From Macrostomum lignano (Eukaryota): a stretch of DNA of 64,000 bases. The notes under the pieces are model-generated. The model ran no database searches and was not told the DNA's origin. It was given only the letters and a program-made list of their open reading frames with translations. The translations under genes and the position numbers were made by a program. This document shows positions 1 through 64,000 of this stretch, piece by piece (within the stretch, counting starts at the first letter, position 1; each line of letters opens with the position of its first letter). The DNA is taken from assembly GCA_002269645.1 (NCBI GenBank), contig NIVC01002654.1, forward strand, positions 88,711 to 152,710. Reading direction: 5' to 3'.

Positions 1-230
1 AACGTAGACATCTTTCTGGCCCATGCCGACCATGACGCCCTGGTGACGAGGCCGGCCAACCACGGTAGGGACGCTGGCCAAGAGGTTGGACCGGTTCGAC
101 ATCACGGCAGCTTTGGTTAGAAGCGAGCCGGAGTCCAACACCAGAGCCGGTTCGTCATTCCAGGAGTCTTCGTCCCGGTCATTGTCATCGTCAGATGATT
201 CAGCAGAAGCTGCTGCCAGGAGAGGCATAT
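1..230 (-). CDS. Actin-domain exon (N-terminal part of an actin fold), truncated by the window edge
   Basis: Translation 228->1: [76 protein letters not shown]. It matches actin ALVVDNGSGMCKA...[20 protein letters not shown]. Acceptor CAG at 233-231. Confidence 0.93.
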
Positions 231-3200
231 CTGCAGATCATATTGTAAGCTCTTACCGGTTATATTTGACATTTGACTCGCTTGACCGGGGAAGGAGACA
301 GCAGACACAACAGAATTGGAGACAGCAGACACAACAGGATTGGAGACGGCAGACACAAGATGATTGGAGACAGCAGACACAATAGGATTGGAGACAGCAG
401 ACACAACAGGATTGAAGACGGCAGACACAATAGGATTGGAGACAGCAGACACAACAGGATTGGAGACAGCAGACACAATAGGATTGGAGACAGCAGACAC
501 AACAACATTAGAGACAGCAGACACAACAACATTAGAGACAGCAGACACAACAAGATTGGAGACAGCAGACACAACAACATTGGAGACAGCAGACACAACA
601 AGATTGGAGACAGCAGACACAACAGGATTGGAGACAGCAGACACAACAGGATTGGAGACAGCAGATACAACAAGATTGGAGACAGCAGACACAACAACAT
701 TGGAGACAGCAGACACAACGGGATTGGACACAGCAGACACAACAACATTGGAGACAGCAGACACAACAACATTGGAGACAGCAGACACAACAGGATTGGA
801 GACAGCAGACAACAGGATTGGAGACAGCAGACACAACAAGATTGGAGACAGCAGACACAACAGGATTGGAGACAGCAGACACAACAGCTTTGGAGACAGC
901 AGACACAATAGGATTGGAGACAGCAGACACAACGGGATTGGAGACAGCAGACACAACAACATTGGAGACAGCAGACACAACAGGATTGGAGACAGCAGAC
1001 ACAACAGGATTGGAGACAGCAGACACAACAAGATTGGAGACAGCAGACACAACAAGATTGGAGACAGCAGACACAACAAGATTGGAGACAGCAGACACAA
1101 CAGGATTGGAGACAGCAGACAACAGATTGGAGACAGCAGACACAACAGGATTGGAGACAGCAGACACAACAGCATTGGAGACGGCAGACACAATAGGAAC
1201 AGGTAGCAGATTTAAGCTCAAAGGTTTCCTTCAAATTTTTCTCACGTTTTATTTTTCGCCGTTTCATTTTTTTAGCAGCCTCGGTTGGTTTGACAGCTTT
1301 TTCGGCCTCTGGTGAAGGGCCACGTCCGCCGCGTAGACGCATCACCAGGTGAACGGTGCAGCCCGGCGTCAGCCCTGCACTGGCAACAGTCCAGTCTGAT
1401 TCCAGCTGCTTTCCGTCAGCAACTAAACGAATCTGATCCACTGGGATGCGCTGCCGTTCGCTTATTGCCTCCTTGAGCTCAAGAATATTTTGATTGGGCG
1501 TAAGGCTAACTGTGAACTCTTCGCTAGTGAGCGTTCTCACTTTGACGGTGAATTTAGATGGAAGAGCTGCGGAATGAACAGGCTATTTCTGTACAATTTT
1601 TTGTCTAAATAAAAAATCTAACAAGCAATAACATCGAAAAAAAAATCTCAGACTCACATTTAGCATCAGCTTGCCGCATTTGTGCGGCTTTCCGATTCTG
1701 TTTAACAGACAGCACCACCGGGTGCTTGTCGTGAACGCCGGCCAAAAGCAGCGAAGCTTCCAGATCGTCAAACAGCCGAAGAGCTTCTTCGCTCTTTCCG
1801 GTGTTTGACAACTCCTGACCATCAATGATACCGTCGGCAATTTGCGCGAGAATTTCCGCCTAAAAAATTTAGACGAGTCATTATGAGAGTAACTATCCAT
1901 ATTGAGTTCTTTTTAATTCTGCGTCATTATAAAGTTTACTTTACGAGAAGGAAAAATGCCTCGTCAACTCCTTCCTTATAAAGAGGTAAAAAATTGGGAC
2001 AAATGCCTCGTCATCTAACAAACTCACAAGCCCGTCGCCAGCCTCCTTGATCGGTTCCCAGCCCTGTGTGGCTAAGATATCAACCTTCTCGTCGTCTAGC
2101 AAAGTTTGCAATCGGCCAGTCATGTCCGATTCAAATTTTTCGTCCTGTCAGAAATAGATAGCATTTACAATTAGTATATAACAATACCGGTCAGACAAAC
2201 CTTAGAGATTTAGTATATTGTGAAAGTGTGCTACTATATCATAAGGATAACGATTTCATCTACCTTTTCACGATCCTCAACCGCTACGAAGCTGGTAAAT
2301 TGGCAAGCCACTGAGTAGCGAATCGATAATTGAACCAGGTTGGCCTTCTGCTCCAGTCGCTTCAGCTGTAAATTTGATTGGGTTTGCTAATTTGTCACCT
2401 TTGAAATCTCAAATGAGTATACCTATTTTTATAGCTCTCTACCAATACGTTTATTGTGAACCTAATACGAGAATAACTTCAGTGGTGAACGCATCTGACT
2501 TTCGCACCAAAGACCCCAGGTTCGATTATGTGCGCGACCGCACATCACGCCAACAACACAAGAGCCAACCACGGGGGTCAGAACTGCTTGGCTCTTTAAA
2601 TGACTGCATGTCGCCATGAGTTGCGACAGTTTCTCAAGTCAGAACTTCATTTATATTAAATCATCTTTTCTTAGAAACTCTCCGATTTAACTCTACCGAC
2701 TTTTCCGACTTTTTAGTTACCTGATGCAGAGCCGGATCGGTATCCAAGCTGCCAGCCTCCCAGTCGGCAATGAGGCTCCTAGCAGCCAGGGCGTGCACCA
2801 TGGAGCCGGTGGTAAAGCATAGCTCGCTAGTGAACACCGTGCAGCTGACTCGACAGTCGCCAGCTTTGGCATGCAGTGTCGCTCGTTGACATCCGCGACC
2901 TTCGCGCGGCATCAAGCCATAGACAATCAAGCGCTGACCGTTGAACAGAGCCGACGGACAAGCAGGCGCTTGGCGCACTACAGACAACTCCTGACTGTCA
3001 CTGTTGTCATCATCGTCGTCAAGATGCCACTCAACGCTGAGCTCGGTAAGCGCCGGCGCGGTGAGCCGAGCAATCAGCTCGTCGGCCAATGCAGACCATT
3101 TTGAACGTCTGGCCGGGTCGAAAAATTCCACGGAACCGCCGGAACCGGCAGCTCCGGCCAGCGATCGGAGCCGGTGCCGGTCTGGCGAGGGTCCAACCGA

Positions 3201-6200
3201 GCAGGCCAGCAAACGCAGGTGCTTGTTAGCACCTGAAGCGGCGACAGCCAGTGTAGCCTCTTTCGCTTCGTAGTGTCCGTCAGAAATCAGCAGCACCGCG
3301 TGCGGTCCGAATTCGCGCAGTTGAGCCAGGTAAGCCAGGTAATTAGAAAGATTTGTGCCACCCATATTGGGTTTTGAGGCTCGGATGAATTCTAGACAGC
3401 GATTCTGGACGCTTTTCCTGGAAAATTTATAACTCGTGAAGTCAGCAAATGGAATTTTTGCAGTTTAAAAGACACCAAGAACGAAAATTTAAATGCACCT
3501 TTTTAATAGATGCAGTGAACACTATATTAACGAAAAATGGTCCTTTTAGAAAAAATGCTATATGCTATTTAAAAATGGTACGCTTGAATGTTAAACTCGG
3601 AGTTTACAACATTTGACCGCCGACCCAATAGCCCAGACCCTAATCTGAATTGTCGGCAGTCAGGATTGTCTTTTTACCACATATTTAAAGAAATCTAGTT
3701 ACTTTATAGCGCAAATTTAAAATGAATTTTATCAGATATCAAGAGTCTTTACTGTTTACTCTTTATGTACTCTTTAACGTATTGTACTTCCTGCTTTCAA
3801 AGCAAACAGAGATCGGTCTTAATGATTGTGGGAAGTATAGTTTCAAATGTCGGTTTTTCGTTTACAAAATACAAGGTCAAAACACAATATTTTTAGATTT
3901 ATCAAAGAAAGTTGCTTCCAAGACAGAAACTATAGTGTAAAAAAGGAGTGAAAGAGGGGGGGGGCGTAGCCCAGTGGTCTAACGCAGCGGTCTGATGTGT
4001 CAGCGGCCCATGCTCGAGTTCAAGTGCAGTCACATTTATTTTAGGGCTCAATTGAAATCTCGGCTTGGCTCTGCTCGTGCAATTAACGCCCTTGAGGCCC
4101 AACCCCCGAAGCACAGTGAACTTACATGCCTAACGATAAATAAAGATAATTCTCACCTGCCGACCGGCTGTGGCAGCGCAAAGCAATCCTCGAACTGCGA
4201 TCCGAACCGAGCCACGTTGACTCGAGTCCGCGCCGGCAGATGCCGCAACAGCAGCGCCGCCAGCCGCCTGGCGTCCACGCTTGGCTCGCCAGCCATTGAG
4301 CGGCTGCAATCTAACGCCAGGGTGACAACTCCGGAGCAATCCGAGGACGCTGACGATTCGAACTCTGGGTAGAAGCACACCATCAGAGCGTCGGGACCGC
4401 TGGATTGCAGCGAGTCGTCGGGCCGTTCGACCCACAGTCGGGGCGCGTTTATCTCGGCTAGGGACACCTCGAGGCGGAAGCCAAGCTCGCCGAGAGTCTG
4501 CTGTTGGCCCGGTGCCAGGCGAACAACCGAACAGGTCTCCGTGCGCTTCACCTGTTTGCAGCATTCAGAAACTCACAGTTCTAGTTGCGCTAGAGCTCAG
4601 TTATTTAAACTTATACTAGTAGCATTCATATTGATTTTTAGTTACTTTTTCCAACACCTCTACCAACTAACGACAACAAAAATGAATCTCCCTGTCCCCC
4701 ACTCTCTCCCTATCCCTCCCCCACTCTCTCCCTATCCTTCCCCCACTCTCTCCCTATCCTTCCCCCACTCTCTCCCTATCCCCCCCCACTCTCTCCCTAT
4801 CCCTCCCCCACTCTCTCCCTATCCCTCCCCACTCTCTCCCTATCCTTCCCCCACTCTCTCCCTATCCCTCCCCCACTCTCTCCCTATCCTTCCCCCACTC
4901 TCTCCCTATCCCTCCCCACTCTCTCCCTATCCTTCCTCCACTCTCTCACCATCCCTCCCCACTCTCTCCCTATCCTTCCCCACTCTCTCCCTATCCCTCT
5001 CCCACTCTCTCCCTATCCCTCTCCCACTCTCTCCCTATCCCTCTCCCACTCTCTCCCTATCCCTCCCCACTCTCTCCCTATCCCTCTCTCTCCCTATCCC
5101 TCTCCCACTCTCATCCCTCTCCCACTCTCTCCCTATCCCTCCCCACTCTCATCCCCTCTCTCTCCCTATCCTTATCTACTCTCATCCCTCTCCTCCCTAT
5201 TTTCAGCACTCTCACCCCTCTCTTCTCCTATCCCTCCCCCACAATCATCCCTTTCTCCCTGTCCATCACCCTCTCACCCCTCTAACTCCGCATCCATCAC
5301 CCTCTCACCCGCCCTGTGCTTCTCGCTCTTTTTTGCTAACAACTTTTTGCGCAGATTTGTAAAAAGCACCTGAAAAGTTTAAAATTTAAACCTGAATCTC
5401 ATGCGTTGGTGATATTAATCCCCTGATAGGATATGGCATCCTCAGACCGGCCTCCAGACTGAAAGCTCCAACTGGTCGTCTCACGGCGGCCGTGTCTGTC
5501 ACCTGCTGCAGGCTGTCATCAGCCGCTGAGGCCGTCTGCCAGGGCGCCGCGCTGCCGGGCAAGCCGAAGATCACCGCCTCGCCGCTTGGCTTCAACTCGC
5601 AGACGTAGCGAATTTTAATCAAAGCCGCCGTCCTTGCCGGCAGGTTGCCAATGGAAACGGTGAACACGTCGGGACTTTCGGCGGCCTGCTCCATCAGGTA
5701 GGCGCCTTTGCCGGCTGACACGGCTTCGCGATACTCGCGCCTGGCTTTCTCCTTCTCCTTGACAACTCCGACTACTCGTTTGGCGCCGATGTAGGCTTCG
5801 AAACCGCACACCGCGGCGCCTTCGCTCAGGGGAAACACGTAGCGAGCCTCCACAGGTGAGCTGCCAGTGTTGAAGAACTCTTGGAGCAGGACCACCTGGG
5901 CGGTTGCAGAGAGAGGGAGGGGTGCAGGGGTCCGCAAACTCCGGCCCGCAAAGCCTCTCTATCCGGCCCTCGGTTCTTTGAAACTTCACAATAGCAATCC
6001 AACCCGATCAAGGTTTGAGTCTCTTCTCAGGTCTCTCTCTCCCCCCTCTTCTACCTTTTCTCTTCTCTCCGCTCCGCTTCTCTCTACTCATCTCCCTTCT
6101 CTTCTCGTTCGTCTTCCCTCTCCTTGTTCCCTTCAATTCTATCATATCATCTGACCTGCAGTAATGATCAAAACTCTTCATCTGGCGATTAGAAACTGAG

Positions 6201-7125
6201 GGCCGATGTACACCTGTGTGAGCCTGCGTACAGTATCCGCAGGAGTCAGGGGCGATGGCTGCAGGCCAGTGTCACCGATTGCGTTGGATAATTGTTTATT
6301 ATTCCTCAATGTTGCCACAACCTTTTCTACACTTATTATCCAACTGTCAAAACTGTGGCTAAAATATTTTTTATTCTTACCTGAGCCACCAAGTCCACCA
6401 GGTTGGCGCGCACGTGCACCGAACGCAACGGCATTGGAGGTCCGCCCGAGTCGCTTAGCAACCCAAACTTTTGATCCGCAATTCGAATATTCAACTCCAG
6501 ATCGGTCAAATCCTCCACCTCGTCGTCTGATTCTTCATCATCAGGGATGCTGCACTGTTCCATCGTTGCCAGATTATCCATAGGCCGATCGCCGTCCAAA
6601 TAGAACTCCACAATGTACTCGAGCTTCTGCTGGGCCGAATCAAACACTGCGAACTCGCGATCGCTGAAGCCATTGTCATCATCAGCGTTGTTGGCTCCCG
6701 TCGAGATTGGAATCGACTCGACGCTCTGACAGTCAGCGGAGGTTGGTGAGCAGGCGGCGGCAGGCAGCGGCTGAGACACCCGCTGCACCCGGCCCAGGGC
6801 GACCGAGCACACCAGAGCCACGCGGCAGCCCAGGCCGGAGCCGTCGGCGCGGGGAGGCTCCGAATATTTGGCGGCCACCTCGATGTTGTCGGCGAAGTAG
6901 ATCCCGCGGCCGAGCTTGCCTGCGTGTCGGCGGTGCAGCAGCTGCTGGCCGGCTGGCAGGCGAGGCGGCAGGAGGCCTCTGCGAGGGGTTATCATTCAGG
7001 ATTTTAGGGACTCAAGACGGAGTTTGGTAGAGAGCTAAAAGCGCTGTACAAGAGCGCTAAGATAGACAGACAGACACACAGACACACAGACAGACACACA
7101 CAGACAAACAGACAGACAGACACAC

Positions 7126-7214
<89 letters not shown>

Positions 7215-7235
7215 TAGACAGACAGACAGACAGAC

Positions 7236-7332
<97 letters not shown>

Positions 7333-7343
7333 CTAAGACACTA

Positions 7344-7384
<41 letters not shown>

Positions 7385-7395
7385 CTAAGACACTA

Positions 7396-7436
<41 letters not shown>

Positions 7437-7511
7437 CTCTGACAGACAGACAGACACACAGACAGACAGACACACACACAGACAGACAGACAGACAGGCA
7501 GACAGACAGGC

Positions 7512-7579
<68 letters not shown>

Positions 7580-10500
7580 TGACTGACAGACAGAATCCCA
7601 ACACTGTTGTGAATGCAGGGGAGCGCTTCAAACTATCTATTACTACAAGCAGTACCGCCAGGCGCCATCTCACCTAGACAAAATGCCCACCAGATTCCTG
7701 CCAGACGAGCCATGAAACAGCAGCCGCACGTTTCCCAAATCTCGTCGAAAAACGGCGGCCTCTTCGCGTCGACCGACGGAGAAAATCCGGCGAACATTGG
7801 CGCCGGAGCCGATGCTGGATTCGTCGATTAATCGACGAACGACGGCCTCCTCGTCTGGGTCGGCCCGCTGGACAAATGCTTTGAGTGCGCGGCGCTTCAC
7901 CGAGGCTGGGGGTGACGGGCGCCAATTCGAGGCCTCCGTCACAGATAGAAGGTCGCGCATCAGCTGGGAGAAAGTCGATTGATTGATCGGGGATTCACTC
8001 ATTAGTTGATTGGTTGAATGACTGACTGTCTGACTGATTGAATGTTGATTGATTGATTGATTGATTGATTGACTGATTGAATGTTGATTGATTGATTGAT
8101 TGATTGACTGATTGAATGTTGATTGATTGATTGATGGATTGACTGATTGAATGTTGATTGATTGATTGATTGATTGACTGATTGAATGTTGATTGATTGA
8201 TTGATGGATTGACTGATTGAATGTTGATTGATTGATTGATGGATTGACTGATTGAATGTTGATTGATTGATTGATTGACTAACTTATTGAATGTTGATTG
8301 ACTGATTGACTGTTTGAATGTTGATTGATTGATGGATTGATTGACTTATTGTTGATTGTTTGACTGATTACTTGATTGACTGATTGATATTAACGGTTTG
8401 ATTGATTGATTGATTGATTGGTTTATTTCTTGATTAACAGGTGCCAGTATTATTATGTAGCCATTAGCGAATATACATGTAGAAGGGATATGTATTGGTT
8501 TAAAAGTGATAAAAACCAAAGGCTAGAAGACTGGTTTTTACCATTTTTATTGTTTTTTTCTTTACTTTGCATTAGACACTTGAATACTACAATTCTAACT
8601 CTTTATAGATGCCATAAAATCATAAAAGCTCGATGCTTCATACTAAATAATAAGTAAGTAGCTTATTATATTCTTTTCTTACAGCAGGGCACCTAAATGC
8701 ACAAATCAGAGTGATTAGTGTACATAGTTTAGGTGCACAGAGTATCCTTTTAATAAAAATACAAATCAATTAAACTGATATACAATTATTCTTAGGCGAT
8801 CATACTGCACTACTGTCAGTAAGCGAATATGGAAATAGATAATAAAATCGCCTACCAAGCAGACATCTGCGGCCAATCCGAATTTATAAGCCGAGTCCAG
8901 GCACCCGCCGCCACCGCTGCCGCATTTCAAAGCCGATTGAAACTGCTGGCAGAGCGAGTGCGAGTGATAATCCGGCTTGCCTGCGCTCTGCTGCTGGTAC
9001 TGCATCAGGACGCCTTCGGCTAGGTCCACCTGTCGGGTGTGTTGCAGTTTTATTCGCCACATATAACTTTTTTATACTTATAAGCCACTCTCTTCAGCAC
9101 TCGACTAAAGCGTGCAACCCTCTCCAAGTATTTAACTAAAGCGTGCAACCCTCTCCAAGTATTTAACTAAAGCGTGCAACCCTCTCCAACACTTAATTAA
9201 AGCGTGCAACCCTCTGCAGTACTTGGTCTAATGCACGCAAGCGTACTAAGCCCACACAAATAATGTACAGATTTATTTAAAAAGTACACAAAAAACTTTG
9301 CTTACATCGTCAATGGTGCAGCTCCGGCTCTGCATCAGGTGGCCCAGCCAACCCTTGCCACCCGCGCCTATGCTTTGAGAGGCTTGGCCCAGGAATTCCA
9401 GAGCCTCCTGCCAGCAGGCCTCAACGAACTGGTCTTCGCCGGAGTTCAACAGGCTGGGAGCAACTTGAGTCAGCGCCTGCGAGTGTTGGCCGGTATGGGA
9501 TCGGGTATTGTGAGGAGTTTTTGCCTCACTGATGTCTCACTGCTCTCTCCACACACTGGCATCTGTCCGCATTTCACACACTACATGCTGCAGTCTTCCC
9601 ACATGCTGCAGTCTCCCCACCCGTTGCAGTCTTCCCACCCGTTGCAGTCTTCCCACACGCTGAGGTCTCCCCACACGCTGAGGTCTCCCTACACGCTGCA
9701 GTCTCCCCACCGGTTGCAGTCTTCCCACACGCTGCAGTCTTCCCACACGCTGCAGTCTCCCCACCCGTTGCAGTCTTCCCACACGCTGAGGTCTCCCCAC
9801 ACACTGAGATCTCCCAACACACTGCAGTCTCCCCACACACTGAGGTCTCCCCACACGCTGACGTCTCCCCACACGCTGCAGTCTCCCCACCCGTTGCAGT
9901 CTTCCCACCCGCTGCAGTCTTCCCACACGCTGCAGTCTCCCCACACGCTGAGGTCTCCCCACACACTGAGATCTCCAAACACACTGAGATCTCCCAACAC
10001 ACTGAGATCTCCCAACACACTGCAGTCTCCCCACACGCTGAGGTCTCCCCACCTGTTGCAGTCTCCCCACACGCTGGAGTCTGTCTACATGCTGCAGTCT
10101 TCATACAGAAGTCCCACCGCACCACATCGTGGGTTCCCACGCCCAAGCCCCATCCCATACGCTAACTAACCTCTCTAAGCTGGTTCGAGCAGGATCGGAA
10201 CAGCGAAACTGGCAGGTCTCGGACGCGACTCAGCGGACACCATTTAGTCGAAGCAGGAGCTGAAGTCGTCGGCCCCAGACTGCCGCCGCTACCGTACGAA
10301 TCGGACAGATGAGCCAGCACATTCAGCGCGTTGGGAGCGTCCGGTATCACCCGCATGGACACGGGAACAAAGACCTGCGAGATATGATAATAATCAAAAT
10401 AGTAACTATAATAGTAATTAATTAGGATGCAGTACAGCAAAAGTACAAATGTACTTCAAGCTTAATGTTCGAACTAAAATACACGTGCGCCCTAAATTAT

Positions 10501-12764
10501 TCTAAGTACATTTAGCTTAAAAGTACAAACGCACATAGAAAGTGCATGTGTACTTTTAGAAAAATTAATAACTAAAAGAACCAATCGATACCTACCTCGC
10601 TTCCCTTGCTAGCATAGACAATGTACTGATTCTGTCCATCTATTTCGCCCGTGTACAGCTCCAACAGGCTGTAAGTCGCATTCTGAAATAATGAAATTCA
10701 ATTCATAAATATAATTGTAGTTCACAGAGCAAGGTAGAGCTTCTAACAAATCTCTGCTGACCTTGACAAAAATGGCGAACCGCAGCAGCTCGAATCGATC
10801 TGTTGGCGGTGATATCTTACTCGCCTCCGGAAAGTTGCTAACGTTTTGAACTCGAAATGACGGCGTGTCCGATTTCTCGGGCACTGATAGAATATTAAAA
10901 TAGGCTTCCATTGCGAAATTTGAAAAAAGTGTTTAGAAAAAGACACGGCAAGTTTCCTTTATTTTAACTGTATCCAAAAATTGATCCCTAAGTGCCGTTT
11001 TTATAAACGTGTGTCCAAGAGGGCCGTTCTATGAAAGTGTCACCAAAGGGGCCGTTTTATAGAAGTGTCCCCAAAAGGAACGTTTATAATATTGTCGCCA
11101 AGGGGAAGTTTTTAATTTAAAAAATCAACTCCGATAAGGAACCTCTGAAGCCTAAATGATATGAATCATTCAGTATTACATTTGAAATCTCAAATCAAAA
11201 ATAGTCTATAACCAAAAGACGAGTTCTCCCTAGACAAAATTGCTTCTGGTGACTCACCCCTAACGGCTCCTTTCTCAAACAGTTCGCTGGCCGATTTTCC
11301 AGCCGCCAGGAATTCGTCAGTTCCAATCGGACGACCAGCGGCTAAGCAGGCGTCGAGAAATCCGATTCGAACCACGGGCTTGCCAAGGCTGAGCGCCTGT
11401 CGAACTTTTGAGCACTGCAGGTCGACACCGTCGGATACCAGTAGGTAGTCAATCTGGTGAGTAGAAGGCAGGGAAAATCTGTTCAGCACTTTGATTCCCA
11501 ACCCTGCCAGCCAATCAGCGCACTGTCTTGTGTACACTGGCTGAGCCTTATCTAATATTAGCCAGCCAATCAGCGCACTGCTTGGTGTACACTGTCTGAA
11601 CCTTATCTAATATCAGCCAGCCAATCAGTGCACTGCTTGGTGTACACTGGCTGAGCCTTATCTAATATCAGCCAGCCAATCAGCGCACGGCTTGGTGTAC
11701 ACTGGCTGAGACTTATCTAATCTCAGCCAGCCAATGAGTGCACTGCCTGGTGTACACTGGCTGAGCCTTATCTAATCTCAGCCAGCCAATGAGTGCACTG
11801 CCTGGTGTACACTGGCTGAGCCTTATCTAATCTCAGCCAGCCAATGAGTGCACTGCTTGGTGTACACTGGCTGAGCCTTATCTGATCTCAGCCAGCCAAT
11901 CAGCGCACTGCCTAGTTTACACTGTCTGAAACATTCCATATTATAATACCACAGCGAATTACCTTCCTAGTGACAATGCAGGACACAATGCCGCCATTGG
12001 TCATGATTAATCGTCGATAATTCTGCTTGTCTTTGGGCCGAACGCCGCTGTCCAACAATAGCGCGAATTGAAGGCTATTCAGTGGACCAGACGCTTGCAA
12101 AGGTGGAGCCTGAGCAGTTGAAGCAGTAGCCTCACCTGAGACTGAGCTGGGCACGCCAATATTCTTGAGTGTTGGGAACAAGATTAAGAGGCTAATAGTT
12201 AATTTGAGCATTCTCATTGGATAGATATCCAAATAAAGGTAACTGAAAATAATTCTCTCACCAGCGATAGAGGAAGAGGCTTTGCAGCAGAACTAATGCT
12301 TGGCTTGGTCAGCGAGTGCAACTTTGCTGTTGATGGAAGCAGAGATGGCAATGCATATATACTAGGAAATTTTAAATTTCATAATAAACCAGACTATTCT
12401 AAAGAGAGATTTAGGGCCCAACAGTTTGGGATATTTTTAGCCAATCCTACAAAACAGCCAATGCTTTAGTGTTGCGTGGTTGCAAAATTGTAAGTAATAT
12501 TAATAATATCTTACTTGACTGCATTTGTGGCTGGCATTTTGACAAGGCAGACATAACTAGCTTTGTTGAGTTGTTGTCAGCGCCAATCACTGGCTTTGGT
12601 TTTGAAGCATCCTTTCTAATTGAAGACACCTGCAGCTCTGTGGCCTGATTAGACTTAAAAGTGTCATGGCTTTGGGTTGTTGTAGGAGCCAGAAATTGGA
12701 AAACTGGATGCAATTCAGGCATGGTTGTGGAATAACATTTGCATGCAAATATTTTGGACACTTG
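1..12764 (-). CDS. PARP4: Vault PARP (PARP4-like) multi-exon gene with fused C-terminal ubiquitin-like and actin domains; 3' end runs off the window
   Basis: Predicted exons (minus strand, GT-AG, phases compatible): 12764-12515 (uncertain), 12135-11963, 11453-11258 (BRCT), 10883-10762, 10374-10171, 9476-9306, 9029-8856, 7963-7674, 6978-6381 (catalytic LLFHGS...GRGIYFAD...DREFAVF), 5895-5392 (VIT: EARYVFPL...FEAYIG), 4551-4157 and 3417-2721 (vWA: [20 protein letters not shown]), 2365-2264 ([10 protein letters not shown]), 2144-2028, 1859-1658, 1566-1246 (Ubl), 230-1 (actin). Motifs follow human PARP4 in order. The N-terminus and the last two junctions are the least certain parts. Confidence 0.9.
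295..1198. repeat. 24-bp intronic minisatellite (GGATTGGAGACAGCAGACACAACA)n
   Basis: Direct tandem units visible; produces spurious ETADTTGL / RHNRIGDS ORFs. Confidence 0.95.
1246..1566 (-). CDS. Ubiquitin-like domain exon (Ubl 1552-1325) plus basic linker
   Basis: [76 protein letters not shown] aligns without gaps to 76-aa ubiquitin, 30/76 identical by hand count. Acceptor ttccgCAG at 1569-1567; donor GTGAGA at 1245. Confidence 0.92.
3956..4145 (+). mobile_element. SINE family B copy (tRNA-like head, 3' truncated)
   Basis: GGGGCGTAGCCCAGTGGTCTAACGC head with an A-box-like motif. Body CAAGTGCAGTCACATT...GCAATTAACGCCCTTGAG is shared with 18700-19030 and 38381-38741. Confidence 0.75.
4690..5170. 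repeat. ~21-bp pyrimidine-rich minisatellite (CCCCACTCTCTCCCTATCCCT)n
   Basis: Direct tandem units inside a PARP4 intron. Confidence 0.95.
7061..7590. repeat. (GACA)n microsatellite
   Basis: Visible tetranucleotide run. Confidence 0.97.
7990..8420. repeat. (GATT)n-derived microsatellite with a higher-order unit
   Basis: Recurring GATTGATT...GACTGATTGAATGTT. Confidence 0.95.
9098..9215. repeat. 30-bp tandem repeat (ACTAAAGCGTGCAACCCTCTCCAAGTATTT), about 4 copies
   Basis: Visible direct units. Confidence 0.85.
9575..10090. repeat. 18-bp minisatellite (CACGCTGCAGTCTCCCCA)n
   Basis: Visible direct units in a PARP4 intron. Confidence 0.95.
11506..11915. repeat. 55-bp minisatellite (GCCAGCCAATCAGCGCACTG...GTGTACACTGGCTGAGCCTTATCTAATCTCA)n
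   Basis: Unit starts at 11506 and 11561 give a 55-bp period; lies between the two BRCT exons. Confidence 0.93.
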
Positions 12765-14957
12765 CTATGAGCTTATAATATTATAGGCCAACTAATTATA
12801 TTTGTTAATTATTAATGCTATTAAGTTACTTAGTTGCATGGGGGTTGCAGCTTGGCATACTTGGCTTAAAGCAAAATTGTTACATAGCTAGCAAGGAATT
12901 CCAAATTAGTCCTCTACTTGTTCTTCTATATTGGTATTATATTCAGATTATTTCAAATATACTCAACATTTATTATCAACAACATTGAAAGTCATTGTAA
13001 AAATTATTCAACATACACAGTTATTATAAGTTATATAGATAATCCAGCCAAAAAAATATATTATTTATGTTTTTTTGATTTTACCTAACTTTTCACTTAA
13101 GTCATATTGTCTAAAATGCAAGGCATTATTTAAAAGTGAGGTAGTTATTTAATTCCTAATTATTTTTATTTCTCTTGGATAAAGCACCCATTAATAAATG
13201 ATTAAGAATTCTTTACAGCAATTTTTTACTATTGACAACATATAATATATTTGAATGATTGATCATTCTTCTATTATTGTTTGATTATATTTAAAAATAG
13301 TTTAATAATATGGGTAAATAATAATTCATAAAATTGGGAGACATTTTTTTAAGTTAAAAATAATGATTTAATAGCCTATGGCAATGACTCAATAAGAAAG
13401 TTGCAAGTGTATAAGAATATAATAAGATCCCTTAAACAAAGTTTGTCCCAAAAAACTATATAGTTGTGATTATATTACTCTAGTAGGTAAAAACAATTTA
13501 AAAACTTGAATATTGAAAAAAAATCGTCTATGGGTGCTGATTTGCAGAAAATGTAGCAATATTAATAGGCCTATAACGTACTTGCGAACAATGTCATTAT
13601 GTCAATAAAGATACTTAAATAAAACAGTGAAGCAACAAGGCATTTAAAGATACTAAACTTAAAAAAATGAATTAGGAAGAACCATAGGATCTAGAGTGGA
13701 CTAAAAATAAGTTGTAATAACGCGAAAGCAGTTCTTTGCATTAAGGAAGAAGTAAGAACCGAGGAAAGGAACCAATCCTGGTTAGAAAAAAGGATTATGA
13801 AATCATGCCCTCAATAACAATAGCAGCCAATGTATACACTTTTTGCTTCCTAACTAAAATTAAAGTTTTTTTTAAACGAATATTGCATATATTTTTCGCC
13901 CGTAACCTGTTATTTCCAGAGAGAAACTGGTATATCTACACAAGTGACTAATCAAAACGCAATCTGAAACTTATAGATCCTCGCCGGGATATCCTGGAAA
14001 TTGGACATTTCAAATTTTAGATGAAATATTTTTATACCAATGTAGTAAAAACTTGGCGCACTTTTAAATTTCATATACTTTTTTGTTCAGGCTAAAGTAT
14101 TTGTTTTCAATAAGAAAAAATAACTTTTAAAAATGTTTTTTATTTGTTGAGATGGTGAGTTCTCTTTTTTAAAAAGCATTCTTTGTTCCCGGAAATAGAA
14201 TTCGTCGGTCGGTCCAAGGCGCAAGTTAGTTAGCAACATATGTGTTCTGGTGTTAGACATGTCACCTTTTTAGTAGTCGTAGTTAATTTAGCAGCATATG
14301 AGTAATATATCACTTAGTAAATCGCTTTTTTTAAGTGGCTAGAGTTTTTTATTATTGTTAAAAAATCATGCGTCACCTCACATGTCATAATTGATTTCTA
14401 TTCTATAAATAACCATGCCTAACAATCCTAACATGCATGCTTCGCATGTTCAGTTTTTGGAAATAGGCCATAGGTCTAGCCTACTTCAGTAATAATAGTG
14501 TTATTTATAATTAGTAAAAATGTATAGAAAATTCCTAAATACAATGTCAATGTGGTTTGGTGTATTCATACATATTTGTAAGCTAATTTAGGCCTACCAA
14601 ATTAATTTACTAAAGAAATAAGTATTTATTGAACATTGCAAGAATTATAGGGATTTAGGATTCTAGGAATTTAAGAATAAACTATCTACTTTGCTTAGGC
14701 CCTAAATCTAATGTTGCTAAGAGTAAAGTATACACTGCAAAAATGCCAAATAGGGGCCTTAATTTAAAAAAATATTGATATCTAAAAACAACAAATAAAT
14801 GAATTAGACCTAATTCTAAGCAAATCAATATTGATAAATACTACCTAATTTTTATATCCTAATAAAATACTTCACTAAAACCTACCAACATATGCTAGGA
14901 GCATATATTGATATATGCTCTATTCTTTGCTCTATTTGACGCATTTATAGACCTATA

Positions 14958-15675
14958 NNNNNNNNNNNNNNNNNNNNNNNNNNNNNNNNNNNNNNNNNNN
15001 NNNNNNNNNNNNNNNNNNNNNNNNNNNNNNNNNNNNNNNNNNNNNNNNNNNNNNNNNNNNNNNNNNNNNNNNNNNNNNNNNNNNNNNNNNNNNNNNNNNN
15101 NNNNNNNNNNNNNNNNNNNNNNNNNNNNNNNNNNNNNNNNNNNNNNNNNNNNNNNNNNNNNNNNNNNNNNNNNNNNNNNNNNNNNNNNNNNNNNNNNNNN
15201 NNNNNNNNNNNNNNNNNNNNNNNNNNNNNNNNNNNNNNNNNNNNNNNNNNNNNNNNNNNNNNNNNNNNNNNNNNNNNNNNNNNNNNNNNNNNNNNNNNNN
15301 NNNNNNNNNNNNNNNNNNNNNNNNNNNNNNNNNNNNNNNNNNNNNNNNNNNNNNNNNNNNNNNNNNNNNNNNNNNNNNNNNNNNNNNNNNNNNNNNNNNN
15401 NNNNNNNNNNNNNNNNNNNNNNNNNNNNNNNNNNNNNNNNNNNNNNNNNNNNNNNNNNNNNNNNNNNNNNNNNNNNNNNNNNNNNNNNNNNNNNNNNNNN
15501 NNNNNNNNNNNNNNNNNNNNNNNNNNNNNNNNNNNNNNNNNNNNNNNNNNNNNNNNNNNNNNNNNNNNNNNNNNNNNNNNNNNNNNNNNNNNNNNNNNNN
15601 NNNNNNNNNNNNNNNNNNNNNNNNNNNNNNNNNNNNNNNNNNNNNNNNNNNNNNNNNNNNNNNNNNNNNNNNNNN
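14958..15675. other. Assembly gap (718 N)
   Basis: Run of n. Confidence 1.
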
Positions 15676-18068
15676 TTGAATTCATCTCTCCAGTTTCTGC
15701 GTAGAATCAGAGTTGTTTGACCGGCCTTCAATGGCTTCAGCCGCTAGCCCAGCTTCAATTGAATTCATCTCTCCAGTTTCTGCGTAGAATCAGAGTTGTT
15801 TGACCGGCCTTCAATGCTTCAGCCGCTAGCCCAGCTTCAATTGAATTCATCTCTCCAGTTTCTGCGTAGAATCAGAGTTGTTTGACCGGCCTTCAATGGC
15901 TTCAGCCGCTAGCCCAGCTTCAATTGAATTCATCTCTCCAGTTTCTGCGTAGAATCAGAGTTGTTTGACCGGCCTTCAATGGCTTCAGCCGCTAGCCCAG
16001 CTTCAATTGAATTCATCTCTCCAGTTTCTGCGTAGAATCAGAGTTGTTTGACCGGCCTTCAATGGCTTCAGCCGCTAGCCCAGCTTCAATTGAATTCATC
16101 TCTCCAGTTTCTGCGTAGAATCAGAGTTGTTTGACCGGCCTTCAATGGCTTCAGCCGCTAGCCCAGCTTCAATTGAATTCATCTCTCCAGTTTCTGCGTA
16201 GAATCAGAGTTGTTTGACCGGCCTTCAATGGCTTCAGCCGCTAGCCCAGCTTCAATTGAATTCATCTCTCCAGTTTCTGCGTAGAATCAGAGTTGTTTGA
16301 CCGGCCTTCAATGGCTTCAGCCGCTAGCCCAGCTTCAATTGAATTCATCTCTCCAGTTTCTGCGTAGAATCAGAGTTGTTTGACCGGCCTTCAATGGCTT
16401 CAGCCGCTAGCCCAGCTTCAATTGAATTCATCTCTCCAGTTTCTGCGTAGAATCAGAGTTGTTTGACCGGCCTTCAATGGCTTCAGCCGCTAGCCCAGCT
16501 TCAATTGAATTCATCTCTCCAGTTTCTGCGTCGAATCAGAGTTGTTTGACCGGCCTTCAATGGCTTCAGCCGCTAGCCCAGCTTCAATTGAATTCATCTC
16601 TCCAGTTTCTGCGTAGAATCAGAGTTGTTTGACCGGCCTTCAATGGCTTCAGCCGCTAGCCCAGCTTCAATTGAATTCATCTCTCCAGTTTCTGCGTAGA
16701 ATCAGAGTTGTTTGACCGGCCTTCAATGGCTTCAGCCGCTAGCCCAGCTTCAATTGAATTCATCTCTCCAGTTTCTGCGTAGAATCAGAGTTGTTTGACC
16801 GGCCTTCAATGGCTTCAGCCGCTAGCCCAGCTTCAATTGAATTCATCTCTCCAGTTTCTGCGTCGAATCAGAGTTGTTTGACCGGCCTTCAATGGCTTCA
16901 GCCGCTAGCCCAGCTTCAATTGAATTCATCTCTCCAGTTTCTGCGTAGAATCAGAGTTGTTTGACCGGCCTTCAATGGCTTCAGCCGCTAGCCCAGCTTC
17001 AATTGAATTCATCTCTCCAGTTTCTGCGTAGAATCAGAGTTGTTTGACCGGCCTTCAATGGCTTCAGCCGCTAGCCCAGCTTCAATTGAATTCATCTCTC
17101 CAGTTTCTGCGTAGAATCAGAGTTGTTTGACCGGCCTTCAATGGCTTCAGCCGCTAGCCCAGCTTCAATTGAATTCATCTCTCCAGTTTCTGCGTAGAAT
17201 CAGAGTTGTTTGACCGGCCTTCAATGGCTTCAGCCGCTAGCCCAGCTTCAATTGAATTCATCTCTCCAGTTTCTGCGTAGAATCAGAGTTGTTTGACCGG
17301 CCTTCAATGGCTTCAGCCGCTAGCCCAGCTTCAATTGAATTCATCTCTCCAGTTTCTGCGTAGAATCAGAGTTGTTTGACCGGCCTTCAATGGCTTCAGC
17401 CGCTAGCCCAGCTTCAATTGAATTCATCTCTCCAGTTTCTGCGTAGAATCAGAGTTGTTTGACCGGCCTTCAATGGCTTCAGCCGCTAGCCCAGCTTCAA
17501 TTGAATTCATCTCTCCAGTTTCTGCGTAGAATCAGAGTTGTTTGACCGGCCTTCAATGGCTTCAGCCGCTAGCCCAGCTTCAATTGAATTCATCTCTCCA
17601 GTTTCTGCGTCGAATCAGAGTTGTTTGACCGGCCTTCAATGGCTTCAGCCGCTAGCCCAGCTTCAATTGAATTCATCTCTCCAGTTTCTGCGTAGAATCA
17701 GAGTTGTTTGACCGGCCTTCAATGGCTTCAGCCGCTAGCCCAGCTTCAATTGAATTCATCTCTCCAGTTTCTGCGTAGAATCAGAGTTGTTTGACCGGCC
17801 TTCAATGGCTTCAGCCGCTAGCCCAGCTTCAATTGAATTCATCTCTCCAGTTTCTGCGTCGAATCAGAGTTGTTTGACCGGCCTTCAATGGCTTCAGCCG
17901 CTAGCCCAGCTTCAATTGAATTCATCTCTCCAGTTTCTGCGTAGAATCAGAGTTGTTTGACCGGCCTTCAATGGCTTCAGCCGCTAGCCCAGCTTCAATT
18001 GAATTCATCTCTCCAGTTTCTGCGTAGAATCAGAGTTGTTTGACCGGCCTTCAATGGCTTCAGCCGCT
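15676..18068. repeat. 83-bp highly homogeneous satellite, about 29 copies
   Basis: Unit GAATTCATCTCTCCAGTTTCTGCGTAGAATCAGAGTTGTTTGACCGGCCTTCAATGGCTTCAGCCGCTAGCCCAGCTTCAATT. It abuts the gap. Confidence 0.98.
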
Positions 18069-18150
18069 CATTCTAAGGTTTTAAAATAATCGAAAACAAT
18101 ATTTATGTTTCTTCGGCCTATTTCCGTGTTCTTCTTGGCACATAGACCAG

Positions 18151-18423
18151 ATGTGCAACCGACAGCTCAGCCGCAGCTATTGCGCGGCGCATCTGAAGGC
18201 TGCGTACGGCTGTTCAGTCCAAGGACTGGGGGTCGCCACACACACCCTCAATTACCCCAGTTAATGCTGGCACCCATTTTACAGCTGGTTGAACTGAAGC
18301 AATGCAGAGTTAAGTGTCTTGCTCAAGGACACAGATTGTTCTAAGTGGGTCGAGAATGGAACCCCCGACCTTCAAGTCGTGAGTCCGACGCTCTAAGCCT
18401 CTAACCTCTAGGCTACAACCCCC
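18151..18423 (-). mobile_element. SINE family A copy (tRNA head + CORE-like domain)
   Basis: Minus strand reads GGGGTTGTAGCCTAG...GGGGGTTCCATTCTCGACCC, then GTGTCCTTGAGCAAGACACTTAACTCTGCATTGCTTCAGTTCAACCAGCTGTAAAATGGG. Repeated at 27348, 45523, 48935 and 51110. Confidence 0.85.
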
Positions 18424-18699
18424 TCTTGGCACAAGGAACAGGCTTTGACACAACCATGGCTATGATTAGTTTTGCTACTTTATTGAAATACCTTTTAAAA
18501 TCAGTTTCGATTTAATTTTTAATGTATTATGCTCTTCAACAGTGATTAGCCGTCAGCTTTGCTAAATTACTCGTAATTACTCTACAAACAGCTGCACTGC
18601 TAGTGTATCACTTTTCAGTTAATTAAGACAGTTCATAACAAATAAGGATCCCCTGATGGGCTGGTACTAGAACAGTCTAGTGCTTTTGTTAGGCAGCAG

Positions 18700-19030
18700 A
18701 CAGGAGGGCAGCGACCCAGGCTGGATTTCAAGTGCAGTCACATTAATTTGGGACTAGACTGGAATCTCGGCTTACCTCTGCTCCTGCAATTAACGCCCTT
18801 GAGTCCCAACCCCCAAGGTACAGGGAAGTGTACATGGCTAACGATAATTAAAGTTAGAGCCGCTGTACACTCCTGTGTGAGTGTGTGCCTTACCTGTGCG
18901 TATGACTGCGTACGTATCCGCGCGCTTGTGTGCCTGCTCAGACGAGTCTGTGGAATGGGTAGCAATGCCTCTTGCCGATTGTGTGACCATGTCGCTTAAA
19001 GTGCGCCAGGTCGTACACAGTCCCCTGCTT
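18700..19030 (+). mobile_element. SINE family B copy
   Basis: Shares its body with 3956-4145 and 38381-38741. Confidence 0.8.
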
Positions 19031-21297
19031 GCATAGGGTTGCATAGGTCTGGCGAACAATCCGAGTCTTCGGATAATTCAATAGTGTTTAGTTTTTGCTC
19101 TTCAAGTATAGGTTATAGCCCGTACACTACTTTTACAGCACAAAATTTCGCTAACGAAAATGACTCACAACTACAAAGATGGGACTGTGAATTGCAGGAA
19201 GTGTCTCCTGCTGGCATCTTGTTGAACAGGCTCTCCACTTTCTACGAAATCTAATAGTCCGGGTAAGACTGGCTCTGGGTGCCGTCTACAAGGCCGTAAT
19301 TTGCATGTCTGCACTTCCACGGAAGCGCCGCATCGCCGACACTGCAGCAATATTTAGTTCGATCTCTCCTCTCGCGGTCTTTCGTCACTGCGTCTAGGGC
19401 ATTGCATTCGCCATTAGGCTTTTGACATATGATAGAAAATTTAATATGTTCAGCCCGTGCGATGATGGAGAAAAAATGTAGAATCGCACATTTGGATGCT
19501 GGATTGGGGTGAGAGAATTTGTCGGTTAGGAATAATTCGACACAGCTTCTATGCGACACTACGGTGCTTGTGGCGCGTTTGCCTTAGTGCCTATGCTGAT
19601 GCGAACTGGCGGCTCAGCACGGTCGGCAAATTCGATTTAGTGCTGTCGCCAATTTTGTAGCTGTCCTCTTCTCGCCCATTTTTTGCTCAGCTGTGGTCTT
19701 GCCATCTCGACGCTCGTCGGTTTTTTTGGTCTTCGGTCATTCCAAAGCAGACGAGCGCTTCTGCAAGCTTCTATTGTTAGCCTGACGGAATCAAATGTTG
19801 CCGTCTTTATCCGAGGTGCCTGTTGGTAGACAGCGGTGTCTGGCGGGTTTTAATGCGCCTGTCCATCCGAAAATGAATATTGCATGACAGTGTTTCAGCA
19901 GCTGAAAATCTGCTTTTAGATTGACCCTGCCAACACTGGCATGGGTCTGGCCTTGCGCCGCATCGATTTATCGGGAATCAAACGCTTCCCTAATCTCTCT
20001 TATTTATTTCTCCCTCCCGTTGCTGCCGGCCACACTTAGCTGACTCTACCCTGCTTTCTCTGTTTTTCTCATCCCTGCCAACCCTCTCTCAGTTCTATAG
20101 GCTTCTCTATCTTTTTCTATTCTCGCCTGCTACCACTCGGCGCTTTCCAACGCCTGGAGGGCCTCGCGTTTGAAATGATAAATCAGTTGGATGCGGGGTC
20201 TCTATCCCTCTCTATTCCCGTTCCCATCTATCCCTGCCTGCGAGCTGTTTGTCTCTATGGCTCCCCAGCTCAGATAGCCGTTCCACCCCCCTCTCCTAGC
20301 CATCCGATATCCCACAACAGCACACCCCGTCCCCAATCTTGGCCCTGGCTACTGCAAGCCTCTATAGTCTGCTTTCTTTCACTCTCTTCCCCCTATCAAC
20401 CATTTCTTTGGTTTCCTCTCTCAGCTGCTCTGCTGCAGATGCATAGATCTGCTGGCGCATATGCTAGGTTGCTAGTGATGAAACCTAACGCATGTCTGTG
20501 ACAGCCAACATAGTAAAAGGGGGTAGTGATCACTTCGTAGCTTCGTAAGGCTTTAAAGCTTTGTAGACATTTGCTAGACAACACAGTGCGACTCAGTATA
20601 ACTGACTATAGATATGATCTGAAGCCATCAGAATTCGTTTTGCTGAAGATCTGCTTAGCGCATAGGCACTAGACATACTGACATTATTGTAAGTGCAATG
20701 CCAAATGTACTAAGTGTTAAGCTTATCATTCCCAAGTTCCTGCTAAAGTTTGCTCTTGAAACAGATAAGGCTGATAATGGACTCGTGCAGTCTCTATATA
20801 ATAATACTAAATAAGTAGTATTTATGCTTACTCTTTTCTTACGGTATGCGGCCCCTGGGCGCTCCATTCAGATTATATTTCGCGAGCATCTCCTCGTGGG
20901 ACATTGCGGTGTGCCGCCATTCGTCTCGCTTTCTACTTTTCGTCCCGTTTGCCTCCCTTCTAGCTACCGGCTGGCCTCTTGTTTGCCGCTTGAAAAATGA
21001 ATTTTCTTCTGCCCTCGCTGCATTATACACGAACCATGTATGTATCTCGCGTTCCTTTGGGATTGCCGCCGTCTCTAGTCTTATTTCAATATTTCCTTTT
21101 GACTCGGTGCTCTTGTCTTTTTTATTTTTGTATTTCATTTTATTCCCTTTTCCCGTCCGCAATCCCCAGTGGCGGCTGCCGTGATTTTATGCTAATAATG
21201 TCAGGACTGAATGCTACGGGCCATGCGATCTGATCTATGTTCCCTATCTCCGATAATAATCTGACTTTGCCCCCCGTTTTTCACTACAAACTTGCAG

Positions 21298-22835
21298 CTA
21301 TGGCGACATTGTGCCGTCCACCATTATCGGCAAAATAGTTGGCGGTGTCTGCTCTTTATCCGGCGTCCTTGTTATCGCCCTGCCCGTGCCAGTCATTGTG
21401 TCGAATTTTTCCCGCATCTACCATCAGAATCAGCGGGCAGACAAGCGTAAGGCGCAAAAGGTACGTCATTTATTATTATTACTTAAACTATATGCAAGTC
21501 CAGCAGCTGCACATCACCTTCTCAGTGTTCACGGTCTCTTCATTGATCCATCTATGCCAAGTTGCACCATAGTTGAATGGTAAATGCTAAGAAATGCCAG
21601 TTGGTGCATAAGGGCCTCCCAAATTATGCGATTGTGCTCAAAGGTAATCAATGTTTGCAAATAATAGTCATTTCATCATCAGTATTGTTTAACCTCTGTC
21701 CAAAGTACCAAAATGGCAGTAAATTTAGTCTGCACCGAGCCTGATTGATTTTCACTTTCATGTCACTCTCCCAGAGCTGATTTCGAAGGCATAAGGACAT
21801 GCTGCTGCTCTCATTTCCTTTTGCATTTAACTTTTCCTGCAGAGAAGTTAGAGAGAAAAATACGAATGCATTTCTAATCTCAAAATCGATTATTATATTC
21901 AGGTGATTTTATTCCTCAAAGATTTCTATTTTTTAGCTAGACTTAATTATTTGACATCTCTCAACAAATGCAAATTTTGCGAACTGGAAGCAGCTTTCTA
22001 GTATTTACTTTGTTTTTGCGGCGCTTTAAATTCTCAAAATTGAGTACATACTCGTATCAAATCATAATTATAAAATTTTACCCATCAGTGTGCTTTGTGG
22101 CAGAGCAGCTCGGTGGTAAGCGCGTCTTGAGTCTCGCGCCACCACCCCTGCGCTAAACACATTGATTTGGGGCTTGTAAACGAATTAATTGGCCAAGAGG
22201 TTGGCGTGCCATTCACAGCCATGAGGGCCAACCCCCAAGGCATCACGATGCCTGACGGTTAGCAAGTCAGGGCCGCTGTACATTCTGTGTGAGAGTGTGT
22301 ATAAGTGCGTGCCTGCGTACAGCATTGGAGTCAGCGGAATGGGCAGAATCGCCTCACCGCTGATTGCGAGACGATGTCACCGAAGGCGTTGCGCCAGGGT
22401 GCCCGCAGTTCTGCGAATGGTTACTTGACCTTGAGTTGAGAGCCCCAGAATCTTATAAATGCTTAAATAGACCGACTGTGAGAACTATTCGTCTCCTGTT
22501 CTGTCGGCATTTGATCTTACGGTCTGCGAGGCCTGTCATGTCAACTCCAATCCGATTGTAGAAGGCCCGGCTGGCCCGGATTCGCATGGCTAAGAACGCC
22601 TCGGGTGCCGCTTTTATTAGCAGCAAAAAACGGGCCGAGGAGCGTCAGCGACTCCAGGAGACGGAGATTGGAGGCGCTGAATGCGGCAGCATCAGGGGCA
22701 GCGGCGCCGGCGACGATTCGGGATCGTCGGCAGACAGAAGGGAGGACGTGTTCGAATTGCAGCATCATCACCTGCTCACCTGCCTTGAGCGGACTACCGT
22801 GAGTGTAGATTAGAAGGCTAGAAGCACTGTCTGTC

Positions 22836-22868
<33 letters not shown>

Positions 22869-25800
22869 GTTTGTCTGTCTGTCTGTCTTAGTGTGTCTGT
22901 CTGCCTGTTTTACTGTCTTGTTGTCTGTCTGTGTTAGTGTCTGTCTGTCTGTCTTAGTGTCTGTCTGTCTGTCTTAGTGTCTGTCTGGCAGTCTGTCTCT
23001 GTCTGTCTACTCGCCTATGTAATCCTACTCGCCTATACGCAGGAGCGAGAATTCGTCGAGTTAGATCAGCTGACACAGCTGCCCGTGTGCAGCAGTCAGC
23101 AGCAGCCGCAGCCGGCGTCTCCCGCGACCGGCAGCGACGCGTCGATCGCGGGCGCCGACACCGAGCTGAGCCCGGGCGGTCCGGCCAGCTGCTTCAAGGG
23201 CCGCTGGCGCCGGGGCTCCCGGGAGGCGCGGACATATTTGGTGAGAATTTTTCCATTGATTATAATGATAGCTACATTTGCTGTAATTCTTAGTTTAGAT
23301 ATACACTTCCACTACTATTATTAGTATATTATTTAACTATTTTTGATAGATTATTAATTTTCGTAGACTTTTTAGTTGACTGGCGCAACAAGTTTTTGTC
23401 AAGTAATTTCGAGATAAAATAATTTAACTATTTAGCATTCGAACGTTAAAACCTTTTCTTGTTGTTTGCAATTGCATTTACCTGAGTGACGTTTAAAATG
23501 AGTAGCAATATGCTCAGCCCCATGCCAGTCAGAGTGCTCGCTATGGAATATGATGGAGCTGTTATTGTGCTCAGCCTCATGCCAGTCAGAGTGCTCGCTA
23601 TGGAATATGATGGAGCTGTTATTGTGCTCAGCCCCATGCCAGTCAGAGTGCTCGCTATGGAATATGATGGAGCTGTTATTGTGCTCAGCCCCATGCCAGT
23701 CAGAGTGCTCGCTATGGAATATGATGGAGCTGTTATTGTGCTCAGCCTCATGCCAGTCAGAGTGCTCGCTATGGAATATGATGGAGCTGTTATTGTGCTC
23801 AGCCTCATGCCAGTCAGAGTGCTCGCTATGGAATATGATGGAGCTGTTATTGTGCTCAGCCTCATGCCAGTCAGAGTGCTCGCTATGGAATATGATGGAG
23901 CTGTTATTGTGCTCAGCCTCATGCCAGTCAGAGTGCTCGCTATGGAATATGATGGAGCTGTTATTGTGCTCAGCCTCATGCCAGTCAGAGTGCTCGCTAT
24001 GGAATATGATGGAGCTGTTATTGTGCTCAGCCCCATGCCAGTCAGAGTGCTCGCTATGGAATATGATGGAGCTGTTATTGTGCTCAGCCTCATGCCAGTC
24101 AGAGTGCTCGCTATGGAATATGATGGAGCTGTTATTGTGCTCAGCCTCATGCCAGTCAGAGTGCTCGCTATGGAATATGATGGAGCTGTTATTGTGCTCA
24201 GCCCCATGCCAGTCAGAGTGCTCGCTATGGAATATGATGGAGCTGTTATTGTGCTCAGCCCCATGCCAGTCAGAGTGCTCGCTATGGAATATGATGGAGC
24301 TGTTATTGTGCTCAGCCTCATGCCAGTCAGAGTGCTCGCTATGGAATATGATGGAGCTGTTATTGTGCTCAGCCTCATGCCAGTCAGAGTGCTCGCTATG
24401 GAATATGATGGAGCTGTTATTGTGCTCAGCCCATGCCAGTCAGAGTGCTCGCTATGGAATATGATGGAGCTGTTATTGTGCTCAGCCTCATGCCAGTCAG
24501 AGTGCTCGCTATGGAATATGATGGAGCTGTTATTGTGCTCAGCCTCATGCCAGTCAGAGTGCTCGCTATGGAATATGATGGAGCTGTTATTGTGCTCAGC
24601 CCCATGCCAGTCAGAGTGCTCGCTATGGAATATGATGGAGCTGTTATTGTGCTCAGCCTCATGCCAGTCAGAGTGCTCGCTATGGAATATGATGGAGCTG
24701 TTATTGTGCTCAGCCCCATGCCAGTCAGAGTGCTCGCTATGGAATATGATGGAGCTGTTATTGTGCTCAGCCTCATGCCAGTCAGAGTGCTCGCTATGGA
24801 ATATGATGGAGCTGTTATTGTGCTCAGCCTCATGCCAGTCAGAGTGCTCGCTATGGAATATGATGGAGCTGTTATTGTGCTCAGCCCATGCCAGTCAGAG
24901 TGCTCGCTATGGAATATGATGGAGCTGTTATTGTGCTCAGCCTCATGCCAGTCAGAGTGCTCGCTATGGAATATGATGGAGCTGTTATTGTGCTCAGCCT
25001 CATGCCAGTCAGAGTGCTCGCTATGGAATATGATGGAGCTGTTATTGTGCTCAGCCCCATGCCAGTCAGAGTGCTCGCTATGGAATATGATGGAGCTGTT
25101 ATTGTGCTCAGCCTCATGCCAGTCAGAGTGCTCGCTATGGAATATGATGGAGCTGTTATTGTGCTCAGCCCATGCCAGTCAGAGTGCTCGCTATGGAATA
25201 TGATGGAGCTGTTATTGTGCTCAGCCCATGCCAGTCAGAGTGCTCGCTATGGAATATGATGGAGCTGTTATTGTGCTCAGCCTCATGCCAGTCAGAGTGC
25301 TCGCTATGGAATATGATGGAGCTGTTATTGTGCTCAGCCTCATGCCAGTCAGAGTGCTCGCTATGGAATATGATGGAGCTGTTATTGTGCTCAGCCCATG
25401 CCAGTCAGAGTGCTCGCTATGGAATATGATGGAGCTGTTATTGTGCTCAGCCTCATGCCAGTCAGAGTGCTCGCTATGGAATATGATGGAGCTGTTATTG
25501 TGCTCAGCCTCATGCCAGTCAGAGTGCTCGCTATGGAATATGATGGAGCTGTTATTGTGCTCAGCCCATGCCAGTCAGAGTGCTCGCTATGGAATATGAT
25601 GGAGCTGTTATTGTGCTCAGCCTCATGCCAGTCAGAGTGCTCGCTATGGAATATGATGGAGCTGTTATTGTGCTCAGCCTCATGCCAGTCAGAGTGCTCG
25701 CTATGGAATATGATGGAGCTGTTATTGTGCTCAGCCTCATGCCAGTCAGAGTGCTCGCTATGGAATATGATGGAGCTGTTATTGCGCTCAGCCCATGCCA

Positions 25801-27943
25801 GTCAGAGTGCTCGCTATGGAATATGATGGAGCTGTTATTGTGCTCAGCCTCATGCCAGTCAGAGTGCTCGCTATGGAATATGATGGAGCTGTTATTGCGC
25901 TCAGCCTCATGCCAGTCAGAGTGCTCGCTATGGAATATGATGGAGCTGTTATTGCGCTCAGCCTCATGCCAGTCAGAGTGCTCGCTATGGAATATGATGG
26001 AGCTGTTATTGTGCTCAGCCTCATGCCAGTCAGAGTGCTCGCTATGGAATATGATGGAGCTGTTATTGTGCTCAGCCCATGCCAGTCAGAGTGCTCGCTA
26101 TTGAATATGATGGAGCTGTTATTGTGCTCAGCCCATGCCAGTCAGAGTGCTCGCTATGGAATATGATGGAGCTGTTATTGTGCTCAGCCTCATGCCAGTC
26201 AGAGTGCTCGCTATGGAATATGATGGAGCTGTTATTGTGCTCAGCCCCATGCCAGTCAGAGTGCTCGCTATGGAATATGATGGAGCTGTTATTGTGCTCA
26301 GCCTCATGCCAGTCAGAGTGCTCGCTATGGAATATGATGGAGCTGTTATTGTGCTCAGCCCCATGCCAGTCAGAGTGCTCGCTATGGAATATGATGGAGC
26401 TGTTATTGTGCTCAGCCTCATGCCAGTCAGAGTGCTCGCTATGGAATATGATGGAGCTGTTATTGTGCTCAGCCCCATGCCAGTCAGAGTGCTCGCTATG
26501 GAATATGATGGAGCTGTTATTGTGCTCAGCCTCATGCCAGTTATATTCGAACTATTATTATGCATAATTATTATTGCATTATAACTCTTACGCAGCTTCG
26601 CCGGTTCCGGGTGAGAAGTGATGCGATATTCTCATTTTTCTGCAAATTTTCGTATTCAAACCCCAAGTTCTGTAATCTGTTGTCTTTCTTAACTGTTCGA
26701 GTCATTCTCTTTATTCTTTATTCTACGCTATTTCTATGCATAAGTGAGCACTTCATTTTTTTCCGAACTCGTTTTCTTTAATTAACTAAGTACTAATATA
26801 CTGATAAGGTTCTACTAACCATGTGTAGCATTAGGCCTTAAGTAACTATTAAATAACGTGCGTAACTAACTTATATTTATTATTGTGTTCAAAGTTGCCA
26901 ATTGTTGCTGTCAATCTCTTTCCATTGCAGCCCGGCCGGGGCCGCGCAGAGGAAGGCGAAGAGCTCAACAGGAGACCTAACTCCCGATACCAAGGTTTGT
27001 TCGCTTTGAATTAAAGAAAACTGCATGTACTACTTAATGTACTAGACTTCGATAGGGTTTACTCTCTACGCCGGAGCTAGAAATAAAAAAACTCCGCTCC
27101 TGCTGGGCTGACCATAAACTATAGCTAGAATTTTAATGCGCCACTGTGCTATTTTACCATAGACTGTTAAGGCTGTGGGTCTATGGCCAGCAGCTTAAAG
27201 TTTTCATGGCCTATCTTTAGCTAATATCACAGATTCTATATGCCCCCTAGATGGGCCACTCCAGCCGCATTAGACCATAGACTGTAGCATTAGCAGCGGC
27301 AGCTAGTGTCTGTGGCCCTAACCCCCTGGAGTTTTTGGAGCCTCCTATAATAATAATAATAATTGATTACACCTGTCCCAATGGGCAGATGTGCAACCGA
27401 CAGCTCAGCCGCAGCTATTGCGCGTCGCATCTGAAGGCTGCTTACGGCTGTTCAATCCAAGAACTGGGGGTCGCCACGCACACCCTCAATTACCCCAGCT
27501 AATGCTGGCACCCATTTTACAGCTGGTTGAACTGAAACAATGCAGAGTTAAGTGTCTTGCTCAAGGACACAAATTGTTCCAGTGGGATCTGAAATCGAAC
27601 CCCCCACCTTTAAGTCGTGAGTACGACGCTCTAAACACTAGGCTACAACCCCCTGGAGCCTCCTAGACTGCCACTAAATACATTAGCGAATGCTGGAGGG
27701 ACACATCTGGGTAATATGAAATCTGTGGCTAAGGCTGTAAGTCCCCAAGTGATTAACTCGCTCTGGTTGATATCAATCATTATATAACTCCCGTTAGCTG
27801 GTCCGCACTCGGTCATCAGCAACGCTCGGACAACAGCAGTTGTCACAATCTCGGCCAACGAGGACGATCCAGACGAGGACGACAATTTCGAGCTGTACGA
27901 ATCGACCGGGGCCTCGGGCTCCAGAGAGGATAGCCGGTTGTGA
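21298..27943 (+). CDS. Shal: Shal/Kv4 voltage-gated K+ channel, 3' half only (pore exit, S6, C-terminus)
   Basis: Exons 21298-21460 ([54 protein letters not shown]), 22562-22798 ([11 protein letters not shown]...[16 protein letters not shown]), 23043-23240 (EREFVE), 26931-26994 and 27798-27943 ([10 protein letters not shown]...SRL*). These are Kv4-diagnostic motifs, and phases are compatible. The last two exons are less certain. Confidence 0.92.
22180..22410 (+). mobile_element. Diverged partial SINE family B copy
   Basis: GCCAACCCCCAAGG...GGGCCGCTGTACA...GGAATGGG...GCGCCAGGGTGC motifs as in the 18700 copy. Confidence 0.55.
22830..23000. repeat. (TGTC)n microsatellite
   Basis: Visible run in a Kv4 intron. 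Confidence 0.9.
23510..26540. repeat. 57-bp satellite (56-bp variants), about 53 copies, in a Kv4 intron
   Basis: Unit ATGCCAGTCAGAGTGCTCGCTATGGAATATGATGGAGCTGTTATTGTGCTCAGCCTC. Confidence 0.98.
27348..27653 (-). mobile_element. SINE family A full-length copy with target-site duplication
   Basis: TSD TGGAGCCTCCTA at 27336-27347 and 27654-27665; (TTA)n tail on the minus strand. Confidence 0.9.
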
Positions 27944-29115
27944 CTGGGCGCTTCTGTCTACTTGGTTTTTGCTACTTATGATTACCTCAATCGTTTGTTG
28001 TACACATTGACATGCGGTGTATTGTCTTGGTATTGATTGATTTTAATCTTTCTTTTTGAGTTGGGCTTCTAATTTAAGCAGATTCTAATGAGCTTCTAAT
28101 GAGCTCTATTTCACCCAGCTGTGATAGCATAGCAACCATGCAGCGAATTAGGCATATTGCTAATCTATTTATTTATTTATTTTCAGAGATGCATGTCATT
28201 TTAACTGTTGCTGAGCTCATCTCTGTGTGCATATATCAGATGTATTTTCGCATATTTATTTATCGCTAGCCAACAATCAAATTTCAATTCGATATCAATT
28301 CGCACAACAAATATATTTATCTTCTTCACCGATGTTTGCATTGTTAGTTATAATACTTATGTGTAATAATTGTTCTGAATATTTTAGTTTGCTGCTGATG
28401 AACTAACAGTATTTTACCCTGCATTGAACGCAAATTGTGTTCTTAACGTTGCAATGATTCCTACATTATATTGATACTTCTATTATGCTGATAGAGTGGC
28501 CAGGTAATGAAAATTATTTCCTTTTAGCTGACTTGCACATCCTCCTGTTATCAATAAATTTACACCGTAATAGCCTAATTAGGTCAGTTCTCTGTTTATT
28601 TTTTCATTTTAGTGAATTTTTCAAGTACTTGTTTGGCAAGCATTAACTTTGTGTGTTGCTGTGTGTTTCTATAGTAGACTTTTTCAAGCAAGCCTCTCTG
28701 ACACTTCAATTTCTGTTTGTGTTTGAATGAATATCATTGTCTTCAGTTGACTTGATTATGTTATACTTTACTTATGTATACTTTACCCTGCTTAACCATA
28801 TGTAGTGGACGAAAATAGCAAAAACTTTTTTACAGTCTTATACTCTACTTTCCTCATACGTTATGTAAATATGTGCATTCCTAAACATTTATCTGTGAAC
28901 AAAGTCCATCTTGACCCACTGTTCGATCTTTATCGTATTGCACTGTTCGTACCAGAATGTAATCCTAGTCCGTTTTTTTTAAAACTTGATGGTATTTTCC
29001 CTCACCTTTTTTGATTATTTATATATCCGTCATCGTTTTGACAAATATAACCTTGATGACAACTGCACATTTTTCGTTTTCATTTTTAATAGATTTCATA
29101 GTTTAGATTATAGCA

Positions 29116-29524
29116 TAGCCTTTTGCGGCCCATTTGGGCCTATCCGCTCTGTAGTTTTAACCCTAGATGTTCATTTAGACATGACTGTCACAAGCAGTGA
29201 AGACGAGAGCAATGCTTCATTTGCAACTGCTGCGGCGGAGCAAGATCAGCCCCAGAATCGTGGACCATATGCTAGACTGTCAAACAGAGACCAAAGACTT
29301 CTGCTCGAAGCGGAGTTTTGACCATACTAAAAATGCTCTTTTTGTTATAGTTAAGCAGATTGAATTTTTTACGTCACCTTGTGTTAGTACAGTGAATAGA
29401 TTGCTTTGCGCAGCTGTAACTAATGATTGGGTTTCATAGCCGCTACCATTGCTACCATTACTTAGCAAGCATATCTTGGATTAAATTCAATGCGAGTAAG
29501 CCCAAATGGGCTGCAAAAAGCTGT
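29116..29524 (+). mobile_element. Tc1/mariner-derived MITE (short deletion derivative)
   Basis: Terminal inverted repeats TAGCCTTTTGCGGCCCATTTGGGC / GCCCAAATGGGCTGCAAAAAGCTG. Internal QNRGPYARL segment is shared with the 46134-46880 element. Confidence 0.75.
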
Positions 29525-30166
29525 ATTGATTTCGTCAGTCAAGTTGATAATAAGGCCGATCAAGTAAATGCCATGAAACAGCACACTCGGCCATAGACAG
29601 TACAGCCAATTAAGTGGACAGCTCGCAATTCCAAGCTGCTCTCTCCCACAGACAGCAAGCCAAGCCAGCTGTTTAAAGCTGTTCTCTCTGGTTAAATGAC
29701 AATCAAGTAGAGAATTTCAAAGCAAGTATTGTGGCCCAGTTGAAAGCATACAGATTAAAGACAGGTTGGACCTTAGACTACGCAAATTTCCGACTGTGAA
29801 ACACAGCTGATAGACATATACGACTAGAATTGGAAATGAATAAAAGCGCCCGATAGCATATAAAAATTGGGTTGGGCCATAGACCATACAGATTTCCGAC
29901 TCTGAAACACAAGCGTCGTGGCAAACACCCTAACCTAGAATTTCAGGCATAGAGAATTTTACTTCTAGGCCATAAAACGTTGAGTCACGCTTAGTTTTGG
30001 GCATAGACTTAAGGCTAAGCCCCAAAAATCCTTATTTATCCCCTTTTAGGGGAGCCCATTGGCGGAGAATGGCCAGTGAAGGCTTTCGTCGTATTTTAAG
30101 TCATTAGTGTGAGTAATTTAGCGTAATGATTCGTGTACTAAGCATTATGAATATCCTCTCGCATTC

Positions 30167-31294
30167 ATGCTAGCTCAAATCGCGCACTTCGCCATCCAGC
30201 GCACTAGCAGACAGACTAGACAGGCAATGGCTCAGACTCAAATTTCTAAGTTCTTTAAAACAATGCCAAAAGATGGCGAGAAATCTTCCTCGTCCAAGCA
30301 GGACGCTGACCAAACTTCGACGCCCGATCAAGAAAGAAAGGATGAAAAAGTTGAGTCAAGGTCCAATTGGCTACAGAATCAGCAGGAAAGCCGCAAGTCC
30401 ATGGATAAGCGACCTTTGAGCGCCGACAAAGACGAGGACAAAGACTGCTCCGGGGAGATGAAAAATTCCGAGCCGAAGCGTCCCTGCCTATCAACTGAGA
30501 CACCGCCGCGGCCGCAGCAGAATCTTAACGCGTTTCTGGCTTCGCCGTCCAGCTTCGGAAAGGAGAACCAGAGCCAGTTTCTGAGCGCCCAGCCAGCCGC
30601 TGTTCAGTCGCTGATGGTTGACTTCGGTATCAGCTGGATGCAGGCCCTGAAGCCTGAGCTCACTAAGACTTACTTTGTCCAGCTAGCTGAATTTGTTCGG
30701 GCCGAGCGCTCCAGCAAGACAATCTACCCTCCGCCTGGGGAGGTCTTCTCCTGGACTCGCGCCTGCCGCCTGCAGGAGGTGAAGGTGGTCATCCTGGGCC
30801 AGGACCCCTATCACGGCCCTAACCAGGCCCACGGGCTCTGCTTCTCGGTCCGCCGGCCGACCGTGCCGCCTCCCAGCCTGCTCAACATTTACAAAGAGGT
30901 GTCGAACAATTTTCCGGACAAGTTTCAGCATCCAGGACATGGCGATCTGACTGGCTGGGCTGAGCAAGGTGTGCTACTGCTCAACGCTGTGCTCACTGTT
31001 CGCCGCGGTGAGGCGAATTCGCATCAGGGCCGCGGCTGGGAGACGTTCACTGACGCCGTGGTCGCTACGCTCAACTCTCGCTCCGCAGGCCTAGTATTCA
31101 TACTGTGGGGCAACTATGCCCAGAAAAAGGGCGCCAAAATTGATAAGCGCAAGCACAAGGTCATTTGCGGCGCTCATCCGTCGCCTCTGGCCGTTAATCG
31201 GGGCGGCTTCTTTGGCAAAATGTACTTTAAGGAAGCCAACGACTATTTGAAGTCGGTTGGAAAATCGACCATCGATTGGTGCCACTTGCCTTGA
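30167..31294 (+). CDS. UNG: Uracil-DNA glycosylase (family 1), intronless
   Basis: GQDPYH, AHGLCFS, GVLLLN, HPSPL catalytic motifs; PIP-box QTQISKFF at the second Met (30227); AATAAA at 31391. Confidence 0.97.
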   Translation: MLAQIAHFAIQRTSRQTRQAMAQTQISKFFKTMPKDGEKSSSSKQDADQTSTPDQERKDEKVESRSNWLQNQQESRKSMDKRPLSADKDEDKDCSGEMKNSEPKRPCLSTETPPRPQQNLNAFLASPSSFGKENQSQFLSAQPAAVQSLMVDFGISWMQALKPELTKTYFVQLAEFVRAERSSKTIYPPPGEVFSWTRACRLQEVKVVILGQDPYHGPNQAHGLCFSVRRPTVPPPSLLNIYKEVSNNFPDKFQHPGHGDLTGWAEQGVLLLNAVLTVRRGEANSHQGRGWETFTDAVVATLNSRSAGLVFILWGNYAQKKGAKIDKRKHKVICGAHPSPLAVNRGGFFGKMYFKEANDYLKSVGKSTIDWCHLP

Positions 31295-32081
31295 CTGGTT
31301 TAAAGCTTCCAATTGGATTGTTTAGTTGCATTTTTTCGTTTTTATCCTTCATAAACATCACTTGTTTATGGGTGAAAAATCAGTTTAACTAATAAAATTA
31401 TTAAAGGCAGCACACTCTGCAGAATGTAATCATTTTCAAAATAAATCATATTTTTATATACATATATCCACTAGTTTTTTTCGATGAAGCTTATATCTAT
31501 TGCAAAACAAAATCATCCCCTACAAATCTTTCACTGGAATATTTGGCACACAACTAAATAAGCACTTTATGAAGCTCTCTTCTAACGGCAATTCGCCAAC
31601 AAATCTACTTTGCATCTGACTGCTCTGGTATTGGTTGATTTTTTCTGTGTTTTAAAGCATTTTATTATGCAAATTTGAGCTGATAGTTTATATATTAAAG
31701 CAGCGCAATGCTATGCAATAGGGTCCGCTTATCTTTGTGACCGTTTGTTCCTGTACTTCTCTAGTGGCGCTGATTTGCGTATTAAACAAAAATATACGTT
31801 TGATTTTACCACCTTTTGGTTACGTATATAGCGTTTCTTGTGTTTGTATGTCTTTAAAATGTCATTAACTAGTATTTTTATTTTTTATAGCAAGGCTTAA
31901 AAGCTCTATTCAATTCGCCATCTTGCAGATCCTCATTCGAGTTATACAGACTCTTAATGCTTAAACAGTTAATTTTGGTTGGCCTTTTTTGAAAGGAAAT
32001 CAAAGCTACTTGCTAAATAACGCTTATAATTAATTTTCATGCCTGCGGCAGAATCGGGCGGCGTCCATCAGCTGGGGGAGC

Positions 32082-33437
32082 ATGCGCACTCACCTGGCCA
32101 AGACGCGTCACGTGGCTCTGGTGCACGGCCTGCTAGGCTGGGGCCCAGGCCAGCTGGTTCTGCCTAGCGGCGCCGTCTCCTACTGGGAGACGGCTGTGGA
32201 TTCTCGCACGGACACCAGCGGCCTGACAGTCTTGGAGGCCGGTGTTGGCCCAATCAGTTCGCAGCATGACCGAGCATGCGAGCTATACGCGCAGCTTCGC
32301 GGATGCCGTACAGACTATGGCGAAGAGCACTCGGCCTTGCATGGCCACGAGCGATGGGGCCCGGACTTTACTGGCCGAGGCCTCCACCCAGACTGGTGCG
32401 CTGAGCAGCCAATCCATCTAGTTGGACACTCGGCCGGTGGAAACACTTCTAGAACTCTCCAGCGCCTGTTGGCTGATGATTTCTGGTCGGAGGGCACCGA
32501 GTCCAATTGGGTCACATCCGTAACTTGCCTGGCCAGTCCGCTCAACGGCTCGCCCGCTGTCTATATGTTCGGCTGCGACGAAGCTACCGGCTTATTTCGT
32601 TGGCCGCGCATGCTGAACGTTTTTAGTCGCCTATTGCCGCGCAACTGGATTCTGGAACATTGGGGCCTATCCGACACTGATGTTGCTTATCCATCTCGAC
32701 TGCGCTCCAGCGGAATTTTCGCTGGAACTGATAACCTGGCTTACGATTTGTCCATTCAAGGCTGCTCTCGCATCAATTATTCGGGATTCCTTGATGACTT
32801 TTTATCCACGTACTATCTGTCCTGCGTTGCAAAGTGCACAGCGCCAGGAACTTCTTGTTCGAACTGTGCGACTCCAAGTCGAGACTGTCGCTCATTTTTT
32901 CTGCCCTCTTGTCGCTATATGTGCTCGCGCAGAGTGCGTATTAAACATCGGAACCATTCTACAGATGCTGATCATCGGTTACATCAGGAGTTTTACCGTC
33001 CAGACCTCGACCTAGATTGGTGCCACAACGACGGCCTAGTACCAATTGCCAGTCAGCGTTATCCTATTGGCGGCTCGCACTCTATTGGCGGCGAGTTGAG
33101 TTCGGAGCAGCCAGAACAGGGTCGCTGGTACTACACAAACGCTACTGATCTGGCTGGCGTACAGCCGAATCTGTCCTGGGACCACGCCGACTTTACAGTG
33201 CTGCGTAGTCCTCTTCTTAGCTTGGCTTTTCCAGCCAATAGCAGTATTTGCCGATTTCTGCGATGCGGCCGTAAGGGCAGTCTAGCGCCAGCTCGTGCTC
33301 CATTGAAAGATGCGGAGCTTAATACAAACGAAAAATCTGACCCCGATGCTGATGCTGAATCTGGCGGGACAGTGACACGTTGCATGCAGCGCTCCTTCTA
33401 TGAGCGGCTGTACCGCCATCTGAGCGGCCTGTCTTAG
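32082..33437 (+). CDS. Alpha/beta-hydrolase lipase resembling family I.5/I.6 and plant At1g10740-like lipases, intronless
   Basis: VHGLLGWG, GPISSQHDRACELYAQLRG, DYGEEHSALHGHERWG, nucleophile GHSAGG, NDGLVP (acid) and WDHADF (His). Confidence 0.88.
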   Translation: MRTHLAKTRHVALVHGLLGWGPGQLVLPSGAVSYWETAVDSRTDTSGLTVLEAGVGPISSQHDRACELYAQLRGCRTDYGEEHSALHGHERWGPDFTGRGLHPDWCAEQPIHLVGHSAGGNTSRTLQRLLADDFWSEGTESNWVTSVTCLASPLNGSPAVYMFGCDEATGLFRWPRMLNVFSRLLPRNWILEHWGLSDTDVAYPSRLRSSGIFAGTDNLAYDLSIQGCSRINYSGFLDDFLSTYYLSCVAKCTAPGTSCSNCATPSRDCRSFFLPSCRYMCSRRVRIKHRNHSTDADHRLHQEFYRPDLDLDWCHNDGLVPIASQRYPIGGSHSIGGELSSEQPEQGRWYYTNATDLAGVQPNLSWDHADFTVLRSPLLSLAFPANSSICRFLRCGRKGSLAPARAPLKDAELNTNEKSDPDADAESGGTVTRCMQRSFYERLYRHLSGLS

Positions 33438-34003
33438 GTTACATTGGTTTAACGCAAACCCTTTTGCCGAAGAAACATTTTGTTACAGATAAGTTGAATT
33501 TGAAACTTGGAAAATATTTTGTTTCTTTCATTATTTTTCAGTTTATGCTTAGCCATATTGCTTTTTAAAATACCACATTATTTGTACTCCAATGAAACTT
33601 TTCCTGGAATACGCCGAGGCGCCCAATAATTTATTGTTCAAACTTAATTATTATGATGCTTTACGCTCTTTTGACCTGAAATATACGAGCTACCATTGAC
33701 TTTTGCTTCCATCAGAAGCATGCGGTTTCGAGTTAATCTTTATTTTGCGATTATTGTACCTTAAAAATTGCTAGTGAAGGTACTTACGAGCGTAGTCTCG
33801 TTGCTCGTAGATGTATGCTTTTGTTTCAGAATCAGAATCTAAAGAATCTTAGCTCTATCTACTCGTCATTGCGTTTGGCAGTTATTTATAGTCGTAATTT
33901 GTCGATTTACATTTAGTTTTCAAACGAAGTTAGTGAAATGTTTTCAAGGTGGCGACAATAAAGTGAATTTAAATATATTTTCGTTTCCGTTTCTTATGCC
34001 TGC

Positions 34004-36427
34004 ATGCCTAAAATGCCGCGTCAGCAATCGTCGTCCTCTGAGGACTCATCATCCGAAGATGAGAAAGTGAAAAAGCCAACAACCCCTGGAGGCAAAGTGA
34101 TCCCGAGTCCCAGCAAGACTGGATCAGCTGCAAAAAAACCACAGAAGCGTCCTGTGCCTGCCGAATCATCAAGCGATTCTGATTCTGATTCGTCTGACGC
34201 TAAGCCGCCAGTCAAAAAGGCTGCGCCTGTCAAGCCCGTTGGTAAGAAGGTAGTGGCTGAGGACTCATCAACCGACTCGTCTTCTGAGAACGAGAAGCCA
34301 CCAGCCAAGAAGCCAGCTGCTGCCACTCCTGCAGCCAAGCCAGCTGCTGCCACTCCTGCAGCCAAGACACCCAAAAAGACACCGGTAAAAAAGCAGGAGT
34401 CGTCGTCAAGCGACTCGTCTTCTGAGGACGAGAAGCCACCAGCCAAGAAGCCAGCTGCTGCCACTCCTCCAGCCAAGACACCTAAAAAGACACCGGTAAA
34501 AAAGCAGGAGTCGTCATCAAGCGACTCGTCTTCTGAGGACGAGAAGCCACCAGCCAAGAAGCCAGCTGCTGCAACTCCTCCAGCCAAGACACCCAAAAAG
34601 ACACCGGTAAAAAAGCAGGAGTCGTCATCAAGCGACTCGTCTTCTGAGGACGAGAAGCCACCAGCCAAGAAGCCAGCTGCTGCTACTCCTGCAGCTGCAG
34701 CCAAGCCAGTCACAAAAACACCGGCAAAGAAGCAGGAGTCGTCATCAAGCGACTCGTCTTCTGAGGACGAGAAGCCACCAGCCAAGAAGCCAGCTGCTGC
34801 TACTCCTGCAGCTGCAGCCAAGCCAGTCACAAAAACACCGGCAAAGAAGCAGGAGTCGTCATCAAGCGACTCGTCTTCTGAGGACGAGAAGCCACCAGCC
34901 AAGAAGCCAGCTGCTGCTACTCCTGCAGCCAAGCCAGCTGCTGCCACTCCTGCAGCCAAGACACCCAAAAAGACACCGGTAAAAAAGCAGGAGTCGTCGT
35001 CAAGCGACTCGTCTTCTGAGGACGAGAAGCCACCAGCCAAGAAGCCAGCTGCTGCCACTCCTCCAGCCAAGCCAGCCACAAAGACACCGGTAAAGAAAAA
35101 GGAGTCGTCATCAAGCGACTCTTCTTCTGAGGATGAGAAGCCAACAGCTAAGAAAGTAGCTCCTGCTGCTGCCACTCCTGCAGCCAAGACACCCAAAAAG
35201 ACACCAGTAAAGAAGCAAGATTCTTCATCCAGTGATTCTTCGGATGATGAACAGCCGCCACCAAAAAAGATCGCCCTTACTAACAACGCCAATAAAAAGT
35301 CGCCCGTGTCAGAAAAGCTGCCAAACGGAAAGCATATTGTGCCAAAAGCGACGCATTGCCTTCTGCTAAGCAATCTGGATCCTTCCATCACTCGAAAGGA
35401 CCTGTCCAACTTTTTGGACGACAAAGACATTGCTCGTCTTGACGCAGGTTTAGTCAGTGCTCCGATTGCAATGATCTGCTTTGAAAGTAAATCTGATGCA
35501 GATGCTGCGGCCTCTAAGTGCCAAAATGCGTCTCTAAAGAATCGACAGTTCAGCATTAACACTTTGTCCGGACCGGTGGATCATCTCCAAGTACTACTTG
35601 GAGACGGTGCACCGAAGGTTTCAGCTCCAATGACGAATGACTTTTCTCAGAAAGACAAATCTCGCGAAGAACTGCGCGGACAGGCTCGCTCTGTTATTTT
35701 GCTAAATGTGCCTGCCGATGCAGAGGAATCAGATGTGCGCGCTGCTTTTCCAGGGGGTTCTCGCTACAATGTTAAGACTCGTCCCGGTTCTGACACAGGC
35801 GTCTGCTTTGTGGATTTTGATTCAGAGGCTGACTGCTCTGCCGGTTTTGACGAATTCCGCGGCGTTGGACAATTCGGCGGTCGCGAGGTTGCTGTCGCCT
35901 TCGTTGCGCCAAGGCCGGAAAGGAAGTCATTTGGTGGCGGTGGCGGGGGCGGTCCTGGTTCAGATAATCCTCCGTCAAAAACTGTTGGCGTGTTTAATCT
36001 TCCGTACAGTGCCACTGTCGAACAGTTGTGGGAGTATTTCCCTAAAGCACAAGATCTGTTTATTCCTAAAGGCGATGATGGCCGCAGCCGCGGATTTGCT
36101 TTCGTCACGTTTGACTCGATTGATAGCGCCAGCGAGGCTGTCAACGCTGGACTGACTCTGGACGGTCGGCAGACCCGGATCGAGTATCGCGAAGATCGCA
36201 GTGGAGGCGGACGTGGCGGTGGCCGTGGCGGCGGCCGCGGTGGATTTGGCGGTGGCCGTGGTGGCTTTGACAGTGGGCGTGGCGGTGGCCGAGGTGGCGG
36301 CTTTGGCGGTGGTCGTGGCGGTCGTGGTGGAGGCCGCGGTGGACGTGGAGGCTTTGGCGCTCCCAAGCCTCGCATAGAGATCGATACAGCCAAGCAGAGC
36401 CGCAAGTTGGATTCTGACTCGGATTAA
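34004..36427 (+). CDS. NCL: Nucleolin-like protein (acidic/basic repeats, 3 RRMs, RGG tail), intronless
   Basis: Repeats KKQESSSSDSSSEDEKPPAKKPAAATP; RRM motifs (GVCFVDF, VGVFNLPY, SRGFAFVTF); C-terminal GGRGGF repeats; AATAAA at 36518. Confidence 0.88.
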   Translation: MPKMPRQQSSSSEDSSSEDEKVKKPTTPGGKVIPSPSKTGSAAKKPQKRPVPAESSSDSDSDSSDAKPPVKKAAPVKPVGKKVVAEDSSTDSSSENEKPPAKKPAAATPAAKPAAATPAAKTPKKTPVKKQESSSSDSSSEDEKPPAKKPAAATPPAKTPKKTPVKKQESSSSDSSSEDEKPPAKKPAAATPPAKTPKKTPVKKQESSSSDSSSEDEKPPAKKPAAATPAAAAKPVTKTPAKKQESSSSDSSSEDEKPPAKKPAAATPAAAAKPVTKTPAKKQESSSSDSSSEDEKPPAKKPAAATPAAKPAAATPAAKTPKKTPVKKQESSSSDSSSEDEKPPAKKPAAATPPAKPATKTPVKKKESSSSDSSSEDEKPTAKKVAPAAATPAAKTPKKTPVKKQDSSSSDSSDDEQPPPKKIALTNNANKKSPVSEKLPNGKHIVPKATHCLLLSNLDPSITRKDLSNFLDDKDIARLDAGLVSAPIAMICFESKSDADAAASKCQNASLKNRQFSINTLSGPVDHLQVLLGDGAPKVSAPMTNDFSQKDKSREELRGQARSVILLNVPADAEESDVRAAFPGGSRYNVKTRPGSDTGVCFVDFDSEADCSAGFDEFRGVGQFGGREVAVAFVAPRPERKSFGGGGGGGPGSDNPPSKTVGVFNLPYSATVEQLWEYFPKAQDLFIPKGDDGRSRGFAFVTFDSIDSASEAVNAGLTLDGRQTRIEYREDRSGGGRGGGRGGGRGGFGGGRGGFDSGRGGGRGGGFGGGRGGRGGGRGGRGGFGAPKPRIEIDTAKQSRKLDSDSD

Positions 36428-37449
36428 TTTATGTTTCATCTAACTTTCCTAAGCTGCGACGCTTTTTGAAGCTTTATTTTCCATCTTTTTGTGTCTGCTG
36501 AATTTCAGCACATTATTAATAAAAGCAAAACAGTTTAATGCTTCAAATACTATCTTTGTTACTGTATTTGTGGTTTGCTAAATTTGATTAATTCGTATTT
36601 TTGGGTGTTTTCCTCTTACATCGTCGCTCATTGGTCGCGATTTTGTTTAATGTCATCCTTGCAGTTGAAAATTTGCTAACAGACCAATTTTTTAAACTAA
36701 AACTTTTTAAATTGTATTGTTCAACAAATTTTCAACAAAATCGGCAAATTATTAATGCTGTACTTATTACAGTTTGGTACAATTATTCTCCTATTTCATA
36801 CTGCAAACCTTTTCTGTCGTGACTAAAATTTTTTTCGGTTTGTTGTGAGACGGCTAAAAAGGCCGGTCGCTTAGAGCGTTTTAAGCCTAAAAAACATCTT
36901 TTTCACGAGGCGGCATTTTGCATTTGCACCATTACCAGTCCCTGTCTATCTAAGCATTGTTCGTTTTAATAATTCTCAATGGATAGGCGGGGTAATAAAT
37001 TTGACATTTATTGTGCCTATCGCAGAAGAGCAAACGCCGTGTTTTACTGTGGCAACGCGCAACAGTGCTATTGGAATAAAAAAAACTGTGCCATTGGAGG
37101 CATATCCTTTGTTGTCTTGTCTTTTCTGTCAAATGTTTTAAAGGACTGAACTCTAGTTGATGAAGTAGACTGGGTTATGATATATTATTGATAGAAATCC
37201 TATTTTAGATTCTAGTCTAGTTCATTGTGCACTTCATGTAGCTAGAAGTGATGCTCTAGAAGTGCTTGCTTTGGTTTTTATCTACGTTCTGTCAGCCAAA
37301 ACAACTGAATCCCTCTATACAAAAAATTTACATCACTGCATATTTCTTTCATCATATCCAATAAAATTGCTTGTCTAAATCTTTAAGATTTGCGTCTATC
37401 CCGCTCTAGAATTAAAGCTTCTATGCAGATACTAAACCGCTAGACGGGG

Positions 37450-39400
37450 ACCTTAGGCTGCACGAGTAATGTCTCACTTTTTCTGCCTGGTGCGTCCTTC
37501 TTGACACATTTTGCCGTGCATCGTCATTTGATCTTGCATCTGCGGTGTTTCAATCGTCTGATATAGCACTTCATCGCCCTAAATCTCGAAGTTGCGTCAC
37601 TTGGTCCATTGCGGTTGCTGTCTCGGCGTTGGCCTACTCTGCACCATCCGCTGAAGGATCTAAGCCGACCAAATGAGGCTGTGCATGCTGCTATATCTGT
37701 TCAGTCTCTCACTTTTGATGGCGAGCAGCAGTGACCTGCTATCGGATAAGATGAGCGCGCTTCGCGGTCCCTTTTCCTCCAGCAGTTCGAGGGCGAGGTG
37801 CAAGGCCGCGTCGTACTTTAACCGTCATATGCAGGCTGATTATTGACATCATCATCAACAGAAACGTCGCTGAAGAGGATCGACTCACCTATAGTGGCCC
37901 CGATACGTCTGAAGCGATTGATGTCTCCTTTCTTGGAACCCCGAAACTGGAGCTCGGGGTAGATAATGGTGCCGTTTTATCAACCGTAGCCATTGAGGTG
38001 TCTGATGGTCGCAGACAGCTCCCTGGGAGCGTGACTGATCGACTGAGTCACTGACCGAACCCGCTCGCGCCAGCCCTTGTTGGCTTTGAGGCATTGAGGG
38101 ACGGTGGGCTCGCAGAGCTGCCTCAGGATGTTGAGTGTGGTTTAATAATCGCTTTCTCCCATTCCATAACGCACGTATAGCGCGCCCTGTAGATGGTGGA
38201 GGAGGTGCCTCCAGATAGACTATTGTCTCCAGATAGACGGCCTCTGTCAGGGTGGATCGAACGAGACCAGCCGTTATCCGCAGCCACTCTTTGAACTCTT
38301 TTTTTCCATATTCGTTTTAGAGATCCAAGGTAACCAAGCAGATGCGCAGTACCAAAAACGCAGCTTTTAACCACTGCCTTTTTTATTAGAGGCAGGGGGG
38401 TTGTGTGCACCCTGGCGCACTTTAAGCGACATAGGCACACAACCGGCGAGAGGCATTACTTCCCATTCCGCCGACTCCCCTGAGCAGGCATACAAGCGCG
38501 CGGATACGTACGCAGGCACACACTCACACAGGAGTGCACAGCGCGGCCCTAACTTTATATTATCGTTAGGCATGTACACTTCACTGCGCCTGGGGGGGTT
38601 GGCTCTCAAGGCCGTTAATTGCACGAGCAGAGCCAAGCCGAGATTCCAATTCAGCCCCAAATTAATGTGACTGCACTTGGAATCGAGCCTGGGTCGCTGG
38701 CACACCAGAGCCTGCGCTAGACCGCTGGGCTATGGCCCCCCTAACCACTGCCTTGTGAATGTATATTTTTTATCAAACACTCCATCCGCCACCCTTGATC
38801 AGTATTAGCCAGCACTCTGATCATACAACTTCTCTTCCTCTTTTTCTCCACGGCGTAGTCAGTCAGTCTGCTTTGAAATTTCAAGCCGAGTGCGCACTCT
38901 GAGGTACTTACACGTAAGCGAGCTTTTGCATTCTATGGTATTGCCAATTGCCATTTATCACTGCACTATGTTGGGGATGGTGGACTTGTCCCTGGGCGAG
39001 CGGCTAAAAAGCAGGTCTCGCACTCACGTAGTTGAGGTCAATCCTTAATCCAGTGGCCTAGCAGCCGATGTTGTCCAACGCCTGCATGCTGTCCCTGATT
39101 TTATTAACTGTGTCGCCGCTCGTCTATATTGTCGGCAAAACCGCCATATTCAACTCAACCTTCAGACCATCCCAGTTGTTCACATAGATCAGAAAGAGCA
39201 CAAAGGAACTCAACTGGCCGCTCTCTGGGGGAGGCCCTCCTGGTACCTCGGGTGTTTACTGTGCCCATTGCCCAAATGAACCCTGGCCTTGAAGCTGGCA
39301 AACAATTTCGTGAAGCTCCCTCATCCATGATTCTTTTGAGCAGACTCACTCAGGACTCAGAGGAGTTTTTAAGTGACCGTTTCAATCCGAGAGTCTATGA
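37450..39400 (-). mobile_element. Decayed non-LTR retrotransposon (RT and RNase H remnants), interrupted by a SINE
   Basis: Minus-strand ALHLALELLEEKGPRSALILSDSRSLLLAIK (about 37806-37715) resembles non-LTR RNase H. EFLCALSDL...*VEYGGFADNI (about 39220-39135) resembles RT motifs. Many stops. Confidence 0.65.
38381..38741 (-). mobile_element. SINE family B full-length copy with 13-bp TSD
   Basis: TSD TAACCACTGCCTT at 38368-38380 and 38742-38754; head GGGGGGCCATAGCCCAGCGGTCTAGCGC...GCTCGATTCC. Confidence 0.9.
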
Positions 39401-42400
39401 CTCTCGCGCAGGCAGACCGAGACCGGTTTTGCCTTGTATATATCTGCCTTCGTCAGTGAGCCATAGCCACACACCATCCTCTCCCACCACTTTGTGTGCA
39501 CAAACGCATATTTTTTGCTTATATGGCGACATTTTTCAGGCTATGGTGAGATCGATATTTTTATGATTCAAACCTTTATTTGTCTACTTTTCTCAATAGT
39601 AGTCTAAATTGAATTTCTCACAAAGTTCTTACACTAATCAAGGAGCACCACTTATGAGCTCACAAAATGCACCCGCCAATAGAATATTTTAGTTCATATA
39701 TACGCAACAACATTAAAAAGTCGCCACTTTTGACTTTTGAGTGACGCAACTTGCGCCACGCGACGCAGAGTTGGGTTGGGTGAGGAGGGATTGGGAAGAG
39801 CGGAGGGCGAAGATTGGATGGATTGAAGCTTCCGCCCGGTTTTCATTGTTTTTCAAGCATTTTTCATTATCAAAATGGTTGGCCAGGTGATAGAAGCTGA
39901 TCGACACTGCTCACTGGGGAAAAAGGGTGTCGACTCTTCAATGTTGCTAAGTATATATACTCGCACGTTCGATGCCAATCTCATATACTAAAAATCGGTC
40001 CTAAAACTTATAGAAGAAATTTGAGTAGCTATTAGTTAGATGTCTGCTATCTAGTTATATGCATCTTTAACGTAAAACTTTAAAAGAAAATTGAAGTTTA
40101 TTTACTCAGAATTAATTTGGTCATCTGAATTCGATTATTGAATGTACTTTTAAACTTTTCATAAGAAATCTATCGAATTGTTACTGTACATGTAAAGTTG
40201 GTCACAATGCTATAGGCAAAAGTTAAAGAGTAAAGCTTCTCTCTATAATCGACTTGAGGACTTAGCGATATGAACTTGGCATCAGCGAGTTTTGCGAACT
40301 ATGCTGGAACAAATTTCCTTTTCTTTCTCGCATGCACCGTACAAAAAGAAGAGAATCCAGAGAGAACCTGGAAGGGCAAGAAGGGAAGAGATGGGAGGAA
40401 GAGAGTCTGCAGTTTCGGAACTGGCTGCTCTCAACGCAGACTCAATCTCTCCCTTAACTCTTTCCCCTTGCTTCCTACGCACCCAACGCGAATCCAGGGC
40501 CCCCTTGCCCTTCCTCTCGCAGCTCCCTCATCCTTCCTCTCCCAAACGGACGAGATTGAGCGGCTGCCCGGTTCAAATTCCCCCGGCCAATCCCGGGGGC
40601 GAATAGAGGCTTTGGATCGGACCATGACTGCATGGCTTGCCAGTTGGCAACGGAGATGGCGAGTTGGGCGGGTGGGGGCTGCAAATCCAGACGCGACTCA
40701 AACACCGAGAGAGGGGGAGAGAGACCGATGGGTGAGGCTGTGGGCGAAACATCCTTGCAGAAGAACCTCTGCCTTTGAAGGAAGGAGGCAGAGAAATAGA
40801 AGGCGGAAGAGACCGGATTAAATCTGAACGGCGAAATCCGCGTGCGCCTAGACCTTCCAAGTTCTAGCTCCATCATCTATTGTTACAGCTGCTGCGTGTT
40901 ACGTTAGGTTCTACTTTTCGTTGCTTTATCAGTTTGCAAGGTAAGTGTGCATCACTCCTATTTCTTGCGAGTTTGTTGCAGTTCAATTATTTATTCATAA
41001 TTTGTAGCAGTTCTACCCAGTTGGCCTCCAAAAACGAATGACAAAAGCTCGAACTTTGCCACCTCTGACGTGACATCCACCGGCCTAGATGTGGGTAGGG
41101 GCGCCATGAAGTTGCGCCATGAGGTTGCGGCCCCTCCGATTAAAATTCCTGTGTACGCCACTGATGTACGACTCGTACAGCTATAATCTATTCATTTAGC
41201 TGGCGCAATGTTGTTAAAAGTAAAATTAGTAAAATTAATTAATTAATTTCTAGTAAAATTATTTCCTGAATCCCTGGCATGGACTCAGAGCTATATCCAC
41301 CAGTCTTATTCGGACTGCAATAAAATTGTGACAGCTGCATCTGCAGTCAATCAAGTTTACTAGCGACAATCAGTAGCTGAGATAGAATGTTTGAGTAGAG
41401 TTTTGGGACGCATGAGTCAATTATCTCTCCTAAAATATGAGAGCGCTGAGACTGCTTACTGCTTAACAAAAACAGTCTAAAGCTGCTACATGGCGTTTTA
41501 CATTCCGATTGGAATTCATCGATCCAAAGTGTAGATTTAACTCACATCAATCGAAGATTGGTACCTAATCTCATTGTTAAATTGTCAAATGCCTTTGGGA
41601 AGTTTAATTATCCCTCGTACGCAGTGGCGTAATGGGAGGCATAAGAGCTTTAATAATCCGAAAATAGCATTTCTTTTTTGTTTAAATCAATGCCAGAGCA
41701 TCGAAAACTTTTTATTTCTCGTTAGATATTTTTGCACGGAAATTGACTTGTGATTACACAACGAGCAGGTGATTGACAGTACGTTCATCCTGATCGCCAA
41801 CCCTCAAGATAGCAGGTGTTCATGTTTACTCGTACATGCCTAACTATGAGAAAGTCGTGTGAGCTACATGTAGTGTGTCCGTCTGCGTGCATATACGTGT
41901 GTGTGTGCACATCAGCTGTGTGATTTGATTGCGGAGCGAACGAGCCTTTTCTTTCTCGAGAATAAGCTCTCGTATAGCTACATGTATTTTGCTTGCGGAC
42001 GTAGAAAATTCCTGAAACAAAGTCTAAAGCACTGTCCCGGAGCAGAAAATTTTCGCTTCATTTCCCATCGCAAAGAATCCACAGAATTAACTGATTCCCG
42101 TGCACTTTTAATGTATTCATTATCTGTCTCCGTCCCTCTCCAGTCCCAGAGTAAGAATTAATTGCTGCTGCTGCTGCTGCTATTCAAATATAGGAGCCCA
42201 TAGTCTCCGGGGGTGGGGGCGAGTCTCAAGAAAATCCATATCCAGCTAATATAAAGACCTGCTATGGGTGCGCCTACATTCAATTTGAGCGATAAAGAAG
42301 AAATGGCGGATAGGCACTTTTGCTAATCTCCTCCCCCTTTTTCTCTGTCCTCTCCTGGCATACGCGAATGAGTGCGCGCGTATCTCCACGGATCGTCGAC

Positions 42401-42974
42401 AGTCCGCACTCCCCCAGCCCTTCAACTGCGAAGGCGAACGATATACGATTGACTGTGTAGCCAAATTATCCCTCCCCTGATCTCTGTGTGTCGCCGGGTC
42501 TGCCCTAGCACTCGCCGACTGTACGCTTGGCGTCCCCTAAACTCTGCTGTTCCCCGTCCCCCCGCTCTGTATCTGTCTTGTTTCTAGCCACCAACCCTCA
42601 CTTTGATATTCAACAGGCAGGCTTGGAGAAAGAAAACAGTTCTTTTGCAAAGATATCCCTTGCCAATTCGCTTCCCCCTAGCCCGAGTCGGGGAGAGGCA
42701 ATCAATTCTAGTCCCTCTCTCTCACTGGGGAGGGCTGACACCAACCCCGGCCGGCAGGAAAAATTTCCCAATCTAGGCTACTCCGGCTGAGCGCGCAGCG
42801 GGACGGGGGTCGACGGAGCGTCTCAATTCCTGGACACAGCCGTCTTCTCTGGTGAGAACGGAGCGGAGAGCCTTGAATAGAAATAGCCAAGACAGTTTCA
42901 GCACTTGTTCTCAGCACAGCATTCCGATACTAAAGAAGAAATAACTCAGGTGAGAACCGTTTTCCCTATCTCTA

Positions 42975-43245
42975 ACCGGATAGAAATGGCACTCATCCTG
43001 TTAGATAGGCAATGCCATCATCCAATGGAAGTGGCACTCATCCTGTTAGATAGGCAATGACATCATCCAATGGAAGTGGCGCTCATCCTGTTAGATAGAC
43101 AATAGCATCATCCAATGGAAGTGGCACTCATCCTGTTAGATAGGCAATGCCATCATCGAATGGAAGTGGCACTCATCCTGGTAGATAGACAATGGCATCA
43201 TCCAAAGGAAGTGGCGCTTATCCTGCTAGACAAAAGCAGATAATG
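42975..43245. repeat. 45-bp tandem repeat just upstream of the first BK-beta-like ORF
   Basis: Unit TGGAAGTGGCACTCATCCTGTTAGATAGGCAATGCCATCATCCAA, about 6 copies. Confidence 0.9.
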
Positions 43246-43255
43246 CAATCAATGT

Positions 43256-44640
43256 ATGGATCTCTATCACTATTTGCAGAGCCGAGAAGCAATCTCCGCA
43301 CTGATGGCTCTGGAGCCTCACGGTGTGTGCCACACACTGTGCATAAAATGGAGCGTTGCCAAGATCATCTATCTCCTATCCGGCTCGCTAATTGTATGCG
43401 GCTTCACCGTGGAGATGATTGTCATCGGCATGATAGTGGCGCCCTACCTCAGGGAGGCCGAGTTCGTGGAGGCCAGTTGCCAGTTTAACTCCAGTCGGTA
43501 TACCGGCTACACAGACTGCCAAGATGTGAATAGAAAGCCAAATAACAACTTCCCTTGTCTAGAGGTGCTGGTCAACTTTTTCCCCCACAGTTCCAGTAAA
43601 TTGCCAGTAAATTCCAGTAAATTGTTCGGAGGCGGAGTGGCCACCATCTACTCCGTGCTGTCGTACTATGAGGAGTCTTCTAGTACGTCAAAGGTGAGCT
43701 GAAACAGTTTGACTGCCTCACCCGTAAACTGCGCCTTCGCCTGTCTCCTCAGCCGTAAGTTCACAAGGCCTGTTGCCTAAGTGCTTCTTCGTCCTTGAGC
43801 TGTCTTTTCCTATAAAGCAGGTTTTTTTCTAAGAGTCTACATTGTATCTCCTATAGACAGTTCAGACGGATGAATAATTTCCTACCTCTGTTTCATTTTT
43901 TGGCTGAAAATATGCTTCAATTTTAGTGTAGTGACTAGCAATTTGCGCCCCCTTTGGGAGGCAACAAAGAAAGAAGATTTTTTTTGAATCAGCTACATGT
44001 AAGATTTGACTTTGGCAATACAATTGCTATTGTTAATTTATTGAAGCTTGTTAATCCTACTGAATTTGAGAAATTCCCCTCTTCCATAAACCTTGCCACC
44101 TCAACAATTCTTTTCTTGAGTCCTTACAGCATTTGGACGAATAAGTTCCTCCTTTTTAGCTGTCTACTACGTGTCCCTTCTCTACGCTCGCTTTCCCTCA
44201 GCTATCGGCTCCTGATAATAGATAGCGTCCCACCGAAAGCGACTTCCGTAGGGCTGTATTTTATCGTATGTTTGACTTTTTAAGTCTTCGCCTAAAATTA
44301 ATCTTCAAAATTTTTAACCGCCACTTCTGTGTAATTTCCCCAATACAACAATCTACAGTGCAGCTCGAGAATCTGCTACCGAGACAGCTACATGAACGCT
44401 AAACAGATTGCCAACCTAAACGTGACGCTCTACAACAACCAGGCTGCATATCAGTGCTACGTCCGTCAGGAATGGGCCGCCAGCACGTTTGTCGCCTTGC
44501 GTAGCAGAGAAATTGACGAAGCAAAAGTATTCCACTGTCTACTGTGGCCGGCGCTGGCCTTCGGGTTTGGCGGATTAGTATTCTGGAGCGTCTATTGCTG
44601 CTTGGGCTGCAATATCTGGCCTAAAGAGATGGCAGTATGA
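43256..44640 (+). CDS. BK channel beta subunit / TipE-like two-TM protein, paralog 1
   Basis: Exons 43256-43693 and 44359-44640 (phase 0). TM1, PYLRE..F..ASC, cysteine-rich loop (FPCLEVLVN), then HCLLWPALAFGFGGLVF TM2, as in the CaKB family. AATAAA at 44797. Confidence 0.78.
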
Positions 44641-45522
44641 GGAGTGACGGACTCTGTGGCATATACGTATGAGGAGGCATCAATACAGTATGTCTATGAG
44701 GAGTAATCTGCGCGAGTCACTTCACTGACTTTTTCTCCATTCAACCGACCAAATTTCTAATGTCTTCCCGGAGCTGTGTTTGCTTCTGTTGTACTGAATA
44801 AACGCGCGTAGTTTGTTTTCCTTTTGTTTGGCTGTATTTTCTGTTTGCTGGTCAGTACTCGTACTCGTATATCAATCAGTCGTTATCCGAAAGCTTTATC
44901 GGTTATGTGGAGGTACGGCGAGACACTTTCGGGCGATGAGGCTCTTTTTCTTAAAAGACAACCACATAGGATAGGCAGAAATGCAGTCAGGGTTTCCAAA
45001 ACGGGCGGTTCGTTGAGCTAATTAACTTGATTAAATCTCTCTCCATCCAGCGAGAGTCGGTCCGATCTACGCTACTCTCGCCTTTTTCCTAGGTCCATCA
45101 AATACGCTATAGCTTGTACGGCGGTCGTGCTTCTAAAAATAGCCCTCTGTATCGATTCCACCGTATCGAGCCCGGCTCTTGACCGGGTCTCCCGTTCTGT
45201 CAACAAAATAATCTCGCGCGGAAGCCGCCAAAGGATTAGCCAAGTCTGGACTAATCTAGAAAGAATAGAAAGAATAAAATGGTTGCTGAGATTCCAATTT
45301 TTAATATCAATATCGAAAATATGCCGATTAAAAAACCTACGGTTGCGCTGAAACTATAAATTTATAATATACGAGCTACATGCTATAAATTTGACTTTGC
45401 GATTCTAAGAAATCCAGCGTTTCTTGATCAAGACACGGTCTCTAAAAGCTGACACACACAATGTGCTAGTGCGAGCTCGTATTTCAGCCATTATTTAACT
45501 CAGCTAAACAAGTAATAACCAG

Positions 45523-45660
45523 ATGTGCAACCGACAGCTCAGCCGCAGCAATTGCGCGGCGCATCTGAAGGCTGCCCTATACGGCTGTTCAGTCCGGGGG
45601 TCGCCACACCCTCAATTACCTTAGCTAATGCTTTTATGCATTTTACATCTGGGTGAACTA
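45523..45660 (-). mobile_element. SINE family A partial copy, truncated at a TIR element
   Basis: ATGTGCAACCGACAGCTCAGCCGCAGC...CCTCAATTACC match; ends where the 45664 inverted repeat starts. Confidence 0.75.
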
Positions 45661-45663
45661 AAG

Positions 45664-47012
45664 GGGTACCTCTCATTTCGCCGATTCTCGTTTCGCCGAA
45701 TCTCATTTTGCAGATTCTCGTTTCGCCGAATCTCATTTTGCAGATTCTCGTTTCGCCGACATTATCATTTCGCCGATTCTCGTTTCGCCGAAATTAATTT
45801 CATAACCATCTGGACATTAGACCATAGACAACTACACTAATGCCAAGTGTGATTTGGATGTCTATGGCTTGAAAAAGAAAGTTAAAATTAAGAATTCTTC
45901 CTTCTGCATAATCCATGGTAAAAAGTCTATAGCCAGTGGTATATATGTATGGTATAGGAGGTTGTGAAATACAAAAATGCCGATTGAAATCGTTTCTGTT
46001 GGCTTTTCTGGTGAAATAAATAAGTGGTTTTATTGCATTGACTTCTGAATTGAATGAGTTAAAACTACGCTCGTAATGCTGGTAAGCTAACGAAATTAAG
46101 CTGCAAAAAGGCTACGATACTAGCGCAATATTACTATAGCTTTTTGCAGCCCATTTGGGCTTACGCGCATTGAATTTAATCCAAGATGTTTGTCAAAGTA
46201 ACGGAGCTTTTGTCTATGGTAGCAAGGCTGGCACAGCGGCATTTAATTTGGTCCAACAAGCATCAATTTGGTCCATTTAGTTCATTTGCAGCTCAGTCCC
46301 AGAATTGTGGACCATATGCTAGGCTGTTGAACGAATGTCATTGGCTTGTGATCGAAGCACTCGACGGAGGTGAACACCCAAAGGACATTGCAAGGTTGCT
46401 GAATGTAAAAGAAAAGGTGGTTTACAACATCCAGCAGCGCCTTGAAACTCTGCCGGCAGAGATTGCCTGCGAAAGGGTGGCAATCGCCAAGGAAAGTTGC
46501 TCGAGAGCCTCAGGTCAACTGCTACTCGATGCAGTGGAGACGAACCCTTTGTTGACGTTGCCGAAATGCAGCAGAAGTTGAGGGAACAGCTCCAGTTGGT
46601 TATCAGATTTTGACTATCAGCAGAGCTCTGAAAAAGCAACTGAAAATTGCTGGTAGAGACGCTGACATTCCAGCGGTGCGCAACAACCTGCAGACAGTTG
46701 AGAGAAGGCAAGAGTGTCCAATGGCTCACGAGTGTTTGGACCAAATTGATGCTTGTTGGACCAAATTAAATGCCGCTGCGCCAGCCTTGCTACCATAGAC
46801 AAAAGCTCTGTTACATTGGCAAACGTATCTTGGATTAAATTAAATGCGCGTAAGCCCAAATGGGCTGCAAAATGCTATATTACATTACTTTATTTTTCAA
46901 GCCATAGACATCTAAATCACATTTGCATTAGTGTAGTTGTCTATGGTCTAATGTCCAGATGGTTATTAAATTAATTTCGGCGAAACGAGAATCGGCGAAA
47001 TGAGAGGTACCC
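45664..47012. mobile_element. Foldback/MITE-like element with long inverted arms (45664-45883 / 46886-47012)
   Basis: GGGTACCTCTCATTTCGCCGATTCTCGTTTCGCCGAA...CCATCTGGACATTAGACCATAGACAACTACACTAATG is mirrored on the right. The left arm has extra internal tandem units. Confidence 0.8.
46134..46880 (+). mobile_element. Internally deleted Tc1/mariner-like element with ~145-bp TIRs, nested in the foldback element
   Basis: TIR TAGCTTTTTGCAGCCCATTTGGGCTTACGCGC... mirrored at about 46735-46878, flanked by TA. Internal GPYARL...IEALDGGEHPKDIARLLNVKEKVVYNIQQR resembles a Tc1 transposase N-terminal HTH. Confidence 0.78.
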
Positions 47013-48537
47013 GAATTGGATAGATAATAAAGGTGAAAAGCAGTCACGTGTTTAAATTTTTACATTGGTATGCCACTGGAATAATGTGGCTAAAACTATT
47101 GTCTGGGTCAATTAAAGTATAATTACGTGTACAAACGTAATTCATTCATCGACTCTAATTGTTTTAGGCGTTGGTTTGATTATTAAAAGATTTTGAATCA
47201 CCCTTATCATCTTATCTCGACTCGGCCCTCTGCGCGCATAATGAATGTACATCAATACTCACTGCCCAAGTAACCAATCAGTTCACCCAAGCCATTTCTC
47301 TCGTCCAATCAAATTCAATCGGTCACATTATCTACGAGTATAAGCTTCGGCAATCAAACAATCATATTATCGTACTACTTCGATAATTGAGTACGATACC
47401 CACGCACCCTATGAGATTATCCACACATGGAGATCTCACCTCAGAGATGACCCAGTCTTTTATATAGAATATCTTTAGGTGGGGACCTTATTTAGGATTT
47501 TCTAAGTGCCATTCTAAGTGAAAAAATGCCAAATATCAATTTTTTTCGTTGGTCTCTCATATTAAACTGAAAAAAAGTCTACGCGCGTATAGTTAAAAAA
47601 GTTACTCAGTTTTTTGCGCTAACAATTGAACAATAAATTAAAGCTATTTATTGTATAAAAGTGGGTTGCAGAGGCAATAGCCGTGATTTATAGCGTCGAC
47701 GCACAGCTGCCGCACCGCAATATTTTCTCTCAAAATCGTTGCTTTGGGAAAAAGAAAAAAATTGAGCAAAAATATGGGAAAAATGAGGGAATCCGCTGGC
47801 CGCTTCGTAAAAGTACAAATGTCAGAGCTCTGCAACTCCCACCCTAGCAAAGGAACGAATAAGGTAGGAGACTGAGATCGGCTGATGGAAATGAAATGCC
47901 TCCTGGGACCTGGGGCAGAGCGAGAGGTGCGGCAGAGATTGCCTCAACATCTCATTTCCGATTGCCAAATAACCAAATAAAAGAGAGGCAGTGGGTTCAG
48001 TGGAGCGCTGCCCCCCCCTCTCCAACTCTGCACAGCCTCCCGCGGCTGCCGATCCCAGATTCCCAATCACACCGCCATCAAATGAGGACATCAGTCGCGT
48101 GATTCGATAGCTCTATTGATGGTTGTGTGTAAGAGCCTCAAGCCTGTCAATCAAGCCTGTAACACGGAATGTAACAGCCTCGAACCTGTAACACAAGCTT
48201 AGATACGGTACATTGTAAATACTGTAAAGCACTGTAAGATACTGTAAAACACTGTAAAACAAAATCGGACTCTCAAAGACCGAATATCCTAATTTTTGGC
48301 CAACCATTCCTCGTAAGAGGCACTCAAACGGATTGAGTCAACCAGAGGGTCGCCAGCACAGTAAAGTTAAGCATAGTTGGCCGCGGTTAGTGCATCAGTC
48401 AAAATGGCTTTCATTCTTCCATCAGAAACAAAGCGTCCCTTCTTACTTCTTTATTCATCCTGACTGGGTAAGCAATAACCTATTCTTTGTAAACTAAGCT
48501 AAAAACGTTCTCAATATTTTAGCCAGGCAAAACTCTC

Positions 48538-49806
48538 ATGGCGTTGAAACGCTGCGACCGCCTATGCAATGTTCACGGCCTGGCCAAGCTCATCTTCCTG
48601 GCCTGCATCACTCTCATCACCTGTGGCGTAATTGTTGGCACAATCCTGGTGCCGCTGATCATCCTGCCGTACTCCAGAGAGAGCCGCTTCGCCGACGCCA
48701 ACTGCACCTATCTGACCGAGCACCTCATCGCCAAGCTGCCCTGCGAGAGCAAGTGCAGCAAAGACAAGAGCAGCTTCCCCTGCTACAGCATTCGGGTCAG
48801 CATCAGCCAGACCAATCAAACCGGGATGCTGTACGAGAACTTCATCACGTTTTCTGAGCGACACGACGAGCCGGTAAGAACTGTGGTCTAGATAATTTTA
48901 TTTTGCTGGAGCCGGTGCAACATTTTGATAGAAGATGTGCAACCGACAGCTCAGCCGCAGCTATTGCGCGGCGCATCTGAAGGCTGCGTACGGCTGTTCA
49001 GTCGAAGGATTGGGGGGTCGCCAACCACACCATCAATTACCCCAGCTAATGCTGGCACCCATTTTACAGCTGGTTGAACTGAAGCAATGCAGAGTTAAAT
49101 GTACATGTATTTCTCAAGGACACAAATTTTGGCGAGTGGATCGAGAATCGAACCCCCGACCTTTCATTCGCGAGTCCGACGCTCTAACCACTAGGCTACA
49201 ACCCCATTTGTAAGGATTTTATCGTAACACTAATACTTCGTCAGCGGAGTCAGCGGAATGGGCAGAATTGCCGTCAGCGATGGTTGTGTGCGCAGCCCTC
49301 CAGCGGACATAACAATAATTATGTTTACTACTAGTAATATAATAATTTATCGATTCACAAGTTTACCTACCTACAGTTTAGAGACCAGGTGGTAACCAAA
49401 TGTCAAGCCAAGTGACCAATCTCTGACACACACTGAAGTTTTTTCCTGAAATTCGGATTCTCTTCGGCGCGCGTGTTCCCTGACTTCTGTCGTCTCATTC
49501 CCCTGTCAGATCAATCAGTGCGGCACCGCTCCCTGCCTGTCGCAGGCGGCCGAGAACGTCGCCATGACAACCAGATTTATCAGGACCCTGCGCAAGAGCC
49601 GCAGCTTCCCTTGCCACTACCAGCCGGCTTCGAAGCCCGGCGGCCCGACCCCAGTGCTGCTGCACCGCATCTTCTCCAGGCGGCAGGCGACTCACTGCAT
49701 CATCTGGCCGGCTGTGGCGGTGGCCGCCGGCCTGTCGCTGCTGGTGAGCACCTATTACTGCGCCGGCTGCACGGTGTGGACGCAGGACAAAACTGTCATA
49801 GCCTGA
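48538..49806 (+). CDS. BK channel beta subunit / TipE-like two-TM protein, paralog 2
   Basis: Exons 48538-48873 and 49510 (or 49519)-49806. TM1, PYSRESRFADANC, SSFPCYSIRVS, FPCHY, HCIIWPAVAVAAGLSLLV TM2. Confidence 0.8.
48935..49206 (-). mobile_element. SINE family A copy in the intron of paralog 2
   Basis: Near-identical to 18151-18423; clear GGTTCGATTCT B-box on the minus strand. Confidence 0.87.
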
Positions 49807-50607
49807 CGGAGTTCTGCTATGCCCAAAAATGTATTAACAGCCACTACTGAGGAATACAGGGGTGGGTGCACTGCCAGGTTAATGAGGGCTAGATCCCCTA
49901 GGCTTGGCTTGGCTTTTCGCGAGTGTCAGACCGTCGTCAATCTGAGAGAGAGAAAGCCATGCACCAACCTGCAGATTCTGTCACAAAAGACAGACCGATA
50001 AGCTACTCGTGCGATCTCATTAGGAAGTCTTGATTTAGTCTTGATTGCACGTCTCTTTCTCAAAGCTGTCCCAAGCTTTAAGGTTGATCTTTTATTAGTT
50101 TCTATCATTCTCATGCAGATGCACTTTTTCAAGGACTTTTTGGCGATGTATCTGTTTAAGAAATGTTGTTATTAAGCCTGGCAGCCCGAACTAGCTGTAG
50201 TATTGTAATTTATCACTTTGCTTATTCCATCATAGATAAGATTCCTGTGCAATATTTTATTCGATAAATTTTCCCAAAGTGATTTTATTCTTTCATTTAC
50301 GAATAATTAATATAAATATACAATTATATAATTGCAAAACTCGAGAACAAAGGATCAAAACGACTTCTGACACGTCAAAAGTTTGAAACGAAACGACATT
50401 CTTAAGCGTTAGACGGCTTCAATTTATTTTAATGAACTTCAACTTTTTGATGGGATGAAAAAATGAGCATTTTTGTGGTTGAAATAAATCAGCAAAAAAT
50501 GCTTGAACCGCATTTGGCTTGAAAAAAAATAGAAAAATGAAATTAACTGGTCATCCGGTTTTTCTGGTCGCCATGGGTTTAATTAGTTACTCAGTAGGCA
50601 ACCGTGC

Positions 50608-52063
50608 TCAAGTCAGCGGCTGAGTAATCCGCACAATGCCGGCTGTCTGCAGGAAGTTGGTGCAGTTGAACTGCAGGGTGGAGTTGTCCATGAGCACCGG
50701 GTGGCACGCGTAGCGCATGAAGTCCGGCAGCAGGTCCTCCATCTCGAGGACGGCTCGCACGATTCTGTCCCAGCTGGCGGCCCGCACGATGACCACACGC
50801 CTGGGCAATGACTTGTACAGCTCCAGGCTGCCCAGGCTGATGCGCGCCTGCGTATTGTGCGCGGGCAGATTGTGCAGAGATTGTGGTTACTCTCCGTGAA
50901 TAAGATACGAGTATCCGAATTTTGATAAATCCTATACTTGCTCCATCGAAAAGGATCGATGTTCCATTTCGGACATTAAAACGGTAAAAGAAACTGTTGG
51001 GTACACTACTTAGAAGTAGTAAGAAATGATTTTTGACGCTTCAGGCTGGTAGATGAAATGAGCTTCAACCGATTGCTGCTGGACAGCGTGCTGGATAGTT
51101 AGCTAGCAAGTTGTAGCCTAGATGGGGATGTAGCCTCACGTCGGGGGTTCGATTCCCGATCCTACTGGAACAATATGTGTCCTTGAGCAAGACATTTAAC
51201 TCTGCATTGCTTCGGTTCAACCAGCTGTAAATGGGTGCCAGCATTAGCTGGGGTAATTGAGGCTGTGTGTGGCGACCCCCAGTCCTTGGACTGAACAGCC
51301 GTACGCAGCCTTCAGATTCACCGCGCAATAGCTGCGGCTGAGCTGTCGGTTGCACATCTAGCGAAATTGGGGCCTGTGTAGTCAATTACGAGCGTATTAT
51401 TATTATCTAGCAAGTCAAAGGGGGCAGTAAAATCCAGGCCAACGAAGAGGCAAGCAGTCACATCCGCTCCTCGGTGACCCCTGGCAATCATTTTCTAGGT
51501 TAATCGCGAGTTTGAATCTGTATAACTATTAATTTCAAGGATTAGTACAGAATACACTTCTCGTAATACGAACAGTTAAGGATCTTTTTATGATTATAAG
51601 ATGTTCCGGCTCAACTCCAGGTGAGGGACTCAGGACCTGCTCAACTCCAGGTGACGGACTCAGGACCTGCTCAACTCCAGGTGAGGGACTCAGGACCTGC
51701 TCAACTCCATCCAGGTGAGGGACTCAGGACTCAGGACCTGCTCACCCCTGATTTGTTCATGATGACCAGAAGTCGCCTATCGGTAGCGAACCGCTTGTCC
51801 AAGTCCATGAACGGCGCCATCAGACGGTCTACCTCGGAGCTGTACAGATAGACGTAGAACCAATAGTGCACTCGAAAGTCGGTGGTATCCGTTGGCTGAG
51901 ACGGCTGCAGGCTGCGGTAGGGAAACGGCAGGCAGCCAGGCTTGGTCAGAACTCTGGTCTGTTCGGCCTTGTCCGCGTTGCCATTCTCCGTGTTCAACGA
52001 CTTTGGATCGGCTAAGCGGTTCCTCTGCAGCCGGGCTCGGCGAGGCGTCTTTTCCTGCGACAT
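50608..52063 (-). CDS. Uncharacterised two-exon protein (about 185 aa)
   Basis: Exons 52063-51746 and 50847-50608, joined by GTGAGC donor and CGCAG acceptor in phase 0. GC3-rich coding-like composition. No family recognised; further upstream exons are possible. Confidence 0.65.
51110..51360 (+). mobile_element. SINE family A copy (opposite orientation)
   Basis: GTTGTAGCCTAG...GGGGGTTCGATTCCCGATCC...GTGTCCTTGAGCAAGACATTTAACTCTGC. Confidence 0.85.
51615..51745 (+). repeat. 30-bp repeat (GTGAGGGACTCAGGACCTGCTCAACTCCAG), array 1
   Basis: Visible units abutting the splice donor at 51745. Confidence 0.9.
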
Positions 52064-52559
52064 TGGCTTTATGCTCTATTTGGTGTATAAATATTTATAC
52101 TATATAGCTGGCCTGACGTGCCCCAGCTGATCCTTTCACTGCGACTGTTGTTAGCCTAAAGCGTCTTCAAACCATGGACGTAGGAAAGAACTTGACCGTT
52201 AGAAGTTTGAGCTTACCTAGGAAATGCCATAGACATTTACATGTATAGCTGTCGCTCACACTCTGCCAGCTGCTTATTAATTCGGATATGTATTCATGTA
52301 TGTATTCATTATGTATTCATATTCGGATATGTATTATGTATTCATGTCGTAAAACTTTTTACCATAGACAACTCATAAACGTCTGGGGGGGAGAGAGAGT
52401 CAGAGTTTATACACAGAGCATAAAAGTGCAATCAAAGTTGGCCGGACAGGTGGAGAATGTATACCGTATTTCTTATAAGTTTCGGCAGTCTTTTTCGGCT
52501 GTCTGGGTGGAAATATTCTACAGTTCTTTTCAATTTTTATAAAATCTCCCAAAGGCGTG

Positions 52560-53170
52560 GGTTGAGCAGATCCTGAGTCTCTCACCTGCAGTTGAGCAGG
52601 TCCTGAGTCGCTCATCTGCAGTTGAGCAGATCCTGAGTCTCTCACCTGCAGTTGAGCAGGTCCTGAGTCGCTCATCTGCAGTTGAGCAGATCCTGAGTCT
52701 CTCACCTGCAGTTGAGCAGGTCCTGAGTCCCGCATCTGGAGTTGAGAAGGTCCTGAGTCGCTCATCTGCAGTTGAGCAGATCCTGAGTCTCTCACCTGCA
52801 GTTGAGCAGGTCCTGAGTCGCTCATCTGCAGTTGAGAAGGTCCTGAGTCGCTCATCTGCAGTTGAGCAGATCCTGAGTCCCGCATCTGGAGTTGAGAAGG
52901 TCCTAAGTCCCTCATCTGGAGTTGAGAAGGTCCTAAGTCCCTCATCCGGAGTTGAGAAGGTCCTAAGTCCCTCATCCGGAGTTGAGAAGGTCCTGAGTCC
53001 CTCATCCGGAGTTGAGAAGGTCCTGAGTCCCTCATCCGGAGTTGAGAAGGTCCTGAGTCCCTCATCCGGAGTTGAGAAGGTCCTGAGTCCCTCATCCGGA
53101 GTTGAGAAGGTCCTAAGTCCCTCATCTGGAGTTGAGAAGGTCCTGAGTCCCTCATCCGGAGTTGAGCAGG
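52560..53170 (-). repeat. 30-bp repeat, array 2 (inverted orientation)
   Basis: GTTGAGCAGGTCCTGAGTCCCTCATCTGCA is the reverse complement of the unit in arrays 1 and 3. Confidence 0.95.
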
Positions 53171-53214
53171 AGTAGTGGAATGAGGTGTCACTGGAGTGTC
53201 AGAAAGGAAAGTGT

Positions 53215-53345
53215 CAAAAACTGTGGTGTCAAAAGGGAGGTGTCAGAATGGGAGGTGTCAAAATGGGAGGTGTCAGAATGGAAGGTGTCAGTATGGGAGG
53301 TGTCAGAACGGGAGGTGTCAGAACGAGAGGTGTCAGACGGAAGAG
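53215..53345. repeat. 15-bp repeat (GGGAGGTGTCAGAAT)n
   Basis: Visible units. Confidence 0.85.
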
Positions 53346-53819
53346 TTGACAAAAAGAAAGTTGCTGTGTCTATAGATACCTTTGTGACTACTGGTTGAAC
53401 TAGGGCAGTCTATGTTTTCAAAAATGTGAAGCATTAAAATGACTCTGAATTTTTAAAAGTAATAGAACAAAACTGATACAAACTTTTCTGACAACAACGG
53501 AGGCAGTTAATTTTATAAGCATTGTCGATTTCAAAACGGAATATATTTAATAAATAACAATTTTTATTTAGACGCTCAACTCCGATAACATGCGGGCTGG
53601 AGGTGCTTCATCTCAAACAGAAAAAAAACGGTGCGTCCATTCTCTTTCAAAGAATTCAAAAAACACCTTATAGTGCACAGTCTAACAAAAATTTACAACG
53701 CACAGAGGCAATGTTATGAGAAATGAGTGGAGCAGGATGAACTGTTTCTTAGGAAAAGCAACGGCTTAAAGGATAACACCCTGGCAGTACTGCCGTGGAC
53801 AGCGAAAGTATAAGGGTGC

Positions 53820-54015
53820 CTGCACTGAGCATCTCACCCTGCACTGAGCATCTCACCCTGCACTGAGTATCTCACCCTGCACTGAGCATCTCACCCTGCA
53901 CTGAGCATCTCACCCTGCACTGAGCATCTCACCCTGCACTGAGTATCTCACCCTGCACTGAGTATCTCACCCTGCAATGAGTATCTCACCCTGCAATGAG
54001 TATCTCACCCTGCGC
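53820..54015. repeat. 19-bp repeat (TGCACTGAGCATCTCACCC)n
   Basis: Visible units. Confidence 0.93.
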
Positions 54016-54286
54016 TGAGAAAGTTATTGCGCTGAAAATAGAAAAAAATTGTATTTCAAAAGCGATGAATCGATGGTAATGTTTCGGGTGTTGCGTCCTT
54101 CTGCTTTGGTTGTCCGCGAGTTGCTACTGCTAATAAAATTCATAAGTAGTATACATATTTACTATAAGAATAATTAGAGCTAAACTTTACAGTTATAAAG
54201 ATCCGGCCACCAGCTGCCACCTCGCATGTGACTTTACTCGCATTGCATATGCTCATTCAAAAATGTCCACAGGCCATAGCAACGGG

Positions 54287-57200
54287 TCATCGGGAAGCTG
54301 CGGCGAAGGTCAACCCGTCATCTCGGCGAACCTCCGGCTCCGGCTCGGGCAGAGACGCACCCGATTCTTCGTTGGCTTCACGCAGTCCAGCCTCCTCGCG
54401 ATCGGCTTCATCGTCCTCTCCGAGTTCCTGCTCCTCCTCATAGTCTGCGTCGGCATCACAGGCGTATTTGCCGAGCTCTGCCGAGTCGGCGGCGAACAGG
54501 CTCTGGTAGGCGCCAACGAGCTGCTGGAACAGCGGCTGCTGCTGTGAGCTGTCGGCCTCGCTGTGAGCCAGAGTCGCAGTCTCCACAACGTGGCACCAAG
54601 GCGCCGAGGCTGCAGCGGCGGCAGCAGCGGCCGCGGCGGCTGCGGCAGCGGCTGAATAGGCCGACTGAGCATCCTGCTGCTGCTGCTGATGCTGTTGCTG
54701 AGAATGATGAAGATGGCTAGGATGCTGCAGATGATGCTGGCCGCCAAGGTGCTGTCTCGGATCGTGTCTGACAGGCGATGACGCAATCATTGGTATGCCG
54801 TTCAGAGTGCGCTGGGGAGAGGTAAGACAAGCTTTCCATGCATTTTGTTTATTGCAGTTAAATATGACGCTATCATGTTAAATCTTCTCAGTTCCCGGTT
54901 AAGGACTCAGGATCTGCCCGAATTCAGATGAAGGCCTCAGGATCTGCTCAACTGCAGGTAAGAGACTCAGGATCTGCTCAACTGCATGTGAGGGACTCAG
55001 GACCTGCTCAGCTCCCGGTGAGGGACTCAGGACCTACTCAACTGCGGGTGAGGAACTCAGGATCTGCTCAAATTCAGGTGAGGGACTCAGGATCTGCTCA
55101 ACTTCAGATGAGGAACTCAGGATCTGCTCAACTGCAGGTGAGGGACTCAGGACCTGCTCAACTGCATGTGAGGGACTCAGGACCTGCTCAACTTCAGATG
55201 AGGAACTCAGGATCTGCTCAACTGCAGGTGAGGGACTCAGGACCTACTCAACTGCGGGTGAGGAACTCGGGATCTGCTCAAATTCAGGTGAGGGACTCAG
55301 GATCTGCTCAACTTCAGATGAGGAACTCAGGATCTGCTCAACTGCAGGTGAGGGACTCAGGACCTGCTCAACTGCATGTGAGGGACTCAGGACCTGCTCA
55401 ACTTCAGATGAGGAACTCAGGATCTGCTCAACTGCATGTGAGGGACTCAGGACCTACTCAACTGCGGGTGAGGAACTCAGGATCTGCTCAAATTCAGGTG
55501 AGGGACTCAGGATCTGCTCAACTTCAGATGAGGAACTCAGGATCTGCTCAACTGCAGGTGAGGGACTCAGGACCTGCTCAACTGCATGTGAGGGACTCAG
55601 GACCTGCTCAACTTCAGATGAGGAACTCAGGATCTGCTCAACTGCAGGTGAGGGACTCAGGACCTGCTCAACTGCGGGTGAGGGACTCAGGACCTGCTCA
55701 ACTGCATGTGAGGGACTCAGGACCTGCTCAGCTCCCCGGTAAGAGACTCAGGATCTGCTCAACTGCGGGTGAGGGACTCAGGACCTGCTCAACTGCATGT
55801 GAGGGACTCAGGACCTGCTCAGCTCCCCGGTAAGAGACTCAGGATCTGCTCAACTCCCGGTGAGAGACTCAGGCTGCACTCCCGCACACTGAAAGCAGGT
55901 GCACTAGCCGGTCGCTGCGCAATTGTTGGTGGTGGAGTCAAAATTCGGGGGGGGGGCAATAATAGTGAGGGCTTGGGCGAGCGTAACTAGAAAAAGATTA
56001 GCGACCGCGTCTCTTGGTCTCTTCCGGCACTGCCAGGGGTCTTGTTTGGTCAGGCCTTGCCAAACGCCTCCTTCCGCCGTCGCCCCCCCCCTCAAATCAG
56101 CCCGGCTGCTGCGGTTTCTGGGATCTGCTGCGACCCCCCCCCCCTCGGGCTAGTGGGTGGACTCAAACAAGCTGGCTGGGGAACACGGCATAGAATCCCA
56201 TTATTCAGCTATTTCAGTCGGCCAGGTGTTTACGCAGCTGAGATCTCATCCTCAGGGGGGCGTGGAGCTGCACTGTGGATTTCTGCTGCTTCTGGTTCGG
56301 CAACCTCGGGGTGGACAATTTCACTGCACCTAAGCCGACCTGCACACTGCTTGTCACTCTGTCTGTCTGCCAGTACGTAAATCAATTTTTAACTGCTATT
56401 TGGTTTTGCTATTGACGTCTCATTTCTATTAAGTTGTTCTCAGAGGAGAGTTTCCCGCCATTAGAAAGGAATGAATGAATAGAATGGATTGCTAATCTAG
56501 CCAACATCACGGATGCAGGAATAGAATGGATTGCTAATCTAGCCAACATCACGGATGCAGGAATAGAATGGATTGCTAATCTAGCCAACATCACGGATGC
56601 AGGAATAGAATGGATTGCTAATCTAGCCAACATCACGGATGCAGGAATAGAATGGATTGCTAATCTAGCCAACATCACGGATGCAGGAATAGAATGGATT
56701 GCTAATCTAGCCAACATCACGGATGCAGGAATGGAATGGATTGCTAATCTAGCCAACATCACGGATGCAGGAATAGAATGGATTGCTAATCTAGCTAACA
56801 TCACGGATGCAGGAATAGAATGGATTGCTAATCTAGCCAACATCACGGATGCAGGAATGGAATGGATTGCTAATCTAGCCAACATCACGGATGCAGGAAT
56901 AGAATGGATTGCTAATCTAGCCAACATCACGGATGCAGGAATAGAATGGATTTGCTAATCTGTCTTATAAATAATGAACAAAAAAGATTACCTTCTGATA
57001 GACATCCTCACCTTCTGCTGCTGGTGCTCCATCTGTTTCATGAGCAGCTGTTTCTTCTTGTCCTTGCACCGCTTGTTCTGAAACCAGACCCTGATGACTC
57101 GCGGGCTCAGGCCGGTCATCTCCACCAGCTGCTCCTTCATCAGCGCGTCCGGCCGAGGATTGGCCGCGTAGCAGGTGCGCAGCGTGTGCAGCTGCTTCTC

Positions 57201-60200
57201 GTTCAGCACCGTCCGGACTCGGGTCGCTTTGCTGCTGTCCTTGCCGCCGCCGCCGCCGCCGCCACAGACGGTTTTTCCGCGCTTCCCTCCGCCTGCGGCG
57301 GCGCCACTTGAAGCGCCGGTTCCACTGCCGACACCGTTGGACACAGCAGGCTCCGACGCCGTTGACTGACTCGCTGAATCCTCGTCGTTGCCTGTTTATC
57401 AGGTTAAGGGAGCGAGTCGTACGTTTCCCCAAATCAGGAGCATCTTGCATCATTTGCCGTCTTGTTCGCCAACAATATGTATTAAGCCCGAAAGGAAATG
57501 GCGCCCAGCTACCGGTCTGAGGGAATTTCGAATAGAAAAATCATTGTCCGCCCGCCAATACGAGGCCTCCGAGATCGCGTCCTGTCCTGTCTTGTCTTGT
57601 CTTGGCTTGTCTTGGCCTGTCCACCTTAATCCCTCGCTGGTGGGCTGGCACAGAAGCAGCAACAGCAGCACAGCAAGAGAAGGCAGCAGTTGGAGCAGCA
57701 GACGCCGCCACGGCCGCCGCCACCAAGTCCCGCCAGCAGACGAGGAGTCTCCTCCATCCCCCGTCTCCCCAGCAGAAAGTGGATGCCTAAAAGTATTAAA
57801 GAAAGAACACACACACACACAAACAGGCACGCACGACTAAACGTCTAGTCTTGCTTTTCTGTATGTCGTCTGATCCTTTAGACTGTGGGGTGGGTGGGTG
57901 GTCCTGTCAGGCCCTTGGGGTGGGGCTCTTGCTAGGGCACGAATGGGGGTCCCGACTGCCTGGCCCCCTGCTACAAAGAAGCCCATTAATCACCCCGGGA
58001 AGTCCGCCTTTTTCAAGCCGGGGCGAAACGACGGTGCAGAGGATAACCTGCCCGGTCCATCCCCACACTGCTTTCCCAGATCCCACTTGTCAGTCAGGCA
58101 GTAAAGGCCAAATGTTCATGTAGGCATGACAATGGCCTGCTTTATCAACTGGACATTGGAGGTAGCTGAACCACCTGAATGCGCTCGGCAGCACAACTGA
58201 GAATTTTCAGAAATTTCACTGAGATTAAGGTTTCTTTAACACAATCTGCGGACACAATCTAGGCAAATCTGCAGACACAATCTTGACATAGCTGGAGACA
58301 CAATCTTGACATAGCTGGAGACACAATCTTGACAAATCTGCAGACACAATCTCGGCAAATCTGCAGACACAATCTCGGCAAATCTGCAGACACAATCTAG
58401 GCAAATCTGCAGGCACAATCTCGGCAAATCTGCAGACACAATCTTGACAAATCTGCAGACACAATCTCGGCAAATCTGCAGACACAATCTCGGCAAATCT
58501 GCAGGCACAATCTCGGCAAATCTGCAGACACAATCTTGACAAATCTGCAGACACAATCTCGGCAAATCTGCAGACACAATCTTGACAAATCTGCAGACAC
58601 AATCTTGACAAATCTGCAGACACAATCTTGACAAATCTGCAGACACAATCTTGACAAATCTGCAGACACAATCTCGGCAAATCTGCAGACACAATCTTGA
58701 CAAATCTGCAGACACAATCTAGGCAAATCTGCAGGCACAATCTCGGCAAATCTGCAGACACAATCTCGGCAAATCTGCAGACACAATCTAGGCAAATCTG
58801 CAGACAATCTCGGCAAATCTGCAGACACAATCTAGGCAAATCTGCAGGCACAATCTCGGCAAATCTGCAGACACAATCTCGGCAAATCTGCAGACACAAT
58901 CTTGACAAATCTGCAGACACAATCTCGGCATATCTGCAGACACAATCTCGGCAAATCTGCAGACACAATCTTGACAAATCTGCAGACACAATCTCGACAC
59001 AGCCACAGACACAAGCTTAGCACAAGTCACAGACACAAGCTTAGCACAAGCCACAGACACAAGTTTAGCACAAGTCACAGACACAAGCTTAGCACAAGTC
59101 ACAGACACAAGCTTAGCACAAGTCACAGACAAGTTTAGCACAAGTCACAGACACAAGCTTAGCACAAGCCACAGACACAAGTTTAGCACAAGTCACAGAC
59201 ACAAGCTTAGCACAAGTCACAGACACAAGCTTAGCACAAGTCACAGACACAAGCTTAGCACAAGTCACAGACAAGTTTAGCACAAGCCACAGACACAAGT
59301 TTAGCACAAGTCACAGACACAAGCTTAGCACAAGTCACAGACACAAGCTTAGCACAAGTCACAGACAAGTTTAGCACAAGTCACAGACACAAGCTTAGCA
59401 CAAGTCACAGACAAGTTTAGCACAAGCCACAGACACAAGTTTAGCACAAGTCACAGACACAAGCTTAGCACAAGTCACAGACAAGTTTAGCACAAGCCAC
59501 AGACACAAGTTTAGCACAAGTCACAGACACAAGCTTAGCACAAGCCACAGACACAAGTTTAGCACAAGTCACAGACACAAGCTTAGCACAAGTCAGAGAC
59601 AAGTTTAGCACAAGCCACAGACACAAGTTTAGCACAAGCCACAGACACAAGCTCAGAAGTCTCAATGCACCCCATATGCCAATATTCTATGATTGAGACC
59701 ATCGAGCTTTTGCAGTCAAATTGAAATAGGAATCCTAGCGCCGACTATTCGCTATCGCAATCCTGTTTGAACTGCAAAAGCCAGCGCTGAATCTCAGTCC
59801 AGACCTCCTCAGGATCGTGACTAAACCGCGATTTCAAAGTGACGGCCGTGCTCTAGCCAAAAATGAAATTGGAAAGTTTTATAAAGTCAAGTTGGGGATA
59901 TAAAATATTGGGATTTAGATTGGCGTGGTGGGGGGGGGGATAATCTCGACGCGAGTGGCTCTCGGCAGATGCCAGATATAAACCCGGGACTTCACAAATT
60001 ATCTGCCCATAAGAGGCTCTTCATGCTGATGCAATTATCAAACACTTCTCTTATCAAATTGATGGGAAGCGATGAGAACCTTCTGTTTTGGCAGTTTACC
60101 CTCAAATTGCATCTGCAGGGCCTACTTGATGTTGGCTGACAGTTTCAGGTCAATAAAATTCAATTTTCACCTATTGATAGATGAAGCTGTCAAATTGAAA

Positions 60201-61214
60201 CCATCATTTTGTTGTCAATCTGCTGTCTGCTATCAACCTGAAGCTATCAACCTGAAGCTATCAACCTGAAGCTATCAACCTGAAGCTATCAACCTGAAGC
60301 TATCAACCTGAAGCTATCAACCTGAAGCTATCAACCTGAAGCTATCAACCTGAAGCTATCAACCTGAAGCTATCAACCTGAAGCTATCAACCTGAAGCTA
60401 TCAACCTGAAGCTATCAACCTGAAGCTATCAACCTGAAGCTATCAACCTGAAGCTATCAACCTGAAGCTATCAACCTGAAGCTATCAACCTGAAGCTATC
60501 AACCTGAAGCTATCAACCTGAAGCTATCAACCTGAAGCTATCAACCTGAAGCTATCAACCTGAAGCTATCAACCTGAAGCTATCAACCTGAAGCTAGCCT
60601 GAAACTAGCAACCTGAAGCTAACCTGAAACTAAAACCTGAAGCTAGCCTGAAACTGTCAACCTGAAGCTAGCCTGAAACTGTCAACCTGAAGCTAGCCTG
60701 AAACTGTCAACCTGAAGCTAGCCTGAAACTGTCAACCTAAAGCTAGCCTGAAACTGTCAACCTGAAGCTAGCCTGAAACTGTCAACCTGAAGCTAGCCTG
60801 AAACTGTCAACCTGAAGCTAGCAACTGTACATTCTTCATCTGTACTGTCACAAGCCCAGCGGAGCCAATTGCTCACACTCCATACCCGGGTGCAGCTGGT
60901 TCACCCCGCTGCTGCCAATGCTGTCGCCCGGGCTGCCAACGCCGACAATGTGCGACGGCGGCTGCTGTTGCGGCGACCTCTGCGTTGTCGACGACGCGTC
61001 GACGAAATCTCCAGTGAGCAGCGCGTCAAAGTCGGCCCGACAGTAGATGCCGCCGTCGTCGCGTCTAACGCCGAATTCTTCGCCTGGAACCAGCTGCCTC
61101 GCGCAGGCCTGGCAGCGGAAGCAGGTCACGTGATAGAGCCGGGACTGGGCGCGCATCACCGGCTCGGACTTGACCAGGGCGACGCTGCACTTGGCGCACC
61201 GGCTGCCGAACAGC
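54287..61214 (-). CDS. Isl: Islet LIM-homeobox transcription factor (LIM2, homeodomain, LIM-binding domain); 5' exons not in the window
   Basis: Exons 61214-60886 ([10 protein letters not shown]...[21 protein letters not shown]...CRAD), 57391-57012 ([59 protein letters not shown]) and 54811-54287 ([13 protein letters not shown]...PW...QPLFQQLV). Phases 1 and 0 match. Confidence 0.96.
54900..55870 (+). repeat. 30-bp repeat, array 3, in an Islet intron
   Basis: GTGAGGGACTCAGGACCTGCTCAACTGCAG units with a higher-order pattern. Confidence 0.96.
56470..56960. repeat. 42-bp minisatellite (AATAGAATGGATTGCTAATCTAGCCAACATCACGGATGCAGG)n
   Basis: Visible units. Confidence 0.96.
58240..59000. repeat. 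23-bp minisatellite (CTGCAGACACAATCTCGGCAAAT)n
   Basis: Visible units. Confidence 0.95.
59000..59655. repeat. 24/20-bp minisatellite (CACAGACACAAGCTTAGCACAAGT)n
   Basis: Visible units directly following the 23-bp array. Confidence 0.95.
60225..60825. repeat. 14-bp repeat (CTATCAACCTGAAG)n grading into a longer composite variant
   Basis: Visible units. Confidence 0.96.
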
Positions 61215-61275
61215 CTGGAGAGGTGAGAGCGAGGCGAGCGGTTTGAGTGAGGGGAGAGGGTAGGCAAAGGGAATG

Positions 61276-61500
61276 GAGATGATGCAGAGGAGAGGGCGGA
61301 GATGATGCAGAGGAGAGGGCGGAGATGATGCAGAGGAGAGGGCGGAGATGATGCAGAGGAGAGGGCGGAGATGATGCAGAGGAGAGGGCGGAGATGATGC
61401 AGAGGAGAGGGCGGAGATGATGCATCGGAGAGGTCGGAGATGATGCGGAGGAGAGGTCGGAGATGATGCATCGGAGAGGTCGGAGATGATGCGGAGGAAA
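61276..61500. repeat. 23-bp repeat (GATGATGCAGAGGAGAGGGCGGA)n
   Basis: Visible units just upstream of the Islet LIM2 acceptor. Confidence 0.93.
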
Positions 61501-62084
61501 GACGATAAAAAAATCGTCTCTAAATTTTTCCCAATTAGCTCGTACTGAGAGAATTTTTAGTGAGACAGCAGGGAGACGGTGAAGGATGGGATAAAAGTAA
61601 ACGGACATTCGATAGGGTATTTATCGTTCTGCGTTGTGAGATACGCGTTCATTTGAATAGAGATATCCACAATCTACATGGACTTGGTGGTCCATGACTG
61701 GCGAGTCCAGGTCTACGTAGCAGAGGGCAGAGGCCCTTATCCACTTAAGACTTCCCCTTTCCTATAAGGAGTTTGGCGCAGCGCATGAGGTAAGGGAGGC
61801 AGGCAGATGAGCCGGTCTGTAAGCTCGTGCATGTTCTCTCGTTTGTATGCCGCATGCCCCCCAGGAAGGCGGAAGCGTTTTTCAATGGCCCAGACTGTGT
61901 AGGGTCACCTCCGGTATTTCTGAGTACAGTTGCATGCTGCAGCTGGGTCTCCAAGATGCTTTTGCTCCATCGTTTGGCAATTTTAGAGGAGAAAGCGAGT
62001 GTCCATTTTGTTTGCCTCACGGCATCGGGGCCTGGGGGATGCGTGGGCTGAAGGCGTGAAAAGTTTCTAAACTATAAGATGGCT

Positions 62085-64000
62085 AAGCTCAGACTATATG
62101 CTCATGCTAATACCCGATGACTACTTATTGATCATGCTCATAATACCACATGAGTATTAATTGATCATGCTCATAATACCATATGACTATCAATGATCAT
62201 GCTCATAATACCATATGACTATTCAATGATCATGCTCATAATATCAGATGACTATTCAATGATCATGCTCATAATACCAGATGACTATTCAATGATCATG
62301 CTCATAATACAGATGACTATTCAATGATCATGCACATAATACCAGATGACTATTCAATGATCATGCTCATAATACCAGATGACTATTCAATGATCATGCT
62401 CATAATATCAGATGACTATTCAATGATCATGCTCATAATACCAGATGACTATTCAATGATCATGCTCACAATACCAGATGACTATTCAATGATCATGCTC
62501 ATAATACCAGATGAGTATTAATTGATCATGCTCATAATACCATATGACTATTCAATGATCATGCTCATAATATCAGATGACTATTCAATGATCATGCTCA
62601 TAATATCAGATGACTATTCAATGATCATGCTCATAATACCATATGACTATTCAATGATCATGCTCATAATACCAGATGACTATTCAATGATCATGCTCAT
62701 AATATCAGATGACTATTCAATGATCATGCTCATAATACCAGATGACTATTCAATGATCATGCTCACAATACCAGATGACTATTCAATGATCATGCTCATA
62801 ATACCAGATGAGTATTAATTGATCATGCTCATAATACCATATGACTATTCAATGATCATGCTCATAATATCAGATGACTATTCAATGATCATGCTCATAA
62901 TATCAGATGACTATTCAATGATCATGCTCATAATACATATGACTATTCAATGATCATGCTCATAATACCAGATGACTATTCAATGATCATGCTCATAATA
63001 CCAGATGAGTATTAATTGATCATGCTCATAATACCATATGACTATTCAATGACCATGCTCATAATACCATATGACTATTCAATGATCATGCTCATAATAC
63101 CAGATGAGTATTCAATGATCATGCTCATAATACCAGATGATATTCAATGATCATGCTCATAATACCAGATGACTATTCAATGATCATGCTCATAATACCA
63201 TATGACTATTCAATGACCATGCTCATAATACCATATGACTATTCAATGATCATGCTCATAATACCATATGACTATTCAATGATCATGCTCATAATACCAG
63301 ATGACTATTCAATGATCATGCTCATAATACCAGATGACTATTCAATGATCATGCTCATAATACCAGATGACTATTCAATGATCATGCTCATAATACCAGA
63401 TGACTATTCATGATCATGCTCATATTACCATGACTATTCAATGATCATGCTCATAATACCATATGACTATTCAATGATCATGCTCATAATACCATATGAC
63501 TATTTCAATGATCATGCTCATAATACCAGATGACTATTCAATGATCATGCTCATAATACCATATGACTATTCAATGACCAGCTCATAATACCATATGACT
63601 ATTCAATGATCATGGCTCATAATACAGATGACTATTCAATGATCATGTCATAATACAGATGACTATTCAATGATCATGCTCATAATACCAGATGACTATT
63701 CAATGATCATGCTCATAATACCAGATGACTATTCAATGATCATGCTCATAATACCAGATGACTATTCAATGATCATGCTCATATTACCATGACTATTCAA
63801 TGATCATGCTCATAATACCTATGACTATTCAATGATCATGCTCATAATACCATATGACTATTTCAATGATCATGCTCATAATACCAGATGACTATTCAAT
63901 GATCATGCTCATAATACCAGATGACTATTCAATGATCATGCTCATATTACCATGACTATTCAATGATCATGCTCATAATACCATATGACTATTCAATGAT
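62085..64000. repeat. 33-bp satellite (GACTATTCAATGATCATGCTCATAATACCAGAT)n, runs off the window
   Basis: Visible units. Confidence 0.98.

Follow-up and report, generated by a model that had tools for sequence, protein, structure and literature searches.

A vault PARP gene in the flatworm Macrostomum lignano that probably continues into a ubiquitin-family domain and an actin fragment

Introduction

Does a vault PARP gene of Macrostomum lignano continue, in a single reading frame, into a ubiquitin-like domain and an actin domain, as a first-pass annotation of its DNA proposed, or have neighboring elements been read together by mistake? And if the gene does continue in this way, is its tail peculiar to the flatworm? 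Human PARP4 (vPARP) comprises a BRCT domain, a PARP catalytic domain of the H-Y-E type, a VIT domain, a vWA domain and a post-vWA region; after residue 1213, it goes on with a low-complexity stretch and ends in the helical MINT (residues 1562-1724), which binds MVP (PMC12280208). The arrangement of VIT and vWA domains after the catalytic domain is a trait of PARP clade 5A (Citarelli 2010, PMC2964712). In the following, we analyze the locus in a stretch of 64,000 nucleotides from contig NIVC01002654.1 (the window) and compare the encoded protein with its homologs.

Gene structure

Positions 1-12091 of the window, on the minus strand, encode most of a PARP4 orthologue, as judged by alignment to the human protein. 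From 7963 to 1, a model of ten exons (Table 1) yields 3456 nt, or 1152 codons, and every intron between the seven upstream exons is of the GT..AG type. Human residues 352-756 align to this model with an E-value of 1e-82, and residues 762-1213 (PDB 11jf_P) do so in HMMER with an E-value of 4e-67. The H-Y-E catalytic motifs, including DREFAVF, align with those of human PARP4, and the VIT and vWA domains that follow are collinear with human residues 600-1213. The homology stops at human residue 1213, which falls in the exon with the donor at 2028 and corresponds to the last PARP4 residues named in the first-pass annotation. M. lignano proteins in UniProt are 97-100% identical to the window gene; one of them, P0049, is a model of the same locus, is 100% identical to the window exons and carries precomputed Pfam assignments for VIT, VWA and PARP. 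At the N-terminus, two exons match the BRCT-containing N-termini of PARP4 from Magallana, Mytilus, Nematostella and Branchiostoma (tblastn, best E-value 4e-7); against solved structures, the match is weak (TopBP1 BRCT, E-value 0.08). The gene had been drawn up to position 12764, a limit that finds no support: the first coding exon backed by homology is the BRCT exon at 12091-11963, upstream of which the ATGs at 12217 and 12211 are candidate starts. By its sequence, the gene is an ordinary PARP4 orthologue.

Table 1. Exons and other features of the M. lignano PARP4 gene, in window coordinates
Feature	Position	Strand	Evidence
BRCT exon 1 (...IVSCIVTRK); candidate ATGs upstream	11963..12091	-	tblastn: Magallana E 4e-4, Mytilus E 2e-3
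BRCT exon 2	11262..11462	-	tblastn: Nematostella E 4e-7, Branchiostoma E 3e-6; weak TopBP1 BRCT match
PARP catalytic exon with His motif LLFHGSS	7674..7963	-	Gene model; human PARP4 alignment
PARP catalytic exon (GIYFAD, DREFAVF: Tyr and Glu of H-Y-E), acidic linker and VIT start	6381..6978	-	Gene model; human PARP4 alignment
VIT exon	5392..5895	-	Homology-guided borders; borders in P0049 differ, parts of VIT missing there
vWA exon 1, MIDAS-type motif DCSRSM	4157..4551	-	Gene model; human PARP4 alignment
vWA exon 2 and conserved post-vWA region	2721..3417	-	Gene model; human PARP4 alignment
Post-vWA exon	2264..2365	-	Gene model; human PARP4 alignment
Final exon homologous to human PARP4; donor 2028	2028..2144	-	Alignment ends at human residue 1213
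Helical linker exon (...RQADAK)	1658..1859	-	Matched by M. lignano copies alone
Ubiquitin-like (Ubl) exon and basic linker, 321 nt, phase 1 at both ends; AATAAA inside at 1253-1248	1246..1566	-	Ubiquitin/NEDD8 match
Intron, 1015 nt, mostly 24-nt minisatellite	231..1245	-	Repeat and AG scan
Acidic tract and actin N-terminal/D-loop fragment (ALVLDSGS...); exon cut by window edge	1..230	-	Actin match; continuation in P0049

Three junctions on the minus strand carry the frame beyond the human homology: 2028|1859 in phase 0 (AAC GGG CTT|GTGAGT ... TTTTTTAG|GCG), 1658|1566 in phase 1 (GCT AAA T|GTGAGT ... TTCCGCAG|CT) and 1246|230, likewise in phase 1 (ATA AAA C|GTGAGA ... ATCTGCAG|AT). The positions, phases, GTGAG donors and YAG acceptors that had been proposed for them are all correct, and so is the claim that the frame runs without a stop to window position 1. 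Taken alone, the phase agreement at 1246|230 is expected by chance in one of three cases.

The intron of this last junction is filled by a minisatellite of 24-nt units (294-1198, 37.9 copies), which accounts for 905 nt and leaves only 110 nt of non-repeat sequence; minisatellites also occupy several further introns of the gene. On the minus strand, three AGs lie within 28 nt of the donor, and the only others are at 889, 282, 278, 253, 251 and 232. The one at 232, a CAG, is the only YAG behind a pyrimidine tract in this intron and its only good acceptor. Without splicing at the 1246 donor, the frame would remain open across the entire repeat to about 262; we rejected this read-through as the main end of PARP4, as it would append some 330 residues of Cys/Leu repeat translation. 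As main acceptors, we likewise rejected the AG at 889, which yields a repeat-encoded tail, and those at 282, 278, 253 and 251, where the triplet is AAG or GAG; use of the one at 282 would furthermore leave the actin frame and run into a stop near 117. The last exon has an ATG at 228-226, an in-frame TGA ahead of it at 240-238, and an alternative in-frame acceptor that would move its start to 212.

Tail modules

The 321-nt exon encodes, to judge from the following matches, a genuine ubiquitin-family domain, and this assignment is secure. It aligns with residues 3-76 of ubiquitin/NEDD8, including the RLRGG, at an E-value of about 1e-13, and with the Rad23 Ubl at 5e-8. Its tail is preserved as HLVMRLRGG, its 107-codon frame is intact, its splice sites match the consensus, and it is collinear with the ubiquitin domain of the protein P0051. 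Together with the human PARP4 alignment, the ubiquitin match upholds the earlier view of the gene as a PARP4 with a ubiquitin-family domain downstream in frame. The basic linker that follows aligns loosely with the eS31 extension. In a ubiquitin fold that ends in RLRGG and runs directly into further polypeptide, the protein resembles natural fusions such as Ub-eS31/RPS27A, Ub-eL40 and the ubiquitin-actin of chlorarachniophytes (PMC6332867). In these, however, ubiquitin stands at the N-terminus and its removal yields a complete functional protein, whereas the flatworm domain is internal, with about 1300 residues of an enzyme ahead of it and a fragment behind.

This fragment is derived from actin. 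Within the window, the last exon aligns with 52 residues of actin, 4-55, at an E-value of about 1e-10. In P0049, the match is confined to residues about 4-63 and gives way to an acidic non-actin tail beyond the window; the remainder of P0049 past actin residue 63 has no similarity to actin, and the four-subdomain fold of about 375 residues is absent. Furthermore, actin's phosphate-binding loop 1 is replaced (DSGSLLTK in the window, DNGSGMCK in actin), and N12 and G15 are replaced in other PARP4 actin fragments as well. The idea of an actin domain fused to PARP4 thus survives in part: there is an actin-derived segment in frame, but P0049 reveals it as a fragment of about residues 4-63 and not as a domain.

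The rest of the tail in P0049, outside the window, is acidic and contains two diverged copies of the C-terminal peptide of the ribosomal P-stalk. A PDB search with this low-complexity tail gave no matches, so the resemblance rests on motif counts against shuffles and on the published peptide (PMC3280276): of 114 homologs, 15 have a P-stalk-like motif in the tail, where shuffling predicts 0.013. Human MINT (1562-1724) finds no counterpart in the annotated P0049 tail, which lies beyond the window. Three M. lignano models end differently (…CLTQID, …CLTDTN and …CLTDTI), which suggests that they are truncated.

Similar modules recur in other PARP4 proteins. Among the 150 best PARP4-like representatives, obtained with P0049 as the query, an acidic tract and actin residues about 4-65 follow the post-vWA region in Nematostella vectensis (XP_032219397.2), Hydra vulgaris (XP_065649889.1), Mytilus edulis (CAG2205451.1) and Magallana gigas (K1PUC2), with the actin match ending at residue about 60-72. 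Unlike the flatworm gene, these four models have no ubiquitin domain; they also differ in what comes after, with Pro-rich repeats and a MINT-like end in Nematostella, and a P-stalk-like motif and a fragment of the HSP70 substrate-binding domain in Magallana. A 16-residue block at the D-loop is identical at all 16 positions in five lineages, cnidarians and bilaterians among them, compared to 12-20 of 31 positions in the flanking N-terminal part. Unless gene conversion with actin genes has taken place, such an invariant block amid drifted surroundings argues for selection on it. Three spiralians moreover share non-actin residues, GSL instead of GSG, which points to vertical descent of the fragment.

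In 14 other lineages, the post-vWA region is succeeded by a ubiquitin domain; they include several molluscs and, from transcripts, Euglena and Diplonema. In Euglena gracilis, Diplonema, Sinanodonta, Biomphalaria, Plakobranchus and the locus L001, it ends in (H)LVLRLRGG. These embedded domains are identical to canonical ubiquitin at 27-59 of 76 positions and are mostly followed by Pro, which is the residue after RLRGG in eight homologous lineages; the flatworm domain, by contrast, has 30 identities in 76 and is followed by Arg. A Pro after RLRGG makes a poor deubiquitinase site. The models with embedded ubiquitin differ from M. lignano further in being without the actin fragment, and in no single annotated homolog outside M. 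lignano, among those compared, do the two occur together. Locus L001 has one uninterrupted ORF of 1172 codons that takes in the VIT and vWA domains, ubiquitin, the tail and the first part of an HSP70 substrate-binding domain, with PARP motifs collinear upstream; its tail has a modest similarity to that of M. lignano, which 9 of 1000 shuffles reached. In some homologs, there are also copies of the P-stalk tail peptide and a fragment of the HSP70 substrate-binding domain. Where two modules co-occur, ubiquitin precedes the actin fragment and both precede the HSP70 fragment. Sequence searches detected no relatives of the helical linker exon outside M. lignano. Two further searches were less productive: the spliced helical-Ubl-actin peptide retrieved one M. 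lignano fragment and ordinary actins, since the word-based candidate selection missed the PARP4 homologs, and a PARP-VIT alignment profile returned mostly WGR-type PARPs and no added homologs.

Homologs have either a ubiquitin domain or the actin segment at the corresponding position of PARP4, and by this comparison both probably belong to the PARP4 protein in the flatworm, too. The comparisons make it most likely that the fusion of PARP4 with its tail modules is real and old, and not unique. Nor can the architecture count as undescribed, as had been thought. Perina et al. (2014; PMC4245714) reported that PARP4-like proteins, the Clade 5 PARPs, bear actin or actin-binding domains in Salpingoeca, Capsaspora and Acanthamoeba, and ubiquitin-related domains as well in Acanthamoeba. 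Theirs was a survey of domain databases in which the fragment nature, flatworms, cnidarians and molluscs do not appear, and we know the protist proteins from their description. RefSeq and UniProt entries for PARP4 with the fragment are also public, and in the three UniProt models of M. lignano PARP is already joined to the actin-like exon; in the literature that we searched, there is a passing mention only.

Alternative explanations

The actin fusion could be real while the Ubl exon is usually skipped or decaying as a pseudo-exon, so that 1658 is joined to 230 or 212. This is how the UniProt models P0049, P0050 and P0058 read: they fuse PARP to the actin-like exon and join the helical exon directly to it (...RQADAK-S-ATAESS in P0050). 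Such skipping would preserve the frame, because the exon measures 321 nt and has phase 1 at each end, and the models of Mytilus, Magallana, Nematostella and Hydra illustrate that the actin fragment can occur without a ubiquitin domain. Yet the flatworm exon retains its splice sites, frame, ubiquitin similarity and RLRGG tail, and 14 other lineages have a ubiquitin domain at the equivalent position. The UniProt models also err elsewhere, as segments of VIT are missing from them and P0050 lacks the HGS motif, too; given these evident splice errors, they are weak evidence either way on the Ubl exon. We therefore regard habitual skipping or decay as unlikely, although isoforms with and without the Ubl exon may both exist.

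Rather less probable is a pair of genes in an operon, with the PARP4 mRNA ending upstream and the actin-like exon, from the ATG at 228, forming an mRNA of its own that is trans-spliced to a spliced leader (SL) and encodes a small acidic protein; the continuous frame would then be coincidental. In M. lignano, SL trans-splicing affects 30% of genes, with [T/C]TNCAG as the acceptor motif, and 15% of genes belong to operons, with a repeat-corrected spacing that peaks at about 100 bp (PMC8629364). The locus fits this pattern in several respects: the acceptor is CTGCAG, the ATG stands at +3, two bases past it, a stop lies 8 nt upstream, the repeat-corrected gap of 110 nt is the modal operon spacing, there is an AATAAA at 1253-1248, and a separate UniProt model of 254 residues (P0001) begins inside the actin-like exon. 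However, no stop codon closes the upstream frame until about 262, which would leave PARP4 without a normal end, and a strong consensus cis donor (AAC|GTGAGA, at 1246) precedes the actin-like exon; by a rule quoted in PMC8629364, such an upstream donor favors cis-splicing. In addition, four other animals have the actin fragment within PARP4, and P0001 represents a piece of this PARP4 tail with a frameshift. The spliced-leader sequence is absent from the window, meaning that no SL RNA gene lies here, which is uninformative on trans-splicing. An internal SL-spliced minor isoform may start at the actin-like exon.

A polyprotein of PARP4, Ubl and complete actin, cut after RLRGG to release the actin, is very improbable. 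Its RLRGG is intact, the Arg behind it provides a cleavable context, the window edge precedes the end of the actin similarity, and the chlorarachniophyte fusions are a precedent (PMC6332867). On the other hand, P0049, from the same locus, diverges after actin residues 4-63, as do the proteins of four other animals, the nucleotide-binding loop is changed, and most homologs have Pro after the GG. The polyprotein reading of the first-pass annotation accordingly finds little support, although the Arg of the flatworm would still permit cleavage.

Near-identical tandem repeats are a classic site of assembly errors, and two unrelated loci might have been joined across the 905 nt of near-identical units at 294-1198, but we consider this hardly credible: the same adjacency of helical and actin-like exons in P0049, P0050 and P0058, three M. 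lignano copies of distinct sequence, argues against misassembly, the domain order recurs in other phyla, and minisatellites fill other introns of this gene as well.

Discussion

We consider it likely that the locus encodes a PARP4 orthologue that is cis-spliced through the Ubl into the actin-fragment exon, with inherited modules that would serve for docking or as bait. Past the post-vWA region, cis-splicing would continue into a lineage-specific helical exon and the 321-nt Ubl exon, and then span the 1-kb minisatellite intron to reach the acidic tract and 60 residues copied from actin (~4-63), which would represent the first strands of subdomain 1 and the DNase-I-binding (D) loop. Where human PARP4 has its low-complexity stretch and MINT, the flatworm protein appears to follow its helical exon with the Ubl, an acidic tract, the actin fragment and then P-stalk-like motifs. 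Judging from the homologs, the Ubl and the actin fragment are neither a flatworm invention nor an accident of annotation; both would be ancestral parts of PARP4 that vertebrates have lost or replaced.

As to their role, we propose a flexible linker from the vWA domain to the vault-binding end, which would display small mimics of abundant, conserved hubs: ubiquitin, the actin D-loop and the P-stalk tail, with the HSP70 substrate-binding domain as a further one in some species. Most likely, these mimics are docking or bait modules, which would either bring the partners of the hubs to the ADP-ribosyltransferase or be recognized in the hubs' place; they would act neither as working actin nor as released products of a polyprotein.

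Ubiquitin, actin, the P-stalk and HSP70 are habitual targets of pathogen toxins and effectors. Tentatively, and with the odds well against it, the PARP4 linker of non-vertebrate animals and some protists might be a conserved string of hub mimics that works as an integrated-decoy sensor or as bait that draws the hubs' partners into the vault. A decoy, like a tether, had been conjectured in the first-pass annotation. Were this decoy or bait reading true, it would link the vault PARP to innate immunity or to the surveillance of translation and proteostasis. The comparison itself shows that the modules and their order are conserved, and it reveals a wider pattern: the part of PARP4 that is of low complexity and evolves fast in mammals consists, in cnidarians, molluscs, the flatworm and euglenozoans, of small, strongly conserved copies of pieces of ubiquitin, actin, the ribosomal stalk and HSP70. 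The modules suggest candidate partners, namely D-loop binders, translational GTPases, ribosome-inactivating proteins, ubiquitin receptors and chaperone clients. Finally, the public protein models of M. lignano are wrong at this locus, as they drop the Ubl exon and parts of the VIT domain.

Gene structure and assignment to PARP4

Among solved structures, the best match to the gene product is human PARP4, whose residues 352-756 align at an E-value of 1e-82, all three residues of the catalytic triad (His, Tyr and Glu) being present, and whose residues 762-1213 align at 4e-67. The latter alignment stops exactly where the first-pass annotation had placed the end of PARP4 homology. All three junctions that it had described beyond this point, including their phases, were borne out when the reverse complement of positions 1-2400 was read and translated. 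Together with seven upstream exons set by homology, they yield a ten-exon model with GT..AG borders on all exons and 1152 codons, stop-free to the window edge. Further upstream, two BRCT exons can be aligned to N-terminal segments of other PARP4 proteins, and their direct alignment to a BRCT structure gives a weak match; an upper gene limit at 12764, as proposed earlier, is unsupported.

A search with the spliced C-terminal peptide retrieved a UniProt protein of Macrostomum lignano with 97% identity. In tblastn, the 1196-residue UniProt model P0049 matches the exons of the window at 100% identity and thus represents this locus; the search giving P0049 and a cluster look-up yielded two further M. 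lignano copies, P0050 and P0058. All three models skip the ubiquitin-like exon: P0049 and P0058 splice 1658 to 230 (…RQADAK-Y-MPLL…), and in P0050 the acceptor lies 18 nt deeper in the exon (…RQADAK-S-ATAESS…). We consider them poor guides, since conserved parts of VIT are missing from them, as is, in P0050, the HGS catalytic motif. The longer window exons 5392-5895 and 7674-7963 are backed by homology to human PARP4 and to P0051, a homolog with a ubiquitin domain collinear to the flatworm one.

Micro- or minisatellites are found in nearly all large introns of the gene (a 22-mer, (AGAC)n, (TTGA)n, an 18-mer and a 55-mer), and all six frames are open over several of these stretches, so that ORF lists are misleading in this region. 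Directly upstream of the gene lies a very AT-rich stretch with a GC content of 0.21-0.33; inside the gene it is 0.45-0.57.

Features of the PARP4 locus and of related proteins (window coordinates unless a protein or contig is named)
Feature	Sequence	Position	Strand	Remark
BRCT exons	window	12091-11963, 11462-11262	minus	
Ten-exon model	window	7963-7674, 6978-6381, 5895-5392, 4551-4157, 3417-2721, 2365-2264, 2144-2028, 1859-1658, 1566-1246, 230-1	minus	
Junction	window	2028/1859	minus	phase 0; CTT/GTGAGT ... TTTTTTAG/GCG
Junction	window	1658/1566	minus	phase 1; T/GTGAGT ... CCGCAG/CT, Ser codon
Junction	window	1246/230	minus	phase 1; C/GTGAGA ... CTGCAG/AT, His codon
Basic linker	window	1246-1330	minus	follows RLRGG
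Satellite-bearing stretches	window	4695-5155, 7060-7594, 8006-8435, 9583-10100, 11506-11929		
AT-rich stretch	window	12000-16000		
K_chan_RES element	window	21292-21406	plus	RF00485
HSP70 fragment	L001	10001-13519, 13650-13900	plus	metagenome contig; region in which the fragment lies
HSP70 fragment	P0066	1428-1530		
HSP70 fragment	P0166	1885-1984		
HSP70 fragment	P0151	1981-2057		
P-stalk-like copies	P0049	1084-1092, 1161-1169		EDFGTSLFDE, EYGRSLFEE
P-stalk-type peptide in tail	P0049, P0186, P0134, P0121, P0125, P0138, P0066			

The ubiquitin-like exon

The exon encodes 106 residues that match residues 3-76 of ubiquitin and NEDD8 (E ~1e-13) as well as the Rad23 Ubl profile (E 5e-8), ending in HLVMRLRGG; it is symmetric, with phase 1 at both ends. 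It is collinear in alignment with the ubiquitin of L001, a metagenomic locus with a PARP4 homolog. P0049 was used for an exhaustive HMMER search, and the 150 best representatives were then scanned locally; a ubiquitin domain was present at the corresponding place in 14 lineages, among them Euglena gracilis and two Diplonema species (transcriptome assemblies), Sinanodonta, Biomphalaria and Plakobranchus. These domains keep LRLRGG, which is followed by Pro in eight lineages and by Arg in the flatworm. In ubiquitin fusions, Pro after GG resists deubiquitinases. That this Pro is conserved in the relatives speaks against an ancestral function as a polyprotein with released products, and the processed polyprotein suggested earlier is probably not what the gene encodes.

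The basic linker after RLRGG is loosely alignable to the extension of ubiquitin-eS31 (RPS27A; query residues 7-106 against chain residues 3-99 in a PDB search). This likeness may reflect a lysine-rich bias, or else a remnant of an origin from a Ub-eS31 gene.

The actin fragment

The last exon in the window codes for 52 residues matching actin 4-55, and beyond the window edge the similarity of P0049 to actin ends at residue ~63. The 190-residue acidic tail that follows shows similarity neither to actin nor to the human MVP-interaction domain (MINT). Judged by this alignment, what had been annotated as an actin domain is a fragment, made up of the opening strands of subdomain 1 together with the DNase-I-binding loop (D-loop). 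Its phosphate-binding loop is changed (DSGSLLTK vs DNGSGMCK in actin), and from its sequence it cannot be a working actin.

In Nematostella vectensis, Hydra vulgaris, Mytilus edulis and Magallana gigas, PARP4 carries the same fragment after its post-vWA region; each time an acidic tract precedes the fragment, which stops near actin residue 60-72. A 16-residue D-loop block is identical to actin at 16/16 positions in all five lineages, while its flanks are less conserved (12-20 identities in the 31 preceding residues, 5-13 in the 16 following ones). Furthermore, GSL replaces the GSG of actin in the fragments of both molluscs and the flatworm, which points to vertical descent, with the D-loop under selection, and not to repeated capture.

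Fusion or operon

The case for a fusion is indirect, and the decisive evidence is comparative, namely the matching modules in other PARP4 proteins. The joining of PARP4 to both a ubiquitin-family domain and a fragment of actin is most likely real and old, and the earlier interpretation is supported in part. Likewise, the same exon neighbors occur in three different M. lignano genomic copies.

The intron before the actin-like exon (1245-231) spans 1015 nt, of which 905 nt are a 24-nt minisatellite (294-1198, 37.9 copies) and 110 nt are non-repetitive. On the minus strand, AG dinucleotides lie at 889, 282, 278, 253, 251 and 232, in addition to three within 28 nt of the donor; apart from these three, only 232 is a YAG after a pyrimidine tract. 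If the donor at 1246 were left unspliced, the frame would stay open through the repeat to ~262.

In M. lignano, 30% of genes are trans-spliced at a [T/C]TNCAG acceptor, and repeat-corrected spacing in operons peaks near 100 bp (PMC8629364). The actin-like exon could then be a separate SL trans-spliced unit downstream of PARP4, given that the acceptor CTGCAG at 230 fits the motif, an ATG lies at 228, just inside the exon, and the non-repeat gap fits the spacing. However, PARP4, whose frame contains no stop before the splice at 1246, would lack a stop codon, a consensus cis donor lies upstream, and the fusion is conserved across phyla. We thus regard an operon as quite improbable and prefer the fusion; a minor SL-spliced internal isoform is possible.

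Module order and further tail elements

Among the 150 best representatives, the order is fixed wherever two of the modules occur together: ubiquitin is upstream of the actin fragment, and each of these is upstream of a piece of the HSP70 substrate-binding domain, which terminates some PARP4 homologs. In L001, a single uninterrupted ORF of 1172 codons encodes VIT, vWA and ubiquitin, followed by an acidic tail and the beginning of the HSP70 substrate-binding domain; exons upstream of it hold the PARP catalytic motifs, and similarity to HSP70 resumes past a short intron, beyond the called stop. The flatworm models end in …PIRKESDEQCLT, similar to LSIEKSDQTCVP of L001, i.e. to the start of the HSP70 fragment, so the gene may extend past the models.

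The ribosomal P-stalk has the C-terminal peptide SD[D/E]DMGFGLFD (PMC3280276). The motif [DE][FYLWM]G..LF[DEG][DE] occurs in 15 of 114 homolog tails, compared with 0.013 expected from shuffles, and several instances are plain copies of the P-stalk peptide (…DDDMGFGLFDD…), such as EEEDDDMGFGLFDDAPP. In the flatworm tail, outside the window, there are two copies, EDDEDFGTSLFDEAPP and DEYGRSLFEEP, which have diverged.

Possible roles and relation to earlier work

The anatomy and conservation of these modules are observed directly; as for their role, they would be display elements on a flexible linker, copying hub proteins. Docking or bait functions appear to be the simplest reading, and an integrated-decoy role, as raised in the first-pass annotation, is possible.

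The vPARP clade is defined by BRCT, PARP, VIT and vWA domains (Citarelli 2010, PMC2964712), and actin or actin-binding as well as ubiquitin-related domains have been noted on PARP4-like proteins of Salpingoeca, Capsaspora and Acanthamoeba (Perina 2014, PMC4245714). The actin fragment is also already present in cnidarian and bivalve PARP4 entries of RefSeq and UniProt, so the architecture is not undescribed. What stands of the PARP4-Ubl-actin polyprotein is that PARP4 is joined to a ubiquitin-family domain and to a fragment of actin; a whole actin, uniqueness and, probably, the polyprotein do not. In the searchable literature, we found no description of the actin part as a mere D-loop fragment or of its invariance, nor of its fixed order with the ubiquitin and HSP70 pieces or of the P-stalk mimics. 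The significance is moderate for the locus alone and greater for the family-wide pattern, if this pattern holds.

Elsewhere in the window, the Rfam potassium channel RNA editing signal K_chan_RES scores 68 bits against a gathering score of 51 (E 1e-11), and a gene for a Kv-type potassium channel that carries an ADAR editing hairpin is probably located at this site.

Follow-up and report, generated by a model that had tools for sequence, protein, structure and literature searches.

The window analysed here, a 64,000-nucleotide stretch of the Macrostomum lignano genome (contig NIVC01002654.1, positions 88,711 to 152,710), very probably contains an intact cassette exon, missing from the annotation, in a PARP4-like gene; the exon encodes a complete ubiquitin-derived beta-grasp domain. 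The best explanation we can offer for this exon, to which we give a probability of roughly 45%, is that it supplies an isoform-specific ubiquitin-mimic cassette whose RLRGG/R junction would be targeted by GG-directed proteases.

Host gene and anatomy of the ubiquitin-like exon

The host gene lies on the minus strand and encodes a PARP4 (vault PARP)-like protein. Its top homologues are metazoan "PARP4-like" proteins (E about 1e-119), and Pfam places PARP, then VIT, then VWA_3 on consecutive minus-strand exons, which is the domain order of PARP4. The order of modules in the gene is BRCT-like, PARP, VIT, vWA and a helical segment, followed by the ubiquitin-like (Ubl) exon and the tail, with slashes marking exon boundaries below:

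11963-12082 and 11232-11414, minus strand: BRCT-like N-terminal exons, matched weakly by tblastn with residues 18-132 of the snail protein P0007 (E=0.002 and 0.005)
7667-7972 and 6372-6980, minus strand: PARP catalytic-domain exons (Pfam PF00644, E=1.6e-11 and 3.3e-7)
5389-5901, minus strand: VIT-domain exon (Pfam PF08487, E=1.4e-32)
4156-4551 and about 2673-3419, minus strand: vWA-domain exons (Pfam VWA_3 for each exon, with single-exon scores under the curated cut-off; mapping of model P0005)
2264-2365 (LKRLEQ...) and 2028-2144 (DEKFES...), minus strand: two post-vWA exons
1658-1859, minus strand: upstream helical exon AEILAQ...RQADAK, present in P0005 and ending in phase 1 at donor AAAT/GTGAGT
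1567-1657, minus strand: well-formed intron between the helical exon and the Ubl exon, 91 nt, GTGAGT...CCGCAG, GC 0.31
1246-1566, minus strand: Ubl cassette exon, 321 nt, 107 codons without a stop
231-1245, minus strand: intron 3' of the Ubl exon, GTGAGA...CTGCAG
294-1198: minisatellite inside that intron, 24-bp unit, 37.9 copies
1-230, minus strand: exon after that intron, encoding an actin N-terminus/D-loop fragment, running past the window edge and with an alternative acceptor at 212

The open reading frame at 11193-11606, in the BRCT-like region, had no Pfam match, and the BRCT-like exons are missing from the partial annotated model P0005. The intron dividing the PARP catalytic exons is (AGAC)n-rich. 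Molluscan, echinoderm and cnidarian PARP4-like proteins share the post-vWA segment at 2028-2365.

The Ubl exon has intact splice sites. Its acceptor is CATTCCGCAG/CT (first base 1566) and its donor AAAAC/GTGAGA (last base 1246), fitting the CAG acceptor and GTGAG donor motifs of M. lignano (PMC8629364), and its GC content of 0.51, compared to 0.31-0.36 in the adjoining introns, is exon-like. It encodes (S)LPSK, the 76-aa Ubl and a 26-residue linker. Because the exon is 321 nt long and in phase 1 at each end, inclusion and skipping are both frame-neutral. The minisatellite in the following intron is open in all three frames, and the Ubl frame, if left unspliced, runs across it to a stop at 260-262, adding about 330 residues, roughly 300 of them of repeat type. 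A coding minisatellite (a VVSAVSNP repeat) joined to the actin-like exon via a 27-nt intron was considered and rejected: there would have to be a frameshift inside the repeats, an intron of that size is implausibly short, and the Ubl frame would need one more splice.

Within the Ubl exon, the following parts can be distinguished:

1325-1552, minus strand: ubiquitin-fold core FTVKV...HLVMRLRGG, 76 aa
1325-1339, minus strand: codons for R72-L73-R74-G75-G76, the ubiquitin-type tail (translation)
1247-1324, minus strand: post-GG linker of 26 residues, with the basic cluster KKMKRRKIK at 1247-1273

Judged from the sequence, the resemblance of this exon to ubiquitin is well past chance. Pfam PF00240 matches it over profile positions 1-72 of 72 (68 bits where the cut-off is 25.4, E=6.2e-19). 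In the PDB, NEDD8 and ISG15 score about as high as ubiquitin, whose match has E=1.8e-12, and a tblastn search of the window with ubiquitin gives the Ubl exon as its sole match (E=8e-15). Aligned with ubiquitin, the core has 30 identities over 76 positions (39%) and no gaps. Residues L8, K27, R42, K48, H68, V70, R72, R74, G75 and G76 are the same, V44 replaces I44, the changes include K6R, K11E, K29A, K33R and K63P, and Lys occupies the position of F4. The codon after GG (1322-1324) is Arg, giving the junction ...HLVMRLRGG/RGPS with Arg, not Pro, at P1'. The coordinates given in the earlier note, 1246-1566, coincide with this one exon. Translation and alignment bear out every residue call of the note, which had described a gapless 76-aa Ubl with kept and lost residues as above, and it was also right that Arg and then the basic KKMKRRKIK stretch follow, at 1247-1324.

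The AlphaFold2 model predicts a beta-grasp core (pLDDT 78-89) with the topology b-b-a-b-b-b, and the best Foldseek match to this model is ubiquitin itself (target TM-score 0.95, rmsd 1.0 A, 76 columns). The post-GG linker is modelled without secondary structure (pLDDT about 51-55), a predicted disorder that would leave it accessible. The KKMKRRKIK cluster within it is a putative NLS.

Probable use of the exon, and its relatives

The current M. lignano annotation lacks this well-preserved coding exon at 1246-1566. All three annotated models (P0005 from this locus, P0354 and P0006) skip it and splice ...RQADAK straight onto the exon downstream, so a PARP-Ubl-tail protein is so far a splice-compatible prediction only. 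A word-indexed search of 5.8 billion database sequences with the Ubl-to-actin spliced junction recovered just one incomplete M. lignano model, for the actin-like part, and no protein with the exon. When the exon was compared by phmmer with 1.84 billion representatives, the best 150 of 11,944 matches were all polyubiquitin-type repeat proteins of at most about 43% identity, with no close relative or separable PARP4-linked Ubl among those 150. Polyubiquitins also dominated a word-indexed search with the flatworm and snail Ubl alignment, which gave no further PARP4-Ubl protein, and the database searches found no nearer relative for testing the GG within flatworms. The UniRef name of the M. lignano paralogue P0001 is "Ubiquitin-like domain-containing protein"; Pfam finds no Ubl there. 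We consider it probable that the Ubl exon is included in some transcripts.

Among PARP4-linked Ubls, the searches found just one other, in a PARP4-like protein of the snail Batillaria (P0007). It sits at the same place, is collinear with the M. lignano Ubl and ends RLRAE, indicating that the GG is not conserved across phyla and that this family can carry a Ubl without a cleavable GG. The M. lignano Ubl shares 30 of 76 residues with ubiquitin and the snail Ubl 36 of 76, compared to 26 of 76 between the two Ubls. Since each is nearer to ubiquitin than to the other, they could be independent ubiquitin captures and not orthologues. The tail of an oyster PARP4-like protein contains the same actin fragment as M. 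lignano together with a synaptobrevin fragment (Pfam E=5.5e-10), and no Ubl. Hidden Ubl, actin, VAMP and P-stalk exons were sought in the oyster, land-snail and scallop loci (L001-L003), and only the already-modelled oyster modules were found.

The tail, the proposed cleavage and its alternatives

Annotated models join the PARP4 core in frame to the exon at 1-230, and the actin fragment of this exon recurs in the oyster PARP4-like protein; on this basis we assign the tail to the PARP4-like gene. The actin part of this exon has 33 identities over 57 positions with actin residues 3-59, with the D-loop nearly unchanged. It amounts to about 55 residues, corresponding to positions 4-53 of the 410 in the Pfam Actin profile (PF00022, E=0.27; E=0.043 for the same fragment in paralogue P0001), and the tail holds no complete actin fold by this profile. 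It is followed by about 200 disordered, acidic, low-complexity residues (tail per P0005) with two ribosomal P-stalk-like motifs, EEDDFDEYGRSLFEE and EEDDEDFGTSLFDE; these matches (...GFxLFD) are short and non-significant singly (E about 1). Among the pieces of spiralian PARP4-like tails, those from ubiquitin, actin and synaptobrevin reach significance and the P-stalk-like motifs are only suggestive.

These results redraw the protein proposed in the earlier note. Its Ubl "internal" to an expressed PARP-Ubl-actin protein is not confirmed in that form, as the annotated models lack the exon and the downstream piece is no actin domain. The free actin-like half that cleavage was to release has to be given up, since a fragment of some 55 residues followed by disordered acidic sequence makes a free actin-like protein impossible. 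Its reading of the junction as a proteolytic switch survives in part: the ubiquitin fold, the patch, R42 and R72, the LRGG, Arg at P1', the predicted disordered linker, the intact exon with its exon-like GC and the collinear snail Ubl speak for it, and the annotated models, the missing actin half and the RLRAE end of the snail Ubl against it. Conservation of RLRGG in orthologues had been put forward as a check on that switch, and the RLRAE of Batillaria goes part of the way towards refuting it.

The mechanism we tentatively propose is as follows. With the exon included, the Ubl would lie between the enzyme core and the disordered acidic tail. Ubiquitin-X fusions are cut unless X is Pro, and RLRGG/R ahead of a flexible linker would be a substrate of GG-directed proteases, whether host deubiquitinase-type or pathogen-encoded. 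A cut would leave a PARP4 core terminating in Ubl-GG and free a tail starting with Arg. In the Arg/N-degron pathway an N-terminal Arg is classically destabilising, so degradation would be a likelier fate for this tail than persistence as a stable product. The net outcome would be conditional tail removal, and the kept hydrophobic patch could recruit ubiquitin-binding proteins whether or not the cut is made. As the Ubl is 39% identical to ubiquitin and has Lys at the F4 position, general DUBs may or may not recognise it. The Ubl of FUBI-eS30, also very divergent from ubiquitin and with a GG end, is cut from its partner by USP36 (PMC8354635). Actual cleavage of the RLRGG/R junction is conceivable but somewhat doubtful, and later conjugation of the core-Ubl-GG product to other proteins is improbable at best.

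Instead of being cut, the domain might be an integral UBL that serves one PARP4-like isoform as a lasting binding module, with RLRGG as an ancestral leftover that plays no part in processing. Uncleaved UBLs are common in multidomain proteins, the recognition patch L8/V44/H68/V70 is kept, the domain has about 1000 residues ahead of it, in contrast to natural ubiquitin precursors, and the Batillaria protein keeps a Ubl that ends RLRAE. However, integral UBL domains usually lack the GG, having normally lost it, whereas here five of five tail residues are kept despite 61% divergence, the residue after GG is not Pro and the linker beyond it is predicted to be disordered and exposed, so we consider a never-cleaved module rather unlikely. 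Proteasome receptors, UIM/UBA proteins and vault partners are the binding partners named for such a module. It is improbable that the exon is an unused relic, once part of the gene, now always skipped and as yet undecayed. Its absence from all three annotated models and from the proteins among the 5.8 billion database sequences would fit, but 107 open codons have an estimated chance of about 0.6% in random sequence, Pfam matches the whole domain without gaps, both splice sites are intact, the 91-nt upstream intron is well formed and the GC is exon-like. The actin-like reading frame has its own ATG at 226-228, directly past a CAG fitting the SL trans-splice acceptor motif, and the PARP4-Ubl gene might then end past the Ubl with the actin-like frame as a separate downstream operon gene. 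About 30% of M. lignano genes are trans-spliced, operons are present, and CTGCAG/AT ahead of the ATG fits the acceptor motif [T/C]TNCAG (PMC8629364). This two-gene model is nevertheless largely rejected, and we hold it to be barely credible, given the in-frame join of core and actin-like exon in annotated models, the same actin fragment in the oyster tail and an unspliced Ubl frame that has no stop before 260 and about 330 extra residues.

A broader reading takes in the whole spiralian PARP4-like tail, which would be an array of bait (integrated decoys), exon-shuffled copies of conserved host proteins attacked by pathogen effectors: an RLRGG ubiquitin, an actin D-loop, a synaptobrevin SNARE motif and a P-stalk tail. 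The Ubl would lure pathogen proteases of the deubiquitinase or deISGylase type or toxins that modify ubiquitin, and a hit on the bait would alter PARP4/vault activity. Three spiralian PARP4-like tails carry ubiquitin, actin, synaptobrevin and P-stalk-like pieces in differing combinations, and the modules are exon-sized and patchy in distribution, which suggests turnover. In vertebrate PARP4, positive selection is confined to one disordered, length-variable post-vWA region, read as a pathogen interface (PMC4038475), ricin-type toxins dock on the P-stalk C-terminal peptide (PMC5086656), and NLRP1 is an established case of a protease "tripwire" sensor (PMC7857732). Against this stand a case made from pattern in three species, P-stalk-like matches that are short (E about 1), and the fact that exons captured by accident would also come most readily from abundant mRNAs such as those of ubiquitin, actin and ribosomal proteins. 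PARP4 is not known to have an immune role in flatworms or molluscs, and a bait array is in our judgment unlikely.

The function of PARP4 and the vault particle is a long-standing question, and the best lead so far has been evolutionary (PMC4038475). In one flatworm, one snail and one oyster, the same part of the protein is built of ubiquitin, actin, synaptobrevin and ribosomal-stalk pieces, and one of the pieces, in M. lignano, is a ubiquitin fold with its cleavage and conjugation tail still present. If the tail were indeed bait, it would be the invertebrate counterpart of the fast-evolving, disordered vertebrate PARP4 region and, among animals, would parallel the integrated decoys of plants. 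These hypotheses are testable in M. lignano, a tractable, transgenic model, and should the cleavage mechanism fail, the gene model will still have been corrected and a domain architecture new to PARP4 described.

Comparison with known systems

The M. lignano gene is like PARP4/vault PARP in its core of PARP catalytic, VIT and vWA domains (PMC2964712, PMC12280208), with a putative BRCT-like N-terminus, and like vertebrate PARP4 in having a long, variable post-vWA region (PMC4038475). Its tail is unlike that of vertebrate PARP4 in combining a Ubl exon that can be skipped with an actin fragment and P-stalk-like motifs. For the C-terminal region, where PARP4 interacts with the major vault protein, the domain listings of P0005 and P0006 lack the PARP4-specific families PF26156 and PF26166 seen in vertebrate matches. 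The PARP4 literature that we searched holds no description of a Ubl/actin/P-stalk-like tail.

Embedded UBL domains are found in Rad23, the ubiquilins, parkin and OASL, generally without a C-terminal GG. The M. lignano Ubl is like these in its embedding and its Ile44-type patch, and differs in having kept RLRGG. Polyubiquitin, Ub-eL40, Ub-eS31 and FUBI-eS30 likewise have a ubiquitin fold with RLRGG followed by a non-Pro polypeptide (PMC6332867, PMC8354635). In these natural precursors, however, the Ubl is N-terminal and always expressed, whereas in the predicted M. lignano precursor it comes after the BRCT-like, PARP, VIT and vWA modules, about 1000 enzyme residues in, and on an optional exon. 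Moreover, a cut in the natural precursors frees the Ubl, while a cut in M. lignano would keep the Ubl on a large protein.

As cited in PMC6332867, Archibald et al. (2003) described a chlorarachniophyte fusion of true ubiquitin with complete actin, given there as confined to Bigelowiella and its relatives. As far as that account goes, the fusion and the M. lignano gene are alike in placing a ubiquitin-type sequence upstream of an actin-type sequence in one frame, and differ in that the M. lignano Ubl is 39% identical to ubiquitin, is separated from the actin-type part by a 26-residue linker and an intron, and is joined to no more of actin than residues ~3-59.

In the defence-linked proteins NLRP1 and CARD8, a disordered, fast-changing region mimics sites cut by pathogen enzymes (PMC7857732, PMC10249858). 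A "tripwire" likeness of the M. lignano tail to these proteins is hypothetical. In cytopathogenic pestiviruses, a ubiquitin insert in the polyprotein is cut by cellular ubiquitin hydrolases and serves as a proteolytic switch (PMC8310069). That insert is a recent, near-identical ubiquitin in a viral polyprotein, whereas M. lignano has an old, diverged Ubl in a cellular gene.

The PARP4-like host gene and its ubiquitin-like exon

The ubiquitin-like domain (Ubl) belongs to an intron-rich eukaryotic gene on the minus strand, whose exons encode PARP catalytic, VIT and vWA domains, as detected by Pfam. The best database match of the downstream exon was a M. lignano protein with 97% identity, and three M. 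lignano models are PARP4-like, namely the annotated one from this locus (P0005), P0354 and P0006. A full-length PARP4-like protein from the snail Batillaria (P0007) aligned collinearly along the window.

Features of the PARP4-like gene
12082-11232, minus: BRCT-like, weak match in the P0007 mapping
7972-6372, minus: PARP, P0007 mapping
5901-5389, minus: VIT, P0007 mapping
4554-2673, minus: vWA, P0007 mapping
2380-2246, minus: post-vWA segment, P0007 mapping
1540-1328, minus: Ubl, P0007 mapping
1325-1552, minus: 76-residue Ubl domain, preceded by (S)LPSK and followed by a 26-residue linker
294-1198: 24-bp minisatellite, 37.9 copies, 92% matches, in the intron after the Ubl exon

Positions 1246-1566 correspond precisely to one exon of 321 nt (107 codons, no stops), flanked by CATTCCGCAG before and GTGAGA after. 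The upstream exon ends in ...RQADAK plus one extra base (AAAT/GTGAGT, the slash marking the junction; last base 1658), and the Ubl exon is in phase 1 at both its start and its end. The next exon has candidate acceptors at 230 (CTGCAG/AT ATG) and 212 (CCTGGCAG/CA), predicting inclusion junctions of ...KIK-H-MPLL or ...KIK-P-ASAE. P0005, which is 100% identical to the window exons, jumps from 1659 to 228, P0354 makes the same jump, and the paralogue P0006 splices to 212 instead, giving ...ADAK-S-ATAESS, so that all three annotated models omit the Ubl exon. It is thus a frame-neutral cassette that annotation skips, and including it corrects the gene model for this locus.

Several lines of evidence argue that the exon is real: its intact reading frame, splice motifs matching those typical of M. 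lignano (GT[G/A]AG and CAG; PMC8629364), a well-formed 91-nt upstream intron, collinearity with the snail Ubl, and a GC content of 0.51 compared to 0.31 and 0.36 for the introns on either side. In contrast, its omission from the three models and the failure to find any protein containing it in a collection of 5.8 billion sequences argue against regular use.

The likeness of the domain to ubiquitin far exceeds chance. The alignment is gapless with 30/76 identities, bearing out every residue that the earlier note had listed as kept or lost, and the Pfam ubiquitin family matched over its entire profile (E=6.2e-19). Ubiquitin in the PDB matched with E=1.8e-12, and NEDD8 and ISG15 scored equally well, indicating a generic ubiquitin/NEDD8-type domain and not one that belongs to a particular modifier family. 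A window-wide search found no second ubiquitin-like sequence. A single-sequence AlphaFold2 model of the exon displayed a beta-grasp core (pLDDT 78-89) with a low-confidence, unstructured chain from about RLRGG onward, and ubiquitin was its top structural match (target TM-score 0.95, rmsd 1.0 A); the fold in itself is ordinary.

Two side observations concern related proteins. By eye, the helical exon at 1658-1859, just upstream of the Ubl, looks similar to the C-terminal segment, helical and TPR-like, of two coral PARP4-like proteins (P0013 and P0015); if so, the conserved PARP4 core would reach the Ubl insertion point. A partial M. lignano paralogue model (P0001, UniRef A0A1I8FKX2) is named 'Ubiquitin-like domain-containing protein', and Pfam found no Ubl in it; past the actin fragment it looks like a frame-shifted P0005 tail, pointing to a copy that is decayed or wrongly modelled.

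Repeats and neighbouring reading frames

All three minus-strand frames are open through the minisatellite at 294-1198, which can pass for a long ORF (CCVCCLQS, VVSAVSNP or LLCLLSPI repeats), so that the unspliced Ubl frame continues to a stop at 260; one short unit changes the frame part-way. Further introns of the gene are likewise filled with micro- or minisatellites, at 4695-5283 (22-bp CT-rich unit), 7060-7594 ((AGAC)n), 8006-8435 ((TTGA)n) and 9583-10100 (18-bp unit). Dozens of arrays occur across the window, including 83 bp x 29 (15676-18068), adjoined by an assembly gap of about 740 N at ~14950-15690, 57 bp x 53 (23511-26541) and 33 bp x 58 (62108-64000). An element with a tRNA-like start (GGGGCGTAGCCCAGTGGTCTAACGC...) is present at 3905-4129 and 18741-18995 (minus), one copy lying inside a vWA intron; both copies translate to a shared 19-residue stretch, and the element looks like a SINE-type repeat. 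ARAGORN called no tRNA genes in the window.

An uninterrupted 807-aa ORF at 34004-36427 (plus) has an N-terminal array of 37-aa repeats, acidic/Ser-rich and Lys/Pro/Ala-rich, together with RRM-like segments and a C-terminal RGG box, and by eye its product is nucleolin-like. Of the neighbouring ORFs at 30167-31294 (plus), 32082-33437 (plus) and 60848-61471 (minus), one appears by eye to be uracil-DNA glycosylase-like (GQDPYHGPNQAHGLCFSV motif), one to be alpha/beta-hydrolase/lipase-like (GHSAGG) and one to carry a LIM-type Cys pattern.

Composition of the tail

The exon after the Ubl contributes 76 residues within the window, and the remaining protein is known from P0005. The 'actin-like half' that the earlier note placed here is not an actin-like protein, given that only about 55 residues, equivalent to actin 3-59, match. 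Within this fragment the 21-residue D-loop stretch is almost unchanged, and it is followed by about 200 acidic, low-complexity residues with EEDDFDEYGRSLFEE and EEDDEDFGTSLFDE. The D-loop 21-mer is almost unchanged in both the flatworm (window 1-230, minus) and the oyster Saccostrea, while the residues before it have drifted, which suggests that selection acts on the D-loop mimic itself; candidate partners are the cleft of actin or enzymes directed at the D-loop.

The oyster PARP4-like protein (P0014) contains no Ubl, and no hidden Ubl exon was found in its locus. Its tail shares the actin fragment with the flatworm (Pfam E=6.7e-9; PDB actins E ~1e-18, residues 4-62), here encoded by one 57-residue exon, and also carries a fragment of the synaptobrevin SNARE motif (Pfam E=5.5e-10, profile 9-47/89) and the motif EESEEEDVDMAFALFDDDD. 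In the snail the order is Ubl-RLRAEEESDEEMGFCLFDSDDD, and in the PDB the RLRAEEESDEEMGFCLFDSDDD stretch matched a single target, the very C-terminal end of ribosomal stalk protein P1 (EESDDDMGFSLFD), in exact register but with E ~1 at that length. All three spiralian tails contain acidic motifs similar to the C-terminus of the ribosomal P-stalk (EESDDDMGFGLFD).

Tail modules in three PARP4-like proteins
L001 (Saccostrea cucullata locus) ~16007-16715: synaptobrevin fragment, then directly actin 4-62 fragment
L001 19213-19251: P-stalk-like motif of oyster P0014, EESEEEDVDMAFALFD
Snail P0007: P-stalk-like motif, EESDEEMGFCLFD
Flatworm P0005, beyond the window start: P-stalk-like motifs, EEDDEDFGTSLFDE and EEDDFDEYGRSLFEE

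One comparison used human actin, VAMP2 and RPLP2 strings, for which the Pfam and PDB searches are the tool-based equivalents. Judged by sequence likeness, the spiralian PARP4-like tail is a variable string of exon-sized copies from ubiquitin, actin and synaptobrevin, with the P-stalk probably a further source. None of these modules was found in the readable land-snail and scallop loci, so either the distribution is patchy or annotation is incomplete.

The GG junction and known systems

The L/M71-R72-L73-R74-G75-G76 tail is fully retained, although 61% of the Ubl has diverged. The earlier note proposed a proteolytic switch at this junction, which is favored by the intact RLRGG, by an Arg rather than Pro as the following residue, and by a linker predicted to be disordered. 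It is further favored by the precedents of FUBI, which ends in GG, is very divergent from ubiquitin and is cut from eS30 by USP36 (PMC8354635), and of cytopathogenic pestiviruses, where ubiquitin inserted in the polyprotein can serve as a cleavage switch (PMC8310069). Conversely, the exon is so far a predicted part of transcripts, and it is uncertain whether deubiquitinases would recognize a Ubl with 39% identity to ubiquitin. The snail Ubl lacks the GG, so that the lack of RLRGG conservation in related species, which the earlier note would count against the switch, is partly found. The flatworm and snail Ubls share 26/76 identities, compared to 30/76 and 36/76 with ubiquitin, respectively; both being nearer ubiquitin than each other, they may be independent captures.

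Every function of the Ubl and tail considered here is one that we infer. We are highly confident of the anatomy as described, and our preferred reading is an alternatively used ubiquitin-mimic cassette in a PARP4-like tail, with a probability of about 0.7 that the exon is used in some transcripts. The GG junction would be a plausible target of GG-directed proteases, and a cut would remove the tail; that cleavage actually occurs we put at somewhat below even odds. An N-terminal Arg is a primary destabilizing residue of the Arg/N-degron pathway. Since cleavage would expose such an Arg, a consequence that the earlier note did not draw, the freed tail would probably be broken down and not persist as a stable product. 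A PARP4 core of well over 1000 residues with Ubl-GG at its end could conceivably be conjugated to other proteins, but this is very unlikely and has no precedent known to us.

An interaction UBL that is never cleaved is unlikely without being far-fetched. Still less likely is a tail serving as a bait array for pathogen effectors. Such an array would fit vertebrate PARP4, in which positive selection falls only in one disordered post-vWA region of variable length and is read as a sign of a pathogen interface (PMC4038475). It would likewise fit the known use of the P-stalk tail by ricin-type toxins as a docking site (PMC5086656), and protease tripwires, of which NLRP1 is an example (PMC7857732). 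However, the idea comes from a pattern in three species, and accidental exon capture would also be expected to draw above all on abundant mRNAs. An unused relic, which its omission from the annotated models might suggest and its intact frame and splice sites do not, is improbable, and a two-gene operon we give almost no weight. These readings overlap, since to cleave a bait would also be to cleave the junction's host protein and binding is compatible with cutting, so their weights need not sum to one.

The findings offer a testable idea on the role of the PARP4 tail and place a live-looking RLRGG within an enzyme suspected of a role in defence. The PARP4-Ubl architecture is already present, undescribed, in one public snail protein, and a literature search found no paper that gives PARP4/vPARP a Ubl, stalk-like motifs or an actin fragment. 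Just one ubiquitin-actin fusion is known; it is confined to chlorarachniophytes (PMC6332867) and differs from the M. lignano case. Compared to the described architecture of the vPARP clade (PMC2964712), the M. lignano gene shares the module order, with a tentative BRCT-like part, and adds the Ubl.
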